Shown piece after piece: positions 1-64,000 of a stretch of 64,000 nucleotides of DNA (position 1 is its first letter; each line of letters begins with the position of its first letter). The notes below the pieces were generated by a model. The model had not been told where the DNA came from, did not search any database, and saw only the letters and a list, made by a program, of their open reading frames with translations. Source of the stretch: an uncultured virus (IMG/VR IMGVR_UViG_2061766007_000180) (Duplodnaviria; Heunggongvirae; Uroviricota; Caudoviricetes); IMG/VR virus record IMGVR_UViG_2061766007_000180; one strand, given 5' to 3'. Both the position numbers and the translations under genes were made by a program.

Positions 1-1309
1 ATCTCCTTCTCGAACTTCGGCGGCTCCTCCGCCGTATGGACGATGAACGAAATGTGGTACTGTCCGGCGGCGTTCCTCGTGACGGTCGCCCGTCCGATCT
101 TTCCCTTCTTGACGTATCTCGAAAGGACGAACCTCAGACGGTTGTCGAGTTTCCTGGTCTTTATGAACTTCGGGATCTGGATCTTCTTCGCTTTGAAGTC
201 GATCTTCAGGTTTTCCGGAACCTCGAACGACTGGACATGGTCCTTCCTCGACTTGAACTTCGGAAACCCTCCCTGATGCCGGAAGAACCTCTGGAACNNN
301 NNNNNNNNNNNNNNNNNNNNNNNNNNNNNNNNNNNNNNNNNNNNNNNNNNNNNNNNNNNNNNNNNNNNNNNNNNNNNNNNNNNNNNNNNNNNNNNNNNNN
401 NNNNNNNNNNNNNNNNNNNNNNNNNNNNNNNNNNNNNNNNNNNNNNNNNNNNNNNNNNNNNNNNNNNNNNNNNNNNNNNNNNNNNNNNNNNNNNNNNNNN
501 NNNNNNNNNNNNNNNNNNNNNNNNNNNNNNNNNNNNNNNNNNNNNNNNNNNNNNNNNNNNNNNNNNNNNNNNNNNNNNNNNNNNNNNNNNNNNNNNNNNN
601 NNNNNNNNNNNNNNNNNNNNNNNNNNNNNNNNNNNNNNNNNNNNNNNNNNNNNNNNNNNNNNNNNNNNNNNNNNNNNNNNNNNNNNNNNNNNNNNNNNNN
701 NNNNNNNNNNNNNNNNNNNNNNNNNNNNNNNNNNNNNNNNNNNNNNNNNNNNNNNNNNNNNNNNNNNNNNNNNNNNNNNNNNNNNNNNNNNNNNNNNNNN
801 NNNNNNNNNNNNNNNNNNNNNNNNNNNNNNNNNNNNNNNNNNNNNNNNNNNNNNNNNNNNNNNNNNNNNNNNNNNNNNNNNNNNNNNNNNNNNNNNNNNN
901 NNNNNNNNNNNNNNNNNNNNNNNNNNNNNNNNNNNNNNNNNNNNNNNNNNNNNNNNNNNNNNNNNNNNNNNNNNNNNNNNNNNNNNNNNNNNNNNNNNCT
1001 GGGAGACGGGAAAGGTCTCGGAGGAAGAGGAGATCGGAGAGGATTTTCTCGGAAAGGTGAGGAAGATCACCGGAGAGGAAGAAAAATAAAATGACCAAGA
1101 AGAATCCAAAGCTTACGGAAGTTCCGGATTTCAATGGAACCCCAACCAGAGTCGGAGATAGGATCGTATACANNNNNNNNNNNNNNNNNNNNNNNNAACA
1201 GTTGTCGGGCTTTCCAAGGTGTTCGGAAAGACATGCGTAATAATCGAAGACGAATGCGGTTTTAAGAGCAAGCCAACTTCCCAGAGCTTTTACAGGATCG
1301 GGAGTGGAG

Positions 1310-1487
1310 ATGCCTGAAAAATTCGTCTTTTTCTGGGGAACCGGAGACGTGAAGACCGTCCAGAAGGGCTGTCTTTCCCAGTGGTGGCCGTGCAGGTTCG
1401 AGGTCGACGGAGTTGTCTACAACTGCGCCGAACAATACATGATGGCCGAGAAGGCGCGTCTGTTCGGAGACGAGGAGATCCGGAAGA
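1310..1487 (+). other. Partial diverged copy of the NADAR gene 5' end, ending at an N gap (probable strain-variant scaffold duplication)
   Basis: MPEKFVFFWG...EEIRK nearly repeats 1520-1697 and stops at a 10-N gap. Confidence 0.6.
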
Positions 1488-1519
1488 NNNNNNNNNNGTC
1501 GATCCGGAAGGGGATTCCG

Positions 1520-2032
1520 ATGTCTGAGAAGTTCCTTTTCTTCTGGGGGACGGGCGACACGAAGACCATTCAGAAAGGCTGCCTTTCCCAGTGGTGGCCA
1601 TGCGGGTTCGAGGTCGATGGGGTTGTCTACAACTGCGCGGAGCAATATATGATGGCCGAGAAGGCGCGTCTGTTCGGAGACGAGGAGATCCGGAAGAGGA
1701 TCCTCTCCTCGGACAAGCCCCGTCTGATAAAGAAGCTCGGAAGGGAGGTCCGGAACTTCGATCCGGAGGGATGGGATTCGGTCAAGTTCGAGATCGTCAA
1801 GCGGGGAAACCTCGCGAAGTTTCTCCAGAACGAGGATCTCCTGGATTTCCTCCTGGGAACGGGAGACGCCATCCTGGCGGAAGCCTCTCCGGTGGACCGG
1901 ATCTGGGGAATCGGCCTGGGAGAAGACGATCCGGATGCGCGTTTTCCGGAAAGGTGGAAGGGGGAAAACCTCCTCGGAAAGGCGCTGATGGAGGTCAGGA
2001 AGTTCGTCCGGATCCAGGAGCGCCGGAACTAG
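1520..2032 (+). CDS. NADAR (YbiA/RibX-like) family hydrolase
   Basis: Motifs CLSQW, AEQYMMAEKA, KF.QN..L...LL.TG, EASP.DRIWGIG, W.GENLLGKALM. Confidence 0.9.
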   Translation: MSEKFLFFWGTGDTKTIQKGCLSQWWPCGFEVDGVVYNCAEQYMMAEKARLFGDEEIRKRILSSDKPRLIKKLGREVRNFDPEGWDSVKFEIVKRGNLAKFLQNEDLLDFLLGTGDAILAEASPVDRIWGIGLGEDDPDARFPERWKGENLLGKALMEVRKFVRIQERRN

Positions 2033-2135
2033 TCTCTGGAGAGAATTCTTTCGGGAAGATGAGGGTTCTGGTTGACATTGGGACGTGCACCTGCTATAGT
2101 CTGGTCTAGTTCAAGATACACATCGGAAGAGAGAT

Positions 2136-2966
2136 ATGAAAGAAGAGACAAGGCAAGTGGTGTTCGAGACGAACGGAAAGACGTACAAGGAACTTTATGA
2201 CAACATCATCGAGGAAAACCTGAGAAACCCTCCTCCAGAAGGAGAGAACACAATCGAGCATCATATAAGGCCGAGGTCGATTTCCCCAGATTTGATATAT
2301 TCAAGGGAAAATCTCGTAATGCTTACTGAAAAGGACCATCTCCTGGTGCACTATCTCCTGTGGCAGCATTACAAGCACGAGACGGACGACGAAGACTCGG
2401 AGAGAAAGATGTGTGCCGCGTTCTGGGGCATGGTTCATTTAATCGAATGGAAAGGGAACACGGAGCTTGAATGGATTGCCGACAGATACGAAGAGCTGAG
2501 GGTTGATTTCAGGAAGAACCATCCGATGAAAAATCCAGAGGTGAAAGCGAAGATGTTAGCGAAGATGTTGGAGACGATGAATAGGCCAGATGTGAAAGCT
2601 AAAATAAAGGAGGCGTTGAAAAATCCAGAGGTGAAAGCGAAGATGTCGAAGGCGAAGAAGGAGATGTGGAAGAGGCCAGAGGTGAGGGCGAAAATGTCGG
2701 AGGCGAAGAAAGGAGTCAAAAACCCGTCGAAAAGACCAGAGGTGAGGGCGAAGATATCAGAGGCGTTGAAAAATCCAGAGGTGAGGGAGAAGATGTCCAG
2801 GAAAGTGCTTCAATATTTACTTGACGGGACTTTCGTGGCGGAATATCCATCTCTTACCGAAGCTGCGATTAAAACCAATTCACATTGTAGTGCCATTTCA
2901 CGGTGTTGTGCAGGAAAGCAGAAAACCCACAACGGATTCGTCTGGAAATACGCCGAATCGAAATAA
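2136..2966 (+). CDS. HNH homing endonuclease with NUMOD3-like repeats and C-terminal NUMOD1-like HTH
   Basis: EHHIRPRS...ENLV.LT..DH...H; repeated PEV(K/R)AK(M/I)S; C-terminal VLQY.LDG.FV.EY.S..EAA...HNGF.WKY; lower GC; TTGACA/TATAGT promoter upstream. Confidence 0.85.
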   Translation: MKEETRQVVFETNGKTYKELYDNIIEENLRNPPPEGENTIEHHIRPRSISPDLIYSRENLVMLTEKDHLLVHYLLWQHYKHETDDEDSERKMCAAFWGMVHLIEWKGNTELEWIADRYEELRVDFRKNHPMKNPEVKAKMLAKMLETMNRPDVKAKIKEALKNPEVKAKMSKAKKEMWKRPEVRAKMSEAKKGVKNPSKRPEVRAKISEALKNPEVREKMSRKVLQYLLDGTFVAEYPSLTEAAIKTNSHCSAISRCCAGKQKTHNGFVWKYAESK

Positions 2967-2979
2967 TTCAATCGTCCAA

Positions 2980-3264
2980 TTAAATCCGCCCGACGTCGAA
3001 CCCCTTTATCTCGAGGAGCATCCTGACCTTGGTTCTTAGACTCGGAATTCCGTCGAAAATCCTTTCGATAAGCCGCCTTGCCGCCTTGGCAACATCCCCG
3101 TCGTTTCCGATTCTTTCGCTCGGGGCGTTCCACATGACGGAAACGTCGTCCGTCACGGTTCCGTCTGGAAGCTCATTGAAGCCACACATGCCGACGATTC
3201 CGTCCTGGTCATCGGTTCTGTATATCTTTGGCCCCGTCAGTCTCCAACTTCCTGCCATACGCAT
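2980..3264 (-). CDS. Hypothetical protein
   Basis: 94-aa ORF filling the gap; no recognised motif. Confidence 0.45.
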   Translation of the reverse strand: MRMAGSWRLTGPKIYRTDDQDGIVGMCGFNELPDGTVTDDVSVMWNAPSERIGNDGDVAKAARRLIERIFDGIPSLRTKVRMLLEIKGFDVGRI

Positions 3265-3269
3265 CTAAA

Positions 3270-3460
3270 CGCCTACTGGTCGCACTTAAAGGCAATGGGT
3301 GCACCAGGAGAGGACTTTTCTCGTCTTCTACCGGAGTGCAGCTGAACGCGGACATCAACGGTGCAATCGGAATGCTTCTGAAGGTAAACACACTCTCCCA
3401 GTCCGATCTGGAACACATGAACGAGAGAACCGATATTCTATCTCCGGAGAAGCTAGAATA
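3270..3460 (+). pseudogene. tnpB: Remnant of an IS200/IS605 TnpB C-terminus
   Basis: RRGLFSSSTGVQLNADINGAIGMLLK resembles the TnpB RuvC-III region (RGLF...NAD.NGA.N); no N-terminal part present. Confidence 0.55.
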
Positions 3461-3772
3461 CAGGTCGAATCAGGGTTCGATACTTGGAATTGGAAAGGGA
3501 AGGAAAGGATCCTGGAGGGGAGATCAAATGGCGGATAAATTCATGGAAGAAGACGAAAAGACAGCTTTGAAACTTCCTCCCCTTCCGGACGGGGTCAATC
3601 CGAAGGATCTCGTTCCGACAAAGACTGTCGGATTGAGGAATCAGTGAGTTATTTCGGTTGGAAAAAGCGGGAGAATAGTCAATAACGCGAATGGATTTTG
3701 GTACAAGACGGAGAATACCGCGAAAAACGTAATAGACATCTATAGAAATCAGACCTCGGATCGAAGTTTTGC

Positions 3773-3801
3773 TTGACACCGGAAGACTTTTCCTGTACAC
3801 T
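3773..3801 (+). promoter_or_regulatory. sigma70-type promoter, leaderless arrangement
   Basis: TTGACA(3773)-17 bp-TACACT(3796), ATG 6 nt downstream at 3808. Confidence 0.75.
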
Positions 3802-3807
3802 AATCCC

Positions 3808-5049
3808 ATGCAAAAGCTCCTGATCCAAGAATTCATCTCCTCCCATTCCGACTGGGAGAGGATCCTTCCGGAAAAGCCCTACTGCCTCAACATCCAGCGG
3901 GACTCCAAGTTCGGAAGGAATCTCGTCCTGTTCAAGTACAACCAGATCGAGTCGGATTTCTCGATTCCCCTAGTCCGGGAGTGCCGGGGGCTGATCCTCG
4001 ACGCGGACACGTTCGAGCCGGTATGTGTTCCGTTCTTCAAGTTTTTTAACTTTTCAGAAAATCTTGCAGACGAGATCGACTGGAAGACAGCGTGGGTGGG
4101 CATGAAAATTGACGGTTCATTGACGAAGGTCGTCCGGCTCGGAAACGACCTCCTCGTCTCCACGAACGGGACGATCGACGCGTACAAGGCTCCTATCCAG
4201 GACCAGATTGGATTCGTCGGAAAGACCTTCGGAGACCTCTTCGAGATGGCCGTCGCGAACGCCAAGGAAAGGTACGACAGGATCTCCCTCGAGAACCACT
4301 ACGCGAGGGAGGATTGGTATCTCGCTCCGATGGACTGGTTCAGGAACCTCCTCCAGGAGGGCTACACCTACATGTTCGAGCTGACCTCCCGGTACAACCA
4401 CATCGTCGTGAAGTTCGGGGATCCGGAGATCCACCTCATCGGGATCAGGGACAACCAGACTTTTCGGGAGATCGAGTTCTTCAACCATCCCCTCTCCCGG
4501 TTCTTCCACACTCCGGAGCTCTTCAGTCTTGGAACCCTGAAGGAGGTGGAGGAGGCCGCGGAGAAGCTCGACGCCAATCACGAGGGATTCGTGGTCTGCG
4601 ACGGGAATTTCCGCCGGGTGAAGGTGAAATCGTCGACGTATGTCGCCATCCACCACCTTCGCGGAGAGGGCGGGGCTCCCTCGTTCGAGCGCGGGATCGA
4701 GATCGTCCGGAAGAACGAGCTCGACGAGGTCCTGACGTACTTCCCCGAGTTCAGGGAGCACCTGGAGAAGATCAGGTCCGACCTTGACACCCTCGTCGAG
4801 AGGCTCGATTCCGGGTGGGATCTTCTCCGGAAAAACCTTTCCGGACTTCCCTCCCGGAAGGATCGGGCGCTGTTCATCATGTCGGACGAGTGCTTCGGAA
4901 AGAAGTTCTCCGGAGTCGGGTTCTCCCTCCTGGACGGAAAGGTCTCCTCCGCGAGGGAATGGGTCGAGAAGTGTCCGGCGAAGAATCTCGTGAAATACCT
5001 AGGATACAAGGAAAATAAACATGAAAATCAAGATCTCCAAGAAGAATAA
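3808..5049 (+). CDS. T4 Rnl1-like ATP-dependent RNA ligase
   Basis: ECRGLI, PFFKFFN, motif I KIDGSL, TYMFEL, motif IV EGFVV, motif V RVKVKS. Confidence 0.9.
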   Translation: MQKLLIQEFISSHSDWERILPEKPYCLNIQRDSKFGRNLVLFKYNQIESDFSIPLVRECRGLILDADTFEPVCVPFFKFFNFSENLADEIDWKTAWVGMKIDGSLTKVVRLGNDLLVSTNGTIDAYKAPIQDQIGFVGKTFGDLFEMAVANAKERYDRISLENHYAREDWYLAPMDWFRNLLQEGYTYMFELTSRYNHIVVKFGDPEIHLIGIRDNQTFREIEFFNHPLSRFFHTPELFSLGTLKEVEEAAEKLDANHEGFVVCDGNFRRVKVKSSTYVAIHHLRGEGGAPSFERGIEIVRKNELDEVLTYFPEFREHLEKIRSDLDTLVERLDSGWDLLRKNLSGLPSRKDRALFIMSDECFGKKFSGVGFSLLDGKVSSAREWVEKCPAKNLVKYLGYKENKHENQDLQEE

Positions 5050-5230
5050 TGGGTACGAGGTCTACAGATTCGTCGGAGACAGGTGGAAGTACTGGCTTCC
5101 GGAGCCGTACGACTGTGTCCGAGGAGAAAACCTCTACAAGCCTTACCGGACAGTCGAGGCCGCGAAGAAGGCCGCGATCGCCGAAAAGAAGCGCCTGGAT
5201 TCCGAAAAGGACCTGATCCTGGAGATCTGA
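5021..5230 (+). CDS. Hypothetical protein
   Basis: 69-aa ORF coupled to ligase, AAGGA upstream. Confidence 0.6.
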   Translation: MKIKISKKNNGYEVYRFVGDRWKYWLPEPYDCVRGENLYKPYRTVEAAKKAAIAEKKRLDSEKDLILEI

Positions 5231-5238
5231 CCGTGGAA

Positions 5239-5559
5239 ATGACCTTCGATTTCGAAAAGGACGATATCTGCTTTGGGTGCGTCCACTCCCGGAAGAAGCC
5301 TCTGGAAAAGGTCTCCACGTTTCCCGTGGGTCGCCGTTTCGGCTGCGCCTCTCCGGAAAGGATAGACTTCCGGAAGAGAGCCGACGAGACGTCTCTTTCC
5401 GGAAAGCCGCTCGAGAAGATCGAAACCGCGATCTTCGGGCTCCAGGAGCTTCAGAAAGACATGGACGACTTCAGGGAAAACGGCTGGATAGAGCCGGTCG
5501 ATTCGTGCATCGCCTGTCCTTTCTTCCGGAAAGATTCCTCCGGAGAAAATCCTTCCTGA
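5239..5559 (+). CDS. Hypothetical Cys-containing protein
   Basis: MTFDFEKDDICFGC...CIACPF; fills gap in operon. Confidence 0.55.
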   Translation: MTFDFEKDDICFGCVHSRKKPLEKVSTFPVGRRFGCASPERIDFRKRADETSLSGKPLEKIETAIFGLQELQKDMDDFRENGWIEPVDSCIACPFFRKDSSGENPS

Positions 5560-5586
5560 ATCCTCCTCATTTCGTACACTATTCCC

Positions 5587-6063
5587 ATGAAGTACAATTC
5601 CATTCTTATCCGGGGAGACTCGGTCGATCTCGACGTCGCGTGCTCCGAGTGCGGAACTCCCGTCGGTCCCGATTCCAAGTATTGTTCCGAATGCGGACAT
5701 CGTCTGTGTCGCATCCCCACCGAAATGACCACCAAGAAGCTCCTTTCGATTCTCAACTCACAGGGACGATTCCCCGATTCCGAGAAGACCGTTCCGGAGA
5801 ACAACGATCCGATGCTCAACACTCCCTCCGGAAGGGACGAAGGACCGCAGATACGGTGCACTCTCGGCAAGACTGCGTCTGAAGCCCCTTCGTGTCCGCA
5901 CAGAATAGCCGGGGGCTGTTGCGGAGGATATTCATATCTGACGTTTCCTCCGCAACCGGGAGAATGTCCCTTCTCCTCCAAATCCACCGGGCACCTTTCC
6001 GCCCATAAGTATCCGTTCGATCCGGGATGGTTCCGGAAGGGCGATCTTCTTCAGGACTTCTGA
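5587..6063 (+). CDS. Zinc-ribbon domain protein
   Basis: CSECG...KYCSECG; TACACT-ATTCCC-ATG start. Confidence 0.7.
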   Translation: MKYNSILIRGDSVDLDVACSECGTPVGPDSKYCSECGHRLCRIPTEMTTKKLLSILNSQGRFPDSEKTVPENNDPMLNTPSGRDEGPQIRCTLGKTASEAPSCPHRIAGGCCGGYSYLTFPPQPGECPFSSKSTGHLSAHKYPFDPGWFRKGDLLQDF

Positions 6064-6075
6064 GAGGAGGACGTC

Positions 6076-6540
6076 ATGCGTTATGTAATCAGGCACGAAT
6101 GCAGGTTCCTGCAGCCATACTATCTCGATCCCGGAAAGTCCGATCCGGAAAGCACCTTCGAGGAAGACAACGTGAGTTTCTGCCGGACGAAAGATCCGGA
6201 GACGTTCCGGAGGATGCTCGAGGAGATCCTCGACGTTCCGGAGTACGACTTCACCGAGGAGAACTTCCGGAAGGAGTTTTCCGCGAACAGGGACGTTCCT
6301 CTTCAGGAAGAGACCTTCGGAAGGATTTTCCGGTTCTACTCCGGAAGGAAGGCCATCCGGGACGCCGTCCTGAACGACCTCGAGGCGTTCATGAAGTCCG
6401 GCGGAAGACATTTCTACCGGATCTACCGCGTTCCTCCCGAATCGGTCTCGTTCTCGATGGAGCCGAAGGACGAATACTCCCCCTACGCTGAATCCGAGAC
6501 CATCGACGTGTCGCTGGAGCTGGAGGAAAGCGATGTCTGA
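6076..6540 (+). CDS. Hypothetical protein
   Basis: 154 aa, GGAGG RBS. Confidence 0.7.
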   Translation: MRYVIRHECRFLQPYYLDPGKSDPESTFEEDNVSFCRTKDPETFRRMLEEILDVPEYDFTEENFRKEFSANRDVPLQEETFGRIFRFYSGRKAIRDAVLNDLEAFMKSGGRHFYRIYRVPPESVSFSMEPKDEYSPYAESETIDVSLELEESDV

Positions 6541-6832
6541 CGGTCTCCCCCATGTAGAAATGCTCACCGTGAGGAAGCTCATCGAATACCTGAAGACCCA
6601 GGATCCCGACGCGAACATTCTCGCATACGAGCCGAACTCCCGGGCCTACATCGAGCAGTTTCCCGATCTTCCGAACCTGCAGATCTGCACGGTCGCGGAA
6701 GACAAGGTCCGGGAGGAGACGTTCGCGAGAGGATGGTTCAGGGGCGATCTGGACCTGGAAAAGAAGGTCAAGGACCACCTGGAAGAGACCTACCGGTACG
6801 CGAAGGACACGGACATCGTGTTAAATTTCTGA
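6533..6832 (+). CDS. Hypothetical phage protein (LTVRKLIEYLK.QDPDA type)
   Basis: Coupled ORF, common phage N-terminal pattern. Confidence 0.7.
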   Translation: MSDGLPHVEMLTVRKLIEYLKTQDPDANILAYEPNSRAYIEQFPDLPNLQICTVAEDKVREETFARGWFRGDLDLEKKVKDHLEETYRYAKDTDIVLNF

Positions 6833-6900
6833 AGTTTCGCTTGACAACGTCCCGGAAACATAGTAGACTGTTCCCATTTCAAGGACAAAGTGGAGAAAAA

Positions 6901-7422
6901 ATGGCAGGGAAGACGACAGGAAAGAAGAAGGTCGCGAAGAAGGCCGTCATGACGGAGGAATTCGATTCCTCGAAGAAGCACACATTCCACGTGACGGTCA
7001 AGCTCGGCCCGAACATGGAGAAGACGATCGGCTTTGTCTGCGGAGAGAAGGAGAAGCTGACATACGACGACGTCCTCGACTCGCTGAACGAAGTTCTCGA
7101 GAAGGACTATCCGGAAGAGTATTTCCCGAAGCTGGACGTGGACTACTCCACCCTGACGATCGTGGACGGAGGCGATTCGTTCCCCGTCTTTCCGGAAAGC
7201 GGGGTCGAGGCGGAACTCGCGAAGCTTCCCGAGAAGCCGGGGAGGTATCTTGTCCTTCCGGAATGCACATACTCGATCTCGGACGAGTTCAAGCTCTACA
7301 ACTCGCTCTGCGACAAGGGGATGATCGATCCGGAGGTCGAGCGGTTCGATCCGGACAAGATGAGGGCCATCCTCGAAGAGATCTCCGAAGGAAAGAAGAA
7401 TGTCGGCGAGAAGCAGGTTTGA
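6901..7422 (+). CDS. Hypothetical protein
   Basis: GGAG RBS; promoter TTGACA(6841)-17-TAGACT(6864). Confidence 0.7.
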   Translation: MAGKTTGKKKVAKKAVMTEEFDSSKKHTFHVTVKLGPNMEKTIGFVCGEKEKLTYDDVLDSLNEVLEKDYPEEYFPKLDVDYSTLTIVDGGDSFPVFPESGVEAELAKLPEKPGRYLVLPECTYSISDEFKLYNSLCDKGMIDPEVERFDPDKMRAILEEISEGKKNVGEKQV

Positions 7423-7588
7423 GTCTCTCCGGAGGAAAGTTCTCCGGAAAGCCCGTCCGGAAGAGGGAGGGGAGGAGATTCCCGAGTTCCGGACCGAGCT
7501 CGGGGAGTTCGATCCGGAGGTCTACTCCCAGGATCCTCTCGCGGAGGATCTCGACCTGGAGATCGCCGATCCGGGAGACGGAGCGTAA
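7400..7588 (+). CDS. Small acidic hypothetical protein
   Basis: 62-aa ORF between flanking genes. Confidence 0.45.
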   Translation: MSARSRFESLRRKVLRKARPEEGGEEIPEFRTELGEFDPEVYSQDPLAEDLDLEIADPGDGA

Positions 7589-7591
7589 GAC

Positions 7592-7912
7592 ATGGACGAC
7601 AAATATACGAATTTCGAGATCCCTCCGGAAATCCAGCTGCTGGCCGAATCCCTCGGGTTCGGTCCGGGATACACGAGGACCTACAAGGCGTTCGTGGTCT
7701 ACATCCTCGATACCAGCGGGAGCATTCGTACGTCAGGTCCCAGGACCGACAGATACTTCAAGAGCAGGCGGTTTGCGCAAAGTGAGGCAGACCGGCTGAA
7801 CAGGAGTTTCCAGTACAGGTGGAACTACGACGAGCAGAGAATGGAAAAGATCGACAATCCGAGGGTATTTGCGTTCGTCAAGGAAATCGAAGTCACGGAA
7901 AGGATGATGTGA
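7592..7912 (+). CDS. Hypothetical protein
   Basis: 106-aa ORF in operon. Confidence 0.65.
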   Translation: MDDKYTNFEIPPEIQLLAESLGFGPGYTRTYKAFVVYILDTSGSIRTSGPRTDRYFKSRRFAQSEADRLNRSFQYRWNYDEQRMEKIDNPRVFAFVKEIEVTERMM

Positions 7913-7913
7913 G

Positions 7914-8801
7914 TTGGACAGGAAATTTCTCATAATCGACTCGAAAAGCGGAATCTCTCCGGATGCGCTCAAGGCGAAGGTTCCGGAGTACGAGGTCGAC
8001 GTCGCGGTGGACAACTTTCCGGAAGGACCCGAGGGGGAGCTTTCCTCCCAGAACAGGATCCGGGACATCCTTTCCAGCGGGAAATACCAGAACTACGCGA
8101 TCGTCGCGAGACCCGGAAGCTTTCTCAGGAAGGCTTTTCCGAACAACACGATCGTCCTGGAGGGAACCGCGGAGGAAAAGCTCGGGAAGCATCTGGACTG
8201 GATCTTCTCGGACTTCGGGAAGGACCGGAGAAGGGACATGGTGAAGCGTTTTGTGATTTCGGACACGCATTTCTGCCACGCGAACATAATCCGGTACTGC
8301 AACCGTCCGTGGAACAGCGGAAAGGATGCGGAAGGAAACCTGATCGTCACTCCGGAGGATGTTGAGCGGATGGACGAGGACCTAGTCAGAAGGTGGAACG
8401 AGGTCGTCGGGAAGGACGACATCGTGTGGCATCTCGGAGACTTCGCCTTCGGAAAGAAGGAGAATGTCCAGAGACTCCTCTCGAGACTCAACGGAAAGGT
8501 GAACCTCGTGATGGGAAACCACGACCACCACAAGATCGGGTTCTACTACGAGGCCGGATTTCACCGGGTGTACGATCGTCCGGTCATAATCGACGGTTTT
8601 GTGATCCTTTCCCACGCCCCGATCCAGTGGGTGAAGGATGGATCGGTCTGGGCGAACCTGTACGGCCACGTCCATAACCAGGAGATGTACCGGCACTACA
8701 CGTCGAACACGTACAACTGCTGCGTCGAGGTGAATGACTACCGTCCGGTACCGTTCGAGGAAATCAAGGAAAAAATGGGTGGCTTTCGTGGGGACCGCTG
8801 A
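7914..8801 (+). CDS. Calcineurin-like metallophosphoesterase with N-terminal extension
   Basis: SDTHF.H, HLGD, GNHD, LSH.P, YGHVH motifs. Confidence 0.9.
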   Translation: MDRKFLIIDSKSGISPDALKAKVPEYEVDVAVDNFPEGPEGELSSQNRIRDILSSGKYQNYAIVARPGSFLRKAFPNNTIVLEGTAEEKLGKHLDWIFSDFGKDRRRDMVKRFVISDTHFCHANIIRYCNRPWNSGKDAEGNLIVTPEDVERMDEDLVRRWNEVVGKDDIVWHLGDFAFGKKENVQRLLSRLNGKVNLVMGNHDHHKIGFYYEAGFHRVYDRPVIIDGFVILSHAPIQWVKDGSVWANLYGHVHNQEMYRHYTSNTYNCCVEVNDYRPVPFEEIKEKMGGFRGDR

Positions 8802-9105
8802 AAAATGCCGGATCTGCGGTTCGGAGGAACCGCTCGAGAAGCACCACCTGGTTCCTCAAGTGAAGTGCAAGAAAAAGATGAAGGAAATCCGGGAGGATCC
8901 CTCCAACCACGTCTACATCTGTCCGACGTGCCACCGGACGATTCATGCGTATTTCGACGAGTGCGAACTAAAGTACACGTACAATACTCTTGAAGCCCTC
9001 CTCGGAAACGAGAAGTTCGCGAAGTACGTGGAGTGGAAGAAGAAACATCCGGAGTTCAGCTCCAATTCAACGAAAATGTCCAACGACAGAAGAAGGAAAC
9101 GATAA
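8779..9105 (+). CDS. Small HNH-like endonuclease
   Basis: CRIC...HHLVP...CPTCHRTIH; GTG start inferred. Confidence 0.75.
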   Translation: MAFVGTAEKCRICGSEEPLEKHHLVPQVKCKKKMKEIREDPSNHVYICPTCHRTIHAYFDECELKYTYNTLEALLGNEKFAKYVEWKKKHPEFSSNSTKMSNDRRRKR

Positions 9106-9365
9106 TGCGGAACAGAGACTACAAGATCCGACTGAACGAGAAGCTGACCGTCAAGAAGGTCAACGCGGTACTCGATGCGATCGACGAGAACGGCGGGTAC
9201 TGCCCCTGCCAGATCCAGTCCGAAGACACGAAGTGCCACTGCAGGGACTTTCTGGAGAACAAGAAGATCGGGGAGCCGTGCATCTGCAAAATCTACGTCA
9301 AGCAACCGGCAAAGACGAACGGAAAGATCCGGAAATCCGTCAGGCAGTCGAGGGAGAAGGAATGA
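9105..9365 (+). CDS. Ferredoxin-thioredoxin reductase catalytic-subunit-like protein
   Basis: GYCPC...CHC...CIC triple CxC pattern; TAATG coupling. Confidence 0.75.
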   Translation: MRNRDYKIRLNEKLTVKKVNAVLDAIDENGGYCPCQIQSEDTKCHCRDFLENKKIGEPCICKIYVKQPAKTNGKIRKSVRQSREKE

Positions 9366-9754
9366 TCCCGAACACTTCAAGCTTCGTTTCGAAAACTCTT
9401 GGAATCATTATCGGAATTCTTCTCGGAATTGCATTCCTGTGGATGCTGAGTCTCATGTCCGGTTGCATCGGGATCCAGGATCGATTCGTGGACAAGAAAA
9501 TAGACTACGTCTATCAGCCCACATGCGAGGACGCCGAACTCATCGCGATTCCATTCAGGGACGGGTCGAAGATGTCCTCCGAGGGACGGATCGCGAAGGC
9601 CTACTGTACGCTGTTCCTTCCTCTGACCGTCGTGGACTTTCCGTTCGAAGTGGTCTTCGACACGATTCTCCTTCCGTGGGATGTCTGGGAGGCAAGCAGG
9701 AACCGGAAATGGAAACCCGGAACCGAGGAGACGGAAGAAATCGTTTCGGATTGA
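9362..9754 (+). CDS. YceK/YidQ-like lipoprotein
   Basis: TM segment, MSGC lipobox-like site, D(F)PF..V.DT(I)LLP.D motif. Confidence 0.7.
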   Translation: MIPNTSSFVSKTLGIIIGILLGIAFLWMLSLMSGCIGIQDRFVDKKIDYVYQPTCEDAELIAIPFRDGSKMSSEGRIAKAYCTLFLPLTVVDFPFEVVFDTILLPWDVWEASRNRKWKPGTEETEEIVSD

Positions 9755-9797
9755 TTTTTCGGTTGACTTTTCGACCTAAAAATAGTAAGTTACAAGC

Positions 9798-10466
9798 ATG
9801 AAAAATTTGCTATTGGTGTTCTTGTTATTCTTAACGTCGGGACTGAGCGGAGATATCCTGGTATGGACCGTGGGAGGAAGCGCGTCCGTGGACAACGGAC
9901 CAAATGACGTGTACACGTTTATCAAGGAGTTGCCATACACTCCGATGGACTTGAATGACTTCGACGCTCCATATACCGAATATCTGGCGCAGGTTGTTGC
10001 GGTCGACAGGAGTGGGCAGGTGGTAGCGACGCTTCCGGTGGCCTTCCAGACAAATCCGGAGGAAACGAATCCCCTCCTATTCGAATACGAATTCGATCCC
10101 GACATAACTTGTGTCGAGATCGGACACCACAATGCCGGTTATTTCGGTGCCGACTGGAAGCAATCGAGAGTATCCGGCGAGATGCTTGCCGAATGTCTGT
10201 TCCAGATGCAGATACTCCAAGATTCGTCCGGAGTCGAGACGACATTGCTGTATTCGGACTACAGGGACGGAGACTATCTGCAGAACGAGAATAATCATAC
10301 GTACGTGGAGGGGTCGATAGCACCAGATCCGTACCTGCCTTGGACCCCCGATAGCTTCTACACCATAAATCCCGTAATCCCCATCGTGCCATCCCCCGAA
10401 CCGACGTCATCCTTGCTCATGTTGGTCGGCTCGATCGTCCTTTTCCTGAAACGCAAACACAACTAA
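9798..10466 (+). CDS. Secreted PEP-CTERM sorting-domain protein
   Basis: Signal peptide; C-terminal PEPTSSLLMLVGSIVLFLKRK; promoter TTGACT(9763)-17-TAAGTT(9786). Confidence 0.85.
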   Translation: MKNLLLVFLLFLTSGLSGDILVWTVGGSASVDNGPNDVYTFIKELPYTPMDLNDFDAPYTEYLAQVVAVDRSGQVVATLPVAFQTNPEETNPLLFEYEFDPDITCVEIGHHNAGYFGADWKQSRVSGEMLAECLFQMQILQDSSGVETTLLYSDYRDGDYLQNENNHTYVEGSIAPDPYLPWTPDSFYTINPVIPIVPSPEPTSSLLMLVGSIVLFLKRKHN

Positions 10467-10478
10467 AGAGATAAACCC

Positions 10479-11516
10479 ATGAAGAAATTCGCATATGCCG
10501 CCATCCTGGCAATCTCCACCCTCTGCGGATGCACCGACAGCAAGACCAAGCTGTACGTCTACACCTGGGCCGATTACATCGATCCGGAAATCATCAAAGA
10601 GTTCGAGGCCGAAAACAATTGCACGGTCGTGATCGACACGTTCGACTCCAACGAAGCCATGCACGCGAAGCTTACGTCCGGGGGTGGTGGATACGACGTG
10701 CTCACTCCGACCGAATATTTCATCCGTCCGCTCGTCGAGGCGAATCTCATCTGCAAGCTCGATCCGGAGAAGCTTCCGAACGCAAAGAAGAACCTGGACG
10801 AGATGTTCCGGACGGAATGGACCTTCGAGTATGACGTCCCCTACGCATTTTCGTGCATCGGCATCCTGTGGCGGAAAGACAAGGTTCCCCCGGATCTGAC
10901 GTTCAACGACTGGGAGGACCTGTTTGACAAGCGTCTCGGGGGACGGATCTGCATCATGAACGACATCCGCGAGATCATCGGCCTCGGGCTCAAGATCAAC
11001 GGATATTCCGTGAATTCCACTAACGATTCCGAGATCGCGAAAGCCGTGGAGACGGCCCGTCGCTGGAAGGGCCGGGCTTCGAAGATGGACAACGAAGCGT
11101 ACAGGACCGCGATTCCCGCAGGAGAGCTCGCGGCCGCGATGTCCTACAATTCGGACGCCGTCATGCTTCTGGTCGAGGATCCGGACAATCTCGGATACGT
11201 GGTTCCCACCAACGGAGCACCCTCGAGCGTGGATGTCCTCTGCATAACCTCGCAATCCCCGAACAAGGATCTCGCCCACAAGTTCATCGACATGTTCTAC
11301 GATCCGGAGATCGCGGTCAGAAACGCGGAATACAACTGCGTCCCGATGCCCGTCGCCGGAACATACGACAGGCTTTCCGAGAAGTACAAGGCAATGCCTG
11401 TGATGCGAGTCACCAAAGATCTCCGGGCGAGATGCGAGGATATCGTGGACGTTGGGGACGCCCTGAAGAAGTATTCCAAGGCGTGGGACGCCATCACCAA
11501 GGAGTCTGAAAAGTGA
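10479..11516 (+). CDS. potD: Spermidine/putrescine ABC transporter substrate-binding lipoprotein (PotD/PotF family)
   Basis: LCGC lipobox; LYVYTWADYIDP...FE.E...V..DTFDSNEAM.AKL...YDV..P. Confidence 0.9.
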   Translation: MKKFAYAAILAISTLCGCTDSKTKLYVYTWADYIDPEIIKEFEAENNCTVVIDTFDSNEAMHAKLTSGGGGYDVLTPTEYFIRPLVEANLICKLDPEKLPNAKKNLDEMFRTEWTFEYDVPYAFSCIGILWRKDKVPPDLTFNDWEDLFDKRLGGRICIMNDIREIIGLGLKINGYSVNSTNDSEIAKAVETARRWKGRASKMDNEAYRTAIPAGELAAAMSYNSDAVMLLVEDPDNLGYVVPTNGAPSSVDVLCITSQSPNKDLAHKFIDMFYDPEIAVRNAEYNCVPMPVAGTYDRLSEKYKAMPVMRVTKDLRARCEDIVDVGDALKKYSKAWDAITKESEK

Positions 11517-11526
11517 GGAATGACCC

Positions 11527-11916
11527 TTGAAGCTAACCCTGGTCAGAGGTCTTCCGGGATCCGGAAAGAGCACATACGTCAAAAAGAACTTCTCGTGTCT
11601 CCACCTGGAAAACGACATGTTCCACATGAGGGACGGAGGATACGAATGGTCCGCGGAGGCGATGCCCGACGCGGTCAGGTGGTGTGCCGAAACCTGCAGG
11701 AGAGCATTGGAGCTCCGGATGGACGTGGTGGTCTCGAACACCTTCACGAAGAGGAAATTCGTCGAATTCTACCGCAACCTCGCCATGGAGACACACGCCG
11801 AATTCGAGGTCGTCAGATGCACGGGAGAATTCGGAAGCGTCCATGACGTTCCGGAGAAGACTCTCGAGAACATGAGAAGAAGTTTTGAGGATTATCCAGG
11901 AGAGACGTTCGTATGA
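11527..11916 (+). CDS. Small P-loop kinase (AAA_33 / polynucleotide-kinase-like)
   Basis: RGLPGSGKST, VVVSNTF, HDVP motifs. Confidence 0.85.
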   Translation: MKLTLVRGLPGSGKSTYVKKNFSCLHLENDMFHMRDGGYEWSAEAMPDAVRWCAETCRRALELRMDVVVSNTFTKRKFVEFYRNLAMETHAEFEVVRCTGEFGSVHDVPEKTLENMRRSFEDYPGETFV

Positions 11917-12116
11917 GCATGTTCCAGAGAAAGATCGGAGAGAAGTCTCTTCCGGATCCGGAAGATTCCGTTACGCAGAATTCCGTTACGCAGAATTCCG
12001 TAAGCAACACCCCGGAAGACACGTTTGAGAAGGCCGGAGAGATCGTGGGATGGGTCCTGATGGGACTCGTCTTCGGCTTTCTCGGGAAGGTCGTCTTCAA
12101 CCTCGTTTTTCTCTAA
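11913..12116 (+). CDS. Small membrane protein with SVTQN repeats
   Basis: 15-bp tandem TTCCGTTACGCAGAA; C-terminal TM helix. Confidence 0.55.
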   Translation: MSMFQRKIGEKSLPDPEDSVTQNSVTQNSVSNTPEDTFEKAGEIVGWVLMGLVFGFLGKVVFNLVFL

Positions 12117-12196
12117 AAAATCTTTCTGTTTTCGGTTGACACTCCCCGGCCGATGTGCTATCATATGCGCATCTTCAACAAAAACAGGAAACTGAA

Positions 12197-13375
12197 ATGT
12201 CCACATCAAAGAAAAAGACCGATTCCGTAGTCGACATCCACAACCGCATCTCGCCAGTGGAGCTCGAGAACCTGATCAAGAACACCTACGAGTCGTTCCA
12301 CGGGGAACACAGGAACGAGGAAGCCTGCAAGGCGAGCGTCCAGTCGATGCCGATCATGATCCACTCGTCCCCTGGTTGCGGGAAGTCCTCGATCGTCAAG
12401 AAATGCGCGAAGGATCTCGGAATCGACTTCATCGATTGCCGCCTTTCCCAGATCGAGCCCTGCGACATCAAGGGTCTTCCGGTCCCCAACAAGGAAGAGC
12501 ACACGATGGACTGGTACGTCAACGGAACATGGCCTCGGGATCCGAACTCCAAGGGGATTCTCTTCCTTGACGAGCTGACCGCGGCGGACCGTTCGATCGC
12601 GGTGGCCGCATACGAGTTGATCCTCGACCGCCGCCTCGGAAAGCTCTACCATCTTCCCGACGGATGGATGATCGTCGGTGCCGGAAACATGGCCGGAGAC
12701 CGCGCGGTCGCCTCTCCGATGTCTTCGGCTCTCGCCAACCGCTTCCTTCACGTCGAGCTCGATCCGGACTGGGAATCGTGGCTCTCGTGGGGTCTCGTCC
12801 ACAACATCCATCCGGCCGTCATGGGCTACATCCGCTTCCGCCCCGACGCTCTCTTTACGATGGACGGACAGACCCTGGACCGCGGATGGCCGTCTCCGCG
12901 TTCCTGGGAACGCGTGTCCCAGATGTGCTATGTCATCCAGGACGAGGCCGTCCTCTCCAAGGTCGTGTATGGTCTCATCGGCCAGGGAGTGGGTGTCGAG
13001 TTCATGGAGTTCAAGAAGATGTCTGCTGAATTCGACAACATCCTCGATCTGATGACCGATCCCAACAAGAAGATCGTCATCCCGAAAGAGGCCGACCGCA
13101 AGAACGCCATGGTCTCCGCGATGCTCTACCACCTGTGGCGCGGCAAGGACGAGAAGGACGAGGATGCACGCGTGTACGGATTCTTCCGGATCTGCATCGA
13201 GATGGACGCCGCGTTTTCCGCGATGGCCGTCCAGGCCGGGTATGCCGGAAACGACCGCGTCCCGAAGTCCTATGCGGTGCAGAAGATGTACAAGTGTCCT
13301 CTCCGCCAGAAGTGGGCGAAGACCCAGGGCAAGAACATCACGTCGAAGTACGAGATCGACATCGACAAGGAATAG
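12197..13375 (+). CDS. MoxR-like AAA+ ATPase
   Basis: PGCGKS Walker A, ILFLDE Walker B, GAGN, ALANRF, PSPRSW. Confidence 0.9.
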   Translation: MSTSKKKTDSVVDIHNRISPVELENLIKNTYESFHGEHRNEEACKASVQSMPIMIHSSPGCGKSSIVKKCAKDLGIDFIDCRLSQIEPCDIKGLPVPNKEEHTMDWYVNGTWPRDPNSKGILFLDELTAADRSIAVAAYELILDRRLGKLYHLPDGWMIVGAGNMAGDRAVASPMSSALANRFLHVELDPDWESWLSWGLVHNIHPAVMGYIRFRPDALFTMDGQTLDRGWPSPRSWERVSQMCYVIQDEAVLSKVVYGLIGQGVGVEFMEFKKMSAEFDNILDLMTDPNKKIVIPKEADRKNAMVSAMLYHLWRGKDEKDEDARVYGFFRICIEMDAAFSAMAVQAGYAGNDRVPKSYAVQKMYKCPLRQKWAKTQGKNITSKYEIDIDKE

Positions 13376-13393
13376 GGAAATTGTTGAAGAACC

Positions 13394-13423
13394 GGTCCGG
13401 GGACTTCGGTCTCCGGACTCTTT
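13394..13423 (+). terminator. Intrinsic terminator
   Basis: GTCCGGGGAC-TTCG-GTCTCCGGAC hairpin followed by TCTTT. Confidence 0.7.
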
Positions 13424-13434
13424 AACCACCAAAG

Positions 13435-14124
13435 ATGAAAAAAATCTCATTTTTTATCGTGTTGTCTTCAGTTTTGACAACATTTGCCAATCGAGTCCAG
13501 GTCTGGACCCAAGAGGACGTTTCCACACGGATCCCAGACACGCCGCTTACGCTGAATGTTTCACAAGAAAACCGGATCGGGGTCAACGATTCTCCGGACG
13601 GGAAGAAGCACCTGGACGAAATCCACGTCGCTCCGACGTTGTGGTATGGAGCGTCTTCCTGGCTGGATCTTGGACTTAATGATCGCCTTGTTCTTTTGCG
13701 GAACGGGAACGATGTACGGTACAAGACGGACCATCGTCCCGGAATAGACGTTAGATTCAAGACCGATGCCAACGGTTGGGATCTGAGCAACAGGTCTCGA
13801 TTCATCTACCGCCAGGTCGAGCACGAACGCGGCTATTTCCGATACAGGAATCTAAGCAGGATCGATACCCCCTGGAAGCTGACGAACCTGGAGATTCGTC
13901 CGTATGCCTCGTACGAGTGGTATTTCGACGAGGGGTGCAAGGAGCGTCGTTACAGGACATGCAACAAGTTTTCAATCCAGTGGCTGACTGTCGGAGCCAC
14001 CTGGAGACTTTGGAGGAATTTTAAAGTCGATCTCCACTACATGCTAACGGAGACTCGGGACAGGACAACCGGAAACTGGTCTCCGGGACACGTCATCGGA
14101 GTCGGGATTTCCGCATCTTTCTGA
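13435..14124 (+). CDS. DUF2490-like outer-membrane beta-barrel protein
   Basis: Signal peptide, alternating beta pattern, SNRSRF, RYRN, PYASYE.Y, terminal Phe. Confidence 0.7.
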   Translation: MKKISFFIVLSSVLTTFANRVQVWTQEDVSTRIPDTPLTLNVSQENRIGVNDSPDGKKHLDEIHVAPTLWYGASSWLDLGLNDRLVLLRNGNDVRYKTDHRPGIDVRFKTDANGWDLSNRSRFIYRQVEHERGYFRYRNLSRIDTPWKLTNLEIRPYASYEWYFDEGCKERRYRTCNKFSIQWLTVGATWRLWRNFKVDLHYMLTETRDRTTGNWSPGHVIGVGISASF

Positions 14125-14167
14125 AATTTTGGTTGACAACACGTTTCGAAAAAGGTACAATGTGGGC

Positions 14168-15646
14168 ATGAGCAAGGAATACACGGAAAAAGAGATCGAG
14201 GATTTCTTCGAGAGAATCAAGAACCCGGACACGAAACTCACGGAGAAGGACCTCCAGACACTCAAGGAACGTGTCCGGAAATCCCTCGCGGTGGATCTTT
14301 CCAATCTTCTGACGCGCCAGTCGTTCATCAGCTCGATGGCGTTCAGGTTCGACATCATTCCGGTCCGGGACTACCGGGTCTCGACCGCCCAGACGGACGG
14401 CACCAGGATATTCTTCGACATCGACTTCTATTCCCGTCTCTCGAAGGGTGAACGCGAGTTCGTGATCGCGCACGAGGTCTGGCACAACATCTTCCTGCAT
14501 TTCCTTCGCAGGCAGGGACGCGATCCCGATCTCTGGAACATCGCAACCGACTGCGAGATCAACCAGATGCTGAAGGGAGAGGGTTTCTCCGCTCCGGACA
14601 AGCTCTGCTTCCCTCCGAAAGGTTACGAGGACAAGAACGCGGAGGACATCTACGAGTATTACATGCGAAAGATGAAGTCCGCGGCGAAAAAGGCCGGAAA
14701 GTCGGGAGCTTCCGGAGGAAGCGGAACCCGAGGCAACGGATCCGGACAGACGGAGAGCTCTTCCGGAAGCGGGGATGGTGGCGACGACGAGGACGGCCGC
14801 AACGAGGTGAACAGGGGCAAGTCCAAGAACGGAAGGCTCGAAGGCCAGTTCGACCGACACTCCGACAAGGAGGATCCGGACGGCAACGGAGAGGGGGATG
14901 AAAAGTCGGAAGGACTGTCCTTGCCGAAGGACAAGTGGGGCGAGAAGGGTCGCGATTCCGACTATCGTCCGTCCATCGCAAAGAATGCCGCGGACAAGAT
15001 CCGCCGGGCGATCGTTTCCGAGGCACAGCGCTACGAGCGCATGAAAGGTACGCTCCCCGGGAACCTTCGCCGGATCCTCGACACGATCTACAAGCCGGAG
15101 ATCTCGTGGCGCGAACATCTTTCCCAATTCGTCACCTCGTGTTTCGGGGACCGTCGCCAGTGGCTTCCTCCCCAACGCAGGTCGGTCTGGTCGGAATCCT
15201 ATTTCCAGTCCAGAAGGGGCGAGAAGATCAACGTTTCCGTGATCGTGGACACGTCCGGCTCCTGCACCGAGGACATCCCGAAGTTCCTCACCGAGCTTGT
15301 CGGTCTCCTGAACACCTTCGGACGCTACACGCTGACCCTGGTCCAGTGCGACGCGGAGGTGCAGTCCGTGGAGACCTACGACGACAACAATCCGTTCCCT
15401 CTCGAGCACATGGAGGAGATCGAATGGAAAGGTTTCGGGGGTTCGGACCTCAATCCGGCGTTCAAGGAGCTGGAGAGGTATCCCGAGGGATTCTCGTGCA
15501 ATATCGTCTTCACGGACGGATATATCGATTGCCCCAAGAAGAACCCGCTCGGATGCGACACGCTTTTCATTCTCACAAAGGATGGATCCGACAGTCTCTG
15601 CGATTGGGGAAAGAAGATCCGCTTCAAGGAGAGTCCCCAGGGATGA
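14168..15646 (+). CDS. VWA-like domain / HExxH metallopeptidase (DUF2201 family), MoxR partner
   Basis: TA.TDG, HEVWH, WNIATDCEIN, VDTSGS MIDAS, FTDG; promoter TTGACA(14133)-17-TACAAT(14156). Confidence 0.9.
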   Translation: MSKEYTEKEIEDFFERIKNPDTKLTEKDLQTLKERVRKSLAVDLSNLLTRQSFISSMAFRFDIIPVRDYRVSTAQTDGTRIFFDIDFYSRLSKGEREFVIAHEVWHNIFLHFLRRQGRDPDLWNIATDCEINQMLKGEGFSAPDKLCFPPKGYEDKNAEDIYEYYMRKMKSAAKKAGKSGASGGSGTRGNGSGQTESSSGSGDGGDDEDGRNEVNRGKSKNGRLEGQFDRHSDKEDPDGNGEGDEKSEGLSLPKDKWGEKGRDSDYRPSIAKNAADKIRRAIVSEAQRYERMKGTLPGNLRRILDTIYKPEISWREHLSQFVTSCFGDRRQWLPPQRRSVWSESYFQSRRGEKINVSVIVDTSGSCTEDIPKFLTELVGLLNTFGRYTLTLVQCDAEVQSVETYDDNNPFPLEHMEEIEWKGFGGSDLNPAFKELERYPEGFSCNIVFTDGYIDCPKKNPLGCDTLFILTKDGSDSLCDWGKKIRFKESPQG

Positions 15647-16623
15647 CCTTCGACCCCCATCTCTCCGAAACGGTCTCCCTTTCCGAGGTCCTCGACGAGC
15701 TTCTTCGCTCGAACGAGGATCCGGACACGGTGATGTCGTTCCTGAAGGATTGCGGCTCGTCCCTCCCGGATGTGATTTCCCGGAGCATCTGCGCGTCGAA
15801 GATTCCGAACCTGGACTTCTTCCTGAAGCTGAAGAACCTTTCCGGAAGAAAGCTTTTCCTGAAGCTTGTGAACGACTTCATGGTCGGTCCGGCGGAAAGC
15901 TGGCTTTTCGTCATGCAGGTTGCAAGCCTCGGAAAGGATTCCGTGAAGAACCTTCTGGATCTTGACCAGTCCGAGATATGCAACCGGGCGGCCCTTCTCC
16001 ATCCGATTCCCCATCTGGCGAGGGGAAACTGCCTGGACGCGCTTTTCCTGGAACCCGGATCCTCCATATACTATGTCGCGGAAAAGATCAATGGCTCGAA
16101 GAACGACGATCTGGACGATCTTCTGGCGATGTGTTCCCCGTTTCTCTTCGAGGGGAGGCTGTGCCAGGAGGATCTCTTCCTCCTTTCCGATCTCGACAAG
16201 CGGTTCGTGATCCTCAGGAACCTGATGCAGAACACCGACAAAAGCGTATGCGAGATTCACGGAAGGTTCGTTCTCCAGCTTCTCTGCGGAAACGACGACG
16301 ATGTGAAGTTCACGATCGCGTCCTCCCTGAGGAACCGCACTTCGTGGTGCAGGTATTCTTGGGAGGAAACCCTGGGAATGTTCTCGGGAATGCTTTCGCT
16401 GGACAACATCGAGAAGATAGACGCGACGAGGTCCTTTCCCGAGCTGTACATGGAATTCGCCCCCTTCGGAATGGAGAATGCCGCAAGGGGAATCCTGATA
16501 AGGCTCCTGATGACCGGAAGAGACGACATGATCGTGGAGTTCGCGGAGAACGAGCCGGAGCTGGTCGAGAGGTATCTTCCGGTGGCAAACGTCGCGAAAA
16601 GATTTCTCAACTACTCGAGGTGA
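15643..16623 (+). CDS. Hypothetical helical protein
   Basis: ATGA-coupled 326-aa ORF. Confidence 0.7.
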   Translation: MTFDPHLSETVSLSEVLDELLRSNEDPDTVMSFLKDCGSSLPDVISRSICASKIPNLDFFLKLKNLSGRKLFLKLVNDFMVGPAESWLFVMQVASLGKDSVKNLLDLDQSEICNRAALLHPIPHLARGNCLDALFLEPGSSIYYVAEKINGSKNDDLDDLLAMCSPFLFEGRLCQEDLFLLSDLDKRFVILRNLMQNTDKSVCEIHGRFVLQLLCGNDDDVKFTIASSLRNRTSWCRYSWEETLGMFSGMLSLDNIEKIDATRSFPELYMEFAPFGMENAARGILIRLLMTGRDDMIVEFAENEPELVERYLPVANVAKRFLNYSR

Positions 16624-16627
16624 CGAC

Positions 16628-17131
16628 GTGGACAACGAGACCCTGAAAAGAATCTTGTTGAGAAGATCCGTGCCCGACATAGACGTCCCCGAAATCATCC
16701 TCGAGCTGCAATCCTACGGTTTCCGGTTCGACGGCGATCTCCTGCTGAACATCATGAGGTTGGAATGCGGGGCTTCTCTGGTAGACAAGATCCTCCACGA
16801 AACCGACGAGATCGACGAGATGTTCAAGGACCCGAAGGTCATGAACACATACCTCAAGAACATGACCCCATACTCCTATGCTCCCCTTTCCAAAGGTTTC
16901 ATGCGGCTCTTCGAACGCCGTCCGGGGATCATCCTGAAATTCTATCTGACACATATCCGGGAAGCCATCTCGAAGACCCCCTGGTTTCCGGAACCATACA
17001 TGTCTTACGACGACAAGGTTGTCTCGTGGGCGATAAAGAACCACAGCAACAAGGATTTTCCAGATGGATTGTGGGAGAAGATCATAGAGGTCCACAATGA
17101 CATGATAAACTTATCTGCGCACAGGGACTGA
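16628..17131 (+). CDS. Hypothetical protein
   Basis: 167-aa ORF; N-terminal PEIILELQSYGF resembles the EEL-motif family. Confidence 0.65.
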   Translation: MDNETLKRILLRRSVPDIDVPEIILELQSYGFRFDGDLLLNIMRLECGASLVDKILHETDEIDEMFKDPKVMNTYLKNMTPYSYAPLSKGFMRLFERRPGIILKFYLTHIREAISKTPWFPEPYMSYDDKVVSWAIKNHSNKDFPDGLWEKIIEVHNDMINLSAHRD

Positions 17132-17149
17132 AAGGTGTACACTATTCCC

Positions 17150-18124
17150 ATGAAGATTAGAATAATTTCAGACATCCACCGTAGCATCAACGAAAACTAT
17201 CCCCTCGAGCTCGAGGACAACTGCGACTACACCCTCATTGCCGGGGATCTCGGTCCGGAGTTCGAGAAGAACGCGGAATGGCTCCGGAAGAACGTGAAGC
17301 GCGGAGCCTTCGTTTCCGGAAACCACGACGCGTACGACAGGAAGATCACGATCGAGGACGCGAAGGAGTTCTACCACCGGGAGTTTCCCGAGGACTCCGA
17401 CATCACGTACTTCGACAGCTCGGTCGGAGTCCTCTCAAAGGAGATCGCTCCGGGAATCCTTCTCGTGGCAGACGTCCTCTATACGGACTACGCGCTTCCG
17501 GTCTCCGGAATGGACGAGGGACGTCCGCCGGACCAGATCGTCAAATCCAACATCCGCCGTGCCGAACCCAAGTTCCACGGAACGTACATGAACGATTTCA
17601 ACTACTACACGAGGGACGGAAGGTACGCGTCCGACTGGGAGAAGAACCACAACTACGACGACCGCTACCACATCACCCCACACCATTATCTTCGCCATTT
17701 CGAGAAGACGTTTGCCGAGATCACCCGGATAATCGAGGCAAATCCCGACAAGAGGGTGATCCTGATGACCCACCATTGCCTTTCTCCGAGATGCATCGGC
17801 GAGAAATTCTCGAAGGACGAGCTCAACGCCTCGTACGTCTCGGACAGGGAGAAGTGGATCGCGGACCATCCGAACCTCAAGCTTGTCGTTTCGGGACATG
17901 TCCACAACCGGAACACGTTCCATGTCGGAGATGCGCTCTATGTCCTGAATCCTCTCGGGTACGTTCCCTACGGAGAACACCTGGAGGGAGAGAACGGGGA
18001 GGCATGGACTCCGGATTGTTTCGTGGATACCGAGACATGGACCGTCTCGAAGGAACCATACCGGAACAAGGAGTGGGAAAAGAGACTCAAGAAGGACTTG
18101 GACGCGTGGTCCATGTTTGGCTAA
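17150..18124 (+). CDS. Metallophosphoesterase
   Basis: ISDIH, IAGD, GNHD, THH, GHVH motifs. Confidence 0.9.
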   Translation: MKIRIISDIHRSINENYPLELEDNCDYTLIAGDLGPEFEKNAEWLRKNVKRGAFVSGNHDAYDRKITIEDAKEFYHREFPEDSDITYFDSSVGVLSKEIAPGILLVADVLYTDYALPVSGMDEGRPPDQIVKSNIRRAEPKFHGTYMNDFNYYTRDGRYASDWEKNHNYDDRYHITPHHYLRHFEKTFAEITRIIEANPDKRVILMTHHCLSPRCIGEKFSKDELNASYVSDREKWIADHPNLKLVVSGHVHNRNTFHVGDALYVLNPLGYVPYGEHLEGENGEAWTPDCFVDTETWTVSKEPYRNKEWEKRLKKDLDAWSMFG

Positions 18125-18139
18125 CGGAAGGATAGGAAA

Positions 18140-18754
18140 ATGTCACGAGGAAGCTATTTCGAGCTGCTGAAGATGAACCGCACCGCCAGCGTCGAGGACC
18201 TGACGAAGATGCGCGACAGGCTGATTTCCATGTCCAAGGACGACGAGATCAAGCGGAGCGATTCCGTATGGATGGTTCCCCTGGAAGACAGGTCCTGGGG
18301 CCAGCTCGCGGACAAGTATACCGGAACCGTCTACGATTCGATCCTCCACCTGGAGTTCAACTCGATGTTCTCTTCCCTGAGGGAGCACTGCGAGGAATCG
18401 CTCGAGATGAGCGCGTACGGAAACGATCGGTGGAAGATCGACCGGAATACCGCGACCGAGATGATCAAGGCGATCGACTACATCCTCTACGGGAAGTTCG
18501 ATCCCGAGATCGAAAGGATCGTCGGAAAGACATATGTCGAGATTTTCGGAGATCTGGACCGGAAATATTCGCTTTGGAAGTATCGTCAGGATTTTCCCAA
18601 TGATCAGGAATACACCGGAAGCGACATCGAGGATCGGAGGGAAGCCCTGATCGACATCCGGACCATCCTCAATGCATATCTCATCGCCACGGACGATACC
18701 TGGGAGGAAAAGAATTCCGGAGAATACGTCCTGACGTATGTCATCTGGGGTTGA
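18140..18754 (+). CDS. Hypothetical protein
   Basis: 204-aa ORF, AGGA RBS. Confidence 0.7.
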   Translation: MSRGSYFELLKMNRTASVEDLTKMRDRLISMSKDDEIKRSDSVWMVPLEDRSWGQLADKYTGTVYDSILHLEFNSMFSSLREHCEESLEMSAYGNDRWKIDRNTATEMIKAIDYILYGKFDPEIERIVGKTYVEIFGDLDRKYSLWKYRQDFPNDQEYTGSDIEDRREALIDIRTILNAYLIATDDTWEEKNSGEYVLTYVIWG

Positions 18755-18761
18755 CCCAGGA

Positions 18762-18838
18762 GGACCCGTAGCTTAACTGGTTGAAGCCCCCGGCCCATAC
18801 CCGGTCGATTGCAGGTCCGAGTCCTGCCGGGTCCACCA
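18762..18838 (+). tRNA. tRNA with CAT anticodon (Ile2/Met-like), atypical C33 and TCC T-loop
   Basis: GGACCCG/CGGGTCC-A-CCA acceptor, GCTT/AAGC D stem, loop CCCATAC, GCAGG-TCCGAGT-CCTGC. Confidence 0.8.
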
Positions 18839-18873
18839 ATGTCCCCCTCCCTTCGGAGGGGGTAATTATTTCC

Positions 18874-19305
18874 ATGGCCAAAAAGCTGACATATGAGGCA
18901 ATAGTTTCGCAAATTTCCAAAATATGCCAAAAACAGAACATAATTTTGGTTTTGAACGATCCTGACGTCACCAAGGACAACGGTGCGGCCTTCGGAAAGC
19001 ACGAGATCCATCTCGGAAAGAAGTATTCCAGCAACTACATCTTCATGGCGATCTTCTTTCACGAGTACGGCCACATAGTCCTCCAAAGGAGGAAATCCTA
19101 CAAGAACAGCCGGTATCCGATCTTCCGGGAGGAGGTTCTCGCGTGGACCCTCGCGATGGAATACCAGCTCAAGTACTTCAACCGGCATTTCACGAGAAGC
19201 CAGGGAAAGTTCATGCTTGAATGTCTCCGGACCTACTCGAAGCAGCACTACATCTTCCGGAAGAGCTATCCCCGGGAAACGGACGAAGAAGACGACGAAG
19301 ACTGA
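18874..19305 (+). CDS. HExxH metallopeptidase-like protein
   Basis: FFHEYGH...EE..AW. Confidence 0.65.
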   Translation: MAKKLTYEAIVSQISKICQKQNIILVLNDPDVTKDNGAAFGKHEIHLGKKYSSNYIFMAIFFHEYGHIVLQRRKSYKNSRYPIFREEVLAWTLAMEYQLKYFNRHFTRSQGKFMLECLRTYSKQHYIFRKSYPRETDEEDDED

Positions 19306-19349
19306 GGTTTTTGCTTGACTTCTTCCGGGAAATGCCGTACAATGTAGGC

Positions 19350-19616
19350 ATGAATGCAGAAGAAGCAAAAAGAATCGCATTGGATTCGGAAGGATACCGG
19401 GCATACCGGAACAATACCATCTCGCAGATCCACACGGAAATCGAGCAGGTGGCCAAGGCCGGACTTTTCAGCCGAGAAATTAGGCTTCCCGGAATTTCTG
19501 GATACTCGGATTCCGAATCGTACAGACGGTCTACCCAGATTATCGTGACACTCAAGGACGAAGGATTTTCCGTAGAGCGAACCGGCTCGGATACGATCCT
19601 CGTAAGGTGGGACTGA
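19350..19616 (+). CDS. Hypothetical protein
   Basis: TTGACT(19315)-17-TACAAT(19338)-6 nt-ATG. Confidence 0.7.
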   Translation: MNAEEAKRIALDSEGYRAYRNNTISQIHTEIEQVAKAGLFSREIRLPGISGYSDSESYRRSTQIIVTLKDEGFSVERTGSDTILVRWD

Positions 19617-19617
19617 G

Positions 19618-20202
19618 TTGGGCTGCGACATCCACGTGAAGACCTACCTGTGGTCCAAGGTCGAGAACAGGTACATCGATCTCTTCGAGGTCCTGGAGTC
19701 CTGGAGCATCGCCTCCGAACACACCGATTTTCCGGACATAGTCGGAGACAGGCACTACGATCTCTTCGGAGCCTTCGGGCATTCCGGAAGGTCGTACTAC
19801 CCGGCAATGGACTGCCTCTACTACGGCTTCCCCCCTTTCCTGAGAGGCTCCACCCTGGAGAAGTTCCTCACGGAACCCCGTTCCGGATACTTCGGCTTCG
19901 TGTGGTGCCTTCTTCCGGAACTCTCGAAGAGCATCCTGAGGTACAACCGGGCGCTCGCCGATCCGGATCTCTACTACCGGAACGATCCAGAGACTGACCA
20001 GTACCTGGACTACAAGGACGGACTCTTCACGAAGGAGGAGTTCCGGAGGTACAACCAGAATGTGATAGATGCCCTGAAGGAGGTCCGGAAAAAGGTCCTG
20101 AAGATAAGAAGCGCGGTTCTGGAACGCTTCAAGAACGGGGAGACCGGGGAGAATCTCTTCGACGTGGAGAAGACGGTCTTCCTCGTGTGGTTCGACAACT
20201 GA
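19618..20202 (+). CDS. Conserved phage protein (MGCDIH...WFDN type)
   Basis: Recognisable N- and C-terminal patterns of a widespread phage family. Confidence 0.8.
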   Translation: MGCDIHVKTYLWSKVENRYIDLFEVLESWSIASEHTDFPDIVGDRHYDLFGAFGHSGRSYYPAMDCLYYGFPPFLRGSTLEKFLTEPRSGYFGFVWCLLPELSKSILRYNRALADPDLYYRNDPETDQYLDYKDGLFTKEEFRRYNQNVIDALKEVRKKVLKIRSAVLERFKNGETGENLFDVEKTVFLVWFDN

Positions 20203-20287
20203 AAAAAAAAGAAGCTTTTCGGTTGACAACATCCGGAAAATCCGGTACAATGTCGCCGTCTTAAAACCCAACCAAAGGAAAAAAGAA

Positions 20288-20794
20288 ATGCAGAAGTGGA
20301 CGTTTAAGAAGATTTCCGAGACGATCAGGAATTCCGGAATCGAGACCCGGACCGAGCTTTCCAGGAAATACCAGGGAGCATACCGGTGTGCCCAAAGGAA
20401 CGGCTGGCTCGAAAAGCTGATTCCGGAAGACTTCAGGACCGGAAAGACGATCCGGAACCGGTTTATCTGGACGAAGGCCATGTGCGAGTCGGTCGCGAAG
20501 GAATGCTCTTCGGTGTCGGAGTTCCGGAATACTTGCGGAACCGCGTACCGGAAAGCTGTCCGTTCCGGATGGCTGAGGTCGTTCAAGTGGCTTTCCGGAA
20601 TGAGGAAGCCCCGGAACTTCTGGACCCGGAAGAGGTGTTTCCGGGCGGCCTTGAACTACCGCACCCCAGGAGGATTCTTCAAGGGATGTCCTTCCGCGTA
20701 CGTCGTTGCCCGGAGGAACGGGTGGACCGGGGACTTCTTCTGGTTCGGCTCCGGAAAGGCGTCTCGTGGACTGAAGGTGGACTTTTCGAGATAG
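20288..20794 (+). CDS. Protein of three tandem 'WT...AY..A.R.GW' repeats (homing-endonuclease-associated DNA-binding type), no nuclease domain
   Basis: Three internal repeats; own TTGACA/TACAAT promoter and AAAGGA RBS. Confidence 0.65.
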   Translation: MQKWTFKKISETIRNSGIETRTELSRKYQGAYRCAQRNGWLEKLIPEDFRTGKTIRNRFIWTKAMCESVAKECSSVSEFRNTCGTAYRKAVRSGWLRSFKWLSGMRKPRNFWTRKRCFRAALNYRTPGGFFKGCPSAYVVARRNGWTGDFFWFGSGKASRGLKVDFSR

Positions 20795-20807
20795 GGAGGA
20801 GATTAAA

Positions 20808-21155
20808 ATGAGCGGCGGAAGTATGGATTATGTCTGTTTCCGGATTCGTCAGGCGGTGGAAGACGTCGCCTCCGAGATCGAGAACATCGAAAAGAGAATT
20901 CACGAGAACGGATACGGGGACTTCAAGGTCTGCGACTACTACCGGAAGAAATATCCCGAACATCCAGATCTGAAGGACGAGAAGACTCTTTCGGAAGCGG
21001 TCCTGAAGAGAATGAGACACGCGCTGAAGGTCCTGAAGGAGGCTGCGGTCTATGCCGAGCGCGTGGAGTGGCTCACGAGTGGAGATGACGGATACGAGAG
21101 CTTTGTAATCAGGACGGACGAGGATCTGAAGGAAGCTGGATGTTCAGAGGGTTAA
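20808..21155 (+). CDS. Conserved phage protein (MSGGS.DY...EW..SGD type)
   Basis: Recognisable family pattern, GGAGG RBS. Confidence 0.75.
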   Translation: MSGGSMDYVCFRIRQAVEDVASEIENIEKRIHENGYGDFKVCDYYRKKYPEHPDLKDEKTLSEAVLKRMRHALKVLKEAAVYAERVEWLTSGDDGYESFVIRTDEDLKEAGCSEG

Positions 21156-21199
21156 GACACCGGCCGCGAGGATGGCGTCGTCCGTTGTAGGCCGCTCGT

Positions 21200-21357
21200 C
21201 TCTGATTGGCAGGTACGGCGACAAGTCCTTCTTCGTCGCGCTCCGCGTTGAGCGCCGCGAAATGCTCTGCCTTTGGGTTCGTCACCATCGCGCCGTGGAG
21301 CATGAACGCGCGTGGCGCGGGGTGGAGTTTGTTGTCGATTACTGTTCCGTAGTTCAT
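21200..21357 (-). pseudogene. Probably truncated ORF downstream of the LamG-like gene
   Basis: Coupled start MNYGTVIDNKL; frame runs into the opposing gene. Confidence 0.4.
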
Positions 21358-22082
21358 GGCAGGTTGAACCTCGCTTTGTCTATTGCGTAGTTGGCGGCTA
21401 TCTCAGAATCTGATAGAATACGAGAATATACGCAAACTCGATAGTAATCTCCCATCATGGCACCTGAAGTTGAACTCCATGCTCCTATATTAAGCAGAAA
21501 AGGAGCTGGCTTTTCATTCAATGTTGTCTCTACGTACTTCTCGCATACGGAATCAACGAACTTTACATTTGTTGAATCCGAACAGATGCAACTAATCGCC
21601 CAATGACCGGTTGATAACCTTCCGAACCTTCCATATCTAGCTGGTTCGTAAAGTCGCGGCGCGTTGGCTTGGTTCGAATTATAACAGTCAAATTCCCGTC
21701 TGATGCTTTGGTTGCCTGGTTTTGTGCAAGAGAAAAATCGCGGATTCGAACTTGCGGCTATACCATCATCCACATACATCGTGACGCTGATTGTGCATGG
21801 ATAAATGATAAAAGAATTAGTAGCCAAGTCTCCAAGTCCAGGCGTTCTGTGGAGTGCGTTCGACTTGAAGAACGCTTTAGTCGTATCACTAATAGTCAAA
21901 TCACTATTTCCTACCAAATCCTTCCACACGGTCGCGTTCGGGTCATGCGTCCCCCACCCCGCGTTCTCGATGCCGTCCCACATGGCGATGAGGCCGGATT
22001 GCACGTAGTCGCGCGCGGTAGGAACGCTCGGCGTAGGCGCGCCGCGACGCTCGAAGAACTGTCTCGCGCCCAACAGCATCAC
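21354..22082 (-). CDS. LamG/concanavalin-like domain protein (tail-fibre or adhesin-like)
   Basis: DYVQSGLIAMWDGIENAG.G.HD..AT.WKDL.G; C-terminal VYSRILSDSEIAANY. Confidence 0.75.
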   Translation of the reverse strand: MMLLGARQFFERRGAPTPSVPTARDYVQSGLIAMWDGIENAGWGTHDPNATVWKDLVGNSDLTISDTTKAFFKSNALHRTPGLGDLATNSFIIYPCTISVTMYVDDGIAASSNPRFFSCTKPGNQSIRREFDCYNSNQANAPRLYEPARYGRFGRLSTGHWAISCICSDSTNVKFVDSVCEKYVETTLNEKPAPFLLNIGAWSSTSGAMMGDYYRVCVYSRILSDSEIAANYAIDKARFNLP

Positions 22083-22206
22083 GAACCTCCCTGCGTCTGC
22101 GGCGCGTCAACAAATATCTTAATCAAGCATGGAGGGGAGAGCTTTATCGGATTACACTTCATAATTGAAAATTCATCTTAAAAAATAAGTATTTTTCGAC
22201 AACTAT

Positions 22207-23145
22207 TCATCCGATCATTATCACGTTTCCGAAGCTCTCTGTGGTACGGAGATCCTCCATCGCCTTCTCGAATTCTTCCTTGCCCTCGTCGCCGATGGAA
22301 GTGTCGATCGTTCCTCCTCCGATGAGCTGCACTGAGGAGAATTTCTTCCGGACGATTCCCAGCTGGATCTTCATCAGCGCGAGGAAGAGCCTCTTCACGT
22401 ATTCGTTTCCGTAAAGTTCCTCCGGAGGAGGTTCCACCTCGCAGGTCATCAGGATCACGTTCTCGTTCATGGGATCGTAGACGTTCGCCGGATCCGGAGG
22501 TGGGGGAAAAGGATGGTCTTCCGGCTTTCCGACATCTCCGGAAAGAGGTCCCGGTGGAGGGGGTGGAGGGGGGGCAGGTCTCCGGATCCTCGGGGTCGGG
22601 GTTATGACCAGACGCTTGCTCGCCCGGAAGTATCTCCACTGGGGGGAGCTTCCCGTAAGCCTTCCGATCATCTGAAGATGCTCGTGGAGGTTGTGCAGGG
22701 AGATCCAGCTTCCGTTGGTCGTTCCGACGTTGTTGAAAAACGGAAAGACCCCGGAACCGGCGTAGGACTGCATCATAGCGTAGGTTCCGAAGAAGAGATC
22801 GTTTCCGAATCCGTAGAGGAGCGCGTCCCTCTTGAAGGAGATATCGTGGACGTCCGCGATGTTGTACCGGGAAAGGTCGAGTCCGGTCTTCGGGTCGTAG
22901 GAGTCGATCGGAACGAGGATGTCCCGGATCTCGAAGCTCGCGAACTTCGAGTACTTCTCGAGAGCGTCCGCCACGCATATCTCCATCTGTTCCCGGGTGA
23001 GTTCCACCTGGATCAGGGGATATCCGAGCTTGGAGAGACCCCAGCTGATCAGCTCGTCGACGTTCGTGATGTATGGATTCAGGAATGTCGATTTCGAGAT
23101 GTTCGGATGCCTCTGGTTGCTGTCCTTGACGTCTTCGTTAAACAT
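22207..23145 (-). CDS. T4 gp13-like neck protein with proline-rich insertion
   Basis: LGYPLIQVELT.EQ....ADAL..Y; C-terminal KF..VQL.GG.T.D. Confidence 0.8.
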   Translation of the reverse strand: MFNEDVKDSNQRHPNISKSTFLNPYITNVDELISWGLSKLGYPLIQVELTREQMEICVADALEKYSKFASFEIRDILVPIDSYDPKTGLDLSRYNIADVHDISFKRDALLYGFGNDLFFGTYAMMQSYAGSGVFPFFNNVGTTNGSWISLHNLHEHLQMIGRLTGSSPQWRYFRASKRLVITPTPRIRRPAPPPPPPPGPLSGDVGKPEDHPFPPPPDPANVYDPMNENVILMTCEVEPPPEELYGNEYVKRLFLALMKIQLGIVRKKFSSVQLIGGGTIDTSIGDEGKEEFEKAMEDLRTTESFGNVIMIG

Positions 23146-23234
23146 GGTTCAAGATCCGTTTCCCGGTTAATTACCGGACGGAGGCGTACACTATTTCCAT
23201 GGAAAAAAAAAAACATTGAAATGAGGCAAGGGCA

Positions 23235-23423
23235 ATGCTGAGCATCGAAGGAAGCTCGTTCGAGGAGGAGAAGCTCTGGGCGGAGTCCGTCGGGGACGAG
23301 AAATACCAGAGACAGCTGGACATGGCCCAGGAGATCATCGGAATCATGGGTTGGGACATCCAGGTGAACAGGGAGATGATCCGGCACTTCGCGGACCATT
23401 ACGAGAGGGTCGTCACGGCATGA
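23235..23423 (+). CDS. Small protein with EEL-like motif near the N-terminus
   Basis: SFEEEKLWAESVG. Confidence 0.55.
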   Translation: MLSIEGSSFEEEKLWAESVGDEKYQRQLDMAQEIIGIMGWDIQVNREMIRHFADHYERVVTA

Positions 23424-23707
23424 GACCGGAGGAAATGACTCTGGACGAATATCTTCCTTTCGGAGAGATTCCGGTGGGACATTTCCAGGTGTTCAGGCCG
23501 TTTTCGGAAGGAGACCCCGCCTGGGGACTGACGGTCAGGCTGAAACTTCCCGGATCCGCGGAGTATCTGTTCGGAGGAATCACCATGACGGTGGCTTCGG
23601 AAACGAAAACCGTCCAATGGGCCGAAATCGAGCTTTTCGCAGAAAGCCTCGGAAAGAAAGCCCTGCACGTGGAGTTCGAACACGTCTGGGAGATCGTCTT
23701 CAGATGA
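23420..23707 (+). CDS. EEL-motif paralogue (DPEEFLPY subfamily)
   Basis: DEYLPF ... AEIELFAESLGKK. Confidence 0.65.
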   Translation: MRPEEMTLDEYLPFGEIPVGHFQVFRPFSEGDPAWGLTVRLKLPGSAEYLFGGITMTVASETKTVQWAEIELFAESLGKKALHVEFEHVWEIVFR

Positions 23708-24098
23708 CAATTTCCCTGGAAACCCTCTCCCGGGACTTTTCCGGAGAAAACCTTTCCGATCCGGAGGAATTTCTTCCGTACGCAAGCGTTTTTGATTTTT
23801 CGAGCGGGATCAATGAGAAGCTGGTCTTATTCCGGAAAGTCGATCCGAAAAAGAAACCCGATTGGTGGAAGCCTCCTTTCCAGCTTTTCCCCCATGTTCC
23901 TCCAAGCCGCTTTTCGGAGGGATGCTGTTCGAGATGGTGGAAAATCCGAAGTTCGACACACAGGAAGAACTCGAAATGTATGCAGAAAGCCTCGGGAAGA
24001 AGGCCCTTCTCATCGAAGCGTTCAACGAGTTCGTGTCCCACGAGTTCAACGGAAAACTCAAGACGATTTCGGTTGACAACGGTTGGAAAAGTTGTTAA
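23704..24098 (+). pseudogene. EEL-motif paralogue with apparent frameshift near 23870-23900
   Basis: DPEEFLPY in one frame, TQEELEMYAESLGKK in another. Confidence 0.55.
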
Positions 24099-24107
24099 AC
24101 TGACGCT

Positions 24108-24458
24108 ATGAAAAAACTATTCAAATTCTTCAAGAATCTCCGAACGGCCTCACGGCTGGTCAAGTGGCACCCAAAGATCTCGGCGGTCAATTCCGTCTGC
24201 AGGCGAAAAGGGATCGGAAATCCCACGGTCTTGCACGTTGAACACATCGTTTCGGAACTGAACAAGGTTTCGGAAACCGGGTGCGGCCCCAAGACCGTGA
24301 CATTCTCCAGGAACGACGTCAAGACGGCGATAGATATCCTGAACCGGTTTCCGGACGCCGCGAAATTCTCCGACGACGACTTCTCGGATTTCACGTTCAT
24401 GGAGAGGATGCTCCTGGCGGTGTGTCTGGCTTGGAGCATGACATTATGCAAAGACTGA
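24108..24458 (+). CDS. Hypothetical protein, paralogue of 24446-24805
   Basis: FFKNLR...AV..VC...NPTV shared; leaderless promoter at 24073-24101. Confidence 0.7.
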   Translation: MKKLFKFFKNLRTASRLVKWHPKISAVNSVCRRKGIGNPTVLHVEHIVSELNKVSETGCGPKTVTFSRNDVKTAIDILNRFPDAAKFSDDDFSDFTFMERMLLAVCLAWSMTLCKD

Positions 24459-24805
24459 GACAATTCTTCAAGAATCTCCGGGACGCATATCTCTACACCA
24501 GATCGGCTCCGGAGATATTTGCGGTCTGTGCGGTCTGCAAATGCAACGACCTGGAAAACCCCACCGTCTTCGACATCGACCGGATTGCAGAAGATGTCAA
24601 CAAGGCGATCGGGGATGGAACCTTCGGTCCATATCTCAGAACGGCACCCCGTCAAATCTCCAGGGATGAGACGAGGATGTTGCTGAAGATCATCGATCTC
24701 CACGACAACCTCGATTCCGCAGTCAGGTTTTCTCTTAGAATCTCAAATCTTTCGTTTCTTGGAAAAATCGTCAATGTGGTTTTTTGGGCATATCTCGATT
24801 CTTAA
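24446..24805 (+). CDS. Hypothetical protein, paralogue of 24108-24458
   Basis: FFKNLR...AVCAVC...NPTV. Confidence 0.7.
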   Translation: MQRLRQFFKNLRDAYLYTRSAPEIFAVCAVCKCNDLENPTVFDIDRIAEDVNKAIGDGTFGPYLRTAPRQISRDETRMLLKIIDLHDNLDSAVRFSLRISNLSFLGKIVNVVFWAYLDS

Positions 24806-24912
24806 CACCATGAATACACCATCTCCGATTTCCCTCGAAACGCATTTTCCGGTCGTGGCTACGGAGAATCCCCCCTCATGTGAAAATCCTTAGGAAGACG
24901 GACTTTTGAGGC

Positions 24913-25224
24913 ATGCAGAAACTTATTAAGTTAATCGGAAAGATTTTCCGGAAAGAGCCTCTCGACTCGGAAAAGGTCCTTCCGTATTGCAAGGTCGGGG
25001 ATATGTTTTTCACATTTGTGCCCAAGACGAATGGGGGACTGGCACTAAGTCGTTTCGAAAATTCCACATTCGACCTCAGTTCCTCGTTCCGGACGAAAAC
25101 CGAGCTTGTGCTCTATTCGGAAAGTGTCGGAAAGACTCCACTGAAACTCGACTTCCTGACCGATGTCTCGGTTGTCTTGACTCTGGACAACGTGGGAAAA
25201 TACGCAGACATCATTCTAAATTGA
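24913..25224 (+). CDS. EEL-motif paralogue (DPEEFLPY subfamily)
   Basis: DSEKVLPY ... TELVLYSESVGK. Confidence 0.65.
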   Translation: MQKLIKLIGKIFRKEPLDSEKVLPYCKVGDMFFTFVPKTNGGLALSRFENSTFDLSSSFRTKTELVLYSESVGKTPLKLDFLTDVSVVLTLDNVGKYADIILN

Positions 25225-25233
25225 GGTAGATTT

Positions 25234-25623
25234 TTGACAGACAAGAACCCAGAAATCCTCGATCCGGAAGAGTTTCTTCCGTATTCGATCCACAGAGATC
25301 TCCGGAAGGAGAACGGACAGTCCTTCCATGCATACGACCAGATTTCCAAGTCGAATAAATCCCTATACCTGTGTCTTTTCTATCCGAATTCCTCCACAAG
25401 GCCGTTTGGTCCGGCACGTTTCGTACCCGGAAACCGCTTCGACAGCATGGAAGAGCTCGAGATCTACGCGGAAAGCGTGGGGAAGAAGCTTCTTCAGGTC
25501 AACAGTCTCGCTTTTTGCCGAAAGGAAACATCCACATGCGCAAACCATTCGGAAACGACCCCGGAATCTTTCTTCCGTACTGGATCTTCGCCGTCTCGCA
25601 CGACCCGGAAGAACTCAACATAA
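25234..25623 (+). CDS. EEL-motif paralogue (DPEEFLPY subfamily)
   Basis: DPEEFLPY ... SMEELEIYAESVGKK. Confidence 0.65.
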   Translation: MTDKNPEILDPEEFLPYSIHRDLRKENGQSFHAYDQISKSNKSLYLCLFYPNSSTRPFGPARFVPGNRFDSMEELEIYAESVGKKLLQVNSLAFCRKETSTCANHSETTPESFFRTGSSPSRTTRKNST

Positions 25624-25892
25624 CGCTGTACACACTCGGAAAATCTCCCAACGGCTACAAAACCAAATTGTTTTCGTTGTCAAACGGAAAATTTCGGAGG
25701 TTTTTTCCCGAAGCCGAATTCAAGATGTTTTCAACCGCAGGAAGCTTGACCGAGGTTTTCCAATTGGCTGAATGTCTTGGAAAGATCCCGATCGAGGTCA
25801 AAGAGGGGCCTGTCAAGCCGGATCCGGAGTTCGAAAAACTGGTCTTTGAAACCAGCTGGAAGGCGGCCATGGGCACAAACTGCCCGAAATGA
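25536..25892 (+). CDS. EEL-motif paralogue (DPEEFLPY subfamily)
   Basis: DPGIFLPY ... SLTEVFQLAECLGK. Confidence 0.6.
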   Translation: MRKPFGNDPGIFLPYWIFAVSHDPEELNITLYTLGKSPNGYKTKLFSLSNGKFRRFFPEAEFKMFSTAGSLTEVFQLAECLGKIPIEVKEGPVKPDPEFEKLVFETSWKAAMGTNCPK

Positions 25893-26007
25893 CTGAAATC
25901 TCACGAAATTCCGCCCCAGGAGCTCTCCGAAGCCCGAAAACCTAAAACGATACGGCCTTTCCTCCGACGCGAGGAAGAGCCGTTTTTGACGCGTTTGCGC
26001 AAACGCG

Positions 26008-27708
26008 TCAATAAATGTAGCTGTCGGCCCTTTTCTGCCGGATCGCCTTCATCGTGTTTTTGATGACATGCTTCGTCTTCCGGACCTCGTCGAGCTGCAC
26101 CCGGTCCGGGGCGTCCACGAGCTCGACGATCTTCTCGTCCGGGATCGACATGAAGTAGCTCAGCCTCTTGAGGGCGTTCCTGAAGAACTTCTGGACGATC
26201 GAAAGGTCCATCATCTGCCGGGTCTCCTCCGGGGTCAGGTACTGGAGCTTCGGCTCGAGAGTCAGGTTGTACGCCCGGAACCCCCGGTTCTCGTCGTCCT
26301 CCGCGAACGGGGAGAGCGAGATCCCGTAGACGTAGTCTCCCTGCCCCTGGTGCCGGAACCTCATTCGCATCAGCGGGGAGATATTCGTCCAGTCCTGCCA
26401 CTGCGACCACTTCCATTCCTTGTCGAGCTCCGGCCACACGAAATACGCCTCGTTGTCGTCGTGCTTCACCCCGAAGTCCGAGAAGGTCACGATCTTCCTT
26501 CCGGAACGGGTCGTCACCTGGCGTCCGGCGACATTCTTCTTCCGGGAATCCTCCTTGTCGAACCACCTCTTTCCGGAATCCTTCTTTCCGGAATCCTTCT
26601 TTCCGGAATCCTTCTTTCCGGAATCGTCCTCCGAAAGCGTCTCTTCCGGGATCCGATCCAGCTTGAGCCTCTTCTCGTTTATCGCCCGGATGGCGTTTCC
26701 GAACTGCTCGTCCGAACATGGCCACATCTCGTTCAGCCGGTTGTACAGCCTCCTGTAGAACTTCGTTCCGAAGAACTCCCCCATCTGGTCCGGGGAGAGC
26801 TTTCCGGTCCTCTCTCCGGAAACGACGCTCGAGTCCCATTCCAGATCCTTTCCGTCCAGGAAGATCTCCACCTTCTCCCCTCCGGGAAACCCGAACTCCA
26901 GGTCCACGGCCTTCTCGGGACAGTTCTTCGGATTCACCGCCTCTCCGGAATCCGTCGCGTCCTCCTTCTCCCCGACGTGCATGTTCCAGGCAGACATCCT
27001 GCATTTCGCCTTTTCGAGGGAACCGTCCGAAAGGGAGATCTCCCGGAAAGGAGTCTCCTCGTCCTCGAAGATTCCGGAAAATCCCGCTCCGTAGACGGAC
27101 GATTCGGAGACGAGATCCCGGAAGATGTCCGTCGCGGACCTGTTTTCCCGGAGGAATCCGACTCCACACTCCTCCTGGAGAAGCCTCACCGCTTCGGACA
27201 TGTGCTCATCGGAGAGGCACTGCGGAAGATGCGCCTTCAGGTAGGCCGCGTCCCCGATCCTTTTCCGGAGGTCGCCTGCCGAGAAGCCGTCTCCAGCGTC
27301 AAACGCGGTCTCCTCCGGAGGAACGATCCTGACTCCGGGTCCCTTCGGAACCTTCTCCAGGAACGCGAACCTCTCGGAGGGATCGTCCTTCCTGCCCACT
27401 CCCAGGACGATCTCCTGTCCTTCGAGATCTCCAAGGATTCCGAGGATGTCCTTCACCGGAGATTCGTTCTCGGAAATGAAAACCCTGACGTTCTCCCCCA
27501 GCCCCGAGTCCGAGATCGCGTCCTCGAGTATCTTCCTGGAGGTTTCCGCCGAGATCGGCATCCCGGTGGAGGTCTTCCGGAGAGTCTTCCTCGGGTTTGA
27601 GACGATCACCGCGACCGCGTCGCACGATTCGGCGTAGTGCCGGATCATCTTCATGTGGAGGTCCGTCGGCGGACGGAACGATCCCGGAACTATGGCTGTC
27701 CTTGTCAT
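26008..27708 (-). CDS. Cytidyltransferase-like (HIGH-type nucleotidyltransferase) N-terminal domain fused to a long acidic region
   Basis: IVPGSFRPPTDLH, LGVG.KD...RF, FSAGDLR. Confidence 0.75.
   Translation of the reverse strand: MTRTAIVPGSFRPPTDLHMKMIRHYAESCDAVAVIVSNPRKTLRKTSTGMPISAETSRKILEDAISDSGLGENVRVFISENESPVKDILGILGDLEGQEIVLGVGRKDDPSERFAFLEKVPKGPGVRIVPPEETAFDAGDGFSAGDLRKRIGDAAYLKAHLPQCLSDEHMSEAVRLLQEECGVGFLRENRSATDIFRDLVSESSVYGAGFSGIFEDEETPFREISLSDGSLEKAKCRMSAWNMHVGEKEDATDSGEAVNPKNCPEKAVDLEFGFPGGEKVEIFLDGKDLEWDSSVVSGERTGKLSPDQMGEFFGTKFYRRLYNRLNEMWPCSDEQFGNAIRAINEKRLKLDRIPEETLSEDDSGKKDSGKKDSGKKDSGKRWFDKEDSRKKNVAGRQVTTRSGRKIVTFSDFGVKHDDNEAYFVWPELDKEWKWSQWQDWTNISPLMRMRFRHQGQGDYVYGISLSPFAEDDENRGFRAYNLTLEPKLQYLTPEETRQMMDLSIVQKFFRNALKRLSYFMSIPDEKIVELVDAPDRVQLDEVRKTKHVIKNTMKAIRQKRADSYIY
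26572..26625. repeat. 15-bp tandem repeat encoding DSGKK
   Basis: TCCGGAATCCTTCTT x3 plus a partial copy. Confidence 0.85.
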
Positions 27709-27712
27709 GGCG

Positions 27713-30058
27713 TCAATGCTTGTTGAATACCAGATTTGTTCCCTTGAGGGATCCGTCCCAACAAAGTCCACACGTTTCGCATCGAGTCACGATCTCGCTG
27801 TAGTCTGTGCAGGGACAGGTTTTGGGCTCCGTACCCTCCAAGCCAACCATTCGTTGGATCTGACGGTTGATCGCATTTCCGATCCTCGAACCGTCGTTCA
27901 GATACGCCAGCGGGAATTCGTCGGCAAGACTCCCGAAATTATCGGGAACGGCAAACTTCTCGGGATTGACCAGTTCCGGAGCCTTCCATTCGTCCACGAT
28001 GGCGGGAATCCTCTCCTTGAGGATCTTCAATCTCGGGTCGTTCATCTTGAACGCAAGTTCACCCTTGAGATTCCTTGCTGCCTTGTCGAATATCTTGCCG
28101 ATGTTCTTCGAGGCTTCCTCCTTCGTCTTGTTCCATTCCCACGCGAGATTGATCAACTTGTCGAAGTCCGAGGCCGAGATGAGCTCGTTGACCATCTTTT
28201 TTGCGAGCTCTGGCGAGATTTCTGGAATTTTGTGCCCATGGGCTTCGGAAACCGGAATGTAGTCCCGAAAATCGGTTCCCATCAGCTTCCTGACGATATT
28301 TTCCGCCTCGGCGAGCGCGTCCTCTTCGCGGTCCTCGACATCCTCCAGTCCGCTTTCCATCTTTCCGGATTCAAATTGCTTCTTCGAGACCTGAAACGGA
28401 TTGAATTCTCCCCAGCACGAGACGATGATGCAGAGATTCGAAGGGATCGATTCCTTGTACTCGCTGAGGATCCCGTACTGCTTCGTGTACATCCAGAACT
28501 TCACGTCATCACACACCTTGGCGATCTCGCAGATGGCTTTAAGATACGCAATTCCGGCGGAGACGCTGTTTCCTCTCACCCCGAGGTCTCCGTTGACGTG
28601 GAACCTGCACATCGTGAACTTGTGCCCCCTCTTGGTCCTGGTCTTCGCCTTTGTCTCAATGGTGAGTGCCTTGATCATCGACTCCTTGAAGAGCTCGAAT
28701 CCGGAATCCTTCTTCAGGAGGGCGAGATTGCATTCCATCGCGGCCTTCGCCGCCGGATACGCAGCATACGCCTTGATGGCGTAGCATCCCTCTCTTGCGC
28801 ACGGAACTCCCTTCGCACATGTCGCCACCGGAGGAAGATTGAAGTTGACCGCCTTTCCGATCTTCGATCCGGCGATGGAGATCTTGTAGGAATTCCAATA
28901 GGGGGCGATTTCGTTTCCTTTCCCCCACGCTTTCGGATTCAAAAGCTTCGTCGGCCTCCCAAATCCCCCATTCAGCGAAATTGCGAGATCCATCAGCTGA
29001 ACCTCATCCATCGGTTTGCCATCTTCGAGGGCTTTCTTGTTCAAGTAGAACTTTCCGTCCCTGTATCCCAGTTCTGCATAGGGATTTTCCCACTTTCTGC
29101 CGGTTTTCTTGCGCTCGGCGCTGGCATTGACGACGGAAAGGACCTTGTTGACCTTCTGTTCGGTCCACTCCGGATCGTAGGGATCTACCACCGGAGCGTA
29201 TTCCGCCCTGTCGAACCTGTCCTTGTCCGTGGGGTCGTCCGTCTCCTCCCTGTTGTTCTTGTCGTACCATTCTTTCGTGTTTACTTCGAGTGCACCCGTA
29301 TCTCCGATCCACCGAAAGTGGACTCCTTCGGAATCGACCTTATCGTTGAGGTGCTTCAGGAAGTTCGCCCTGTACCGACTCGGAATCGGGATGAACTGAA
29401 TCGGCTCCGGATCCTCGGGATTGATCTTCGGGACCTTTCCGACAAGAACCGTTCCGTTCGGATCGAACCGATAGATCTTGGTTCCGGCAGAATACGCGTT
29501 TTCCCGGGTCTTCTGTTTTACGACCTCCTCCGCCTTCTCCGAGGTGACGGGCTCCATCTTTCCGGTTTCGGGATTCTTGAACGCAAGATGCCCGTCCACG
29601 ACGGAATACTTTTCAAGCTTCTTCCTCGCAAGCTCTGACCAGTCCACATTATCTTTCGAGGGATCGTCTCCGAGGGCATCCGCATCTTCCTTGGATTTCA
29701 GGAGATCCTGCAAGGTCGCGGAGTCTTCCTTTTCCTTCCTTTCGGAGACAAGGCTCGGAAAGTCGAGGGAAACATACTCCTCCCCTCCCCATCCCGGCTT
29801 GACTCCTCCGGTCTCCTTCTTTCCGTCCCCCTCCTCCTCGGAGATGCTTTCCCCGAAAGCCTCCTCCCAGGCGGCGTCTGCGATGGCCTCGAACGGATCA
29901 GCTCCGTCCGGAACCTCGAACTCCGGAGCGGAACCGTCCTCCATCCCCTCGAAGATGAGCCTCCCCTTCGCGAGATCGATCGAATAGATCTCCTTCGGTG
30001 CCTTGTCAAGCTCCTCGTCAATCCTGCTTTCCCTCAAGAATTCTGCAAATCTTTTCAT
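27713..30058 (-). CDS. Large protein with C-terminal Gp88-like (Cys-cluster, radical-SAM-like) domain
   Basis: SKIG...NLPPVATC....PC...CYA; RFHVNGD; WMYTK; CPC...CETCGLCW. Confidence 0.75.
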   Translation of the reverse strand: MKRFAEFLRESRIDEELDKAPKEIYSIDLAKGRLIFEGMEDGSAPEFEVPDGADPFEAIADAAWEEAFGESISEEEGDGKKETGGVKPGWGGEEYVSLDFPSLVSERKEKEDSATLQDLLKSKEDADALGDDPSKDNVDWSELARKKLEKYSVVDGHLAFKNPETGKMEPVTSEKAEEVVKQKTRENAYSAGTKIYRFDPNGTVLVGKVPKINPEDPEPIQFIPIPSRYRANFLKHLNDKVDSEGVHFRWIGDTGALEVNTKEWYDKNNREETDDPTDKDRFDRAEYAPVVDPYDPEWTEQKVNKVLSVVNASAERKKTGRKWENPYAELGYRDGKFYLNKKALEDGKPMDEVQLMDLAISLNGGFGRPTKLLNPKAWGKGNEIAPYWNSYKISIAGSKIGKAVNFNLPPVATCAKGVPCAREGCYAIKAYAAYPAAKAAMECNLALLKKDSGFELFKESMIKALTIETKAKTRTKRGHKFTMCRFHVNGDLGVRGNSVSAGIAYLKAICEIAKVCDDVKFWMYTKQYGILSEYKESIPSNLCIIVSCWGEFNPFQVSKKQFESGKMESGLEDVEDREEDALAEAENIVRKLMGTDFRDYIPVSEAHGHKIPEISPELAKKMVNELISASDFDKLINLAWEWNKTKEEASKNIGKIFDKAARNLKGELAFKMNDPRLKILKERIPAIVDEWKAPELVNPEKFAVPDNFGSLADEFPLAYLNDGSRIGNAINRQIQRMVGLEGTEPKTCPCTDYSEIVTRCETCGLCWDGSLKGTNLVFNKH

Positions 30059-30087
30059 ATGGTCAATCCAAAACGCGTTTGGAATAT

Positions 30088-30786
30088 TTACAAAGGGGAT
30101 GCGGCGGTCTCCGGAGCCGGAATCTCCCCTCCGAGGGACTCCATCCATAGGGCCGCCTCCTCGAAGCTCTCCCAGTGCAGGGTTTTCAAACTCCCGCCAT
30201 TCGCGTTCGCAAAGGAGGAACAACCTCCCAAGACAACTCTCCGGACGGCTTCCCCCGGCTCAAGTTCGCATCTCCGGAACGACGAGGGAAACATTATGCC
30301 GGAATCCGGAGCACAACTCGTCCGACTGGTCGCGTTCGTGAAACGGAAAACGAGGAGCCGTCCGTCGGGCATCTTGATGAGATCTGCTCCCCCCGGAAAG
30401 ATCGGGGCGAGAGACGAGACGAACACCCCTTCTGATTCCCAGAGGGAAAGCTTCAGCCAGAAGCCGGATTTCCGGAAAGCCCGGTCGAACGCGGAGAAGA
30501 CGGCCCTTCCCGCTTCCGGAAGGAATCTCTTCGGATCGGGAACTTTCCGGAAGAATCTCCGGAACAGATCTTTCCGGAAATTGCTGTGGACGGCCCTGAA
30601 GACGTGGAGAAAAGCTTTCCGGAAACAATCATCTTCCGTTCCGGAAAAGACCGCGATTTTCGGATAGGAGCCGGACGGAAATAAACGATCCACGGTCACG
30701 GTCACGCGGCATTTCCCAGAAACGCCTTCCTTCCGGACCAAAATTCCTTTCGGAACGGCTTTCCGGAAGAATTCTTCGATGGCCAT
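30088..30786 (-). CDS. EEL-motif protein
   Basis: C-terminal SFEEAALWMESLGG. Confidence 0.6.
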   Translation of the reverse strand: MAIEEFFRKAVPKGILVRKEGVSGKCRVTVTVDRLFPSGSYPKIAVFSGTEDDCFRKAFLHVFRAVHSNFRKDLFRRFFRKVPDPKRFLPEAGRAVFSAFDRAFRKSGFWLKLSLWESEGVFVSSLAPIFPGGADLIKMPDGRLLVFRFTNATSRTSCAPDSGIMFPSSFRRCELEPGEAVRRVVLGGCSSFANANGGSLKTLHWESFEEAALWMESLGGEIPAPETAASPL

Positions 30787-31160
30787 CAGCTTCTCTCCGG
30801 ATATTTCCCGAGGATTTCCGGATCGAACTTCCAGAACGCGTGGCCTATGCACTGAGGGACATGGTGTTTTTCCATCGAGATCCCCACGTAGTGCAGATCC
30901 GCTCCGATCCTCTCGTCCCAAACCGAGTCTCCGGAAAGATACAGCCTGTCTTTTCCGATCCCAAAGCTCTTCGCAACCCATTCGAAGAGATCGTCAAGGT
31001 CCTCGAATCTCCTCAATTCCCTCATGGAATCGTCGAGGGATCCGCGATGGGGCTTGTACCAGAAACCGCCTGTCTTGAGAATGTCTCGATTTATCATCAT
31101 GACCGTGAGCATACCAGATCGGGAATCCGATGTCAAGCGAAACTGTTCAAAATCCCGCAC
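30786..31160 (-). CDS. Conserved phage hypothetical protein
   Basis: YKPHRGSLDDSM...DERIG pattern. Confidence 0.7.
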   Translation of the reverse strand: MRDFEQFRLTSDSRSGMLTVMMINRDILKTGGFWYKPHRGSLDDSMRELRRFEDLDDLFEWVAKSFGIGKDRLYLSGDSVWDERIGADLHYVGISMEKHHVPQCIGHAFWKFDPEILGKYPERS

Positions 31161-31545
31161 TTTCCAGGAGAAGCTCGGCCTCCTCCCGGGAATCGGCTCC
31201 TGTCAGCCTGGGGAAGATGTTGTCCCACAGTCGGAGCTCCGCGAAAAGGATCTCCTCTGGGGAGCGGTACGCACACGCCCTTCCGTTCGCATCCGGATAT
31301 CCATCCATGAATCTGTAGTATCCGAACACGTATTTCACGTGGGACACGCCTCTTCCGGAAACCAGGTAGCGGACGACGAATTCGACACCATTCCACACCA
31401 GGACCATGGTTCCCGGATCGATCTCCTCCCCGAATGTCGCTTTCGCGTCGTAGGCGACGCATCGGAAGAGGAACTTCCGCTCCGGGCTTTCCGGAATGAT
31501 CCGGTTCCGGAAGGGATCTTTTCCGTTTTTGTCCCTCGACGCCAT
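31147..31545 (-). CDS. EEL-motif protein
   Basis: C-terminal SREEAELLLESAGF. Confidence 0.65.
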   Translation of the reverse strand: MASRDKNGKDPFRNRIIPESPERKFLFRCVAYDAKATFGEEIDPGTMVLVWNGVEFVVRYLVSGRGVSHVKYVFGYYRFMDGYPDANGRACAYRSPEEILFAELRLWDNIFPRLTGADSREEAELLLESAGF

Positions 31546-31820
31546 TACCACCCCCTCGATTCGAGAAGCATCTCGAACTCCTCGAGGGAATCTCCGAATC
31601 CCGGCGTCCCGAACAGGGTCTTCGCCGCCTTGCGGAACACGTCGGTCTTGGAATCTCCATACCACATGTAGTAAAATACGGAACCTGCCTCCTCTCCGAT
31701 CCTGAGCCGCCAACCCGTATCGGAATTCCTCCAGATCCGGAAATCCCTGTCGCTGTTCTCCGCCCATCTCCGGAGAAGCCTTCCGAATCTCTTTGCATCC
31801 TCAACCGAAAGTCCGTCCAT
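31545..31820 (-). CDS. EEL-motif protein
   Basis: C-terminal SLEEFEMLLESRGW. Confidence 0.65.
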   Translation of the reverse strand: MDGLSVEDAKRFGRLLRRWAENSDRDFRIWRNSDTGWRLRIGEEAGSVFYYMWYGDSKTDVFRKAAKTLFGTPGFGDSLEEFEMLLESRGW

Positions 31821-32136
31821 CTTCCACCTCCGCTCCGGCTCCGACACTTTCCGCGAAGAGCTCCAGCTCCTCCCACGACTCCTCCCTCCCGGAACCGAGC
31901 CGCCGCGAGAGCTCCTTCAGGAGACAGGACTCGAGCTCCTCCTCGGAATCCTCGGAGAACTCCAGGGTCCACAGGGAGAGCCTGTCCTCGGAAGACAGCC
32001 ACCGGACCTCGACCCCGCCGTCCTTCGCCGGAGAGATCACGTTGAAGACTCCCTCTCCGAACCACCTCTTGCAGACCTCCAGGGCGGCCAGGATCCTCGC
32101 CTTCCGGGTCTTGCGGACTTCGGCCTCCGGCTTCAT
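31801..32136 (-). CDS. EEL-motif protein
   Basis: SWEELELFAESVG. Confidence 0.65.
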   Translation of the reverse strand: MKPEAEVRKTRKARILAALEVCKRWFGEGVFNVISPAKDGGVEVRWLSSEDRLSLWTLEFSEDSEEELESCLLKELSRRLGSGREESWEELELFAESVGAGAEVEDGRTFG

Positions 32137-32444
32137 GCCGCCCCTCCCCTCCCGACCGATTCCAGGAAGAGCTCGACCTCTTCCCGGGACGGAACCCTCC
32201 CGAGCTTCCATTCGATCCAGCTCCGGACGATCCACTCGAGATTCTCCAGACCGTCCGCCACGAAACCGTCCGACACGAACATGGCGAAACTCCCGTTCTT
32301 CACGATCCTGAAGTACGGATATCCCAGATCCGGACGCCGGAAGCAGACGCTTTCCTCCCCCTCCAGCCCCTTGGTCGCCATCCACATCCGGACGAGCCCG
32401 GCAAGCCGATCTCCCCGTTCGACGATATCCTCCTCAGACGCCAT
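32133..32444 (-). CDS. EEL-motif protein
   Basis: SREEVELFLESVG. Confidence 0.65.
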   Translation of the reverse strand: MASEEDIVERGDRLAGLVRMWMATKGLEGEESVCFRRPDLGYPYFRIVKNGSFAMFVSDGFVADGLENLEWIVRSWIEWKLGRVPSREEVELFLESVGRGGAA

Positions 32445-32769
32445 TTCCGGTCCCCCTTCCCATGCTCTCCATCCACATCTCCATCTCCTCCCAGGAGGAA
32501 AATTCCGGAACATCTCCCCTTCCTCCCAGAAGAAGGTCGATGAACCTCAGGGCATCTCTCTCGAGCTCCTCCGGGGAAGATCCGTCCGGAACCAGCCCGA
32601 CCGGAAGCGAAGAGGAGCTTTCCGGCATGGACGCGACCAGATACGTCATGCTTCCTATCTGGCGATCCAAACTCCAGCAAAATCGAGGAAACCTTCTCCG
32701 GAACTTCTCCAGGACCTGAGCGAACCCCCTCGCGATGTCCATCTCCCCGTCTTCCGCGTCCGACGTCAT
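32434..32769 (-). CDS. EEL-motif protein
   Basis: SWEEMEMWMESMG; FRRRFP shared with next gene. Confidence 0.65.
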   Translation of the reverse strand: MTSDAEDGEMDIARGFAQVLEKFRRRFPRFCWSLDRQIGSMTYLVASMPESSSSLPVGLVPDGSSPEELERDALRFIDLLLGGRGDVPEFSSWEEMEMWMESMGRGTGNGV

Positions 32770-33098
32770 GCGAAATCCCTTTCTTTTCCCACGCTCCCCA
32801 GGAAGAGGTCCAGCTCCTCCAGCGAGGAAAACCCGGCCTTCGTTCCCAGGAGACGGGGACCGATATCCTCCAGGACCCTCTCCAGGAACCTCTCCGGAGA
32901 AGAGCTTTTCCAGGCTATCCCGAGCGGCGCAGTCCTCCAAACCATTCCGCCGAGGGGACGGGCGTACAGGGCCACCGACCCCGCGAACGTCCACAGGAGC
33001 CAGCGGTGTTCCGGAAACCTTCTCCGAAATTCCCCGAGGACCCGACCGAATTTCCTTTCGAGATCGATCTTCTCAAGATCAAACCAGTTCTTCTTCAT
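32766..33098 (-). CDS. EEL-motif protein
   Basis: SLEELDLFLGSVG; promoter TTGACG-17-TATGAT at 33134-33106. Confidence 0.65.
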   Translation of the reverse strand: MKKNWFDLEKIDLERKFGRVLGEFRRRFPEHRWLLWTFAGSVALYARPLGGMVWRTAPLGIAWKSSSPERFLERVLEDIGPRLLGTKAGFSSLEELDLFLGSVGKERDFA

Positions 33099-33258
33099 GT
33101 CCGACATCATACCACGTCTCCCGTCTCCCGTCAAGCGAAATCCGAAAAAAGGAGAAGGAAAAGGAACCGGAAGAGGGGAACGGAGAAGATCTTCGGAAGG
33201 GATTTCCCGGAACTTTTTTCAGGTGCGACCTTTCCGGATCCGGGAACCCGACCCCCGG

Positions 33259-33392
33259 AATATCACAAAAATATCACAAAATATCACAAAAATATCACAA
33301 ATATAACACGATTATAACATGGATATAACATGAATATAACACGATTATGACATGAGACGACATGAGATGGCCCGAGCATGATCCGAGCATGG
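33259..33392. repeat. Mosaic of short tandem repeats
   Basis: AATATCACAA(A) x4, ATATAACA-type x4, CATGAGA x2, CCGAGCATG x2. Confidence 0.85.
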
Positions 33393-33455
33393 TCCAAAGA
33401 CGTTTTCTCCCGGATCTCCAAGATCGCGACCGCAGGCTCCCAGATCTGGACACGG

Positions 33456-33742
33456 AACAAAGAAAAGAACCAAAAGAAAGATAAGGTATAGGAAAGAAGA
33501 AGGGAGGAAAGTGGAGGAAGAAGGAAAGGAAGGGAAAGGGGAAAGAAGGAAAGGAAAGAGCGGAAAGAAGAAGCGGAAAAGGGACTTTCCGGAAAGATGG
33601 TTTTCGGAAGGGAGAAAGGCGGAAAGGAGGAGAGTGAGGAAAGGAGGAGAGGTCGAAGGGAGGAAAGGTGAAGGAAAGTGGAAGAAAGTGGAGAAAAGTG
33701 GGAGAAAGTGGGAAGAAATGGGAGAAAGTGGAGGGACGAGGG
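33456..33742. other. Strongly purine-biased non-coding tract with AAAGTGG repeats
   Basis: Mostly A/G on the + strand; several AAAGTGG copies. Confidence 0.75.
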
Positions 33743-34104
33743 ATGTCCAGGGGATGGTTTTCCGGAGAGGATCTGATCGGAAAGATGGTTTTCGGAATGG
33801 ATTTAGGAGGGACTAAGTGGGCGTTTAACGACGAAAAATGTCAAAAAATTGCAGAATTTTTCACTTTTCGTTCCGAGGCACACTTTTCCGGGAAAAATTC
33901 CTCCGGAAAGACTCTTCCGGAACGATCTTTCCTCTCACTTTTCCTGCATAACTAAAAAATCCAAAAATCCTTAAAATTTTCAGTTATAGGCCATTTTCAG
34001 AGAAAAGTCCCCTAGGGATTGCAAAATATAACTTCAAATCCTAACTCACGATTTTTCCTCCAAATTTGCAGTTATAGACATACCTGTGTCATTTTGGCAC
34101 ACTT

Positions 34105-34347
34105 TTAGATCCCCAAACTCTCCATCAGAAGCTCCAGTTCCTCGAAGGAATCCACTCCGGAAATCCTGGATTCTTCTTTCAGGATCAATTTTTCGAGTTC
34201 CTTTTCGGCTTCTTCTCTCGTGGAAAGAAACATGTGGCAGAGGAAATCGAAAACCATCAGATATCCCCAGTCTAGATTTTCGATCTTCACCGGAACATTC
34301 CTCCAGGAAGACCATCTCCGGATCAGGTTCTTCCGGTCCTCACGCAT
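34105..34347 (-). CDS. EEL-motif protein
   Basis: SFEELELLMESLGI. Confidence 0.65.
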   Translation of the reverse strand: MREDRKNLIRRWSSWRNVPVKIENLDWGYLMVFDFLCHMFLSTREEAEKELEKLILKEESRISGVDSFEELELLMESLGI

Positions 34348-34633
34348 TTCCGGAACTTCCTTTCCCGAGACTTTCCTCCCACATCTCGACTTCCTTTTCG
34401 AGACTTTCCGGATCCTCGTGTCCGGAGGCTCTCAGGACCCGGATTCCGATCTTTTTCCGGAGATCCCTTTCCGAGGATGCCCGTCCGTACGTCATTCCCC
34501 GGTCGAAGGCTATCGAATAGCCGATGCATCCGTCGATCCGGGTGGTCATGAGCAGTCCGTCCCTGGACCTGATCCATCTGAGGATCGCGGTCTTGCCGGT
34601 CGTTCCTTTTTCTTCGGTCGCGTTCCGGGTCAT
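34340..34633 (-). CDS. EEL-motif protein
   Basis: SLEKEVEMWEESLGK. Confidence 0.6.
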   Translation of the reverse strand: MTRNATEEKGTTGKTAILRWIRSRDGLLMTTRIDGCIGYSIAFDRGMTYGRASSERDLRKKIGIRVLRASGHEDPESLEKEVEMWEESLGKGSSGNA

Positions 34634-34920
34634 TTCCTTCCCTCCACTCCGATTCCGAAGGCGTCCATTTCCAGCTCGAGCTCCTCCAGGCTCCCCTTTC
34701 CGTTGCACCGGAGCACCGAAACGGCCATGTTCCGGAGAGATTCCTTCCGGGTCTTTCCGAACGCGTAAGCCACGACCCGATTTCTCGATCCGGAAATTCC
34801 CTTGAAACCCGGATGTATCACCTTCGCGGTCCACAGCCCTTTCTTTCCGGAAACCTCGAAAACCGCGGATCTGGACCGGAAATATCTCCCGAGAACGGAT
34901 TCCATGTGTTTCGTCGTCAT
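34630..34920 (-). CDS. EEL-motif protein
   Basis: SLEELELEMDAFGI. Confidence 0.65.
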   Translation of the reverse strand: MTTKHMESVLGRYFRSRSAVFEVSGKKGLWTAKVIHPGFKGISGSRNRVVAYAFGKTRKESLRNMAVSVLRCNGKGSLEELELEMDAFGIGVEGRK

Positions 34921-34921
34921 G

Positions 34922-35269
34922 TCAGAATCCCATGGAGGAGAGTTTCAGGTCTAGCTCCTCGAGCGCTCCGGGTTCAAGGATCGTATCATAGCTGTCCGAC
35001 AGATGGAGGTCGAGGAGACTGTAATTGTATGAAATCGAATATATGAATTCCACGAGGAGCCATTCCAAACTCTCGGCGTAGCGGCGGAACCTGTGGTAGC
35101 AAAACCCTGTTCTGGACTTCCTCATGATGATATCTCCGCACCACCCGTCGCGATCTTTGCGGATCTCCAGCTTCAGGGAAACGTCCGGATTGTCCGTCCT
35201 GATCCGGGACTCCTCGAACCGGACGAGTCTCCGGCACATCTTCTCCAGGTCTTTTTCGCTTCTTTCCAT
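34922..35269 (-). CDS. EEL-motif protein, paralogue of 37136-37480
   Basis: EKD.E.MCRRLVR; PG..EELDL.LSS.GF. Confidence 0.7.
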   Translation of the reverse strand: MERSEKDLEKMCRRLVRFEESRIRTDNPDVSLKLEIRKDRDGWCGDIIMRKSRTGFCYHRFRRYAESLEWLLVEFIYSISYNYSLLDLHLSDSYDTILEPGALEELDLKLSSMGF

Positions 35270-35536
35270 TCAAGATCCCTCCGATTCCAGGAGAAGCTCA
35301 AGTTCCTCGGGAGTTCCGTCCTCCGAACCGCAGAACCGTCGGAGGATCTGGAAGATAGCCTTCCGGGCCACGTCTTCCCGTGAAAGTCCGACGATGGCAA
35401 ACCTGCTCCGCCCGTTTTGATCCCAGACTTGCATCCCCGGAGTAACGGATGTGGGATGCCATTTCTCGACCTTCCATTTCGGAAACCTCTTCAGGAAGAA
35501 TCTCTTGATCAGTTTCTCCATCTTCTCGGTTCTCAT
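35270..35536 (-). CDS. EEL-motif protein
   Basis: TPEELELLLESEGS; promoter TTGACT-17-TAGAAT at 35572-35544. Confidence 0.65.
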   Translation of the reverse strand: MRTEKMEKLIKRFFLKRFPKWKVEKWHPTSVTPGMQVWDQNGRSRFAIVGLSREDVARKAIFQILRRFCGSEDGTPEELELLLESEGS

Positions 35537-35732
35537 GGTCGCCATTCTACCACGTTTCTCCGGAAAAGTCAACCAAAAAGTCCGATTTTTCGTTTTTTCA
35601 GTTATGTGGAAATGGTTTACATAACTCGTTTTATGCGTCAAACTTTCCCCCTCATAACTCGAAAAACGGTTTTCCGGAGGAATTTTTCCGGTTTTGGTTG
35701 ACTCCGGAGGGGAGAAATGGTAGACTACGGGC

Positions 35733-36170
35733 ATGATGCTTGCGACAATAGCTTTGCTGGGGACTGCTCCGGAGAGACCGTCTCCGTGGGTTCTGGTAAT
35801 CGCGCTCTTGATCGCGTGCGTGGTGGCTTTCGGCCCCTTGGTAGTTTTTTTAAATTTCGGGCAGATTCGTTTCCGGAACCGGAAGGTCATGAAGCTCCTG
35901 AAGAGGTACGCGAAGTGGTGGGGTTGGGTGAAGGCCAGGAAGTATCCGAAATGGATGAACGTCAGCTATTCCTGGAAAGGATATACCGGAAATTCCATAA
36001 TCCTGAAGAGATATTCGAGGATTCTGGGAATAAGGAAATTCGAGGGGGAGACCGTTCTGACCGACAAGACGAGTTACAACGAGGTGGATTATCTGAAACA
36101 CCTGATGGAGGATAATGGAGTGGATTCTCCGGAAGAGTTCGACCTGTGGCTTTCGCAGAGGGGGTTCTGA
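35733..36170 (+). CDS. Membrane-anchored EEL-motif protein
   Basis: N-terminal TM segment; SPEEFDLWLSQRGF; leaderless promoter 35698-35726. Confidence 0.7.
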   Translation: MMLATIALLGTAPERPSPWVLVIALLIACVVAFGPLVVFLNFGQIRFRNRKVMKLLKRYAKWWGWVKARKYPKWMNVSYSWKGYTGNSIILKRYSRILGIRKFEGETVLTDKTSYNEVDYLKHLMEDNGVDSPEEFDLWLSQRGF

Positions 36171-36171
36171 G

Positions 36172-36504
36172 ATGGATGAAGACGAGATGATGGCTGTTCT
36201 TTGGGACTGGGCGCGTTTCAGGGGGGAAGCGAGTCGCGGAAGACTTGGGAGAGTGTGGGATCGGATCGAATTCTATCCGGTCGTCGAGAAATGCGAATCG
36301 GGATTGTTTCTCGGACAGATGCTGTGTAAATGGTGGACAAGGTCCGGAGATCCAAAGAGCGTCCTCGGGGAAGACATGCCTCCGAAGAAGTTCGACACCC
36401 GGAAGGAGGCCGTCGAATATGTCCTCGGAATGACTCTGGAAGAGGCCATTCTCGAGATGGAGGCCATCGGATTCCGAAGAGAGGCGAGGGAGAAAGAGGC
36501 ATGA
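36172..36504 (+). CDS. EEL-motif protein
   Basis: TLEEAILEMEAIGF. Confidence 0.65.
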   Translation: MDEDEMMAVLWDWARFRGEASRGRLGRVWDRIEFYPVVEKCESGLFLGQMLCKWWTRSGDPKSVLGEDMPPKKFDTRKEAVEYVLGMTLEEAILEMEAIGFRREAREKEA

Positions 36505-36824
36505 CCGACGACAAGATCGAGGATCTTCTCCGGAGATACCTTTCCTGGAGGACGGCGGTCACGGAGCGGAAGTTTCCCGATTTCGGGATCAAGTACATCC
36601 TCCATCTGGAAAAGATTCCGTTCCGCGACGAGAATATGGGGCTGTCGTCGTGGTCCTGGGCGGGAAATGTCCTGATTTCATACCCGGACGGGGAGTGTAT
36701 CCCGGTGTTCGGGGAGATGAAGTTCCGGAGGAGGATCGACGCGGTCAGACATCTCCTGGAAAGTTTTTCCGGAGGAAAATCTCCGGAAGAGATCGTCCTG
36801 GAAATGGAGGCTGCAGGTGCGTAG
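36501..36824 (+). CDS. EEL-motif protein
   Basis: SPEEIVLEMEAAGA. Confidence 0.65.
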   Translation: MTDDKIEDLLRRYLSWRTAVTERKFPDFGIKYILHLEKIPFRDENMGLSSWSWAGNVLISYPDGECIPVFGEMKFRRRIDAVRHLLESFSGGKSPEEIVLEMEAAGA

Positions 36825-37134
36825 GAAACGCAAGGGAAAGTGGGAAAGGCTCCTCGAGAGATATGTCCGGTTCATGGAGTTCCGGCATGGGATGAAGCTC
36901 GAATTCCTGGTCTATCGGACGAAGATCGAAAGATGGGGACTGAGATGGAACAGGAGCGGATTCCGCTACGATGCATACGTCAGGATCTCCGGAGCGATAA
37001 CGATACCTCCGTACATCGCGAGCTGCAGCGGAAGCAGAAGGTCCGACGCGATCAGGGGTCTTCTCCTGTGGCTGGCCGGAAAAGAGAAGACATACGAGGA
37101 GATCGAGATGGAGCTGGAAAGCGGAGGATTCTGA
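36817..37134 (+). CDS. EEL-motif protein
   Basis: TYEEIEMELESGGF. Confidence 0.65.
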   Translation: MRRKRKGKWERLLERYVRFMEFRHGMKLEFLVYRTKIERWGLRWNRSGFRYDAYVRISGAITIPPYIASCSGSRRSDAIRGLLLWLAGKEKTYEEIEMELESGGF

Positions 37135-37135
37135 G

Positions 37136-37480
37136 ATGTCGGACGAGAAGGACTGGGAGGAGATGTGCCGGAGGCTCGTCAGGTGGGACGAAAACCGTCT
37201 GAGGTCGGAGGGGAACAACGCCGAGGATCTTATCCTGGAGATGAGGATACGGGAGAACGGCTCCTGGGGACGGTGGACGACAGTGGAAATCGTTTCCGGA
37301 AACAAGGTCCTTCATTTCTATTCCGGTGAGGAGAAGAAGCGGGCCCTTCTCAGGATGGTCTGGTCGTATGCGTTCCAATACAAGTTCCTGGACCTGGACA
37401 TGTGGAGCTATCCGGAAGATCTGGAAAAACCGGGAACATACGAGGAGCTCGACCTTCGGCTTTCGTCCTACGGATTCTGA
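37136..37480 (+). CDS. EEL-motif protein, paralogue of 34922-35269
   Basis: TYEELDLRLSSYGF. Confidence 0.7.
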   Translation: MSDEKDWEEMCRRLVRWDENRLRSEGNNAEDLILEMRIRENGSWGRWTTVEIVSGNKVLHFYSGEEKKRALLRMVWSYAFQYKFLDLDMWSYPEDLEKPGTYEELDLRLSSYGF

Positions 37481-37619
37481 AAAATTCAGGCCCACCGGTT
37501 GGCATTTTCCGCCGGTTAAAATCCAAAGACAAAAAAAATCAGGCCCGGGAGAGATCCCGGGCCCAACCGTTCCGAAGGACAACATAACCAAAAACTTCCG
37601 GAACGAAAATTCCTGGCCC

Positions 37620-38048
37620 TCAGGTTCCGGCAGGCCCTTCCGGATCCTTCTCTTCCGGACAATTCTCTTCCGGAAAGATGATCGGGTTCCTGGTCCTGAG
37701 GAGATATTCCTTCATGGAATCCATCGCTCCGACGAGGGCGATCAGGTCCTCGGCCTTGGTTTCCGTGGTCAGGTACCTGGAAAGCTGCCGGTAGAACTCC
37801 CAGAGAAGCGACTGGAGATTCCCGTCGTAGGTGGCGGCGACCAGGTTGAGCTTCTGCAGGAAGGATCCGGCCTCCACCTGGTCCGCTTCCGGAAGATCCG
37901 GGTAGGCGGTCGTGTCTCTCGGAGGGATGTTGAGCGCGGAGATTATCTCCTCGTCGCTCATCCGGGAGGGATTTTCCGGGTTTGCGAATCCGGAGAGGTC
38001 GCTTCCGATCCTCCGGGAGAACTTGTCTTGGGTTTGGGTTTCTTGCAT
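37620..38048 (-). CDS. Hypothetical protein
   Basis: 142-aa ORF in operon, hairpin plus A-run downstream at 37531-37564. Confidence 0.65.
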   Translation of the reverse strand: MQETQTQDKFSRRIGSDLSGFANPENPSRMSDEEIISALNIPPRDTTAYPDLPEADQVEAGSFLQKLNLVAATYDGNLQSLLWEFYRQLSRYLTTETKAEDLIALVGAMDSMKEYLLRTRNPIIFPEENCPEEKDPEGPAGT

Positions 38049-38049
38049 G

Positions 38050-38349
38050 TCAGCCGTTTTCCTTGCTTTCGGGAATGTCTTCCGGGACGCCGGTTTCCTC
38101 CTGGCCCCCCTCCTGCCGTTCGGGATTTTCTTCCGGTTTTCCGGTCAGGAGATCCTCGATCAGGTTTTCCAGCCAGATCACCCGCTTGAACCGGTAGATC
38201 GATTCCAGCTTGTAGAACCCTGCGATGAGGGCCCAGATGGCCCCCGAAAAGTTGCATTCGACGACAAATAAGATGGAGACTGTTGTGGCCAGGGCGACAA
38301 GGACCCAGTCGCAGATGTTGATTGCCTTGGTAATCGTTTCGGTCTTCAT
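38050..38349 (-). CDS. Two-TM membrane protein
   Basis: Two hydrophobic helices, GAGGA RBS. Confidence 0.65.
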   Translation of the reverse strand: MKTETITKAINICDWVLVALATTVSILFVVECNFSGAIWALIAGFYKLESIYRFKRVIWLENLIEDLLTGKPEENPERQEGGQEETGVPEDIPESKENG

Positions 38350-38358
38350 TGCTTTTCC

Positions 38359-38703
38359 TCAATATTGTACGGGGTTTCCCGGATCCGAGACTTCGGTCTT
38401 TCCGGAAAGGAGCTGTTCCAGGATCTCGGCGTACCTTCCCTTTCCGGAAAGATCCGCTCCGGAAAGAAGCTTCCGGAACCTTTCCACCGCCTCTTCCCTC
38501 GGAAGGACGAGCTTTCCCCGGCCGTTCCGGGAGATCTTCACGAAATCGGTCTTCCGGAAGAATTCGGCGGAAAGGACCTCCTTGAGTCCCTTCGTGGTGG
38601 CCTGGAAGTTGAAGAGGAGGTTGTGCGGATACTTGGTCTGCTGCTCGACCCTGGTCCGGAACGTCTTTCCGGAAATGTCCTTCCACGTTATCTGGGCGGT
38701 CAT
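38359..38703 (-). CDS. Hypothetical protein
   Basis: AAAGGA RBS, 114 aa. Confidence 0.65.
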   Translation of the reverse strand: MTAQITWKDISGKTFRTRVEQQTKYPHNLLFNFQATTKGLKEVLSAEFFRKTDFVKISRNGRGKLVLPREEAVERFRKLLSGADLSGKGRYAEILEQLLSGKTEVSDPGNPVQY

Positions 38704-38719
38704 GTCAGATCCTTTCTTT

Positions 38720-39175
38720 TCAGGAAAGCCTCTCCGCGGCTTCCTTCCCCATCTTCTCGGCGTCGAAACGGTACTCCAGGCCGAATTCCTCGATCTGATC
38801 CGGAGTCCACGCTCTCTTCATGTCCCGATCGTAGCAGTTTCCGTCTTCCGGAAGATACGCGTGGACAAGGTCGTCCTCCCCGAGATACAGGAAGAAGGCG
38901 ACCGGAAGCTCCCAGTCTCCTCCTGCGGCGGAGTGGAATACCGGGATCTGCGTTCCCGGAAGAAGATGGAATCCGGCTGGGCCGCCGTAACCCGGCATGT
39001 CGAACGGATCGTTTCCCGGAAAAAGGAAGTTTTCCGTGTCGAAGTCGATCTCGGAAAGGTCGTCCGTTATCTGCCGCGGAATCTCGGAGCTCTCTCCGTC
39101 CGGAGAGAAGCTTTTCGAAATGGCTTCCTGGAGCCGGTCGGAACCGACGTCTTTCTTTGCCTTGACTATGCTCAT
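38720..39175 (-). CDS. Conserved phage hypothetical protein
   Basis: AGGDWE.PV.F..Y....AY.P..GN pattern; AAAGGA RBS. Confidence 0.7.
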   Translation of the reverse strand: MSIVKAKKDVGSDRLQEAISKSFSPDGESSEIPRQITDDLSEIDFDTENFLFPGNDPFDMPGYGGPAGFHLLPGTQIPVFHSAAGGDWELPVAFFLYLGEDDLVHAYLPEDGNCYDRDMKRAWTPDQIEEFGLEYRFDAEKMGKEAAERLS

Positions 39176-39197
39176 CTGGTGTTTTCCTTTGTAGAGA

Positions 39198-39272
39198 TGG
39201 TCACTCCGGTCGGACTCGAACCGACATGGGAGGGATTAGAAATCCCTTGCAAATCCTTTTTGCGACGGAGTG
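39198..39272 (-). tRNA. tRNA-Arg(TCT)
   Basis: CACTCCG/CGGAGTG-A-CCA; AGGGA-TTTCTAA-TCCCT; GTCGG-TTCGAGT-CCGAC. Confidence 0.9.
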
Positions 39273-39362
39273 GTGTCTTTCCCGATCTTGGGTGTGTTCA
39301 TGTCAAGAAGTATACAGGATCTTCCCGCGAATGTCAAGCGAAAACGGGCGGTCTGGATCAGA

Positions 39363-39692
39363 TGGTGGAGAAGACGGGAGTCGAACCCGTTTCCGGAACG
39401 GTCCTTCGGAACGCTTTCTACGACAGTTTCCTACGGAAGTTTAACCTCTCACCCCAATAGGAATCGGATGACAGGCGAGAATCCTCGTTTGAGATCCTTC
39501 GGGCGAGGAGACGAGACCCTCGGAAATGCCAGATAAAGAGTGCCCTACTCGGACCTTATCTGGCGTGTGGTTCTTTCGGGTGGCTCATGCGGCCATTCTG
39601 TAGCTGTTGCCAGTTACTGTTCTTGAACTTACGGCTTCCGCCGTGTCGCTGCGCTCGTGGGACTTGGTTCCGTCGAATGCCGGAACTTCCCC
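39363..39692 (-). ncRNA. ssrA: tmRNA, predicted tag (A)GNSYRMAA
   Basis: GGGGAAG...ATTCGACG 5' end; GGTTCGACTCCCGTCTTCTCCACCA 3' end; G3:U70; TAACT-GGC resume; tag ORF 39611-39585. Confidence 0.92.
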
Positions 39693-39705
39693 TCAAAATC
39701 ATTGG

Positions 39706-40686
39706 TTATTGATGATCAAACCACCATAAAAATTGTTTGATCTTAAACTTCATCCTTTTCTTTCCAACATTATTGTTTATGTTGTTCCAGGCAATTCTAT
39801 AAATGATATATCCATTTTCACGGAGTATTCTATCACGTTTTCTGTCATTTTGTATCCTGTCTGAATATGTATGTTGTTTTCCGTCAATTTCAAGATTTAT
39901 AAGTTTTCCATTCTTTTTTATCAAGAAATCTAAGAAATACCCAAATACTGGAGTCTCACGATTGAATGAAATTCCATTATTATCTAGAACCCTAGTCCAA
40001 AATTTCTCTGGATATGATGTAATATTACGAGATATCCAGCCTTTGTGAGTTCCAGTTAGAACTCTTTGTTGTTGGGCATCTCTCAATCGTTGGCGTGTTT
40101 TTTCTGAAATAATACGTTTCCCAGATTTTGTGTATAACTGATAATGATGTTTGTTTAGTCTGTCACAACATTCGTAACAGTATGCTTTGTTTAGTGTTTT
40201 AATCCAGATTGTTTTTCCACAAGAGGAACATTTAGACATATATGGACGAGGTGATGTTTTTTGTTTGCTGTTTTTTCTGTCTTTTCTAGAATATCCCCAT
40301 TTTTTCAAATAGCATTTGTCACAAAGGGTTTTGTGGGTTGAACATCCAACGTGTATAAATTCTTTTCCACATTCTGGGCAAATGTGCTTTCTGGGTTTTG
40401 ATGTGGATAATGACGTTTTTATTTTTGATTCTTTTGTGCGAATATGTGAATTTGCATGTTCTCGACAACAGAATTGTGGTATTCTATAGTTCATTTTAAA
40501 GTGGCGGATTTTTAGCCTCTTTATAAATTTCTTTCCACATTTCTTACAAATTATTGTAAAATTTTCATATGCTTCATCTGGATCTTTTTTTAAAAATTTT
40601 TTTCTGTGTTCTGGTATATGTTCTTCTGAACATCTCTCGTTTTCTTCTGAATTGGGGAGTTTTAATGAAACGTCTTCATCTATCAT
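39706..40686 (-). CDS. Zn-finger / DUF559 (Vsr-like) homing endonuclease
   Basis: Several CxxC; SYPEK; YFLDF...LEIDGKQH...DRKRD..L...GY...RI.W; very AT-rich. Confidence 0.85.
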   Translation of the reverse strand: MIDEDVSLKLPNSEENERCSEEHIPEHRKKFLKKDPDEAYENFTIICKKCGKKFIKRLKIRHFKMNYRIPQFCCREHANSHIRTKESKIKTSLSTSKPRKHICPECGKEFIHVGCSTHKTLCDKCYLKKWGYSRKDRKNSKQKTSPRPYMSKCSSCGKTIWIKTLNKAYCYECCDRLNKHHYQLYTKSGKRIISEKTRQRLRDAQQQRVLTGTHKGWISRNITSYPEKFWTRVLDNNGISFNRETPVFGYFLDFLIKKNGKLINLEIDGKQHTYSDRIQNDRKRDRILRENGYIIYRIAWNNINNNVGKKRMKFKIKQFLWWFDHQ

Positions 40687-40808
40687 GGTTTTACCTTTAG
40701 TTTTATGTCGTTGTTCCACCAACGACATTTATACTTACAGTATTGTAAGAAAATCTGCTTCCATTCTTATGTTGGGTGGAACCATGATAGAATGGAAGCA
40801 GGGAAAAA

Positions 40809-40880
40809 TCGGGGAACCCGGAAGTCGCACCGGGGCCTTCTCGTCCCAAGCGAGGCGTGCTGCTCTTATACCATTCCCCG
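40809..40880 (-). tRNA. tRNA-Pro(TGG), CCA not encoded
   Basis: CGGGGAA/TTCCCCG-A; loop CTTGGGA; T-loop TGCGACT. Confidence 0.85.
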
Positions 40881-40902
40881 TAATCGTATCGAATTTTTCA
40901 AA

Positions 40903-41037
40903 GGTTGCGCCGGTCCGGATTTCCGGAGACAGAGCTGGCCAGATTGCATCTCCCCGGCATCTTTCCGGAAAGGACGGTTCCGGATGCGCTTTCCGGAAAG
41001 GTCTTCCTCGGAACGTTCTGGTTTGAACTACGGCAAA
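40903..41037 (-). ncRNA. tRNA-derived RNA with expanded arms
   Basis: GCCG-TA-GTTC-AAACCA-GAAC D-arm start; ends TCCGG-AAAT-CCGGA-CCGGCGCAACC. Confidence 0.4.
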
Positions 41038-41113
41038 TGGCGACCCGGCCAGAACTCGAATCTGGAAATAATCCTTAGGGGGGATTCGTGATATCCGATT
41101 TCACCACAGGGTC
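41038..41113 (-). tRNA. tRNA-Arg(CCT), C33
   Basis: GACCCTG/CCGGGTC-G-CCA; AATCC-CCCCTAA-GGATT. Confidence 0.85.
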
Positions 41114-41181
41114 TTTCGAAAGGGTGACATGTGGCAAGTTTACGGAAAGTTGCCGGATGTCGTGTTTTGAGACCGGAAGAT

Positions 41182-41264
41182 TTGCAAGGGATAGATTCGA
41201 ACTATCGAAGCCCGAAGGCAACGGGTTTACAGCCCGTCCTCGTTGACCACTTGAGTACCTTGCA
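41182..41264 (-). tRNA. tRNA-Tyr(GTA)
   Basis: TGCAAGG/CCTTGCA-A; ACGGG-CTGTAAA-CCCGT; long variable arm. Confidence 0.9.
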
Positions 41265-41273
41265 TTGAAAAAG

Positions 41274-41399
41274 GAAGGCGAGACGTAACATAGGCGCTCT
41301 AAGTGCTGAGCTACGGACCCGGAAATGGCGGGTCCGGCAGGAATTCCACCTGCGACCTCCTCCTTAACAAGGGATTAAGAGGAACGTCTTTGTGCCTTC
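41274..41399 (-). ncRNA. Circularly permuted tRNA-Asn(GTT)-like gene
   Basis: 3' half (41372-41326, ends CGGACCC-G-CCA) precedes 5' half (41320-41292, GGGTCCG...); complementary leader and trailer. Confidence 0.65.
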
Positions 41400-41403
41400 G
41401 AAA

Positions 41404-41541
41404 TGGAGCAAGATGCCGAACTCGCATCGGCGTAAACTACCTTTGGTCGTGGAACTTGGATTTGAACCAGGATTTCCTCGTGGTGTTCTACTTGAACTAT
41501 TCCACGGGAAGGGTAGCGCATGACTTCTCTGCCAACCTTGC
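41404..41541 (-). tRNA. tRNA-Gly(TCC) interrupted at 36/37 by a tRNA-like insert
   Basis: GCAAGGT/ATCTTGC-T-CCA; CTACC-CTTCC|insert|AA-GGTAG. Confidence 0.85.
41444..41506 (-). ncRNA. 63-nt tRNA-like element lacking a normal anticodon arm, nested in tRNA-Gly
   Basis: CGTGGAA/TTCCACG-A-CCA; GTTC/GAAC D stem; stub CC-ACGA-GG; TTCAAAT T-loop. Confidence 0.85.
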
Positions 41542-41650
41542 GTTTTGAAACCGTTGAACTATCGGCCCGTTGAAAAAGCAGATGCCGCAACCGGATTTCG
41601 CCAACAACGGCATCGGATTCTCTGCCTACAACATGGTAGGAGAGACTAAA

Positions 41651-41673
41651 TGGTACCTAGACTGGGACTTGAA
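41651..41673 (-). tRNA. 3' fragment of the split tRNA-Lys(TTT)
   Basis: TTCAAGT-CCCAG-TCTAGGT-A-CCA pairs (6/7) with ACCTTGA at 43284-43278. Confidence 0.7.
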
Positions 41674-43169
41674 TGTACTCATGAACATAAACTCCGTAAA
41701 GAAGTTTCGGAAATGCCAACGTTGGACTTTCTGTTCCTGAGCTGAAACCACCTCTCGTCTCCTCGAAGTGGAACCCTGTACATCATTCCAGAGTTTTTGA
41801 AGAAGGAATGCATCTCCTTCCAGGATCCGAAGCTCTCTTCCGTCCCAAATTCTTCCAACGACTTGGAGACGGCCTCGGCGAACCTCGGCATCCTGGGGAA
41901 TACGACGTTCCCCAAGCTTGAAATATTCCTGTCTACAAACTGCCTTCTGAACTCGTACCCCCTGCGGCCGATCTCGATCGACGCGTTGACCATGTCGGGA
42001 GCCCCGTGCCTCCTGAAGAGGATGTTTCCCACGAACGACGAGTAGGCCGCCGCGATCTCCTGAAAGTGGATTCCGGCTATCACACATCTTTTTCTCAGAT
42101 TGTCGACGAGCTTCTTCCTGAGCCACCTGTTGTTCCGGATCTTGTTCTGGTATTTCCCAAGCCCGGAATTCCCCGACCTCATGTCGAGGCTTTCCGCGGC
42201 GAAGGTCTCACACTGGAAGTACCTGGCCTTGTCGACGAGGTTTTTCGCGACCTCGAACGTCTCATGCCGCAACTTGTCGGCGGCGTATTTCCTTTTCTTG
42301 TCGGACGACGGGATCCCAAGCCTCCTCAAGGCCCATTCCCGGTCGTTCAGGTTCTTGAACGAATATACGCCGCTCTTCACGATCCGGTAGTCGTTCTCAT
42401 CCTTCCAGTCGACGACCGACCACCCAACGTAGTTCGGGTTCATGTCTATCGCCATGACCCGACTCTTGATCTGCTCGGTTCGGCGGACGCCGAACACGTC
42501 CTTCTCGTCGAATGTGATGTAGAGATGGTCCAACCCGAGCCTGAATGTCACCGGAGCCCGTTTTCCGACCTGGATCTCATGGAGTTTCTTCAGGATCTTC
42601 CTGATGTTCTTCCGGTTTCCGTATTCGAGCTTTAGGTCGAACCTGACGTCCCTGGAGGGCTGGAACAGGATATTGTCAAGGTCCTTCTGGATCCGGAAGT
42701 TCCTGTTTCCGTGATGTTCCCGGTCTCCGATGCAGTAGAACGGACTCAACCTCGCAAGCCTGAATTCCTCTCTCGTGATCCTCTTCCTGCATCTGGAAAC
42801 GAAGTTCTTCTTCCCTCCGAAGACGACCTTGTCGTTTAATGTGATGAGCTGAGTTGCTTCCTTGAACGCACAATGGAGAGTCCATTTCGAGATCATATGA
42901 AGGTTTTGAAGTTCTTCTGCCAGTTTCGTGGTTTCCTTCTCTCCAAGACCTTCCTTGACCCGATTGTAGACAAAATGCAGACAGTTGGAATATTGGCGAA
43001 GATGGGAAACCACGATTTCCTTCTCTTCGTCTGTCTCAACTGAATATCTGAGTTTTATCGTTTGCATTAGTCTTGTTGTTATTTACTACGGAAAGGTTCT
43101 GGAACTTTAATTGATTGTGTAATATTGTACACAATTTATGATTTTTAAGGTACTTTATTATTTTAAAAC
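41674..43169 (-). mobile_element. TnpB-only element inserted in tRNA-Lys
   Basis: Bounded by the two parts of tRNA-Lys; no transposase; AT-rich left end. Confidence 0.7.
41679..43067 (-). CDS. tnpB: TnpB-family RNA-guided endonuclease (no Zn-finger)
   Basis: RuvC-I AIDMNP, RuvC-II AAESL, AYSSFVGN, RuvC-III PDMVNASIEI. Confidence 0.85.
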   Translation of the reverse strand: MQTIKLRYSVETDEEKEIVVSHLRQYSNCLHFVYNRVKEGLGEKETTKLAEELQNLHMISKWTLHCAFKEATQLITLNDKVVFGGKKNFVSRCRKRITREEFRLARLSPFYCIGDREHHGNRNFRIQKDLDNILFQPSRDVRFDLKLEYGNRKNIRKILKKLHEIQVGKRAPVTFRLGLDHLYITFDEKDVFGVRRTEQIKSRVMAIDMNPNYVGWSVVDWKDENDYRIVKSGVYSFKNLNDREWALRRLGIPSSDKKRKYAADKLRHETFEVAKNLVDKARYFQCETFAAESLDMRSGNSGLGKYQNKIRNNRWLRKKLVDNLRKRCVIAGIHFQEIAAAYSSFVGNILFRRHGAPDMVNASIEIGRRGYEFRRQFVDRNISSLGNVVFPRMPRFAEAVSKSLEEFGTEESFGSWKEMHSFFKNSGMMYRVPLRGDERWFQLRNRKSNVGISETSLRSLCS

Positions 43170-43284
43170 AACCCACAGATTATGGACGTCACTGGGTGAA
43201 TTGCACACCCGCCTCCATTACTGGTGTTCTCTTTAGAAACTAAGTGACGAAAGTCTGTTGCTCTGCCAATTGAGCTATCAAGGT
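43170..43284 (-). tRNA. 5' part of tRNA-Lys(TTT), interrupted at 35/36 by a tRNA-like insert and then by the TnpB element
   Basis: ACCTTGA-TA-GCTC...GAGC-A-ACAGA-CTTT|insert|TAA-TCTGT-GGGTT. Confidence 0.8.
43183..43249 (-). ncRNA. 67-nt tRNA-like element with GNRA-capped stub instead of an anticodon arm, nested in tRNA-Lys
   Basis: CGTCACT/AGTGACG-T-CCA; CCA-GTAA-TGG stub; GGGTG-TGCAATT-CACCC. Confidence 0.85.
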
Positions 43285-43293
43285 GTTGAAGGG

Positions 43294-43464
43294 CTCGTGT
43301 GGGAAGACTCGAACTTCCAAACCTTTCGGCGGCAGATTATGGAGGAATGAAATGGATTCGAACCATTACCCCATGCCGAGGACCTAGTTAACCTCCAGAC
43401 AATGTATGCAACCTCTACACCATCATTCCACAGTCTGCTGCGGCTACCATTTCGCCACACACGA
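43294..43464 (-). tRNA. tRNA-Asn(GTT), long variable arm, interrupted at 35/36 by a tRNA-like insert
   Basis: TCGTGTG/CACACGA-G; GCAGA-CTGT|insert|TAA-TCTGC; GGAAG-TTCGAGT-CTTCC. Confidence 0.85.
43340..43429 (-). ncRNA. 90-nt tRNA-like element with elongated aberrant anticodon arm, nested in tRNA-Asn
   Basis: GGAATGA/TCATTCC-T-CCA; AATGG-TTCGAAT-CCATT. Confidence 0.85.
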
Positions 43465-43587
43465 TCAAAGCGCGAGGGTTTTTCTGGGGAGCCGTAACCT
43501 GAAACGGTCCTTGAGGCGAATTGCCCCCTGCCGGACTGAACGCCGCATGCTGCGCAATCCCAACCCACAAAGCAGTTCAAGAAGAAA

Positions 43588-43739
43588 TGGAGCGAGGGTC
43601 CCGATTCGGATTTCGTACGCTAGCATCCTACTTTCCGCGTCCTATGACAGGCCGGGCACGTGTTTTGGTCCCGAATCCGCCTCCGGCTCGACTAACCCGG
43701 CTCGCAACGGACTGGCTGTCCGTACGTCCGGCCCCTCGC
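43588..43739 (-). ncRNA. 152-nt RNA closed by a tRNA-like acceptor stem with U-CCA
   Basis: GCGAGGG/CCCTCGC-T-CCA; internal GATTCGG/CCGAATC; no T arm. Confidence 0.55.
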
Positions 43740-43764
43740 AATGACACACCGGAGTTGAGAAAAA

Positions 43765-43923
43765 GGAGCGGATCCGCCGACTGGAACCCCTTTCGAGGCC
43801 CCGAAGAGCTTTCTCCGGATGTTGGGTATTCCATTTTCCGGGAAGAGTCTTCTTCCTCGGAGTTTCTTTCGGGTGTCCCTATATCGGTGGAACACATCAG
43901 GTTTGACTCCCTGTCGGATCTGC
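43765..43923 (-). ncRNA. Structured ncRNA of unknown class (weakly 6S-like)
   Basis: GCAGATCCG/CGGATCCGC terminal stem; CCTGATGTGTTC motif. Confidence 0.4.
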
Positions 43924-43934
43924 TGAGATGAAAC

Positions 43935-44009
43935 TGGAGCTGGGTGGGAATTCCGAGATCCCATCGTCTTTCTTACAAGGAAAGTGCCTATCCGTTCGGC
44001 CAACCCAGC
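43935..44009 (-). tRNA. tRNA-Thr(TGT), aberrant T-loop
   Basis: GCTGGGT/ACCCAGC-T-CCA; CTTTC-CTTGTAA-GAAAG. Confidence 0.85.
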
Positions 44010-44013
44010 AAAA

Positions 44014-44088
44014 TGGTTCCGACGGAGGGTATCGATCCCACCTGACCCGTCTTAAAAGGACGGTACCTATCCTCTCGGTCACGTCGGA
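44014..44088 (-). tRNA. tRNA-Lys(TTT), uninterrupted
   Basis: TCCGACG/CGTCGGA-A-CCA; CCGTC-CTTTTAA-GACGG. Confidence 0.88.
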
Positions 44089-44094
44089 TCAAAT

Positions 44095-44169
44095 CGTTCC
44101 TGGAGGGACTTGAACCCCCAAAATCCTCCGTGAAAGGGAGGTGGCTATAACCAGTTTGCCTACAGGAAC
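44095..44169 (-). tRNA. tRNA-Glu(TTC), CCA not encoded
   Basis: GTTCCTG/CAGGAAC-G; CCTCC-CTTTCAC-GGAGG. Confidence 0.9.
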
Positions 44170-44341
44170 AAAGACGTTTCGGAACGCACCGGCCCGTACA
44201 CTAAACGGCGTCACGCGTCGGATCCCTCGGCTATGTTAGGCTCTTGAACGGCACGTCTGCTTCCGGAAATCGACCGTCGTCGGAACCGGAAATCGCCGAA
44301 CACCTCAAGCGGATCCGCTCTTCTGTTAGTATTCCATGAAA

Positions 44342-44417
44342 TGGTAGCGGGAGTAGGGCTCGAACCTACGACCTCCGGGGTATGAACCCGACAAGCTGCC
44401 AACTGCTCCATCCCGCT
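44342..44417 (-). tRNA. Initiator-type tRNA-Met(CAT)
   Basis: AGCGGGA/TCCCGCT-A-CCA; TGGAGCAG D arm; three G-C pairs closing loop TTCATAC. Confidence 0.9.
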
Positions 44418-44424
44418 GAAATCG

Positions 44425-44964
44425 TCATTGGTAATTCGGATCCGCCTGTATCACCCCAAACCGGTGGAAGTATTCCAACGGTCTCATTTTTCTGACTTTG
44501 GTCTCTCCCTTGCGCGGCACGTAGAATCCCCACTTGTGCCGCGGCCGTCCTTCAAGAAGAAGAGTCCACGCTCCGAATTCCGAGATGTTCAGAAAATGTC
44601 TTTGCTCGGCCTTTGAGAACCATATCGACCGTCCCAGGTTCCATGATGGCTTGTGCGTTTCCGAACCAAACAGGCCAATGACCTCGCAGAACCTCTTGTT
44701 GTTCCCAGACGGCGGCAGCTCCGGATCCAGAGGCACCGTGTTCCAGTACCGGCCCCAGATCACCACGCTTATGAAATTCGCAGCATGGTCGTGGAAATAC
44801 CTTCTGTCGTCCGATCTCAGCCAATGGTGGAGTCGTATTGTGAATCCGAATATCACCAATGTCCATCTGACGAGGTATGGATTTCTCGGATCCCCCAGTT
44901 TCTCCGCCCATCTCACCTGAAACAACTTTCCGAACGGTCTAGTGTCCGACGAACCTGTTGACAT
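44425..44964 (-). CDS. Conserved phage protein, cupin-like
   Basis: PYLVRW...IRLHH.LRSD...HDH...F.S; WGF; AAAGGAG RBS. Confidence 0.75.
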   Translation of the reverse strand: MSTGSSDTRPFGKLFQVRWAEKLGDPRNPYLVRWTLVIFGFTIRLHHWLRSDDRRYFHDHAANFISVVIWGRYWNTVPLDPELPPSGNNKRFCEVIGLFGSETHKPSWNLGRSIWFSKAEQRHFLNISEFGAWTLLLEGRPRHKWGFYVPRKGETKVRKMRPLEYFHRFGVIQADPNYQ

Positions 44965-44989
44965 GACAGTCTCCTTTGTGGTTGTTAAA

Positions 44990-45167
44990 TGGTCAGGTTG
45001 GTTGGATTCGAACCTCAAGGGATCCGATCAACGATCCCCTGGAGCCAGCGTGGGGGTTTCCACATCTTAAAGCTCTCACCATCCTCTCCGCGTAAACTCG
45101 CGTTCGTTATCCATGGATTCGAACATTTGAGCATTGGAGCGTGCTTCCCTATTACACCATCAACCCG
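44990..45167 (-). ncRNA. tRNA-like RNA with about 100-nt insertion in place of the anticodon arm
   Basis: CGGGTTG/CAACCTG-A-CCA; TGGTGTAATAGGGAAGCAC D arm; GGTTCGAATCC T arm. Confidence 0.6.
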
Positions 45168-45181
45168 TTGGATTTAAAGTT

Positions 45182-45254
45182 TGGACACGTGCGGATTCGA
45201 ACCGCGAACTTCTCGGTGCAAACGAGATGTGATACCAGATTTCACCACCGGCCC
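45182..45254 (-). tRNA. tRNA-Ala(TGC), acceptor mismatches
   Basis: TCTCG-TTTGCAC-CGAGA; G3:U70; GCGG-TTCGAAT-CCGC. Confidence 0.75.
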
Positions 45255-45650
45255 TTGAAATCACAGGCCGTCTCCGCTCAGGCGAGGGGTAGAGACTTGG
45301 GAGACGGCCGGTGGGGCTTTCGCCCCGATCTATTCGTAAATGAATAGGAACCCCATGTGCCATGCTTAAATCGAGAAGTCTCCGGAGCCGCTTTTCCGCC
45401 TGCCAAAGAAAGGAGTAAACAAAACAGGCCGTTCCACCTGGGGAGAGGTCCACCTCCCGGACGGAGACAAGGCGGAGGATAGGGGGAGAAAGGAAAGAAA
45501 ACCCCAGGCCCTCCGCACATCGTGACACCCGAAAAAGATAGGCCCGCCAAACAGGCCCTTCCACTTTTCGGGTCCGCGCTCGGCCAAACACCTGTTTAAG
45601 GTCGCCGAGCCGACCTCCGGAGAATTCCACTCCGGAAAATTCAAACCGCC

Positions 45651-45665
45651 CAGTTTTCAAAGATC
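45651..45665 (-). promoter_or_regulatory. rrn-type boxA antitermination signal
   Basis: GATCTTTGAAAACTG about 20 nt downstream of the -10 box. Confidence 0.65.
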
Positions 45666-45686
45666 TTGTTTCCTGCCAACGCCTAT

Positions 45687-45715
45687 AGTGTACAACTTTC
45701 ACCGTCGGCAGTCAA
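45687..45715 (-). promoter_or_regulatory. sigma70-type promoter of the RNA operon
   Basis: TTGACT-17 bp-TACACT. Confidence 0.75.
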
Positions 45716-45733
45716 GCAAAAAGCGCAACTTAT

Positions 45734-46231
45734 TTACACCGGACCATCTCCGGAAATTCCAGGCCCGGAAATTCCTGGCCCTCTCGCCTTTCCGGGAATC
45801 TTCGCCACGACCCACTTTCCGGGATTTGCCCTCATGTGCCCGAGCCCTACCGGAAAAGGTCTCTTCCGGTCCCTCTCCTCCCGGAGGAAGTTTCTCGGAT
45901 CCTGCCTGTTCCGGAGCTTCCTCTCGAGCCATCTCTCCGCATCCAGGTTCGTCCAGGCCCTCGTGGAATAGAACACCGAAAGGTCGTACGGGATTCCGAA
46001 GTTCCTGAGGACAAATTTCTCGGCAGGCTCCCTTTCCGGCAGGCCCTTCAGGAACCTCCTCCACCCGGTCTCGGTGTCGAACCTTCCCGCACAGAGGAGA
46101 AAGCTCCTGGCCCTGTCCTCCGGATCGCTCCTCCGGAGATACATCAGAAGGTACCATCCTTCCCGGGATCCGATCGAGGCTGTCCTTATGAGCTCGGCGT
46201 CTCCGGGAAGGCGGTTCCCGGAAATCGTCAC
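45734..46231 (-). CDS. Hypothetical protein
   Basis: GTG start inferred from coupling to upstream stop. Confidence 0.5.
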   Translation of the reverse strand: MTISGNRLPGDAELIRTASIGSREGWYLLMYLRRSDPEDRARSFLLCAGRFDTETGWRRFLKGLPEREPAEKFVLRNFGIPYDLSVFYSTRAWTNLDAERWLERKLRNRQDPRNFLREERDRKRPFPVGLGHMRANPGKWVVAKIPGKARGPGISGPGISGDGPV

Positions 46232-46881
46232 CGGGAACCCTTCCTTCCGGACCGGGCTTTCCGGACCGGCTTGCCGTCGGATATCTTCCTGGTGTCGGCT
46301 CCGGCCTTCTCCTTCGCCTTCTTCTGGGCGGCCTTCTCGGCGGCGCGCTTTCTCGTGGCGGGAGTCTGGTCGTACGCCCTTTCGATGATGCGCTTCAGCT
46401 CCATCATGTATCCGGCGGAGCTGTAGTTTCCGCGGTCGTCCGGAGTTCCGTAGAGACGCTTCACGATCGCGAACGCGAGACCTGCCTCCTTCGAGAACGT
46501 GTCGTCCTTCGAGGCCCTCACCATGGAGGTCGTCCCGTCCTCGAACCACACCTTCGTGACCGGCTCGTTGAAGACCACGCGGCTGATCTTCGGAAATGCG
46601 GTCCTGGTTTCGACCGTGTAGGTGGAGCCGTCCGGACTTGCGGGAAGGTCCCCGAAGGGCTCCTCCATGTCGACGTCATCCCCAGGATCGTCCTCCCTGA
46701 TCTCCTCCGCGGAATCGTAGAGCTCGCGGATCCTGTCGCGGAGCTTCCGGACGGCATCGCCCTCGTGCAGGTTCTGGCGGACGGTGCGTGTCCCGAGCCG
46801 TTCGGTCGCTTCCGGAAAATGCTCTCCGAAGAGCATAATGTCAAACAGGGGGGCAAACGGGTTCTGTATGGTGTTGTACAT
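46228..46881 (-). CDS. Conserved phage hypothetical protein
   Basis: RVVFNEPVTKVWFEDGT...D.FSKEAGLAFAI pattern. Confidence 0.75.
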   Translation of the reverse strand: MYNTIQNPFAPLFDIMLFGEHFPEATERLGTRTVRQNLHEGDAVRKLRDRIRELYDSAEEIREDDPGDDVDMEEPFGDLPASPDGSTYTVETRTAFPKISRVVFNEPVTKVWFEDGTTSMVRASKDDTFSKEAGLAFAIVKRLYGTPDDRGNYSSAGYMMELKRIIERAYDQTPATRKRAAEKAAQKKAKEKAGADTRKISDGKPVRKARSGRKGSR

Positions 46882-46914
46882 TTCTTTTCTTCCTTCTGGA
46901 ATATTGTACGGTTC

Positions 46915-47115
46915 TCAGTCGTCATCGTCGTCGAAGATGTCGCCGTCGCCGTCATCCTCTTCCTCGTCATCGTCGTACTCGTTGATCTTCTTGTCGATCC
47001 CGAGGGTGTCCGCGATGTCCTGCAGCGCGTCGTACGGATCGTCGAAGTCCTTGTCGAACTGGTCGATGATCCGCTTGATGTCCTCGAGGGGAGTGTCTTC
47101 TGGCTTTGCCTTCAT
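46915..47115 (-). CDS. Small acidic protein
   Basis: Own promoter and AAGGA RBS. Confidence 0.65.
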   Translation of the reverse strand: MKAKPEDTPLEDIKRIIDQFDKDFDDPYDALQDIADTLGIDKKINEYDDDEEEDDGDGDIFDDDDD

Positions 47116-47182
47116 TTGGTTTTCCTTGTTGATTGATGGTGTGCAGTCTATCAGGAATTTCCGGTTCCGTCAACCGGAGATG

Positions 47183-47527
47183 TCATGTGTTCTTCAGGTC
47201 GAAGATGGTGTCCCCGAGGGCGTTGAGCGCACGGTTCTGATCGGGGGTGTATCCGAAGTCTCCGGCCGAGAACACGAAGTCGCAGGCTCCGCAGAGCATC
47301 GCGAGCTTGAGGTCGGAGATAACGGGATCGTATTGGGCCTTGATGCGTTCTATGGCGAGGAAGTGGGCGATCGGAACCTTCTTCTCCATGACCTTTCCGG
47401 CAAGGTCCTCTCCGTCGTCGAACGCGTTCTTGACATTCCCGAGGGCATCCACGATCCTGGCCTTGAGCATCGGATCGATCGCCATTGTCGTCTTCCTGTA
47501 TTTCTCTATGAATTGTCTTTCCTTCAT
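47183..47527 (-). CDS. Hypothetical protein
   Basis: Own promoter and RBS. Confidence 0.7.
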   Translation of the reverse strand: MKERQFIEKYRKTTMAIDPMLKARIVDALGNVKNAFDDGEDLAGKVMEKKVPIAHFLAIERIKAQYDPVISDLKLAMLCGACDFVFSAGDFGYTPDQNRALNALGDTIFDLKNT

Positions 47528-47605
47528 TTGGTTTCCTTGTTGTTTGATGGTCGGTAGTGTATCAGAAATCCTTGGTCCCGTCAACCGAAAATCCTTGGCC
47601 CTCCG

Positions 47606-47797
47606 TCAGGCCTTCTCGTAGTGCGTCGACCTTATCGTCGTCCACTTCATCCGGGCGAACCGTTCCTCGGAATCGTTTCGGGAGATGTCGAGGATAAAGC
47701 TCTCGACTTCCTTCTTCGTCCTGAACGACCCCACGTAGTTTCCCTTCGAGTAGAGATCGTACATGGGAACGCCTCTCATGATCCTGCTGGGTTTCAT
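47606..47797 (-). CDS. Hypothetical protein
   Basis: 63-aa ORF. Confidence 0.5.
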   Translation of the reverse strand: MKPSRIMRGVPMYDLYSKGNYVGSFRTKKEVESFILDISRNDSEERFARMKWTTIRSTHYEKA

Positions 47798-48001
47798 GAT
47801 GAGAGTGTACGGAAAATTCCTGGCCCCCGGTCACTTTCCGGAAGAATTTTCCAGAAGCCTCTCCATCGCCTCGGTCTCCCGGAGGATCTCTTCCCGGAAC
47901 TCTTCCTCGAGACCTTCGCTCGATCTCACGTCCGAGGAGATTCTCCGGAGCGAGTTGAGGAGGCAGACAAGGTCGCCGGGTTGCATCGGGAGACCTCCAT
48001 T

Positions 48002-48259
48002 TCAGCAGTCCCTCCGGAAGATCCTCCAGTCGGAAATCCTCAACGCGGCCCATGCGAGGGCGTACACGAGGGCGGCTCCGGCGAAGATCCCGAGGACGAG
48101 CATGGCCGGAAAGGTCACCGGAAGGGTCATCAGGATCCACGAGAGGAAGCTCCATTCCTCCATCGGAACGCTTCCGCACACCGCCCTCGACGCTATGATC
48201 GTCGCGGAAAGGATCGGTCCCCAGATGCCGCAACCTATGGAAATGCTCTTTCTGTCCAT
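48002..48259 (-). CDS. Two-TM membrane protein
   Basis: Hydrophobic 85-aa ORF, GAGG RBS. Confidence 0.6.
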   Translation of the reverse strand: MDRKSISIGCGIWGPILSATIIASRAVCGSVPMEEWSFLSWILMTLPVTFPAMLVLGIFAGAALVYALAWAALRISDWRIFRRDC

Positions 48260-48277
48260 GCTCTGCCTCTCGGGTAC

Positions 48278-48640
48278 TTACAGGGCGCGAACGAACTCCC
48301 AGATGTCCGTCAGGTTGTCCTTCCCGACGATCCTCACCGCCCGGAATATCGTGTCGGTGAGCCACTTGATGAACTCGTCGGTGTAGCCATTCGTCTCGTA
48401 TCCTTCGGGACGGGGAAGGTCATCTTCGCAGGGAGGGTAGGGAGTTCCCGGAATCCCCCAGTAGACGCAGGACTTTCCGGTCTTCTCCTCGTATTTCTCC
48501 TCGATCCCGTCCGGAGGCGTCAGATCCCAGTCTTCGGCCCACGCGAAGGCATCCTCGCAGAGGACGTGCTCGCTCTCGGTGAGTTCGTGCCCGAACCAGT
48601 TGACGAAGAGTTCGGATTGCTTGAGGCTGTCGCAATTCAT
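48278..48640 (-). CDS. Hypothetical protein
   Basis: AAAGGA RBS. Confidence 0.7.
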   Translation of the reverse strand: MNCDSLKQSELFVNWFGHELTESEHVLCEDAFAWAEDWDLTPPDGIEEKYEEKTGKSCVYWGIPGTPYPPCEDDLPRPEGYETNGYTDEFIKWLTDTIFRAVRIVGKDNLTDIWEFVRAL

Positions 48641-48653
48641 TTTATGTTTCCTT

Positions 48654-48902
48654 TCAGCGGGAAAATCCAAGATAGAACCAGAACTTGTTTGAGGGCGTCT
48701 TTCCGTAGTCGGAGGCGATCTTCCGGACGAGCCATTCTCTGGCGGGCTTCGGGTCGATGACCAGATGTCCGTCCCTTCCCTTGGAGAGGATTCTTTCCGA
48801 GAGAGCCTCGTTCTCCACGAGTTCGTAGTGGACGCTTTCCGGAAGGGATGACTTGTTCTTTCCCCTCCACTTGAGGTCTCCTGTGGTGATGTTCAGTTTC
48901 AT
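48654..48902 (-). CDS. Hypothetical protein
   Basis: Cassette promoter and RBS. Confidence 0.65.
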   Translation of the reverse strand: MKLNITTGDLKWRGKNKSSLPESVHYELVENEALSERILSKGRDGHLVIDPKPAREWLVRKIASDYGKTPSNKFWFYLGFSR

Positions 48903-48968
48903 TTCTTTTCCTTTCTTCGTTCGAGATGTCCAAAGTATAGCAGATCTTTCCGGAGATGTCAACCGAAA

Positions 48969-49439
48969 TCATGCCGATTTCAGGAATCCCTTATGGTTCT
49001 CCCACTCGTTCGAGTCTGCGATCTCCTTCGTCATCGGGAAGAGGCGACGGTTTGGATCGCAGGTGTCGCAGACGAACCATTCTCCGTCCTTGAAGAGGTA
49101 GAGGAACTCGATATTCCAGTTCGGATGAAGGAACGCTTCGAGGGTGTCGATGACCGGACGAGAGTCTTTCCATGCACATCCGCCGTCCCGGTGATACACG
49201 ACCGTGACGTTCTCCTGATGCTTGTCGAGATCGTGCACGCCACCATCGGGATCTTGGGCGATCTCCTTGTCTAGAAAGCAGATGCTCCCTAGTCCTACGA
49301 GATTCCTCGCCTTTTTCGGGGAATTGTAGTTCTCCATGAGAATCCTTCCGTTCCACGATGGATAGCCGTCCCAGTGGCAAAAGACGTGTTTCACTTTCCC
49401 GCTCGGGAGAACATAGCCGATTCTTGAACGTGTGCTCAT
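48969..49439 (-). CDS. Conserved phage early protein (MSTRSRIG...CHWDGYP type)
   Basis: Recognisable family pattern; cassette promoter. Confidence 0.8.
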   Translation of the reverse strand: MSTRSRIGYVLPSGKVKHVFCHWDGYPSWNGRILMENYNSPKKARNLVGLGSICFLDKEIAQDPDGGVHDLDKHQENVTVVYHRDGGCAWKDSRPVIDTLEAFLHPNWNIEFLYLFKDGEWFVCDTCDPNRRLFPMTKEIADSNEWENHKGFLKSA

Positions 49440-49550
49440 TTGTGTTTTCCTTTCTTGGTTTCGTTTATGCCTAGAGTATACCATCTTCATTCCCGGATGT
49501 CAAGCAAATCCGGTAATTAAACCCAAACTACAATCTACAGGAAACTTCCA

Positions 49551-50288
49551 ATGGTAATACAGCTCTACAGCGAAAAGGCTCCCGCCGACAAGGAGCAGAT
49601 CGGACTTATCCAGAATCTCGTGGCCAGAGGTCTCGTCGAGGGACAGTTCACCCCCCAGAACGTCAAGATGAGCTTCGTCAAGACGGATCAGGTCGGAGAG
49701 AAGTTCAAGAACGCGGTCAAGAAGGCGAAGAACGCCCAGTATCTCGACGACGCCGAAATGGTTCTCGTGTTCCAGTCTCCGAAGACGGCTCCCGCTCCGG
49801 AACAGGACGACGGCGAGGAGAATCCAGCTCCGGAAGAAGCTCCCGAGAAGGAAGCTCCGGCGGAAGAAGCTCCGGAAGAGACCGTTTCCGAATCCGTGAA
49901 GGTTCAGGACCTCTCGAAGTCTGTCGGCCTGAAGACGGTCGGATCCAAGTCCTGCTCCTGCGGAAAGAAGACCTGCTGCTGCGGAACGAAGAAGACCGTG
50001 AAGGAGGAAGAGGCACCGAAGAAACCCGCCAAGAAGGATCCTCCGAAGAAGGTCAAGTCCAAGAAGGATCTCGAGAAGCCCGCCAAGAAGGATCCTCCGA
50101 AGAAGGAGGACGAGGTCGTCGACGAAGCCGAGATGACCGCCACCGGAGACGAACTCAAGGCCAAGGTCGCGGAGGGGATCAAGCGCGTGCTCTATCTTCC
50201 GGACGAGGAAGAGGTCGAGATGATCACGCTCGAGGATTTCCGGAACGGCTACGACACGTTCTTCGCGAAGCTGTCGTTCAAGGAGTGA
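49551..50288 (+). CDS. Charged low-complexity protein with internal repeats
   Basis: EAP(E/A)E repeats, KPAKKDPPKK x2; GGTAATTA upstream. Confidence 0.7.
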   Translation: MVIQLYSEKAPADKEQIGLIQNLVARGLVEGQFTPQNVKMSFVKTDQVGEKFKNAVKKAKNAQYLDDAEMVLVFQSPKTAPAPEQDDGEENPAPEEAPEKEAPAEEAPEETVSESVKVQDLSKSVGLKTVGSKSCSCGKKTCCCGTKKTVKEEEAPKKPAKKDPPKKVKSKKDLEKPAKKDPPKKEDEVVDEAEMTATGDELKAKVAEGIKRVLYLPDEEEVEMITLEDFRNGYDTFFAKLSFKE

Positions 50289-50301
50289 GGTTTTCGGAAA
50301 A

Positions 50302-50841
50302 ATGTTCTTCGTCGAAAAGAACATGAACCCGTGGGGAAAGATGATCGGAGACTGCGCTATCCGCGCAGTCTCCTCCGCAATCGCCATGAAATATCCCGCG
50401 GTGTGCAGCCTCTTCGGAAGGAAATGCAGCCCTGGCCACGGGCTTGTGGGTCCGGAGGGAATCACCCTCGGAAGGATCAAGGCGAGACTAGACAGGTTCT
50501 TCGACCGGGTCGAGGACGCTTCCGACTTCAGCTGGAAGAACAGACCCGAGGAGTTCAAGGACATGGAACCGGATCCGGAAATAGACTCCGATCCGGATCT
50601 CGGCCTGACCCTCGACGAGTTCTGCGAGCTGTACGGAAATACCGGAAGGTTTCTCGTCAGCCTGACATATCCGGAAAGCAGATCCGGACATATCATCTAC
50701 GCGAACCTCTCTCCCGGAAAGAACTACTATTTCGACACGAAGCCGTGCGGAGACATGAAGGTGGACGCGTACATGAGGGTCAAGGCGATCCTCGATCCGA
50801 AAAATCCCCAGAGCCTCTTCTACGGAAGAAAGCGATCCTGA
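50302..50841 (+). CDS. Conserved phage protein (NP.G...GDC.IRA type, Cys/His/Asp peptidase-like)
   Basis: NPWGKMIGDCAIRAVS; GH; YFDT. Confidence 0.75.
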   Translation: MFFVEKNMNPWGKMIGDCAIRAVSSAIAMKYPAVCSLFGRKCSPGHGLVGPEGITLGRIKARLDRFFDRVEDASDFSWKNRPEEFKDMEPDPEIDSDPDLGLTLDEFCELYGNTGRFLVSLTYPESRSGHIIYANLSPGKNYYFDTKPCGDMKVDAYMRVKAILDPKNPQSLFYGRKRS

Positions 50842-50883
50842 TTCCACATAACGAAAAATAGAGGCCCCCACGGACCTCTTTTT

Positions 50884-51159
50884 CTACATTGTGATATCGT
50901 CCGGAATTTCCAGCCGCTCGAGGATCTCCATCTTTCCGGGATCTCTTTCCGCGACGGCTCTCCGGTATGACTCCAGAGAGACAGCCGCATTCAGGGTCCG
51001 GTTCCAGAAGACCGTTTCGTATTTCCCGACGGTTCTTTCCGGATTCAGCTCGTCCCTGACCTTTTGGAATTTCGTTGGCCCCACCATCCAGTCCCGGTGG
51101 CAGCCTTTTCGGGTGAAGTTCTTCAGGGGGAACCACGAAGTGTCGAACCTTGACATCAA
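50884..51159 (-). CDS. Hypothetical protein
   Basis: Coupled ORF with GGAGGA RBS. Confidence 0.6.
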   Translation of the reverse strand: MMSRFDTSWFPLKNFTRKGCHRDWMVGPTKFQKVRDELNPERTVGKYETVFWNRTLNAAVSLESYRRAVAERDPGKMEILERLEIPDDITM

Positions 51160-51599
51160 TAGTCCTCCTCGTCTCCCAGAAGCACGTCGATCTTGAACAG
51201 GAGACTCTCGGCGCTGAACGACGTATTGTTGTCATACCTGTTCAGAAGATCTTTCAGATCGTGTCCCATGTCGGTTTTTCCGGAACTCTCGGCGATCGTC
51301 CGCAAGTCCTCGACGAGATCCGAGATTCCGTATGTGGAATCCGTATCGTAGTACCGGTTGAGATCTTCCCTGATGCGTGTCTTGATCTCCATCTCGTCGT
51401 TTCCCGTAGAACACACGAAATCGTCCGGGGAGAACTCTACGTCTCCGTACCAGTCTTCCAGATCCTCGTCGCTCACGAGATCGTCCGCGTCGGCAAGTTC
51501 GTCCCACGAGGGAGACTCTCCTTGGGCATCCATCCTCTGGGTGAGGATGTTCTGCTTCAGTTCGATCTTCTGGTCTTCTGTCAGGTCTTTCAGCGTCAT
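51156..51599 (-). CDS. Hypothetical protein
   Basis: Cassette promoter and RBS. Confidence 0.75.
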   Translation of the reverse strand: MTLKDLTEDQKIELKQNILTQRMDAQGESPSWDELADADDLVSDEDLEDWYGDVEFSPDDFVCSTGNDEMEIKTRIREDLNRYYDTDSTYGISDLVEDLRTIAESSGKTDMGHDLKDLLNRYDNNTSFSAESLLFKIDVLLGDEEDY

Positions 51600-51657
51600 T
51601 TTCGTTTTCCTTTCCTGTTTCGTCATGTCGCCACTGTACCGGAAATCCTTGGCCCTG

Positions 51658-51951
51658 TCAACCGATCATGCACTCGTCGATCAGGTACTCGTCCTCTCCG
51701 CACTTCAGGTAGAACTGATCCTCGCAGGACTTCCTCTCGTCCTCTCCGAACAGATGATCCTCGCATCCGGAGTGCTCGATCTTGATGTTCCAGTCGGACT
51801 CGATCTCCTTCATCATGGCCTTCCACGAGTGCCAGACGGAGGTGCAGGTGAGGCCGTCCGGACACTTGATGACCAGCGCCCAGACGTACTGGCCCTTCTT
51901 TGCGTACTTGGGAGACTTCTTGGGCTTGCCCACGTTTTCCAGATCTTTCAT
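51658..51951 (-). CDS. Hypothetical protein
   Basis: Cassette; stop codon lies inside next -35 box. Confidence 0.7.
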   Translation of the reverse strand: MKDLENVGKPKKSPKYAKKGQYVWALVIKCPDGLTCTSVWHSWKAMMKEIESDWNIKIEHSGCEDHLFGEDERKSCEDQFYLKCGEDEYLIDECMIG

Positions 51952-52018
51952 TCTCGTTTTCCTTTCTCGTTCGTTATGGCATCATTGTACCAAAAAATCC
52001 TGGCCCTGTCAACCGAAA

Positions 52019-52863
52019 TCACCAGCTTGCCTCGTAGAATACGGTCTCTTCGTCAGAGAGGCTTGCCAAGAGGTCATTGAACATTTCGAGGGCTTCCTCG
52101 ATGTTGCGCTTGTAGTAGTCGTCAATCTCGGTAGACCCGAAGAAGAATCCGCCAACAGGCTTGACGGGGAGTTTGGTCGGGTCAAACCCACGCTTGGCCT
52201 TGAGCATCCTCGCGGTCTTCCTCAGGGCGGAGACAATCTTCGCCACTCCGGCCTTCCCGATTTCGATGGTCTGGCACTCGTCCACACCGNNNNNNNNNNT
52301 GGGGAGTTTGGTCGGGTCAAACCCATGCTTGGCCTTGAGCATCCTCGCGGTCTTCCTCAGAGCGGAGACAATTCTCGCCACTCCGGCCTTCCCGATTTCG
52401 ATGGTCTGGCACTCGTCCACACCGTTCGCGAAGGTGTCAACGATGAAGCCGTGAAGCGCGTTGAACTTTCGCCAGTAGAAGATCTCCCCTGATTCCACGA
52501 TGGCTGGCTTGCCATCTTCAAGAACCTTCTGTTCCTTCAGAAAGTTGGCGTAGTCCGTCTTCTGGCTTTTGGTGAGGCGACTCTCGNNNNNNNNNNTTTG
52601 CGCCAGTAGAAAATCTCCTGTGATTCCACGATGGCTGGCTTGCCATCTTCAAGAACCTTGTGTTCCCTCAGAAAGTTGGCGTAGTCCGTCTTCTGGCTTT
52701 TGGTGAGGCGACTCTCGTCGATCTCCCACCCGTTGTCCTTTAGGGGGAGACCGTCAAGGATGTCGTTCCATTTCTTATAGAAAGCATTTTCCTTCGCGTA
52801 GAAGGTCTTCCTGTCCGCGAAGTCCTTCTTCGTGGCCCTGTAGAGATACATATCGAGTCCCAT
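52019..52863 (-). CDS. Conserved phage protein (MGLDMYL...YWRK.N..H...Y.ASW type), broken by assembly gaps and duplications
   Basis: Family motifs distributed across two N gaps with duplicated segments. Confidence 0.7.
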
Positions 52864-52924
52864 TTTTCTTCTCCTGTTGTTTTGTTTCGTTATGATCGGA
52901 TTATACCGGATTTCCGCTTCAAAG

Positions 52925-53212
52925 TCAACCGAAATCCGGAGTCATTTTTCCGAGAGACATCGCCTGTCCGAGCTTCTCTCCGGGATCGAACGTCCTCTCC
53001 ACGATGTCGAGACGCTCGCGGAGATAGTCTTCCCGGGTGTTGAAAAAACCCAGGGCCTCTTCCTTGGAACATCCATGGGGGAACTCCATCGTCAGGACGA
53101 GATCCAGCAGGAACCACCTGTTCCGGAGGTTTATGTCCGAGTACAGGCCCTCGTTCTTTTCCGGAGCCTCGTCGAGGATGTCCCGGATCGGAACGTCAAC
53201 CGTGATTTTCAT
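52925..53212 (-). CDS. Hypothetical protein
   Basis: Coupled ORF ending DFG-TGA in -35 box. Confidence 0.65.
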   Translation of the reverse strand: MKITVDVPIRDILDEAPEKNEGLYSDINLRNRWFLLDLVLTMEFPHGCSKEEALGFFNTREDYLRERLDIVERTFDPGEKLGQAMSLGKMTPDFG

Positions 53213-53739
53213 TGGCCCCCTCCCTCGAGGTTCAGTTCGTAGACCGTCCAGTCGAGGGTTTTCTCGGCGTGTCCGCATGACCACCACCGAAGACCGTCAG
53301 AATCCTTCCCGTCGGCCCAGATAAACGACTCGTTGTCCGAGGAGGGATCTTCCGCTTTCGCCTTGAGGAACTCCTGACGGATCCATTCTCGGGCCTCGTC
53401 CTCCGTCGCGTAGATCTTCTGGGGCTGCTCGTCCCAGTCCACGTTCGACATGGTGGCGTAGATCCTGCACCCGTGATCCTTCGGAAGATCGTTCCGGTAG
53501 CGGAAGACGAACACCCCGTAGGGACTGTTCTCGGAATACGCCCACCAGTTCATGTTGTACTCGTGGAGATCATTCTGGGTCTCGACCCCGGTGCTGAAGT
53601 CCGAGATTCCGAGGGACTTCTCGTAGAAGGACTTGATTCCCTCCATCCATTCCAGCGCGGACTTCTCGTCCCGGAACGCTTTCTGGATGTGCCTCTGGCC
53701 GTCTTCCTCGACCACCCCGATGTAGATCCAGTTGTCCAT
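53209..53739 (-). CDS. Hypothetical protein
   Basis: GGAGG RBS. Confidence 0.7.
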   Translation of the reverse strand: MDNWIYIGVVEEDGQRHIQKAFRDEKSALEWMEGIKSFYEKSLGISDFSTGVETQNDLHEYNMNWWAYSENSPYGVFVFRYRNDLPKDHGCRIYATMSNVDWDEQPQKIYATEDEAREWIRQEFLKAKAEDPSSDNESFIWADGKDSDGLRWWSCGHAEKTLDWTVYELNLEGGGQ

Positions 53740-53740
53740 T

Positions 53741-53971
53741 TCACTCGCCTCCGTAGATTTCGTTTGCCATTTCCTGTGTCCAGAAGACCGGAGCTTCTCC
53801 CGGAGTCTCCGCCCACTCCGGACGGATGAGGTCGAACTCCATCTTGGAGAGATCGGCATCTCCCATCATCTCGTTGTCCACCTTGGCCATCGCCTCGGCA
53901 GCGGTGTATGCCTCGACATCGTTGAACACGAGGGTTCCTTCGATGCGCATCTGTACCGTAAACTTCTTCAT
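53741..53971 (-). CDS. Hypothetical protein
   Basis: Cassette promoter and RBS. Confidence 0.7.
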   Translation of the reverse strand: MKKFTVQMRIEGTLVFNDVEAYTAAEAMAKVDNEMMGDADLSKMEFDLIRPEWAETPGEAPVFWTQEMANEIYGGE

Positions 53972-54027
53972 TTCGTTTCCTTTCTTCGTTCGTTGTGCCT
54001 AGATTATAGCAAACCGGATCGGGACTG

Positions 54028-54402
54028 TCAACCGAAAATTTCCGGTTTTTCCGCGACTTCGAGGACATAGATGTGCCGCGTTCCTTCCTTGTCCGTCCAT
54101 TCCAGTTCCCACTCTCCCCGGAGAGAATCGCATACGTCGGTATGCGCGTACTCCGCTCCGCTGGAGTTGAAGAGTACGGCCTCCGTCCAGAGGTCTCGAT
54201 CTTCCGGGGTGTCTGCGCAGATCTTGAGGTCGATCTCGAATCCGTCAGAAAACTTGACGGTCTTCCACCACACGCACTCGTACTTGCGGAATCCGTGCTC
54301 CTCGTAGTCCACGTCTCCGGAGAGGATCAGCGCCTCCCATTTGTCGAGTTCCTCCTTCGGGAGTTCGAGTTTCTTGCGGAGTGTCTTGACTTCGGTAACC
54401 AT
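54028..54402 (-). CDS. Hypothetical protein
   Basis: Cassette; ends EIFG-TGA in -35 box. Confidence 0.75.
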   Translation of the reverse strand: MVTEVKTLRKKLELPKEELDKWEALILSGDVDYEEHGFRKYECVWWKTVKFSDGFEIDLKICADTPEDRDLWTEAVLFNSSGAEYAHTDVCDSLRGEWELEWTDKEGTRHIYVLEVAEKPEIFG

Positions 54403-54644
54403 CGTTTTTCCTTTCTTCGTTCGTTATGGCAACAGTATACACGATCTTCGAGGGAAAGTCAACCGAAACTTTGCGGAAAGATTTCTCTCAAAAGTGGAAA
54501 TTTCGCTTGACTTTCTGGGAAAACGCGATATTTTTCCGAAAAAAGAAAGACCGCCAAGGGAGAAAGGAGAAGCCCTTGGTGGTCGAAAGAAGGGCCACGG
54601 AGGAGAAAGGAGTGGAAACCTCCGTGGCAAAATTGTTGGCCCAA

Positions 54645-55307
54645 TCAGATCGGCTTGAACTCTCCGGAGACCGGATCGTACTCGAGTTTGTCCACGGAAT
54701 CCACGGTCTCCGCAGAAGTCTGAATCTTCGGATCGTCCTCGTCGCACTCCTCACCCTCGTTGAAGGCGAAGTCCAAGACCTCATATCCCTCTGGCTGGGA
54801 ATCGACGATCTCGATCTCATCCCATATCCACGAACCGACTCTGGCCATCGCGTTGCCGCCGTAGTCTCCGCCGCCGCGCCCGTTGCCGATTGCGGTCAGA
54901 AGGGAGACCGGATAGATCGACCAGTTGTCTCCGTATGCGGTGATCCATCTGTCGAACGAGATGCAGGCCTTCTTCGTGTGGTTCACGAGGAACTTCCCCG
55001 TGTAGTCGAACTTGCAGGGGCTGAACCTGTGTGAATCGTCCACAGACTCTCCCCAGACCTTCTCGTAGGAGAGTTCCCCTCCGGTGGCCTTCGACACCTC
55101 GTTATCCTCGTCCGCGTAGTCTCCGACCCACGCCACTTTGGACGGATGGTTGTGGATTGCCTCGGATACCGCATCGCAGACCCGATTCCCGATGTGCGAG
55201 TGCTCCATGAGTTTCGCCCCCATGTAATCGCATCCCTCGACCTTGCGGTCGTTGACGATCAGGTTCTCGCCGTTGCGCTTCAGCGCGATCTTGTAATACT
55301 GGCCCAT
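54645..55307 (-). CDS. Conserved phage protein (MGQYY...KLMEHS...W.GDYAD...GNGRGGGDY type)
   Basis: Recognisable family motifs; cassette promoter. Confidence 0.8.
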   Translation of the reverse strand: MGQYYKIALKRNGENLIVNDRKVEGCDYMGAKLMEHSHIGNRVCDAVSEAIHNHPSKVAWVGDYADEDNEVSKATGGELSYEKVWGESVDDSHRFSPCKFDYTGKFLVNHTKKACISFDRWITAYGDNWSIYPVSLLTAIGNGRGGGDYGGNAMARVGSWIWDEIEIVDSQPEGYEVLDFAFNEGEECDEDDPKIQTSAETVDSVDKLEYDPVSGEFKPI

Positions 55308-55376
55308 TTTCTGTTTCCTTTCGTCTTTGTTGTTTTTCTTGTTGTGCCAACATGATACCAAAAACTTTGGCCCATG

Positions 55377-55745
55377 TCAAGCGAAATCGGACAAGTCCCT
55401 CTCGAAGATGTCGAAGTGGTAGGAGTTGTTATTCCCCCACACATAGTATCCTCCGGAGGTCTTGATCTCGGAAAGAAGATACTCGGAGATGGCCTTCCGG
55501 TCGATCTCCTCCGGAACCTTCTCTTCCTCCTCGTCATCTCCGGAAAGAAGGCTTCCGGGAATGTCCTTGTGGTTCTCGTCCCGGAGAAGACTGTCCATGA
55601 GATACTCGTCGTTGTCCATCAGATCGAGAATCCACTCCACGAGGGCTTTCTCGGCGTCCTCGCGCTTCGTGTAGACTCCCCGAAGATCGTTCTCCGGAAC
55701 ATTCATGTCGAGTTCCTCAAGGATGGTGACTGCGTAGACTTTCAT
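55377..55745 (-). CDS. Hypothetical acidic protein
   Basis: AAGGAG RBS; ends DFA-TGA in -35 box. Confidence 0.7.
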   Translation of the reverse strand: MKVYAVTILEELDMNVPENDLRGVYTKREDAEKALVEWILDLMDNDEYLMDSLLRDENHKDIPGSLLSGDDEEEEKVPEEIDRKAISEYLLSEIKTSGGYYVWGNNNSYHFDIFERDLSDFA

Positions 55746-55758
55746 TTTCTCTTCTCCT

Positions 55759-55989
55759 TCAGTCGATCACGATTCCGAGCCGGTCGCACAGGACGCGACC
55801 GATCGCGTACCTTATGTCGAAGTCGTTCCACTCCGGATATTCGGAGCAAACCTCGACATCGTCGATAACATCTCCCAAGATGGCCGAGACGATGTCCTTC
55901 CGGTAATCGTCTGCTACCGCAGGTTCGAGCATTTCGTTCACCTTGGCCCGGATTTCCTCCGCGGCGCTCCTGTCGATTATTCCGTACAT
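55759..55989 (-). CDS. Hypothetical protein
   Basis: Cassette promoter and RBS. Confidence 0.7.
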   Translation of the reverse strand: MYGIIDRSAAEEIRAKVNEMLEPAVADDYRKDIVSAILGDVIDDVEVCSEYPEWNDFDIRYAIGRVLCDRLGIVID

Positions 55990-56054
55990 TATCTGTTTCC
56001 TTTCTCGTTATGGCATCATTGTACCAAAAAGTCTGGCCCCCGTCAACCAAAATC

Positions 56055-56273
56055 TTACGATTCCCGGTACGGATAGAACTCCTCCTCGGTCATCCATCCG
56101 GTGTCCTTGATCTCCTTCCACACGGCTTCGCAGACCCTGTCCACGAGGTCGATGTCCCAGTTCTCCCCGAACTTCTCGGCGTAGGCCGGGATTATCCGGC
56201 AGAGATATTCGTGGGTCTCGTTGTGCAGGAGGTCGATGCGCTCGATCTCGGCGTCTGTCAGTTCCTTATCCAT
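56055..56273 (-). CDS. Hypothetical protein
   Basis: Cassette promoter and RBS. Confidence 0.7.
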   Translation of the reverse strand: MDKELTDAEIERIDLLHNETHEYLCRIIPAYAEKFGENWDIDLVDRVCEAVWKEIKDTGWMTEEEFYPYRES

Positions 56274-56342
56274 GTCTGTTTCCTTTCTCGTTGTGGCAAC
56301 ATTGTACCAAAAATCTTGGCCCGGTCAAGCGAAAACCCGTTA

Positions 56343-56627
56343 TTATTCCACAGGGATGACATGCCAAGTCGCGGTGCGGTCATCGGTCTCGTATCTCCAG
56401 ATGCCGTTCTCCGTCCGGGATTCCCGGATAGCCTCGAGATCGTCCTCGATGGCCGTTCCGATCTCGTCTTCATCAAGGCCCCAGTAGTTTCCCTCCACGA
56501 TCTCCCTCGCCATCTCCATGACGGTCGGTTCGATCTCCTCCTTGGAGTTCACGATCTTGGCGTATGCCGTGAGATCCCTCACGTCTCCGTCGTCCAAGTT
56601 CATCGCTTCTGCAATGATGTATTTCAT
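56343..56627 (-). CDS. Hypothetical protein
   Basis: AAAGGA RBS. Confidence 0.7.
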   Translation of the reverse strand: MKYIIAEAMNLDDGDVRDLTAYAKIVNSKEEIEPTVMEMAREIVEGNYWGLDEDEIGTAIEDDLEAIRESRTENGIWRYETDDRTATWHVIPVE

Positions 56628-56639
56628 TTTCGTTTCCTT

Positions 56640-56870
56640 TCAGTCGATTTCGTGGATGTCCCACACGCATCCGGTCTGCCCGACTTCACCGGATTTCCAC
56701 AGTTCGGTTCCGTTTTGGACATAGTTCCCCTTGCCGTAGTTCAACATGAAGGCGGCCATGTCGGCTTTGATCTCGGATTCGGCATCTTCCCGGGTATCGT
56801 GGGTTCCCATCTTGCGGGAATGGTAGTCACAGGTCTCCCCAAAATCCGTGTATGTCACGATGTACTTCAT
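56640..56870 (-). CDS. Hypothetical protein
   Basis: Cassette promoter and RBS. Confidence 0.7.
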   Translation of the reverse strand: MKYIVTYTDFGETCDYHSRKMGTHDTREDAESEIKADMAAFMLNYGKGNYVQNGTELWKSGEVGQTGCVWDIHEID

Positions 56871-56921
56871 CTCGTTTCCTTTCTCGTTATGGCATCATTG
56901 TACCAAAATCCCTGGCCCGTG

Positions 56922-57431
56922 TCAACCGAAAATCTCGGCCGGGAAGGCAAACTCCATGTAGTCCTCGAAGCCGCCGTCCTTGACCCACGATCCGTCCGGA
57001 TTCTCCTTGAAGTCCCCGGTCTCCTCGTCTTGGACATAACTCATGTCTTCGGAATCGTCGAAGACGATCTCCCCTTCGTGATTGACGAGGATGTGCTGCT
57101 CGAATCCGACACCCGGCTCTTCTGCCCAGATCTCCACTCCGATCTCCAGAGCCTTGCAGATTTCAGGGAGGACGGCGAGTTTCGACCCGGCGTAGGGACG
57201 CCCTGTGTCGGTTGCGTGAAGCCACATATTGCACGACCACGCCACGTCCCCGAAGAAGTCGAGCATCCACAGGCCTCCGTCCTGTTGCGCCCCTTCGGCG
57301 GTCTCGTCCGCAGAGAACACCCTGTACAGGCACATCTCGGGATTCTTGTACTGGAGGACATCGAGGAATTTCTCGACGGATTCCTTCGTCTTTCCGACGG
57401 CACGAATGGTGAACATACAGTTGTTTGCCAT
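56922..57431 (-). CDS. Ferredoxin-like-fold (YubB/Api92-like) protein
   Basis: MANNC...AWS...EEPG.GF pattern. Confidence 0.65.
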   Translation of the reverse strand: MANNCMFTIRAVGKTKESVEKFLDVLQYKNPEMCLYRVFSADETAEGAQQDGGLWMLDFFGDVAWSCNMWLHATDTGRPYAGSKLAVLPEICKALEIGVEIWAEEPGVGFEQHILVNHEGEIVFDDSEDMSYVQDEETGDFKENPDGSWVKDGGFEDYMEFAFPAEIFG

Positions 57432-57446
57432 GATTGTTTCCTTTCT

Positions 57447-57683
57447 TCAGAATTCAAGGATCTCGTCTCCGGTGGCCTCAACGATGAGGTCTCGGATTGC
57501 CTTGCGGTGGTTGTAAATCTCGTCAAGGAGTTCATCGTGTTCGTTACAGGTCTCCACATCCCAAAATTCGCGGTTGCCGTGCTCCTCATCGAAGACCCAC
57601 TCGTCGTCGCGGAGCGCGTTGTACTCCATGATCTCGTCGATGAGTTCCTTGAGGATCTCCGTGTCGGTTCTGTTCTTCTTCAT
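57447..57683 (-). CDS. Hypothetical acidic protein
   Basis: Cassette promoter and RBS. Confidence 0.7.
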   Translation of the reverse strand: MKKNRTDTEILKELIDEIMEYNALRDDEWVFDEEHGNREFWDVETCNEHDELLDEIYNHRKAIRDLIVEATGDEILEF

Positions 57684-57736
57684 TGTTGGTTTCCTTTCTC
57701 GTTATGTCCAGATTATACCAAACTTCCGGAAGAATG

Positions 57737-58012
57737 TCAACCGAAAAACCTATATCCCGGATAACTTCTGATCCGGGAGGACTTGTCCGCGACATGGCTC
57801 TTCCACCGGGGAGGGAATCCGTGCTTGCGCTGATATGCGTAGTAGAAGGTGGTCGCGTCACAATCCTCTTCGAGGTATGCGCAGTCTCCCCTCATGTAGG
57901 AGTACGCGCTGATCTTGTCCGCGATTCCGAGTTCCCGGAGGATCGCCTTTTCGACCTTGAGCCAACCGTGGCCGGGATCGGAGTAGAAGTCAAAGACTTT
58001 CTTGATTTTCAT
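57737..58012 (-). CDS. Conserved phage protein (DPGHGWL.V...IS.YSY....YLEEDCD type)
   Basis: Recognisable family motif. Confidence 0.8.
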   Translation of the reverse strand: MKIKKVFDFYSDPGHGWLKVEKAILRELGIADKISAYSYMRGDCAYLEEDCDATTFYYAYQRKHGFPPRWKSHVADKSSRIRSYPGYRFFG

Positions 58013-58214
58013 TTCGTTTCCTTTCTTCGTTCGTTGTGGCAACAGTATACACCATCTTCCGGGAGAAGTCAAGCGAAAACCCTTCCGGAAAGATTTTTCT
58101 TCAAGATTGAAAATTTGCTTGACTTTTCCTGGAAAAGTGATATTTTTCCGAAAATTAGGTCGGGAAAAACGGAGGCCCTCCGCGAGGAGGGCCTCAGTTT
58201 GCATCCCCTTCCTG

Positions 58215-58442
58215 TCAGACATCCAAGGTCACGGTCGCGAAGCAGTGTCCCTGAACATACCACGATTTCCCCCGACGAAGGGCGTAGACGAGATCTTCCA
58301 ACTCGTCTTTCATGATGTCGAAAATGCCGAGTTCGGAAAGGGCGGTGGAGATTTCGTCCTCCATGGAACCTTTCATTACGGAGGCATACTCCACCGGATG
58401 TTCGGCCTCCTCGTTGATTACTTCCAAGACATTGATCTTCAT
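58215..58442 (-). CDS. Hypothetical protein
   Basis: Cassette promoter and RBS. Confidence 0.7.
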   Translation of the reverse strand: MKINVLEVINEEAEHPVEYASVMKGSMEDEISTALSELGIFDIMKDELEDLVYALRRGKSWYVQGHCFATVTLDV

Positions 58443-58494
58443 TTCGTTTTCCTTTCTCGTTATGTCTAGATTATATCAGACCGGAGGAGGGTTG

Positions 58495-58689
58495 TCAACC
58501 GAAAATCCCGTCTCTTTCGATCTCCCACGGCTCCTGTTCCGGAAAGTCGAGAGATTCCTCTCCGGTCTCCCGGTTCACCACCTTGAACTTTCCGTAGTAT
58601 TTCTCGTAGACGATCCGCTCGGCCTCTTGTGGGGAATCGGCCTCCACTTCCCAGTTGGCCTCGAACGTGTGCGCGAAGGTGAATTTCAT
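58495..58689 (-). CDS. Hypothetical protein
   Basis: AAAGGAG RBS; ends GIFG-TGA in -35 box. Confidence 0.65.
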   Translation of the reverse strand: MKFTFAHTFEANWEVEADSPQEAERIVYEKYYGKFKVVNRETGEESLDFPEQEPWEIERDGIFG

Positions 58690-58690
58690 G

Positions 58691-58897
58691 TCAGATCTCC
58701 TTTGGTGCGAGGTTGTAGAGCCAAGGAAACTCCTTGGCGAGTTCGTGGCTTTTGCCGAGTTGACAGGCAATGTCCAAGGCAAGATCGGCCAGTTTGTCCT
58801 GAAGTTCGCAGAGATCGTCCTGTTCCATGAGATCGTCTCCGCGCCATGCGATCTTCTGAAGGTTGACTACCTTCGCGTAGATGTTTTCCATCGTCAT
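58691..58897 (-). CDS. Hypothetical protein
   Basis: Cassette promoter and RBS. Confidence 0.7.
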   Translation of the reverse strand: MTMENIYAKVVNLQKIAWRGDDLMEQDDLCELQDKLADLALDIACQLGKSHELAKEFPWLYNLAPKEI

Positions 58898-58963
58898 TTC
58901 GTTTTCCTTTCCTGTTCGTTATGCCCAGATTATAGCAGATGTTCCGGAGAATGTCAACCGAAA

Positions 58964-59212
58964 TCAGACTCTCCGGATCGAAAATCCCTTCAGAAAGGTG
59001 GTTCCGGCCTCGGACTTCTCTCCGGAACGGATCATCGCGGAAGAACCTTTCCGGAGAGATCTCACGGAAGCGATCCACTCCCGGCAGTTCCCAACCGAGA
59101 TGGCCTTGAAGAGGAAGTCGATTTCGTCGAGGGACATCCTCCGGTCTTTGATCGCCCCCAACTGTCCGTTGTCGGCGATGTAGGCGTAGGTCACAAGGTA
59201 GTTCTTCTTCAT
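58964..59212 (-). CDS. Hypothetical protein
   Basis: GGAGG RBS. Confidence 0.6.
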   Translation of the reverse strand: MKKNYLVTYAYIADNGQLGAIKDRRMSLDEIDFLFKAISVGNCREWIASVRSLRKGSSAMIRSGEKSEAGTTFLKGFSIRRV

Positions 59213-59213
59213 C

Positions 59214-59369
59214 TCATGCCTCCGGAGCGGTCTTGCGCTGGGTCTTCCAGAACCGGATCGTGTCCCGCGTCGCCTTGAGGTCGAAACGGATGTCTGCGAT
59301 CTTTTGCTTCAAGGATTCGATCCTGCGCTCTTCTCGCTTGATCTCTCGGTCGATGTCTTTCTTGGTCAT
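59214..59369 (-). CDS. Small coiled-coil protein (51 aa, not in ORF track)
   Basis: MTKKDIDREIKREERRIESLKQKIAD...; cassette promoter and RBS. Confidence 0.6.
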   Translation of the reverse strand: MTKKDIDREIKREERRIESLKQKIADIRFDLKATRDTIRFWKTQRKTAPEA

Positions 59370-59476
59370 GTCTTGTTTTCCTTTCATGCCTAGATTATAC
59401 CAAAAGGTTTGGCCCTCGTCAAGCGAAACCGGAAGAAAAATCCCGGGCCCTCGGACAGGCCCAGGATCTCGTTCGG

Positions 59477-60322
59477 CTACTCCACGTCCACCGCATCCTC
59501 GACGTCATCGCCGAGTGGCTTGAAGGTCGGGTCGATGATCGACATGATGAGGTTGTTGCAGTAGCGGGAGGCGGAGGCGGCCTGTGCCGGGTTCTTGATC
59601 TGGTGGGTGGTCACCGTGCTGACCGCGTTCAGAAGGCGGAAGCAGGAGGAATCGTCGTGGTTGTTGAGCGAGGGATTCTCCAGTTCCTCCAAGACGCGCA
59701 GGAGATTCGCCGAGCCGAGGTAGGGGTTCTTGTAGAAGTAGCGGTTTCCGTTGGCCCTCACACGCCACTCTCCGTTGGCCTTGCGGACGAACGCTCCGAG
59801 GATCGAATCCGTGAGACGGGTTCCCTTCATCGTGTCGATCTGATGGTGGATCGCGTCCTTGTCCTGAAGGAAGCGGTCGAACACGAAGTCGATCCGGGAA
59901 TCAATAGCCCCTTCGGACACGTTTCCGATGGTATGACGCATCCGGGAGGGCTGGACAATGGCCGTGAGAACGCCATTCTCGCAGCACAGGCACGAATTTC
60001 CTAGTGCTCCTGCAAACGCGAACGACTGGTCGGAGGAATTCCGGAAGCCGCACTGGAGGGTGTAGTCCGGGCGAGACTCGTTCACCACGTTCGCCACGTA
60101 CATGAACCGGGTACCGTCCTTCTTCAGCGCACAGTCCTCCTTCGCGAGGACGAGGCCGAAAGACCTGGCCCTCTCGCGGAACTTCGTGAGAATCTCCGCC
60201 GAGGAGACCGGAGAATGGAACCTCCCGCGAGGAGTCATGTCCTCATGGGCGCGGATGAAGTCCACCTCGTTCGCTCCGTCTTCGTTCCTGAACCATACGC
60301 GAGTATCTGCTATAACGCTCAT
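59477..60322 (-). CDS. DUF932-like protein
   Basis: H.PVS, GFRNS.D.S, C.NG motifs. Confidence 0.7.
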   Translation of the reverse strand: MSVIADTRVWFRNEDGANEVDFIRAHEDMTPRGRFHSPVSSAEILTKFRERARSFGLVLAKEDCALKKDGTRFMYVANVVNESRPDYTLQCGFRNSSDQSFAFAGALGNSCLCCENGVLTAIVQPSRMRHTIGNVSEGAIDSRIDFVFDRFLQDKDAIHHQIDTMKGTRLTDSILGAFVRKANGEWRVRANGNRYFYKNPYLGSANLLRVLEELENPSLNNHDDSSCFRLLNAVSTVTTHQIKNPAQAASASRYCNNLIMSIIDPTFKPLGDDVEDAVDVE

Positions 60323-60532
60323 TTTCTGTTTCCTTTCTGTGTTTTTTGTTTGTTTTGTGTTGAAATCACTTGATGAACTTGAAATCGAACTTGACGATGG
60401 TGTACTGGGAGCGGTAGTTCTCGCTCTCGACCTCGAAGGTGGAACTGGCTGGCTTCTTTGCTTTCGTCTTCATCTGTTGTTTTCCTTTCATGCCCAGATT
60501 ATACCAAACCGGGATAGGGTTGTCAACCGAAA

Positions 60533-60835
60533 TCATCTCGCCGAATTGAAAAGATCGAGGATTTCCTGTCCGAAGTCCCAGACGATCTCCTTGTCCAGTT
60601 CCTTCCCCATCTTGTAGGAAATATCCCAGAACGGGACGATCTCCACTTCCTTCACATGGGCGAGGAGACGCTCGAAGTAGTCCTTGAAGTACAGGAACCG
60701 GGGCTTGACCGTCCAGTCGTCGCCCTCGTAGTTCTCCACGCACCACTTCGCGACAAGGGCGTTCGCTTGCAGGTGATGGTTTGCCTCGGTGCAGAAATTG
60801 ATCTCCTTCAAGGTCTCGAAATCGGGTTTCTTCAT
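60533..60835 (-). CDS. Hypothetical protein
   Basis: Cassette promoter and RBS. Confidence 0.7.
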   Translation of the reverse strand: MKKPDFETLKEINFCTEANHHLQANALVAKWCVENYEGDDWTVKPRFLYFKDYFERLLAHVKEVEIVPFWDISYKMGKELDKEIVWDFGQEILDLFNSAR

Positions 60836-61000
60836 CTGTCGGTTTCCTTTCATGCCCACATTATACACCTTTCCGGGAGGGAAGTCAACCGAAAATATCC
60901 AACCGGGGGAAATAGTTTCCGGAAAGGTTTTTCGCTTGACTTTCCTTCCGGATCTGGTATTTTTCCGAAAAATGGGCCCGGGAAAATCCCAGGCCTGCGT

Positions 61001-61273
61001 TCAACTTTCCAGTTCCTCCTTCGGACACCCGGTTTCCTTGGCGATCTTCTCCCACTCGTCCCGGAAGAAGTAGTGGTACTCGTCGCGATCAGCTCCGTTG
61101 GGAAACTCCCGGTTGAGAAGGAAATCGAGGGTTGCGACCGCTCCGGGATTCTCCCCGAGCCAGTCGAAGAGCCGGATCGACTCCAGCGGAAGATCGGTCT
61201 TGCTGCGATCCTCCCCGCCCACCTCCTCGTAGTAGAGGTTCATTGCCCGCATGTATTGGTTGACCTTGATCAT
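61001..61273 (-). CDS. Hypothetical protein
   Basis: AAAGGAG RBS. Confidence 0.7.
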   Translation of the reverse strand: MIKVNQYMRAMNLYYEEVGGEDRSKTDLPLESIRLFDWLGENPGAVATLDFLLNREFPNGADRDEYHYFFRDEWEKIAKETGCPKEELES

Positions 61274-61286
61274 GACGATTCTCCTT

Positions 61287-61586
61287 TCAGCACCACGAAA
61301 GGTACGCATATTCCCCCGTCGGAGCGGCGATCAAGCCTTTGACCAGTTCCCGGAACTGCTCTCCGGTGATTTCGTCCCTATCCACGAAAGCCTCTTCCGG
61401 GATGGCCTTCAACTGGTCTTTCTCCAGTTCCCACTCGGAGTTCTCCCCGTACTCCCCTCCGCCGATGACGTCCACGTCATTGTCGAGAAAGAAGTTCCAG
61501 ACGGTCTGGCTCTTGAAGTTCATGTCCGGGATTGCATCTCCCGTCTCGATGATGTGCTTCGTTTGGATATGTGGTCTATAACCCAT
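61287..61586 (-). CDS. Hypothetical protein
   Basis: Cassette promoter and RBS. Confidence 0.7.
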   Translation of the reverse strand: MGYRPHIQTKHIIETGDAIPDMNFKSQTVWNFFLDNDVDVIGGGEYGENSEWELEKDQLKAIPEEAFVDRDEITGEQFRELVKGLIAAPTGEYAYLSWC

Positions 61587-61773
61587 TTTCGTTTTCCTTT
61601 CTTGTTTCGTTATGCCTAGATTATACCAGATCGTCCGGGGAATGTCAAGCGAACGGCGGAAAAAGATATTTTTTTGGTTTTTTGCTTGACTTCTTGCGGA
61701 ATTCCGGTATTTTTCCGAAAAAACCGCCCGGAGGGGCTGGCCCTCCGGGAAAGGCTTTTTTTTTGGATCGGCG

Positions 61774-62028
61774 TCACTTCTCGATCCTGGAGATCGAGAA
61801 GTTCCATTCGTACCCATGCCACCGGGAGACTAGAATCTCTCCCTCTGACACCTTGCGAACCTGTCGGGGAGAAGGCTTGCGGCCGATCAGATGCCGGAAT
61901 GCATCCATGAAGGCGAGGACTGCCTCCTTCCGGGTCTTGCACACGTCCGGGACTTCCTGTATCCCGTGGAGTTTCCCGTTGAGAAACAGGTTCTTGTGGA
62001 GCAGGTATCGGGTCTTCTTGGTATTCAT
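61774..62028 (-). CDS. Hypothetical protein
   Basis: Cassette promoter and RBS. Confidence 0.65.
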   Translation of the reverse strand: MNTKKTRYLLHKNLFLNGKLHGIQEVPDVCKTRKEAVLAFMDAFRHLIGRKPSPRQVRKVSEGEILVSRWHGYEWNFSISRIEK

Positions 62029-62091
62029 CTTCTTTCCTTTCTCGTTTCGTTGTTCGTTATACTTAGATTATAGCAGATGTTCCGGTGGAAG

Positions 62092-62352
62092 TCAAGCAAA
62101 AGACTTCCTGCGAAGTTCCACAAGTCTGTCAGCCATCGCGGCGCGAAGCGCCTTGATCGTCCGGACTCCGCGATTCCACATGGACTGAACCGTGGAAACG
62201 ATCCACTCCTCGTATTCGTCCGTGTGTCCGCCATCCTCCGGAACAGGCTCAAGGCCAGTCTCCTCGTAATATACGACAAACCACTCGTTCTGGACATCGT
62301 TGAAGATGACCGCATCCAGAAGTTCGTCCGCGCTATTGAAGACGTTTTCCAT
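62092..62352 (-). CDS. Hypothetical protein
   Basis: GAGGAG RBS; stop in -35 box. Confidence 0.65.
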   Translation of the reverse strand: MENVFNSADELLDAVIFNDVQNEWFVVYYEETGLEPVPEDGGHTDEYEEWIVSTVQSMWNRGVRTIKALRAAMADRLVELRRKSFA

Positions 62353-62375
62353 TCCGCATCTCCTCTGTCCGGTCT

Positions 62376-62663
62376 CTAGTCAAGGAACCGGAAGTAGTAT
62401 TCCGCATCCTCGCCCTTGAAGTGGTCGCATCCGTAGGCGTCGGCCTTCTTCCACAGTTCATTATAGAGCCGGGCGCGGGATTCGTCCTTCTTGTACCAGT
62501 ACCAGATGAGGTGGTTGAGGGTCATGACGAGAGGAGCGAAATACCTCACGTTGTCCTTCCACTCGTTGAACGCCCGGTTGTAGGTGTCCCGGATCGCGCT
62601 CTCGCCGAAACAATCGGCAATCCGGAAGTCCTGCATGAATCCTTCGTAGTCAGACTCGTCCAT
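62376..62663 (-). CDS. Conserved phage protein (DF.IAD.FG..AI.DTY.RAF.EWK type)
   Basis: Recognisable family motif. Confidence 0.8.
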   Translation of the reverse strand: MDESDYEGFMQDFRIADCFGESAIRDTYNRAFNEWKDNVRYFAPLVMTLNHLIWYWYKKDESRARLYNELWKKADAYGCDHFKGEDAEYYFRFLD

Positions 62664-62721
62664 TTCGTTTTTCCTTTCTTGTTTCGTTGTGTCCAAATTA
62701 TACCAAACCGGAAGGCCGGTG

Positions 62722-62961
62722 TCAAGCGGAAACCTTCTCGCTGAAGATTATTTCCGTGTAATCCCGGTCACATCCGTTCTTGTTCTTGTCGTGCCAAAAC
62801 CGGGAGGACTTGTACTCGTAGAGATCCTTCCGGGAATTGACGTAGTGATCTTCCGAATAGAACGTGCTCTGCGTGACGCGCTTCCCGTTGACGTAGTAGT
62901 GTGTCGCGTGGAGCGTTCTGATTCCGGTGAAGCAACTGAACTCGATAATGAGGAATTTCAT
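62722..62961 (-). CDS. Hypothetical protein
   Basis: Cassette promoter and RBS; stop in -35 box. Confidence 0.65.
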   Translation of the reverse strand: MKFLIIEFSCFTGIRTLHATHYYVNGKRVTQSTFYSEDHYVNSRKDLYEYKSSRFWHDKNKNGCDRDYTEIIFSEKVSA

Positions 62962-63086
62962 CTTCTTGTCCTTTCGTGTCCACATTATACCAAACCGGAA
63001 AAGAGATGTCAACCGAAACTTTCCGGAAGATTTTTTTTTTTCGATTTCGGTTGACTTTGCTGGAGGATGTGCTATTTTTCCGAAAG

Positions 63087-63473
63087 TCAGCGGAAGGATT
63101 CGATGCCGTAAACCACGTAGGGCTTGAACTCGCCCATGCAGTCGCAGGATCGGATCGTGTTGTAGTCGATCCATTCGACGGCATCCTCGTAAGACCACCT
63201 GTTCCGGACCATCATGATCCCGACCAGCTTGTCGTAGGAGTAGAGCAGATGGTCGTGGTCGTGCGTGACTCCGATCACCGCGTCGAGGTATTCTCCGGGT
63301 TTGTCCCCGATGTAGACCAACCGATCGTTGACTTCCTCCAGCTGCTTGAGCAGCCACTCCTTCTCTTCGGATGGTTGCTTTTTGGGTTGCTTCTTTTCCG
63401 GTTCGGACTTGAACTGGTTCTTCTTGGCCTTCTCGGCGATCTTCTTGGGGGTCTTCAGCGTGTTCTTCTTCAT
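63087..63473 (-). CDS. Conserved phage protein (DA.IG...YSYDK...A.EW..YN.I type)
   Basis: Recognisable family motif. Confidence 0.75.
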   Translation of the reverse strand: MKKNTLKTPKKIAEKAKKNQFKSEPEKKQPKKQPSEEKEWLLKQLEEVNDRLVYIGDKPGEYLDAVIGVTHDHDHLLYSYDKLVGIMMVRNRWSYEDAVEWIDYNTIRSCDCMGEFKPYVVYGIESFR

Positions 63474-63754
63474 GCAAATAGTGTACGCTTGCCGTCGAGG
63501 ACGTCGAACACCGTCTTCACCTTTTCCCTGTCCGCGTTCTCCTTGGGGATCTTTCCGTCGAAAGTGACCGCTCCCCGGTTCGTGACCGTCACGGGAATCC
63601 TTCTCCGGGAAGTCCCTCCGGAGGAATCCTTCTCCCACGTCGAGAGCCAGAAAGTCCTGACCCTCGTCCTCTTCCCCTCGTCATGCTCGGAGTAGTCCCT
63701 CCCGGACTTCTCTTCTGGGAGAGGATCGTCGAACTCGATTCCGCAGATGTTCAC
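63470..63754 (-). CDS. Hypothetical protein
   Basis: Coupled ORF. Confidence 0.6.
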   Translation of the reverse strand: MNICGIEFDDPLPEEKSGRDYSEHDEGKRTRVRTFWLSTWEKDSSGGTSRRRIPVTVTNRGAVTFDGKIPKENADREKVKTVFDVLDGKRTLFA

Positions 63755-63984
63755 ACCGCGCTCCTCACCGTTTCCCAGTTCCGGACGTGAGCCGCCACGG
63801 AAAGTTCGTTCGGAACGACGATTCCCGTCCGGGAGTAGATTTCGGTGGAGATCCTCCAGACGAGATCCTGCGGAATTTCGACGAGTCTCCGCAGGACGGA
63901 GAACCGGATGGTCTTCTCCGTGAGATGGGGGAAATCCTCCATGTCCCGATCAGACCAGTTCCACTCTATCTGAAAGTCGGTCAT
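63751..63984 (-). CDS. Hypothetical protein
   Basis: GGAG RBS, coupled ORF. Confidence 0.6.
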   Translation of the reverse strand: MTDFQIEWNWSDRDMEDFPHLTEKTIRFSVLRRLVEIPQDLVWRISTEIYSRTGIVVPNELSVAAHVRNWETVRSAV

Positions 63985-64000
63985 TCCCGTCTCCTAGTCC

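Follow-up and report, generated by a model that had tools for sequence, protein, structure and literature searches.

Results

An Asn-type tRNA gene is interrupted within its anticodon by a tRNA-shaped insert

A large phage from the cattle rumen carries a tRNA gene that is split inside its anticodon by a second, tRNA-shaped sequence. The locus lies in a 64,000-nucleotide stretch of viral DNA (the whole stretch analysed, hereafter the window). We read it as a single gene, broken in the anticodon loop, for a class-II-shaped tRNA whose anticodon is GUU and whose discriminator is G73. Two further nests of this kind are found within 2 kb of it, an intact one in a tRNA-Gly(UCC) gene and a decayed one in a tRNA-Lys(UUU) gene (Table 1). 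We suggest that the insert is an intron whose tRNA ends serve as splice signals, and that it would be removed by RNase P and a CCA-respecting endonuclease and the exons sealed by an Rnl1 ligase. We assign this reading a probability of roughly 0.4.

Table 1. Features of the nested tRNA genes and of their surroundings in the window.
Feature	Position	Strand	Basis or remark
Asn nest, whole, 171 nt	43294..43464	minus	outer tRNA gene plus 90-nt insert
Asn 5' exon, 35 nt	43430..43464	minus	sequence; ARAGORN on joined exons
Asn insert, 90 nt, tRNA-shaped	43340..43429	minus	ARAGORN, Rfam tRNA, MFE fold
Asn 3' exon, 46 nt	43294..43339	minus	sequence; ARAGORN on joined exons
Lys(UUU) 5' exon, ends C32 U33 U34 U35	43250..43284	minus	signature scan; ARAGORN after removal of insert and 1.5-kb element
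Lys insert, 67 nt, tRNA-like	43183..43249	minus	Rfam tRNA, 30.7 bits with local skip
Lys 3' exon start, then broken off	43168..43182	minus	approximate boundaries
AT-rich element, ~1.5 kb	41674..43167	minus	approximate boundaries; breaks T arm of Lys outer gene
462-aa ORF in the AT-rich element	41679..43067	—	weak TIGR01765 match
Candidate rest of Lys outer gene	41651..41673	minus	T loop, T-stem 3' strand, acceptor 3' strand, A73, CCA
Gly(UCC) 5' exon, ends C32 U33 U34 C35 C36	41507..41541	minus	signature scan; ARAGORN
Gly insert, 63 nt, tRNA-like	41444..41506	minus	Rfam tRNA, 39.8 bits with local skip
Gly(UCC) 3' exon, A37 A38 onward, encoded CCA	41404..41443	minus	ARAGORN on joined exons
T4 Rnl1 (gp63)-family RNA ligase	3769..5049	plus	Pfam, phrog and structure matches

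The 5' exon of the Asn gene consists of a 7-nt acceptor strand, a 3-bp D stem with a 10-nt D loop, the anticodon-stem strand GCAGA and the loop bases CUGU (C32 U33 G34 U35). The 3' exon opens with UAA (U36 A37 A38) and continues with the anticodon-stem strand TCTGC, a 13-nt variable arm with a GAAA loop, a T arm (T loop TTCGAGT), the acceptor strand and G73; an encoded CCA is absent. Joined in silico by their coordinates, the exons form an 81-nt molecule that ARAGORN identifies as tRNA-Asn(gtt) with all stems paired. Its 7-nt anticodon loop, CUGUUAA, displays U33 and a purine at position 37, and its T loop is of the TTCRA type, as in a regular cloverleaf. The gene is not contiguous, as GUU is interrupted between U35 and U36 (GU/U), and excision of exactly the stretch from +1 to CCA of the insert leaves a 7-nt anticodon loop. 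In intron mode, ARAGORN shifts the boundary by one base and calls His(gtg) i(37,90); the GU/U boundary presupposes that the sites of cutting are set by the tRNA ends of the insert itself. An earlier note on this DNA had described a long-variable-arm tRNA with anticodon GTT split as GT/T, a description that both the sequence and the ARAGORN call on the joined exons bear out.

The identity elements of tRNA-Asn are the anticodon GUU and the discriminator G73, and its variable loop is usually short. Both elements are present here, yet the 13-nt variable arm and the 3-bp D stem resemble those of the phage's own tRNA-Tyr. Uninterrupted tRNAs with a long variable arm, GTT and G73 occur in two related phage contigs (L036, 2299..2386, and L041, 1303..1392), indicating that the outer gene is of a type that works in this phage group.

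The insert is unlikely to decode

The 90-nt insert begins with GGAATGA and finishes with TCATTCC-T-CCA. It has a 7-bp acceptor stem, a 4-bp D stem, the T arm AATGG/TTCGAAT/CCATT and T73-CCA, and its central arm is an irregular long hairpin rather than an anticodon arm. Given the insert alone, ARAGORN calls a tRNA-Ser(gga), but with three of the five anticodon-stem pairs (2 Watson-Crick and 1 G-U) and with no variable-arm helix. Likewise, the insert fits the Rfam tRNA model (39.4 bits; gathering score 29) only with the anticodon arm skipped, Infernal placing a 27-nt stretch where the model has 11 positions. The MFE fold turns this region into a long irregular hairpin with a 10-nt loop, containing GAGG/CCUC and GUC/GGC helices, and the 5-bp stem and 7-nt loop of a canonical anticodon arm are not found. 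The fold and the Infernal alignment uphold two statements of the earlier note. One concerns the shape of the insert, which is that of a tRNA whose T arm is canonical and whose central arm is irregular and over-long; the other is that it should not decode, which holds in the form that decoding is unlikely. If the insert is an intron, it would most likely be a selfish element that is tolerated, or else a cassette for processing.

We scanned the window and 41 related loci for the signature of a nest, defined as an insert with a 7/7 acceptor stem followed by N and CCA, a flanking 5-bp stem and a 7-nt loop left after removal. The related loci are those with relatives of a 197-aa ORF of the tRNA cluster (2 in IMG/VR and 39 in metagenomes, 46-66% identity). 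The scan yields 27 matches, among which only the Asn and Gly nests give an ARAGORN tRNA across the junction. In 60 shuffled windows, 278 signature matches arose and none gives such a tRNA. These results bear on the simplest reading of the locus, that the insert is an ordinary decoding tRNA-Ser(GGA) and its flanks are leftovers or chance. The ARAGORN call and an Rfam score above the gathering threshold are what such a tRNA would give. Nevertheless, the stem is poorly paired, the variable-arm helix is missing, the Infernal score is reached only by the skip, the MFE fold prefers the alternative hairpin, and the flanks form a complete tRNA as no shuffled match does (0/278), all of which make this reading extremely improbable.

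Three nests share the extent of the insert and the loop left behind

The joined Gly exons form a 75-nt tRNA-Gly(tcc) in which ARAGORN finds every stem paired. In the Gly insert, CC-ACGA-GG replaces the anticodon arm and the terminus is A73-CCA; in the Lys insert, CCA-GUAA-UGG takes this place and the terminus is T73-CCA. The Lys 3' exon starts with U36 A37 A38 and the stem strand. What may be the rest of the Lys outer gene does not allow the T stem to be rebuilt, and its acceptor carries a T.T mismatch. An intact tRNA-Lys paralogue lies near the nests, at 44014..44088; the Lys nest is the only one with an intact paralogue nearby and also the decayed one.

The insert ends coincide exactly with +1 and CCA in all three nests, with zero leftover bases, and removal of this stretch leaves a 7-nt loop with U33 and A37 in each. 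The position in the loop differs, being 35/36 in Asn (GU/U) and Lys (UU/U) and 36/37 in Gly (directly after UCC). The 'same boundary rule' of the earlier note thus holds for the extent of the insert and for the loop that is left, and only in part for the place of insertion. Infernal alignments show that the acceptor stem, T arm, N73, CCA and D arm are kept in 3/3 inserts, whereas the anticodon arm is lost in 3/3; the acceptor stem, T arm, N73 and CCA are the parts that RNase P and RNase Z use. The inserts bring neither a replacement tRNA (the nominal anticodon of the Asn insert is GGA) nor flanking hairpins.

The earlier note also held that the inserts were independent or long-diverged. The Asn insert is indeed unrelated in sequence to the other two, but the Lys and Gly inserts are kin, with 36 of 71 aligned columns identical and a common D-arm motif, so not all three are independent. 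No second copy of any insert was found within the window. The divergence of the Lys/Gly pair and the single copy of each insert make the insertions look old, and despite this the outer stems of the Asn and Gly genes are intact.

A possible third layer surrounds the Gly nest (41570..41542 and 41403..41326); it folds into a tRNA-like shape only with a bulged acceptor stem, and ARAGORN makes no call on it.

The Asn nest is conserved across studies and lies in a mosaic cluster

Contigs from three other studies contain the Asn nest with no indel. Record 20 of run X8 spans 43258..43458 with 7 differences in 201 nt and zero gaps, and records 14 and 15 of X7 and record 4 of X11 cover parts of the nest. 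Since contigs from the runs of other studies span it, the nest is not an assembly artefact. Its 3.5% divergence from X8 is similar to that of the flank (30 differences and 5 gaps in 917 nt), so that extra constraint is not visible. Run X5, from a fourth study, lacks the whole nested Asn gene as well as the Gly nest, indicating that both are dispensable. An insert-free outer gene was not found among the 15 joints listed for the four runs. Loose ends at 43257 in X5 and X7 give no clean tRNA parse and may derive from other organisms.

The cluster is a mosaic of orphan 5' and 3' tRNA fragments, an IS-like element and an AT-rich gene for a DUF559 endonuclease, which makes insertion at the DNA level plausible. 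The 1.5-kb AT-rich element is absent or replaced in other runs. Its 462-aa ORF matches the TIGR01765 transposase N-terminal domain at E 2e-4, under the cut-off, and it may carry a RuvC-like motif. We rejected its assignment to TnpB/OrfB, as there is no Pfam match even at E 1, no PDB match, and TIGR01765 only below threshold. At 45550..45615 the Pistol ribozyme model reaches 26.9 bits (E 0.14), short of its gathering score of 34.5, and we dismissed this match as chance. The phage also carries a tmRNA gene, which points to a bacterial host.

This setting is in keeping with a reading in which the outer genes are dead: a selfish or accidental insert, either a tRNA-like DNA element or a mature tRNA-like RNA copied back into DNA, would have inactivated them by landing in the anticodon loop. 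RNase P and 3' enzymes would still cut the transcript and release the insert as a small RNA, and the halves would be degraded unjoined. Mobile and broken DNA is concentrated in the cluster, the nested genes are missing altogether from X5, and the Lys nest has decayed. Exact +1 and CCA ends would also arise without splicing if the element stemmed from a mature RNA. Yet every stem is still paired in the two non-redundant outer genes, Asn and Gly, around inserts that look old (single-copy in the window, the related pair at 36/71) and that supply no replacement tRNA and no flanking hairpins. Furthermore, the joints listed reveal no insert-free version, and the nest has been kept free of indels in three other studies. 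We consider inactivation of the outer genes the main rival to the intron reading, and only a little less probable.

Relatives carry other interrupted tRNAs and non-decoding tRNA-like RNAs

A CCA-bounded nest yielding a tRNA was found in none of the 41 related loci, and none of 43 loci has a close orthologue of the Asn or Gly outer gene that is free of an interruption. On whether relatives conserve the flanks as exons, a point raised in the earlier note, the evidence is thus indirect and consists of the uninterrupted GTT/G73 long-arm tRNAs of L036 and L041. Three scans of IMG/VR with the junction patterns, exact or degenerate, gave 0 matches. The protein route through GTDB genomes produced 34 candidate stretches and zero relatives; the one GTDB match to the DNA pattern, in a Gimesia MAG, was rejected as chance, its 6-kb locus having no tRNA. 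Blastn of 7.3 kb against GenBank phages returned generic tRNA-Met matches only, and we found no precedent for such nests in the literature searched.

Related phages do harbor conserved inserts of 42-51 nt inside Lys, Thr and Pro tRNAs, and these tRNAs are the sole copies of their kind that ARAGORN finds in stretches of up to 7 kb on each side. This suggests that the phage group is able to remove intervening sequences. A conserved tRNA-like RNA of 110-205 nt with a large central domain adjoins the same ORF in related phages, indicating that non-decoding tRNA-like RNAs are a feature of the group.

The latter RNA is consistent with yet another view, in which the pieces function unligated: the insert, the halves or both might be regulators, or decoys against anticodon nucleases of the host or defence proteins that bind tRNA, and the outer frame would be no more than a scaffold for processing and stabilisation. 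Each of the three inserts does retain a D arm and an entire acceptor/T minihelix with its CCA, and anticodon nucleases typically attack tRNAs for Lys and Asn. Against this, a scaffold would not have to turn into a perfect tRNA, canonical 7-nt loop included, when the insert is taken out, and little sequence is common to the three inserts, so a common binding function is not evident. We regard functional unligated pieces as improbable.

A candidate ligase and a proposed route for splicing

The window encodes an RNA ligase that matches Pfam PF09511 (E 3.2e-14; 53.8 bits, cut-off 28.3), phrog_562 (E 2.3e-46) and the structure of T4 Rnl1, 2c5u (E 1.2e-16). Its K-I-D-G-S aligns with K-E-D-G-S of T4 Rnl1 in 2c5u, in line with the nucleotidyl-transfer motif K-x-D-G-S; the lysine of the aligned K-x-D-G, motif I of the nucleotidyl transferases, is presumably the catalytic one. 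The protein scores below the NCBIfam equivalog cut-off (62.7 bits against 242). We see this ligase, whose gene lies 38 kb from the nests, as a candidate for the enzyme that seals them. A scan of 50 proteins of the window revealed no Pnkp.

RNase P leaves a 3'-OH on the upstream fragment, RNase Z and RNase E leave a 5'-phosphate on the downstream fragment, and ends of these two kinds can be joined by an ATP-dependent ligase without healing. In the route that we propose, the tRNA cluster would be transcribed from the minus strand as a long precursor. RNase P would cut at +1 of the insert, giving the 5' exon its 3'-OH, and a 3' endonuclease that respects an encoded CCA would cut right after the CCA of the insert, giving the 3' exon its 5'-phosphate. 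The latter could be RNase E or an RNase Z resembling the Thermotoga or methanomicrobial enzymes. The exons would remain annealed as a nicked cloverleaf, and the T4 Rnl1-family ligase of the phage would close the nick in the anticodon loop, producing an 81-nt tRNA that reads AAY. Cofolding of the exon halves does yield the cloverleaf, with a gain over the monomers of -11.8 kcal/mol for Asn and -8.8 kcal/mol for Gly.

Several points argue against splicing. A canonical RNase Z cuts before the CCA, which would leave a 10-nt loop, and one of the three nests, that of Lys, is clearly broken. The natural site of T4 Rnl1 is 5' of position 34, and the junctions here are at 35/36 or 36/37. Rnl1 ligases are common in large phages, and the one in the window is encoded far from the nests and scores under the equivalog cut-off. 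The mosaic make-up of the cluster, the lack of the Asn and Gly nests from X5, the divergence of the Asn nest from X8 at much the rate of its flank, and the failure to find further nests in the 41 related loci, IMG/VR and GTDB genomes weigh the same way.

Enzymes with the properties that the route calls for are described in other organisms. RNase Z of T. maritima is reported to cleave after an encoded CCA (PMC3161902). For the methanomicrobial RNase Zs the reported cleavage site is immediately 3' of an encoded CCA; these enzymes require a substrate whose 5' end is already mature, and they still act when the D, T or anticodon arm is missing (PMC7479834). The proline tRNAs of E. coli are described as receiving their mature CCA ends from RNase E in a single endonucleolytic step (PMC5291269), and T4 Rnl1 as rejoining tRNA halves broken in the anticodon loop (PMC3400036).

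Discussion

The nests may represent a third, hitherto undescribed mode of tRNA splicing, in which end-processing enzymes excise a tRNA-shaped intron and a ligase of the Rnl1 type seals the exons, with neither a ribozyme core nor a bulge-helix-bulge. The work of Rnl1-family ligases in some large phages would then include routine splicing, and the phenotypic silence of the elements could let them spread into anticodon loops. We put this general proposal forward tentatively, with somewhat less confidence than the intron reading of the Asn insert itself.

Should the exons be rejoined, the nests would exhibit the first protein-dependent route of tRNA splicing among bacteria and phages, built from enzymes that every cell possesses and a ligase so far known for repair. 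It would provide a housekeeping role for phage Rnl1 ligases and a concrete path for the origin of tRNA introns and split tRNAs. If instead the outer genes are dead, the nests would exemplify an undescribed kind of tRNA-shaped insertion aimed at anticodon loops. Under any reading standard annotation errs here: ARAGORN reports a tRNA-Ser(GGA) that probably does not decode and misses the Asn and Gly genes. As this locus is misannotated, inventories of tRNAs in large phages, and arguments on codon usage drawn from them, may be biased.

Several known systems resemble the nests in part. Mitochondrial tRNA punctuation, the mascRNA at the 3' end of MALAT1 and the t-elements of plant mitochondria are tRNA-like processing signals that do not decode; they recruit RNase P and RNase Z for exact cuts at their flanks, and the flanks are not rejoined. 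The inserts are alike in being non-decoding, tRNA-shaped elements, and differ in that their flanks are the halves of another tRNA, which would need ligation.

Group I introns likewise interrupt bacterial-type tRNA genes, of bacteria and phages, in the anticodon loop. However, the inserts here measure 90, 67 and 63 nt, well under the size of group I introns (~200 nt or more), and the Asn insert folds as a candidate tRNA-like L-shape and not as a P1-P9 core. The Rfam group I model gave no match up to E 1 over 36000..48000 or 41380..43480, and the insert matched none of the Rfam intron or ribozyme families; group I introns and small ribozymes were rejected as the identity of the insert on this result and on its 90-nt size.

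In a bulge-helix-bulge, the splice sites lie in two 3-nt bulges with a 4-bp helix between them. We rejected an intron of this type for Asn, as the MFE fold of the precursor has a continuous 6-bp helix at the junctions and zero bulges. At the Lys and Gly junctions, judged by eye (the Asn precursor being the one nest that was folded), the pairing is impossible. The nests nevertheless share with archaeal and eukaryal tRNA introns, with split tRNA genes (Nanoarchaeum) and with permuted tRNA genes an insert in the anticodon loop and, as proposed, removal by protein and joining by a ligase (PMC3400036). In contrast to archaeal and eukaryal introns, the insert here is tRNA-shaped with a CCA end, and it lies within or directly after the anticodon instead of at the canonical position 37/38.

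An enzymatic parallel is the repair, by T4 Pnkp and Rnl1, of tRNA-Lys cut by the anticodon nuclease PrrC. The window codes for a ligase of the Rnl1 family, and the substrate that we propose likewise consists of annealed tRNA halves with a break in the anticodon loop, as that repair is described (PMC3400036). Here, in contrast, the break would be encoded in the gene by way of the insert and not made by a host nuclease, and the expected 3'-OH and 5'-phosphate ends would need no healing by Pnkp.

The split Asn-type tRNA gene and its insert

Inspection of the minus strand confirmed the earlier note's observation of an Asn(GTT) gene divided GT/T by a 90-nt, tRNA-shaped insert. When a script joins the outer parts by coordinate, ARAGORN recognises the 81-nt product as tRNA-Asn(gtt), and all stems are paired. 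The outer gene is intact, the loop around the insert reads CUGU/UAA (the slash marks the insert), and in its body the joined tRNA is similar to the class-II tRNA-Tyr that the phage itself encodes.

In the insert, a fully paired 7-bp acceptor stem is accompanied by a D arm and a canonical T arm, and the 3' end is T73 followed by CCA. ARAGORN labels it tRNA-Ser(gga) with 3 of 5 anticodon-stem pairs, and Infernal reaches its 39.4 bits only with the anticodon arm skipped. The MFE fold contains the long irregular hairpin that the earlier note described. The weak stem, the skipped arm and the hairpin fit the note's view that the insert should not decode, and we conclude from these models that it is tRNA-shaped and probably not a decoder. 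That it is an ordinary tRNA-Ser, as the ARAGORN label would have it, is thus highly improbable.

Features of the window and of related phage loci
Feature	Position	Strand	Remarks
Asn nest, 5' part	43464..43430	minus	35 nt: acceptor strand, 3-bp D stem, anticodon-stem strand, C32 U33 G34 U35
Asn nest, insert	43429..43340	minus	90 nt, tRNA-shaped
Asn nest, 3' part	43339..43294	minus	46 nt: U36 A37 A38, complementary stem strand, 13-nt variable arm with GAAA loop
Asn nest, 3' part (continued)	within 43339..43294	minus	canonical T arm, acceptor strand, G73
Lys nest, whole	43168..43284 + 41651..41673	minus	tRNA-Lys(UUU) split UU/U by anticodon-less tRNA-like insert
Lys nest, insert	43249..43183	minus	67 nt; loop CUUU/UAA; outer gene decayed
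Gly nest, whole	41404..41541	minus	tRNA-Gly(UCC) split after anticodon (UCC/AA); insert without anticodon, ends ACCA
Gly nest, insert	41506..41444	minus	63 nt; loop CUUCC/AA; outer gene intact
Orphan tRNA pieces	41290..41345 and 41542..41570	minus	three fragments, near or abutting Gly nest
AT-rich insertion with 462-aa ORF	41674..43167; ORF 41679..43067	minus	breaks Lys outer gene
tRNA-Thr(UGU)-like cloverleaf	43935..44009	minus	by eye; 8-nt T loop; CCA encoded; 4 nt after tRNA-Lys
AT-rich 340-aa ORF	39706..40728	minus	DUF559/REase endonuclease domain; between tRNA-Pro and tmRNA gene
tmRNA gene	39363..39692	minus	Rfam 64.2 bits; ARAGORN tag peptide GNSYRMAA
tRNA-like RNA, ~110-205 nt	44990..45166	minus	acceptor stem, D arm, T arm, large central domain
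Same, relatives	L013 3871..4058; L001 5379..5533; L033 857..992; others
Long-variable-arm tRNA, GTT, G73	L036 2299..2386		88 nt, uninterrupted
Long-variable-arm tRNA, GTT, G73	L041 1303..1392		90 nt, uninterrupted
Interrupted tRNAs, relatives	L013 3449..3566; L025 6532..6648; L031 5354..5468; L026 1288..1408; L027 5154..5274; also L017, L043

Three nests in one tRNA cluster

The window is phage DNA: it encodes a GP88-like protein and homing endonucleases and has a match to a head-tail adaptor. The only runs with every one of its sampled words are bovine gut metagenomes. The palindrome TTCCGGAA occurs 72 times in the whole window; shuffles give an expectation of 4.6, and none of them exceeds 12. 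The tRNA cluster and the tmRNA gene occupy ~39200-45260 on the minus strand; tmRNA genes also lie within the tRNA clusters of the related loci L013, L025 and L031.

The signature we scanned for was an insert whose acceptor stem pairs 7/7 and is followed by N and CCA, flanked by a 5-bp stem and leaving a 7-nt loop. Within the cluster, on the tRNA strand, three matches were obtained: the Asn, Lys and Gly nests. The window and 41 related loci together gave 27 matches, of which the Asn and Gly nests alone yield a tRNA by ARAGORN when read over the junction; in 60 shuffled windows, 0/278 matches do. The insert ends are exact mature-tRNA ends, with zero leftover bases, in all three nests.

The joined Gly exons form a 75-nt tRNA with every stem paired. 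The Lys outer gene has a T stem that cannot be restored and a T.T mismatch in the acceptor stem; it is broken again, in the T arm, by the ~1.5-kb AT-rich element, and an intact tRNA-Lys(UUU) lies ~730 nt upstream of the nest (44014..44088). The element's 462-aa ORF has no match in Pfam or PDB and a weak, sub-threshold match to TIGR01765, the IS605-type transposase N-terminal domain. Gly and Lys inserts carry a 2-3-bp stem with tetraloop in place of the anticodon arm, and share a D-arm motif, 36 of 71 aligned columns being identical. The Asn insert is unrelated to both, so the three inserts are not all independent. The earlier interpretation is supported in part: the split Asn(GTT)-type gene and its probably non-decoding insert stand.

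Around the Gly nest, an orphan T arm with acceptor 3' strand and GCCA is followed, 5 nt on, by a tRNA 5' fragment made up of the complementary acceptor strand and a D arm. A second 5' fragment abuts the 5' end of the nest. The pieces could represent a third layer of nesting, or else debris of recombination. The Thr(UGU)-like cloverleaf has no ARAGORN call and no Rfam match with E of 1 or less.

Nests in other sequencing runs

We compared the window with contigs from runs of other studies at a likeness of 85% or more. A contig of run X8 (record 20) spans 43258..43458 of the Asn nest with 7 differences and no gap, and 41399..41541, over the Gly nest, with 2; parts of the Asn nest are covered by records 14 and 15 of X7 and record 4 of X11. 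The Gly nest is conserved in X8 and X11 with 2-4 differences. Record 8 of X5 jumps over three stretches: 43283 to 43461, which takes out the nested Asn gene entirely, 41673 to 43258, and, at the Gly nest, 41410 to 41646. Together these contigs indicate that the Asn nest is real, present in three other studies, and gained or lost as a whole gene; an assembly artefact is excluded by the spanning contigs. None of the 15 joints listed, out of 16, removes the insert alone.

The Gly nest, too, is covered by X11 record 4, in which 143 letters stand in place of 41551..43257, showing that the 1.5-kb element is absent there; X8 has other sequence in its place. The stretch of the 340-aa DUF559 ORF is skipped or replaced at joints of X5 and X8, so it looks like a mobile insertion.

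The cluster is a mosaic of mobile and broken DNA and the nested genes are dispensable in X5, which speaks for a dead outer gene with a selfish or retro-derived insert, a rival reading that we regard as somewhat less likely than splicing. The inserts do not look like cassettes that replace the gene they break: they carry neither a complete tRNA of the outer gene's identity nor hairpins on their flanks. The inserts look old, since each occurs once in the window and their sequences differ strongly from one another. Furthermore, the outer genes that lack an intact paralogue in the window, Asn and Gly, are flawless, and the one that has such a paralogue, Lys, is decayed. Across three cases in 64 kb of genome, this tilts the balance towards outer-gene function.

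A possible splicing route

We tentatively propose, at a probability of about 0.4, that tRNA end-processing enzymes excise the insert and an Rnl1-family ligase joins the exons, all steps after transcription being inferred. Because the insert ends are mature-tRNA ends in every nest, cuts by such enzymes are the simplest reading. RNase P cleavage leaves a 3'-OH on the upstream RNA; a cut at insert +1 would place it on the 5' exon. An endonuclease cutting directly after the encoded CCA would leave a 5'-phosphate on the 3' exon. Such cuts are described for T. maritima RNase Z (PMC3161902), for two methanomicrobial RNase Zs whose substrate must already be mature at its 5' end and may lack arms (PMC7479834), and for RNase E acting on the proline tRNAs of E. 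coli (PMC5291269). The exon halves are predicted to cofold into a nicked cloverleaf, whose anticodon loop would then be resealed by the T4 Rnl1-family ligase with a K-x-D-G-S motif encoded in the window; this is the family that in T4 reseals anticodon-loop breaks (PMC3400036). The splicing mechanism is plausible and unproven. It is unlikely that the pieces function without religation, as decoys or regulators.

Interrupted tRNAs in related phages

Among the relatives found through the 197-aa ORF of the cluster (phrog_4786, annotated 'cysteine dioxygenase') are 160-320-kb contigs, and almost every locus has tRNA genes. In the 41 loci around its homologues (46-66% identity) we found neither a nest of the Asn/Gly/Lys kind nor any uninterrupted gene closely orthologous to the outer genes. 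Uninterrupted GTT/G73 long-arm tRNAs in two loci show that the odd outer gene type is a lineage feature; a class-II body with an Asn anticodon recurs in this phage group.

Many relatives carry Lys(UUU), Thr(UGU) and Pro-like tRNAs of ~115-123 nt, in which an insert of 42-51 nt interrupts the anticodon stem on its 5' strand, at about position 29/30. The exon borders and a CAGCA motif are invariant, a hairpin shows compensatory changes, and the inserts have no Rfam ribozyme match. In the stretches of those loci that were covered, up to 7 kb to either side, ARAGORN detects no Lys or Thr tRNA other than the interrupted ones. It thus seems that tRNAs with intervening sequences are common among these phages, and these inserts may be another undescribed type of tRNA intron. 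Directly upstream of the 197-aa ORF, in the relatives examined, lies the ~110-205-nt tRNA-like RNA, whose central domain stands where the anticodon arm would be and which ARAGORN in intron mode reads as various intron-bearing tRNAs.

Comparison with known systems

A search of full-text literature, holding few subscription journals and so not proof of absence, turned up no account of a tRNA gene with a tRNA-shaped insert or intron; as far as found, the structure is new for tRNA genes. Features that define group I and bulge-helix-bulge introns were looked for and are lacking in the nest, which belongs to neither family. The nest would work like protein-spliced tRNA introns and like T4 tRNA repair. 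The insert has a further parallel in tRNA-like processing signals, mascRNA and mitochondrial tRNA punctuation for example, with the difference that here the flanks would be rejoined.
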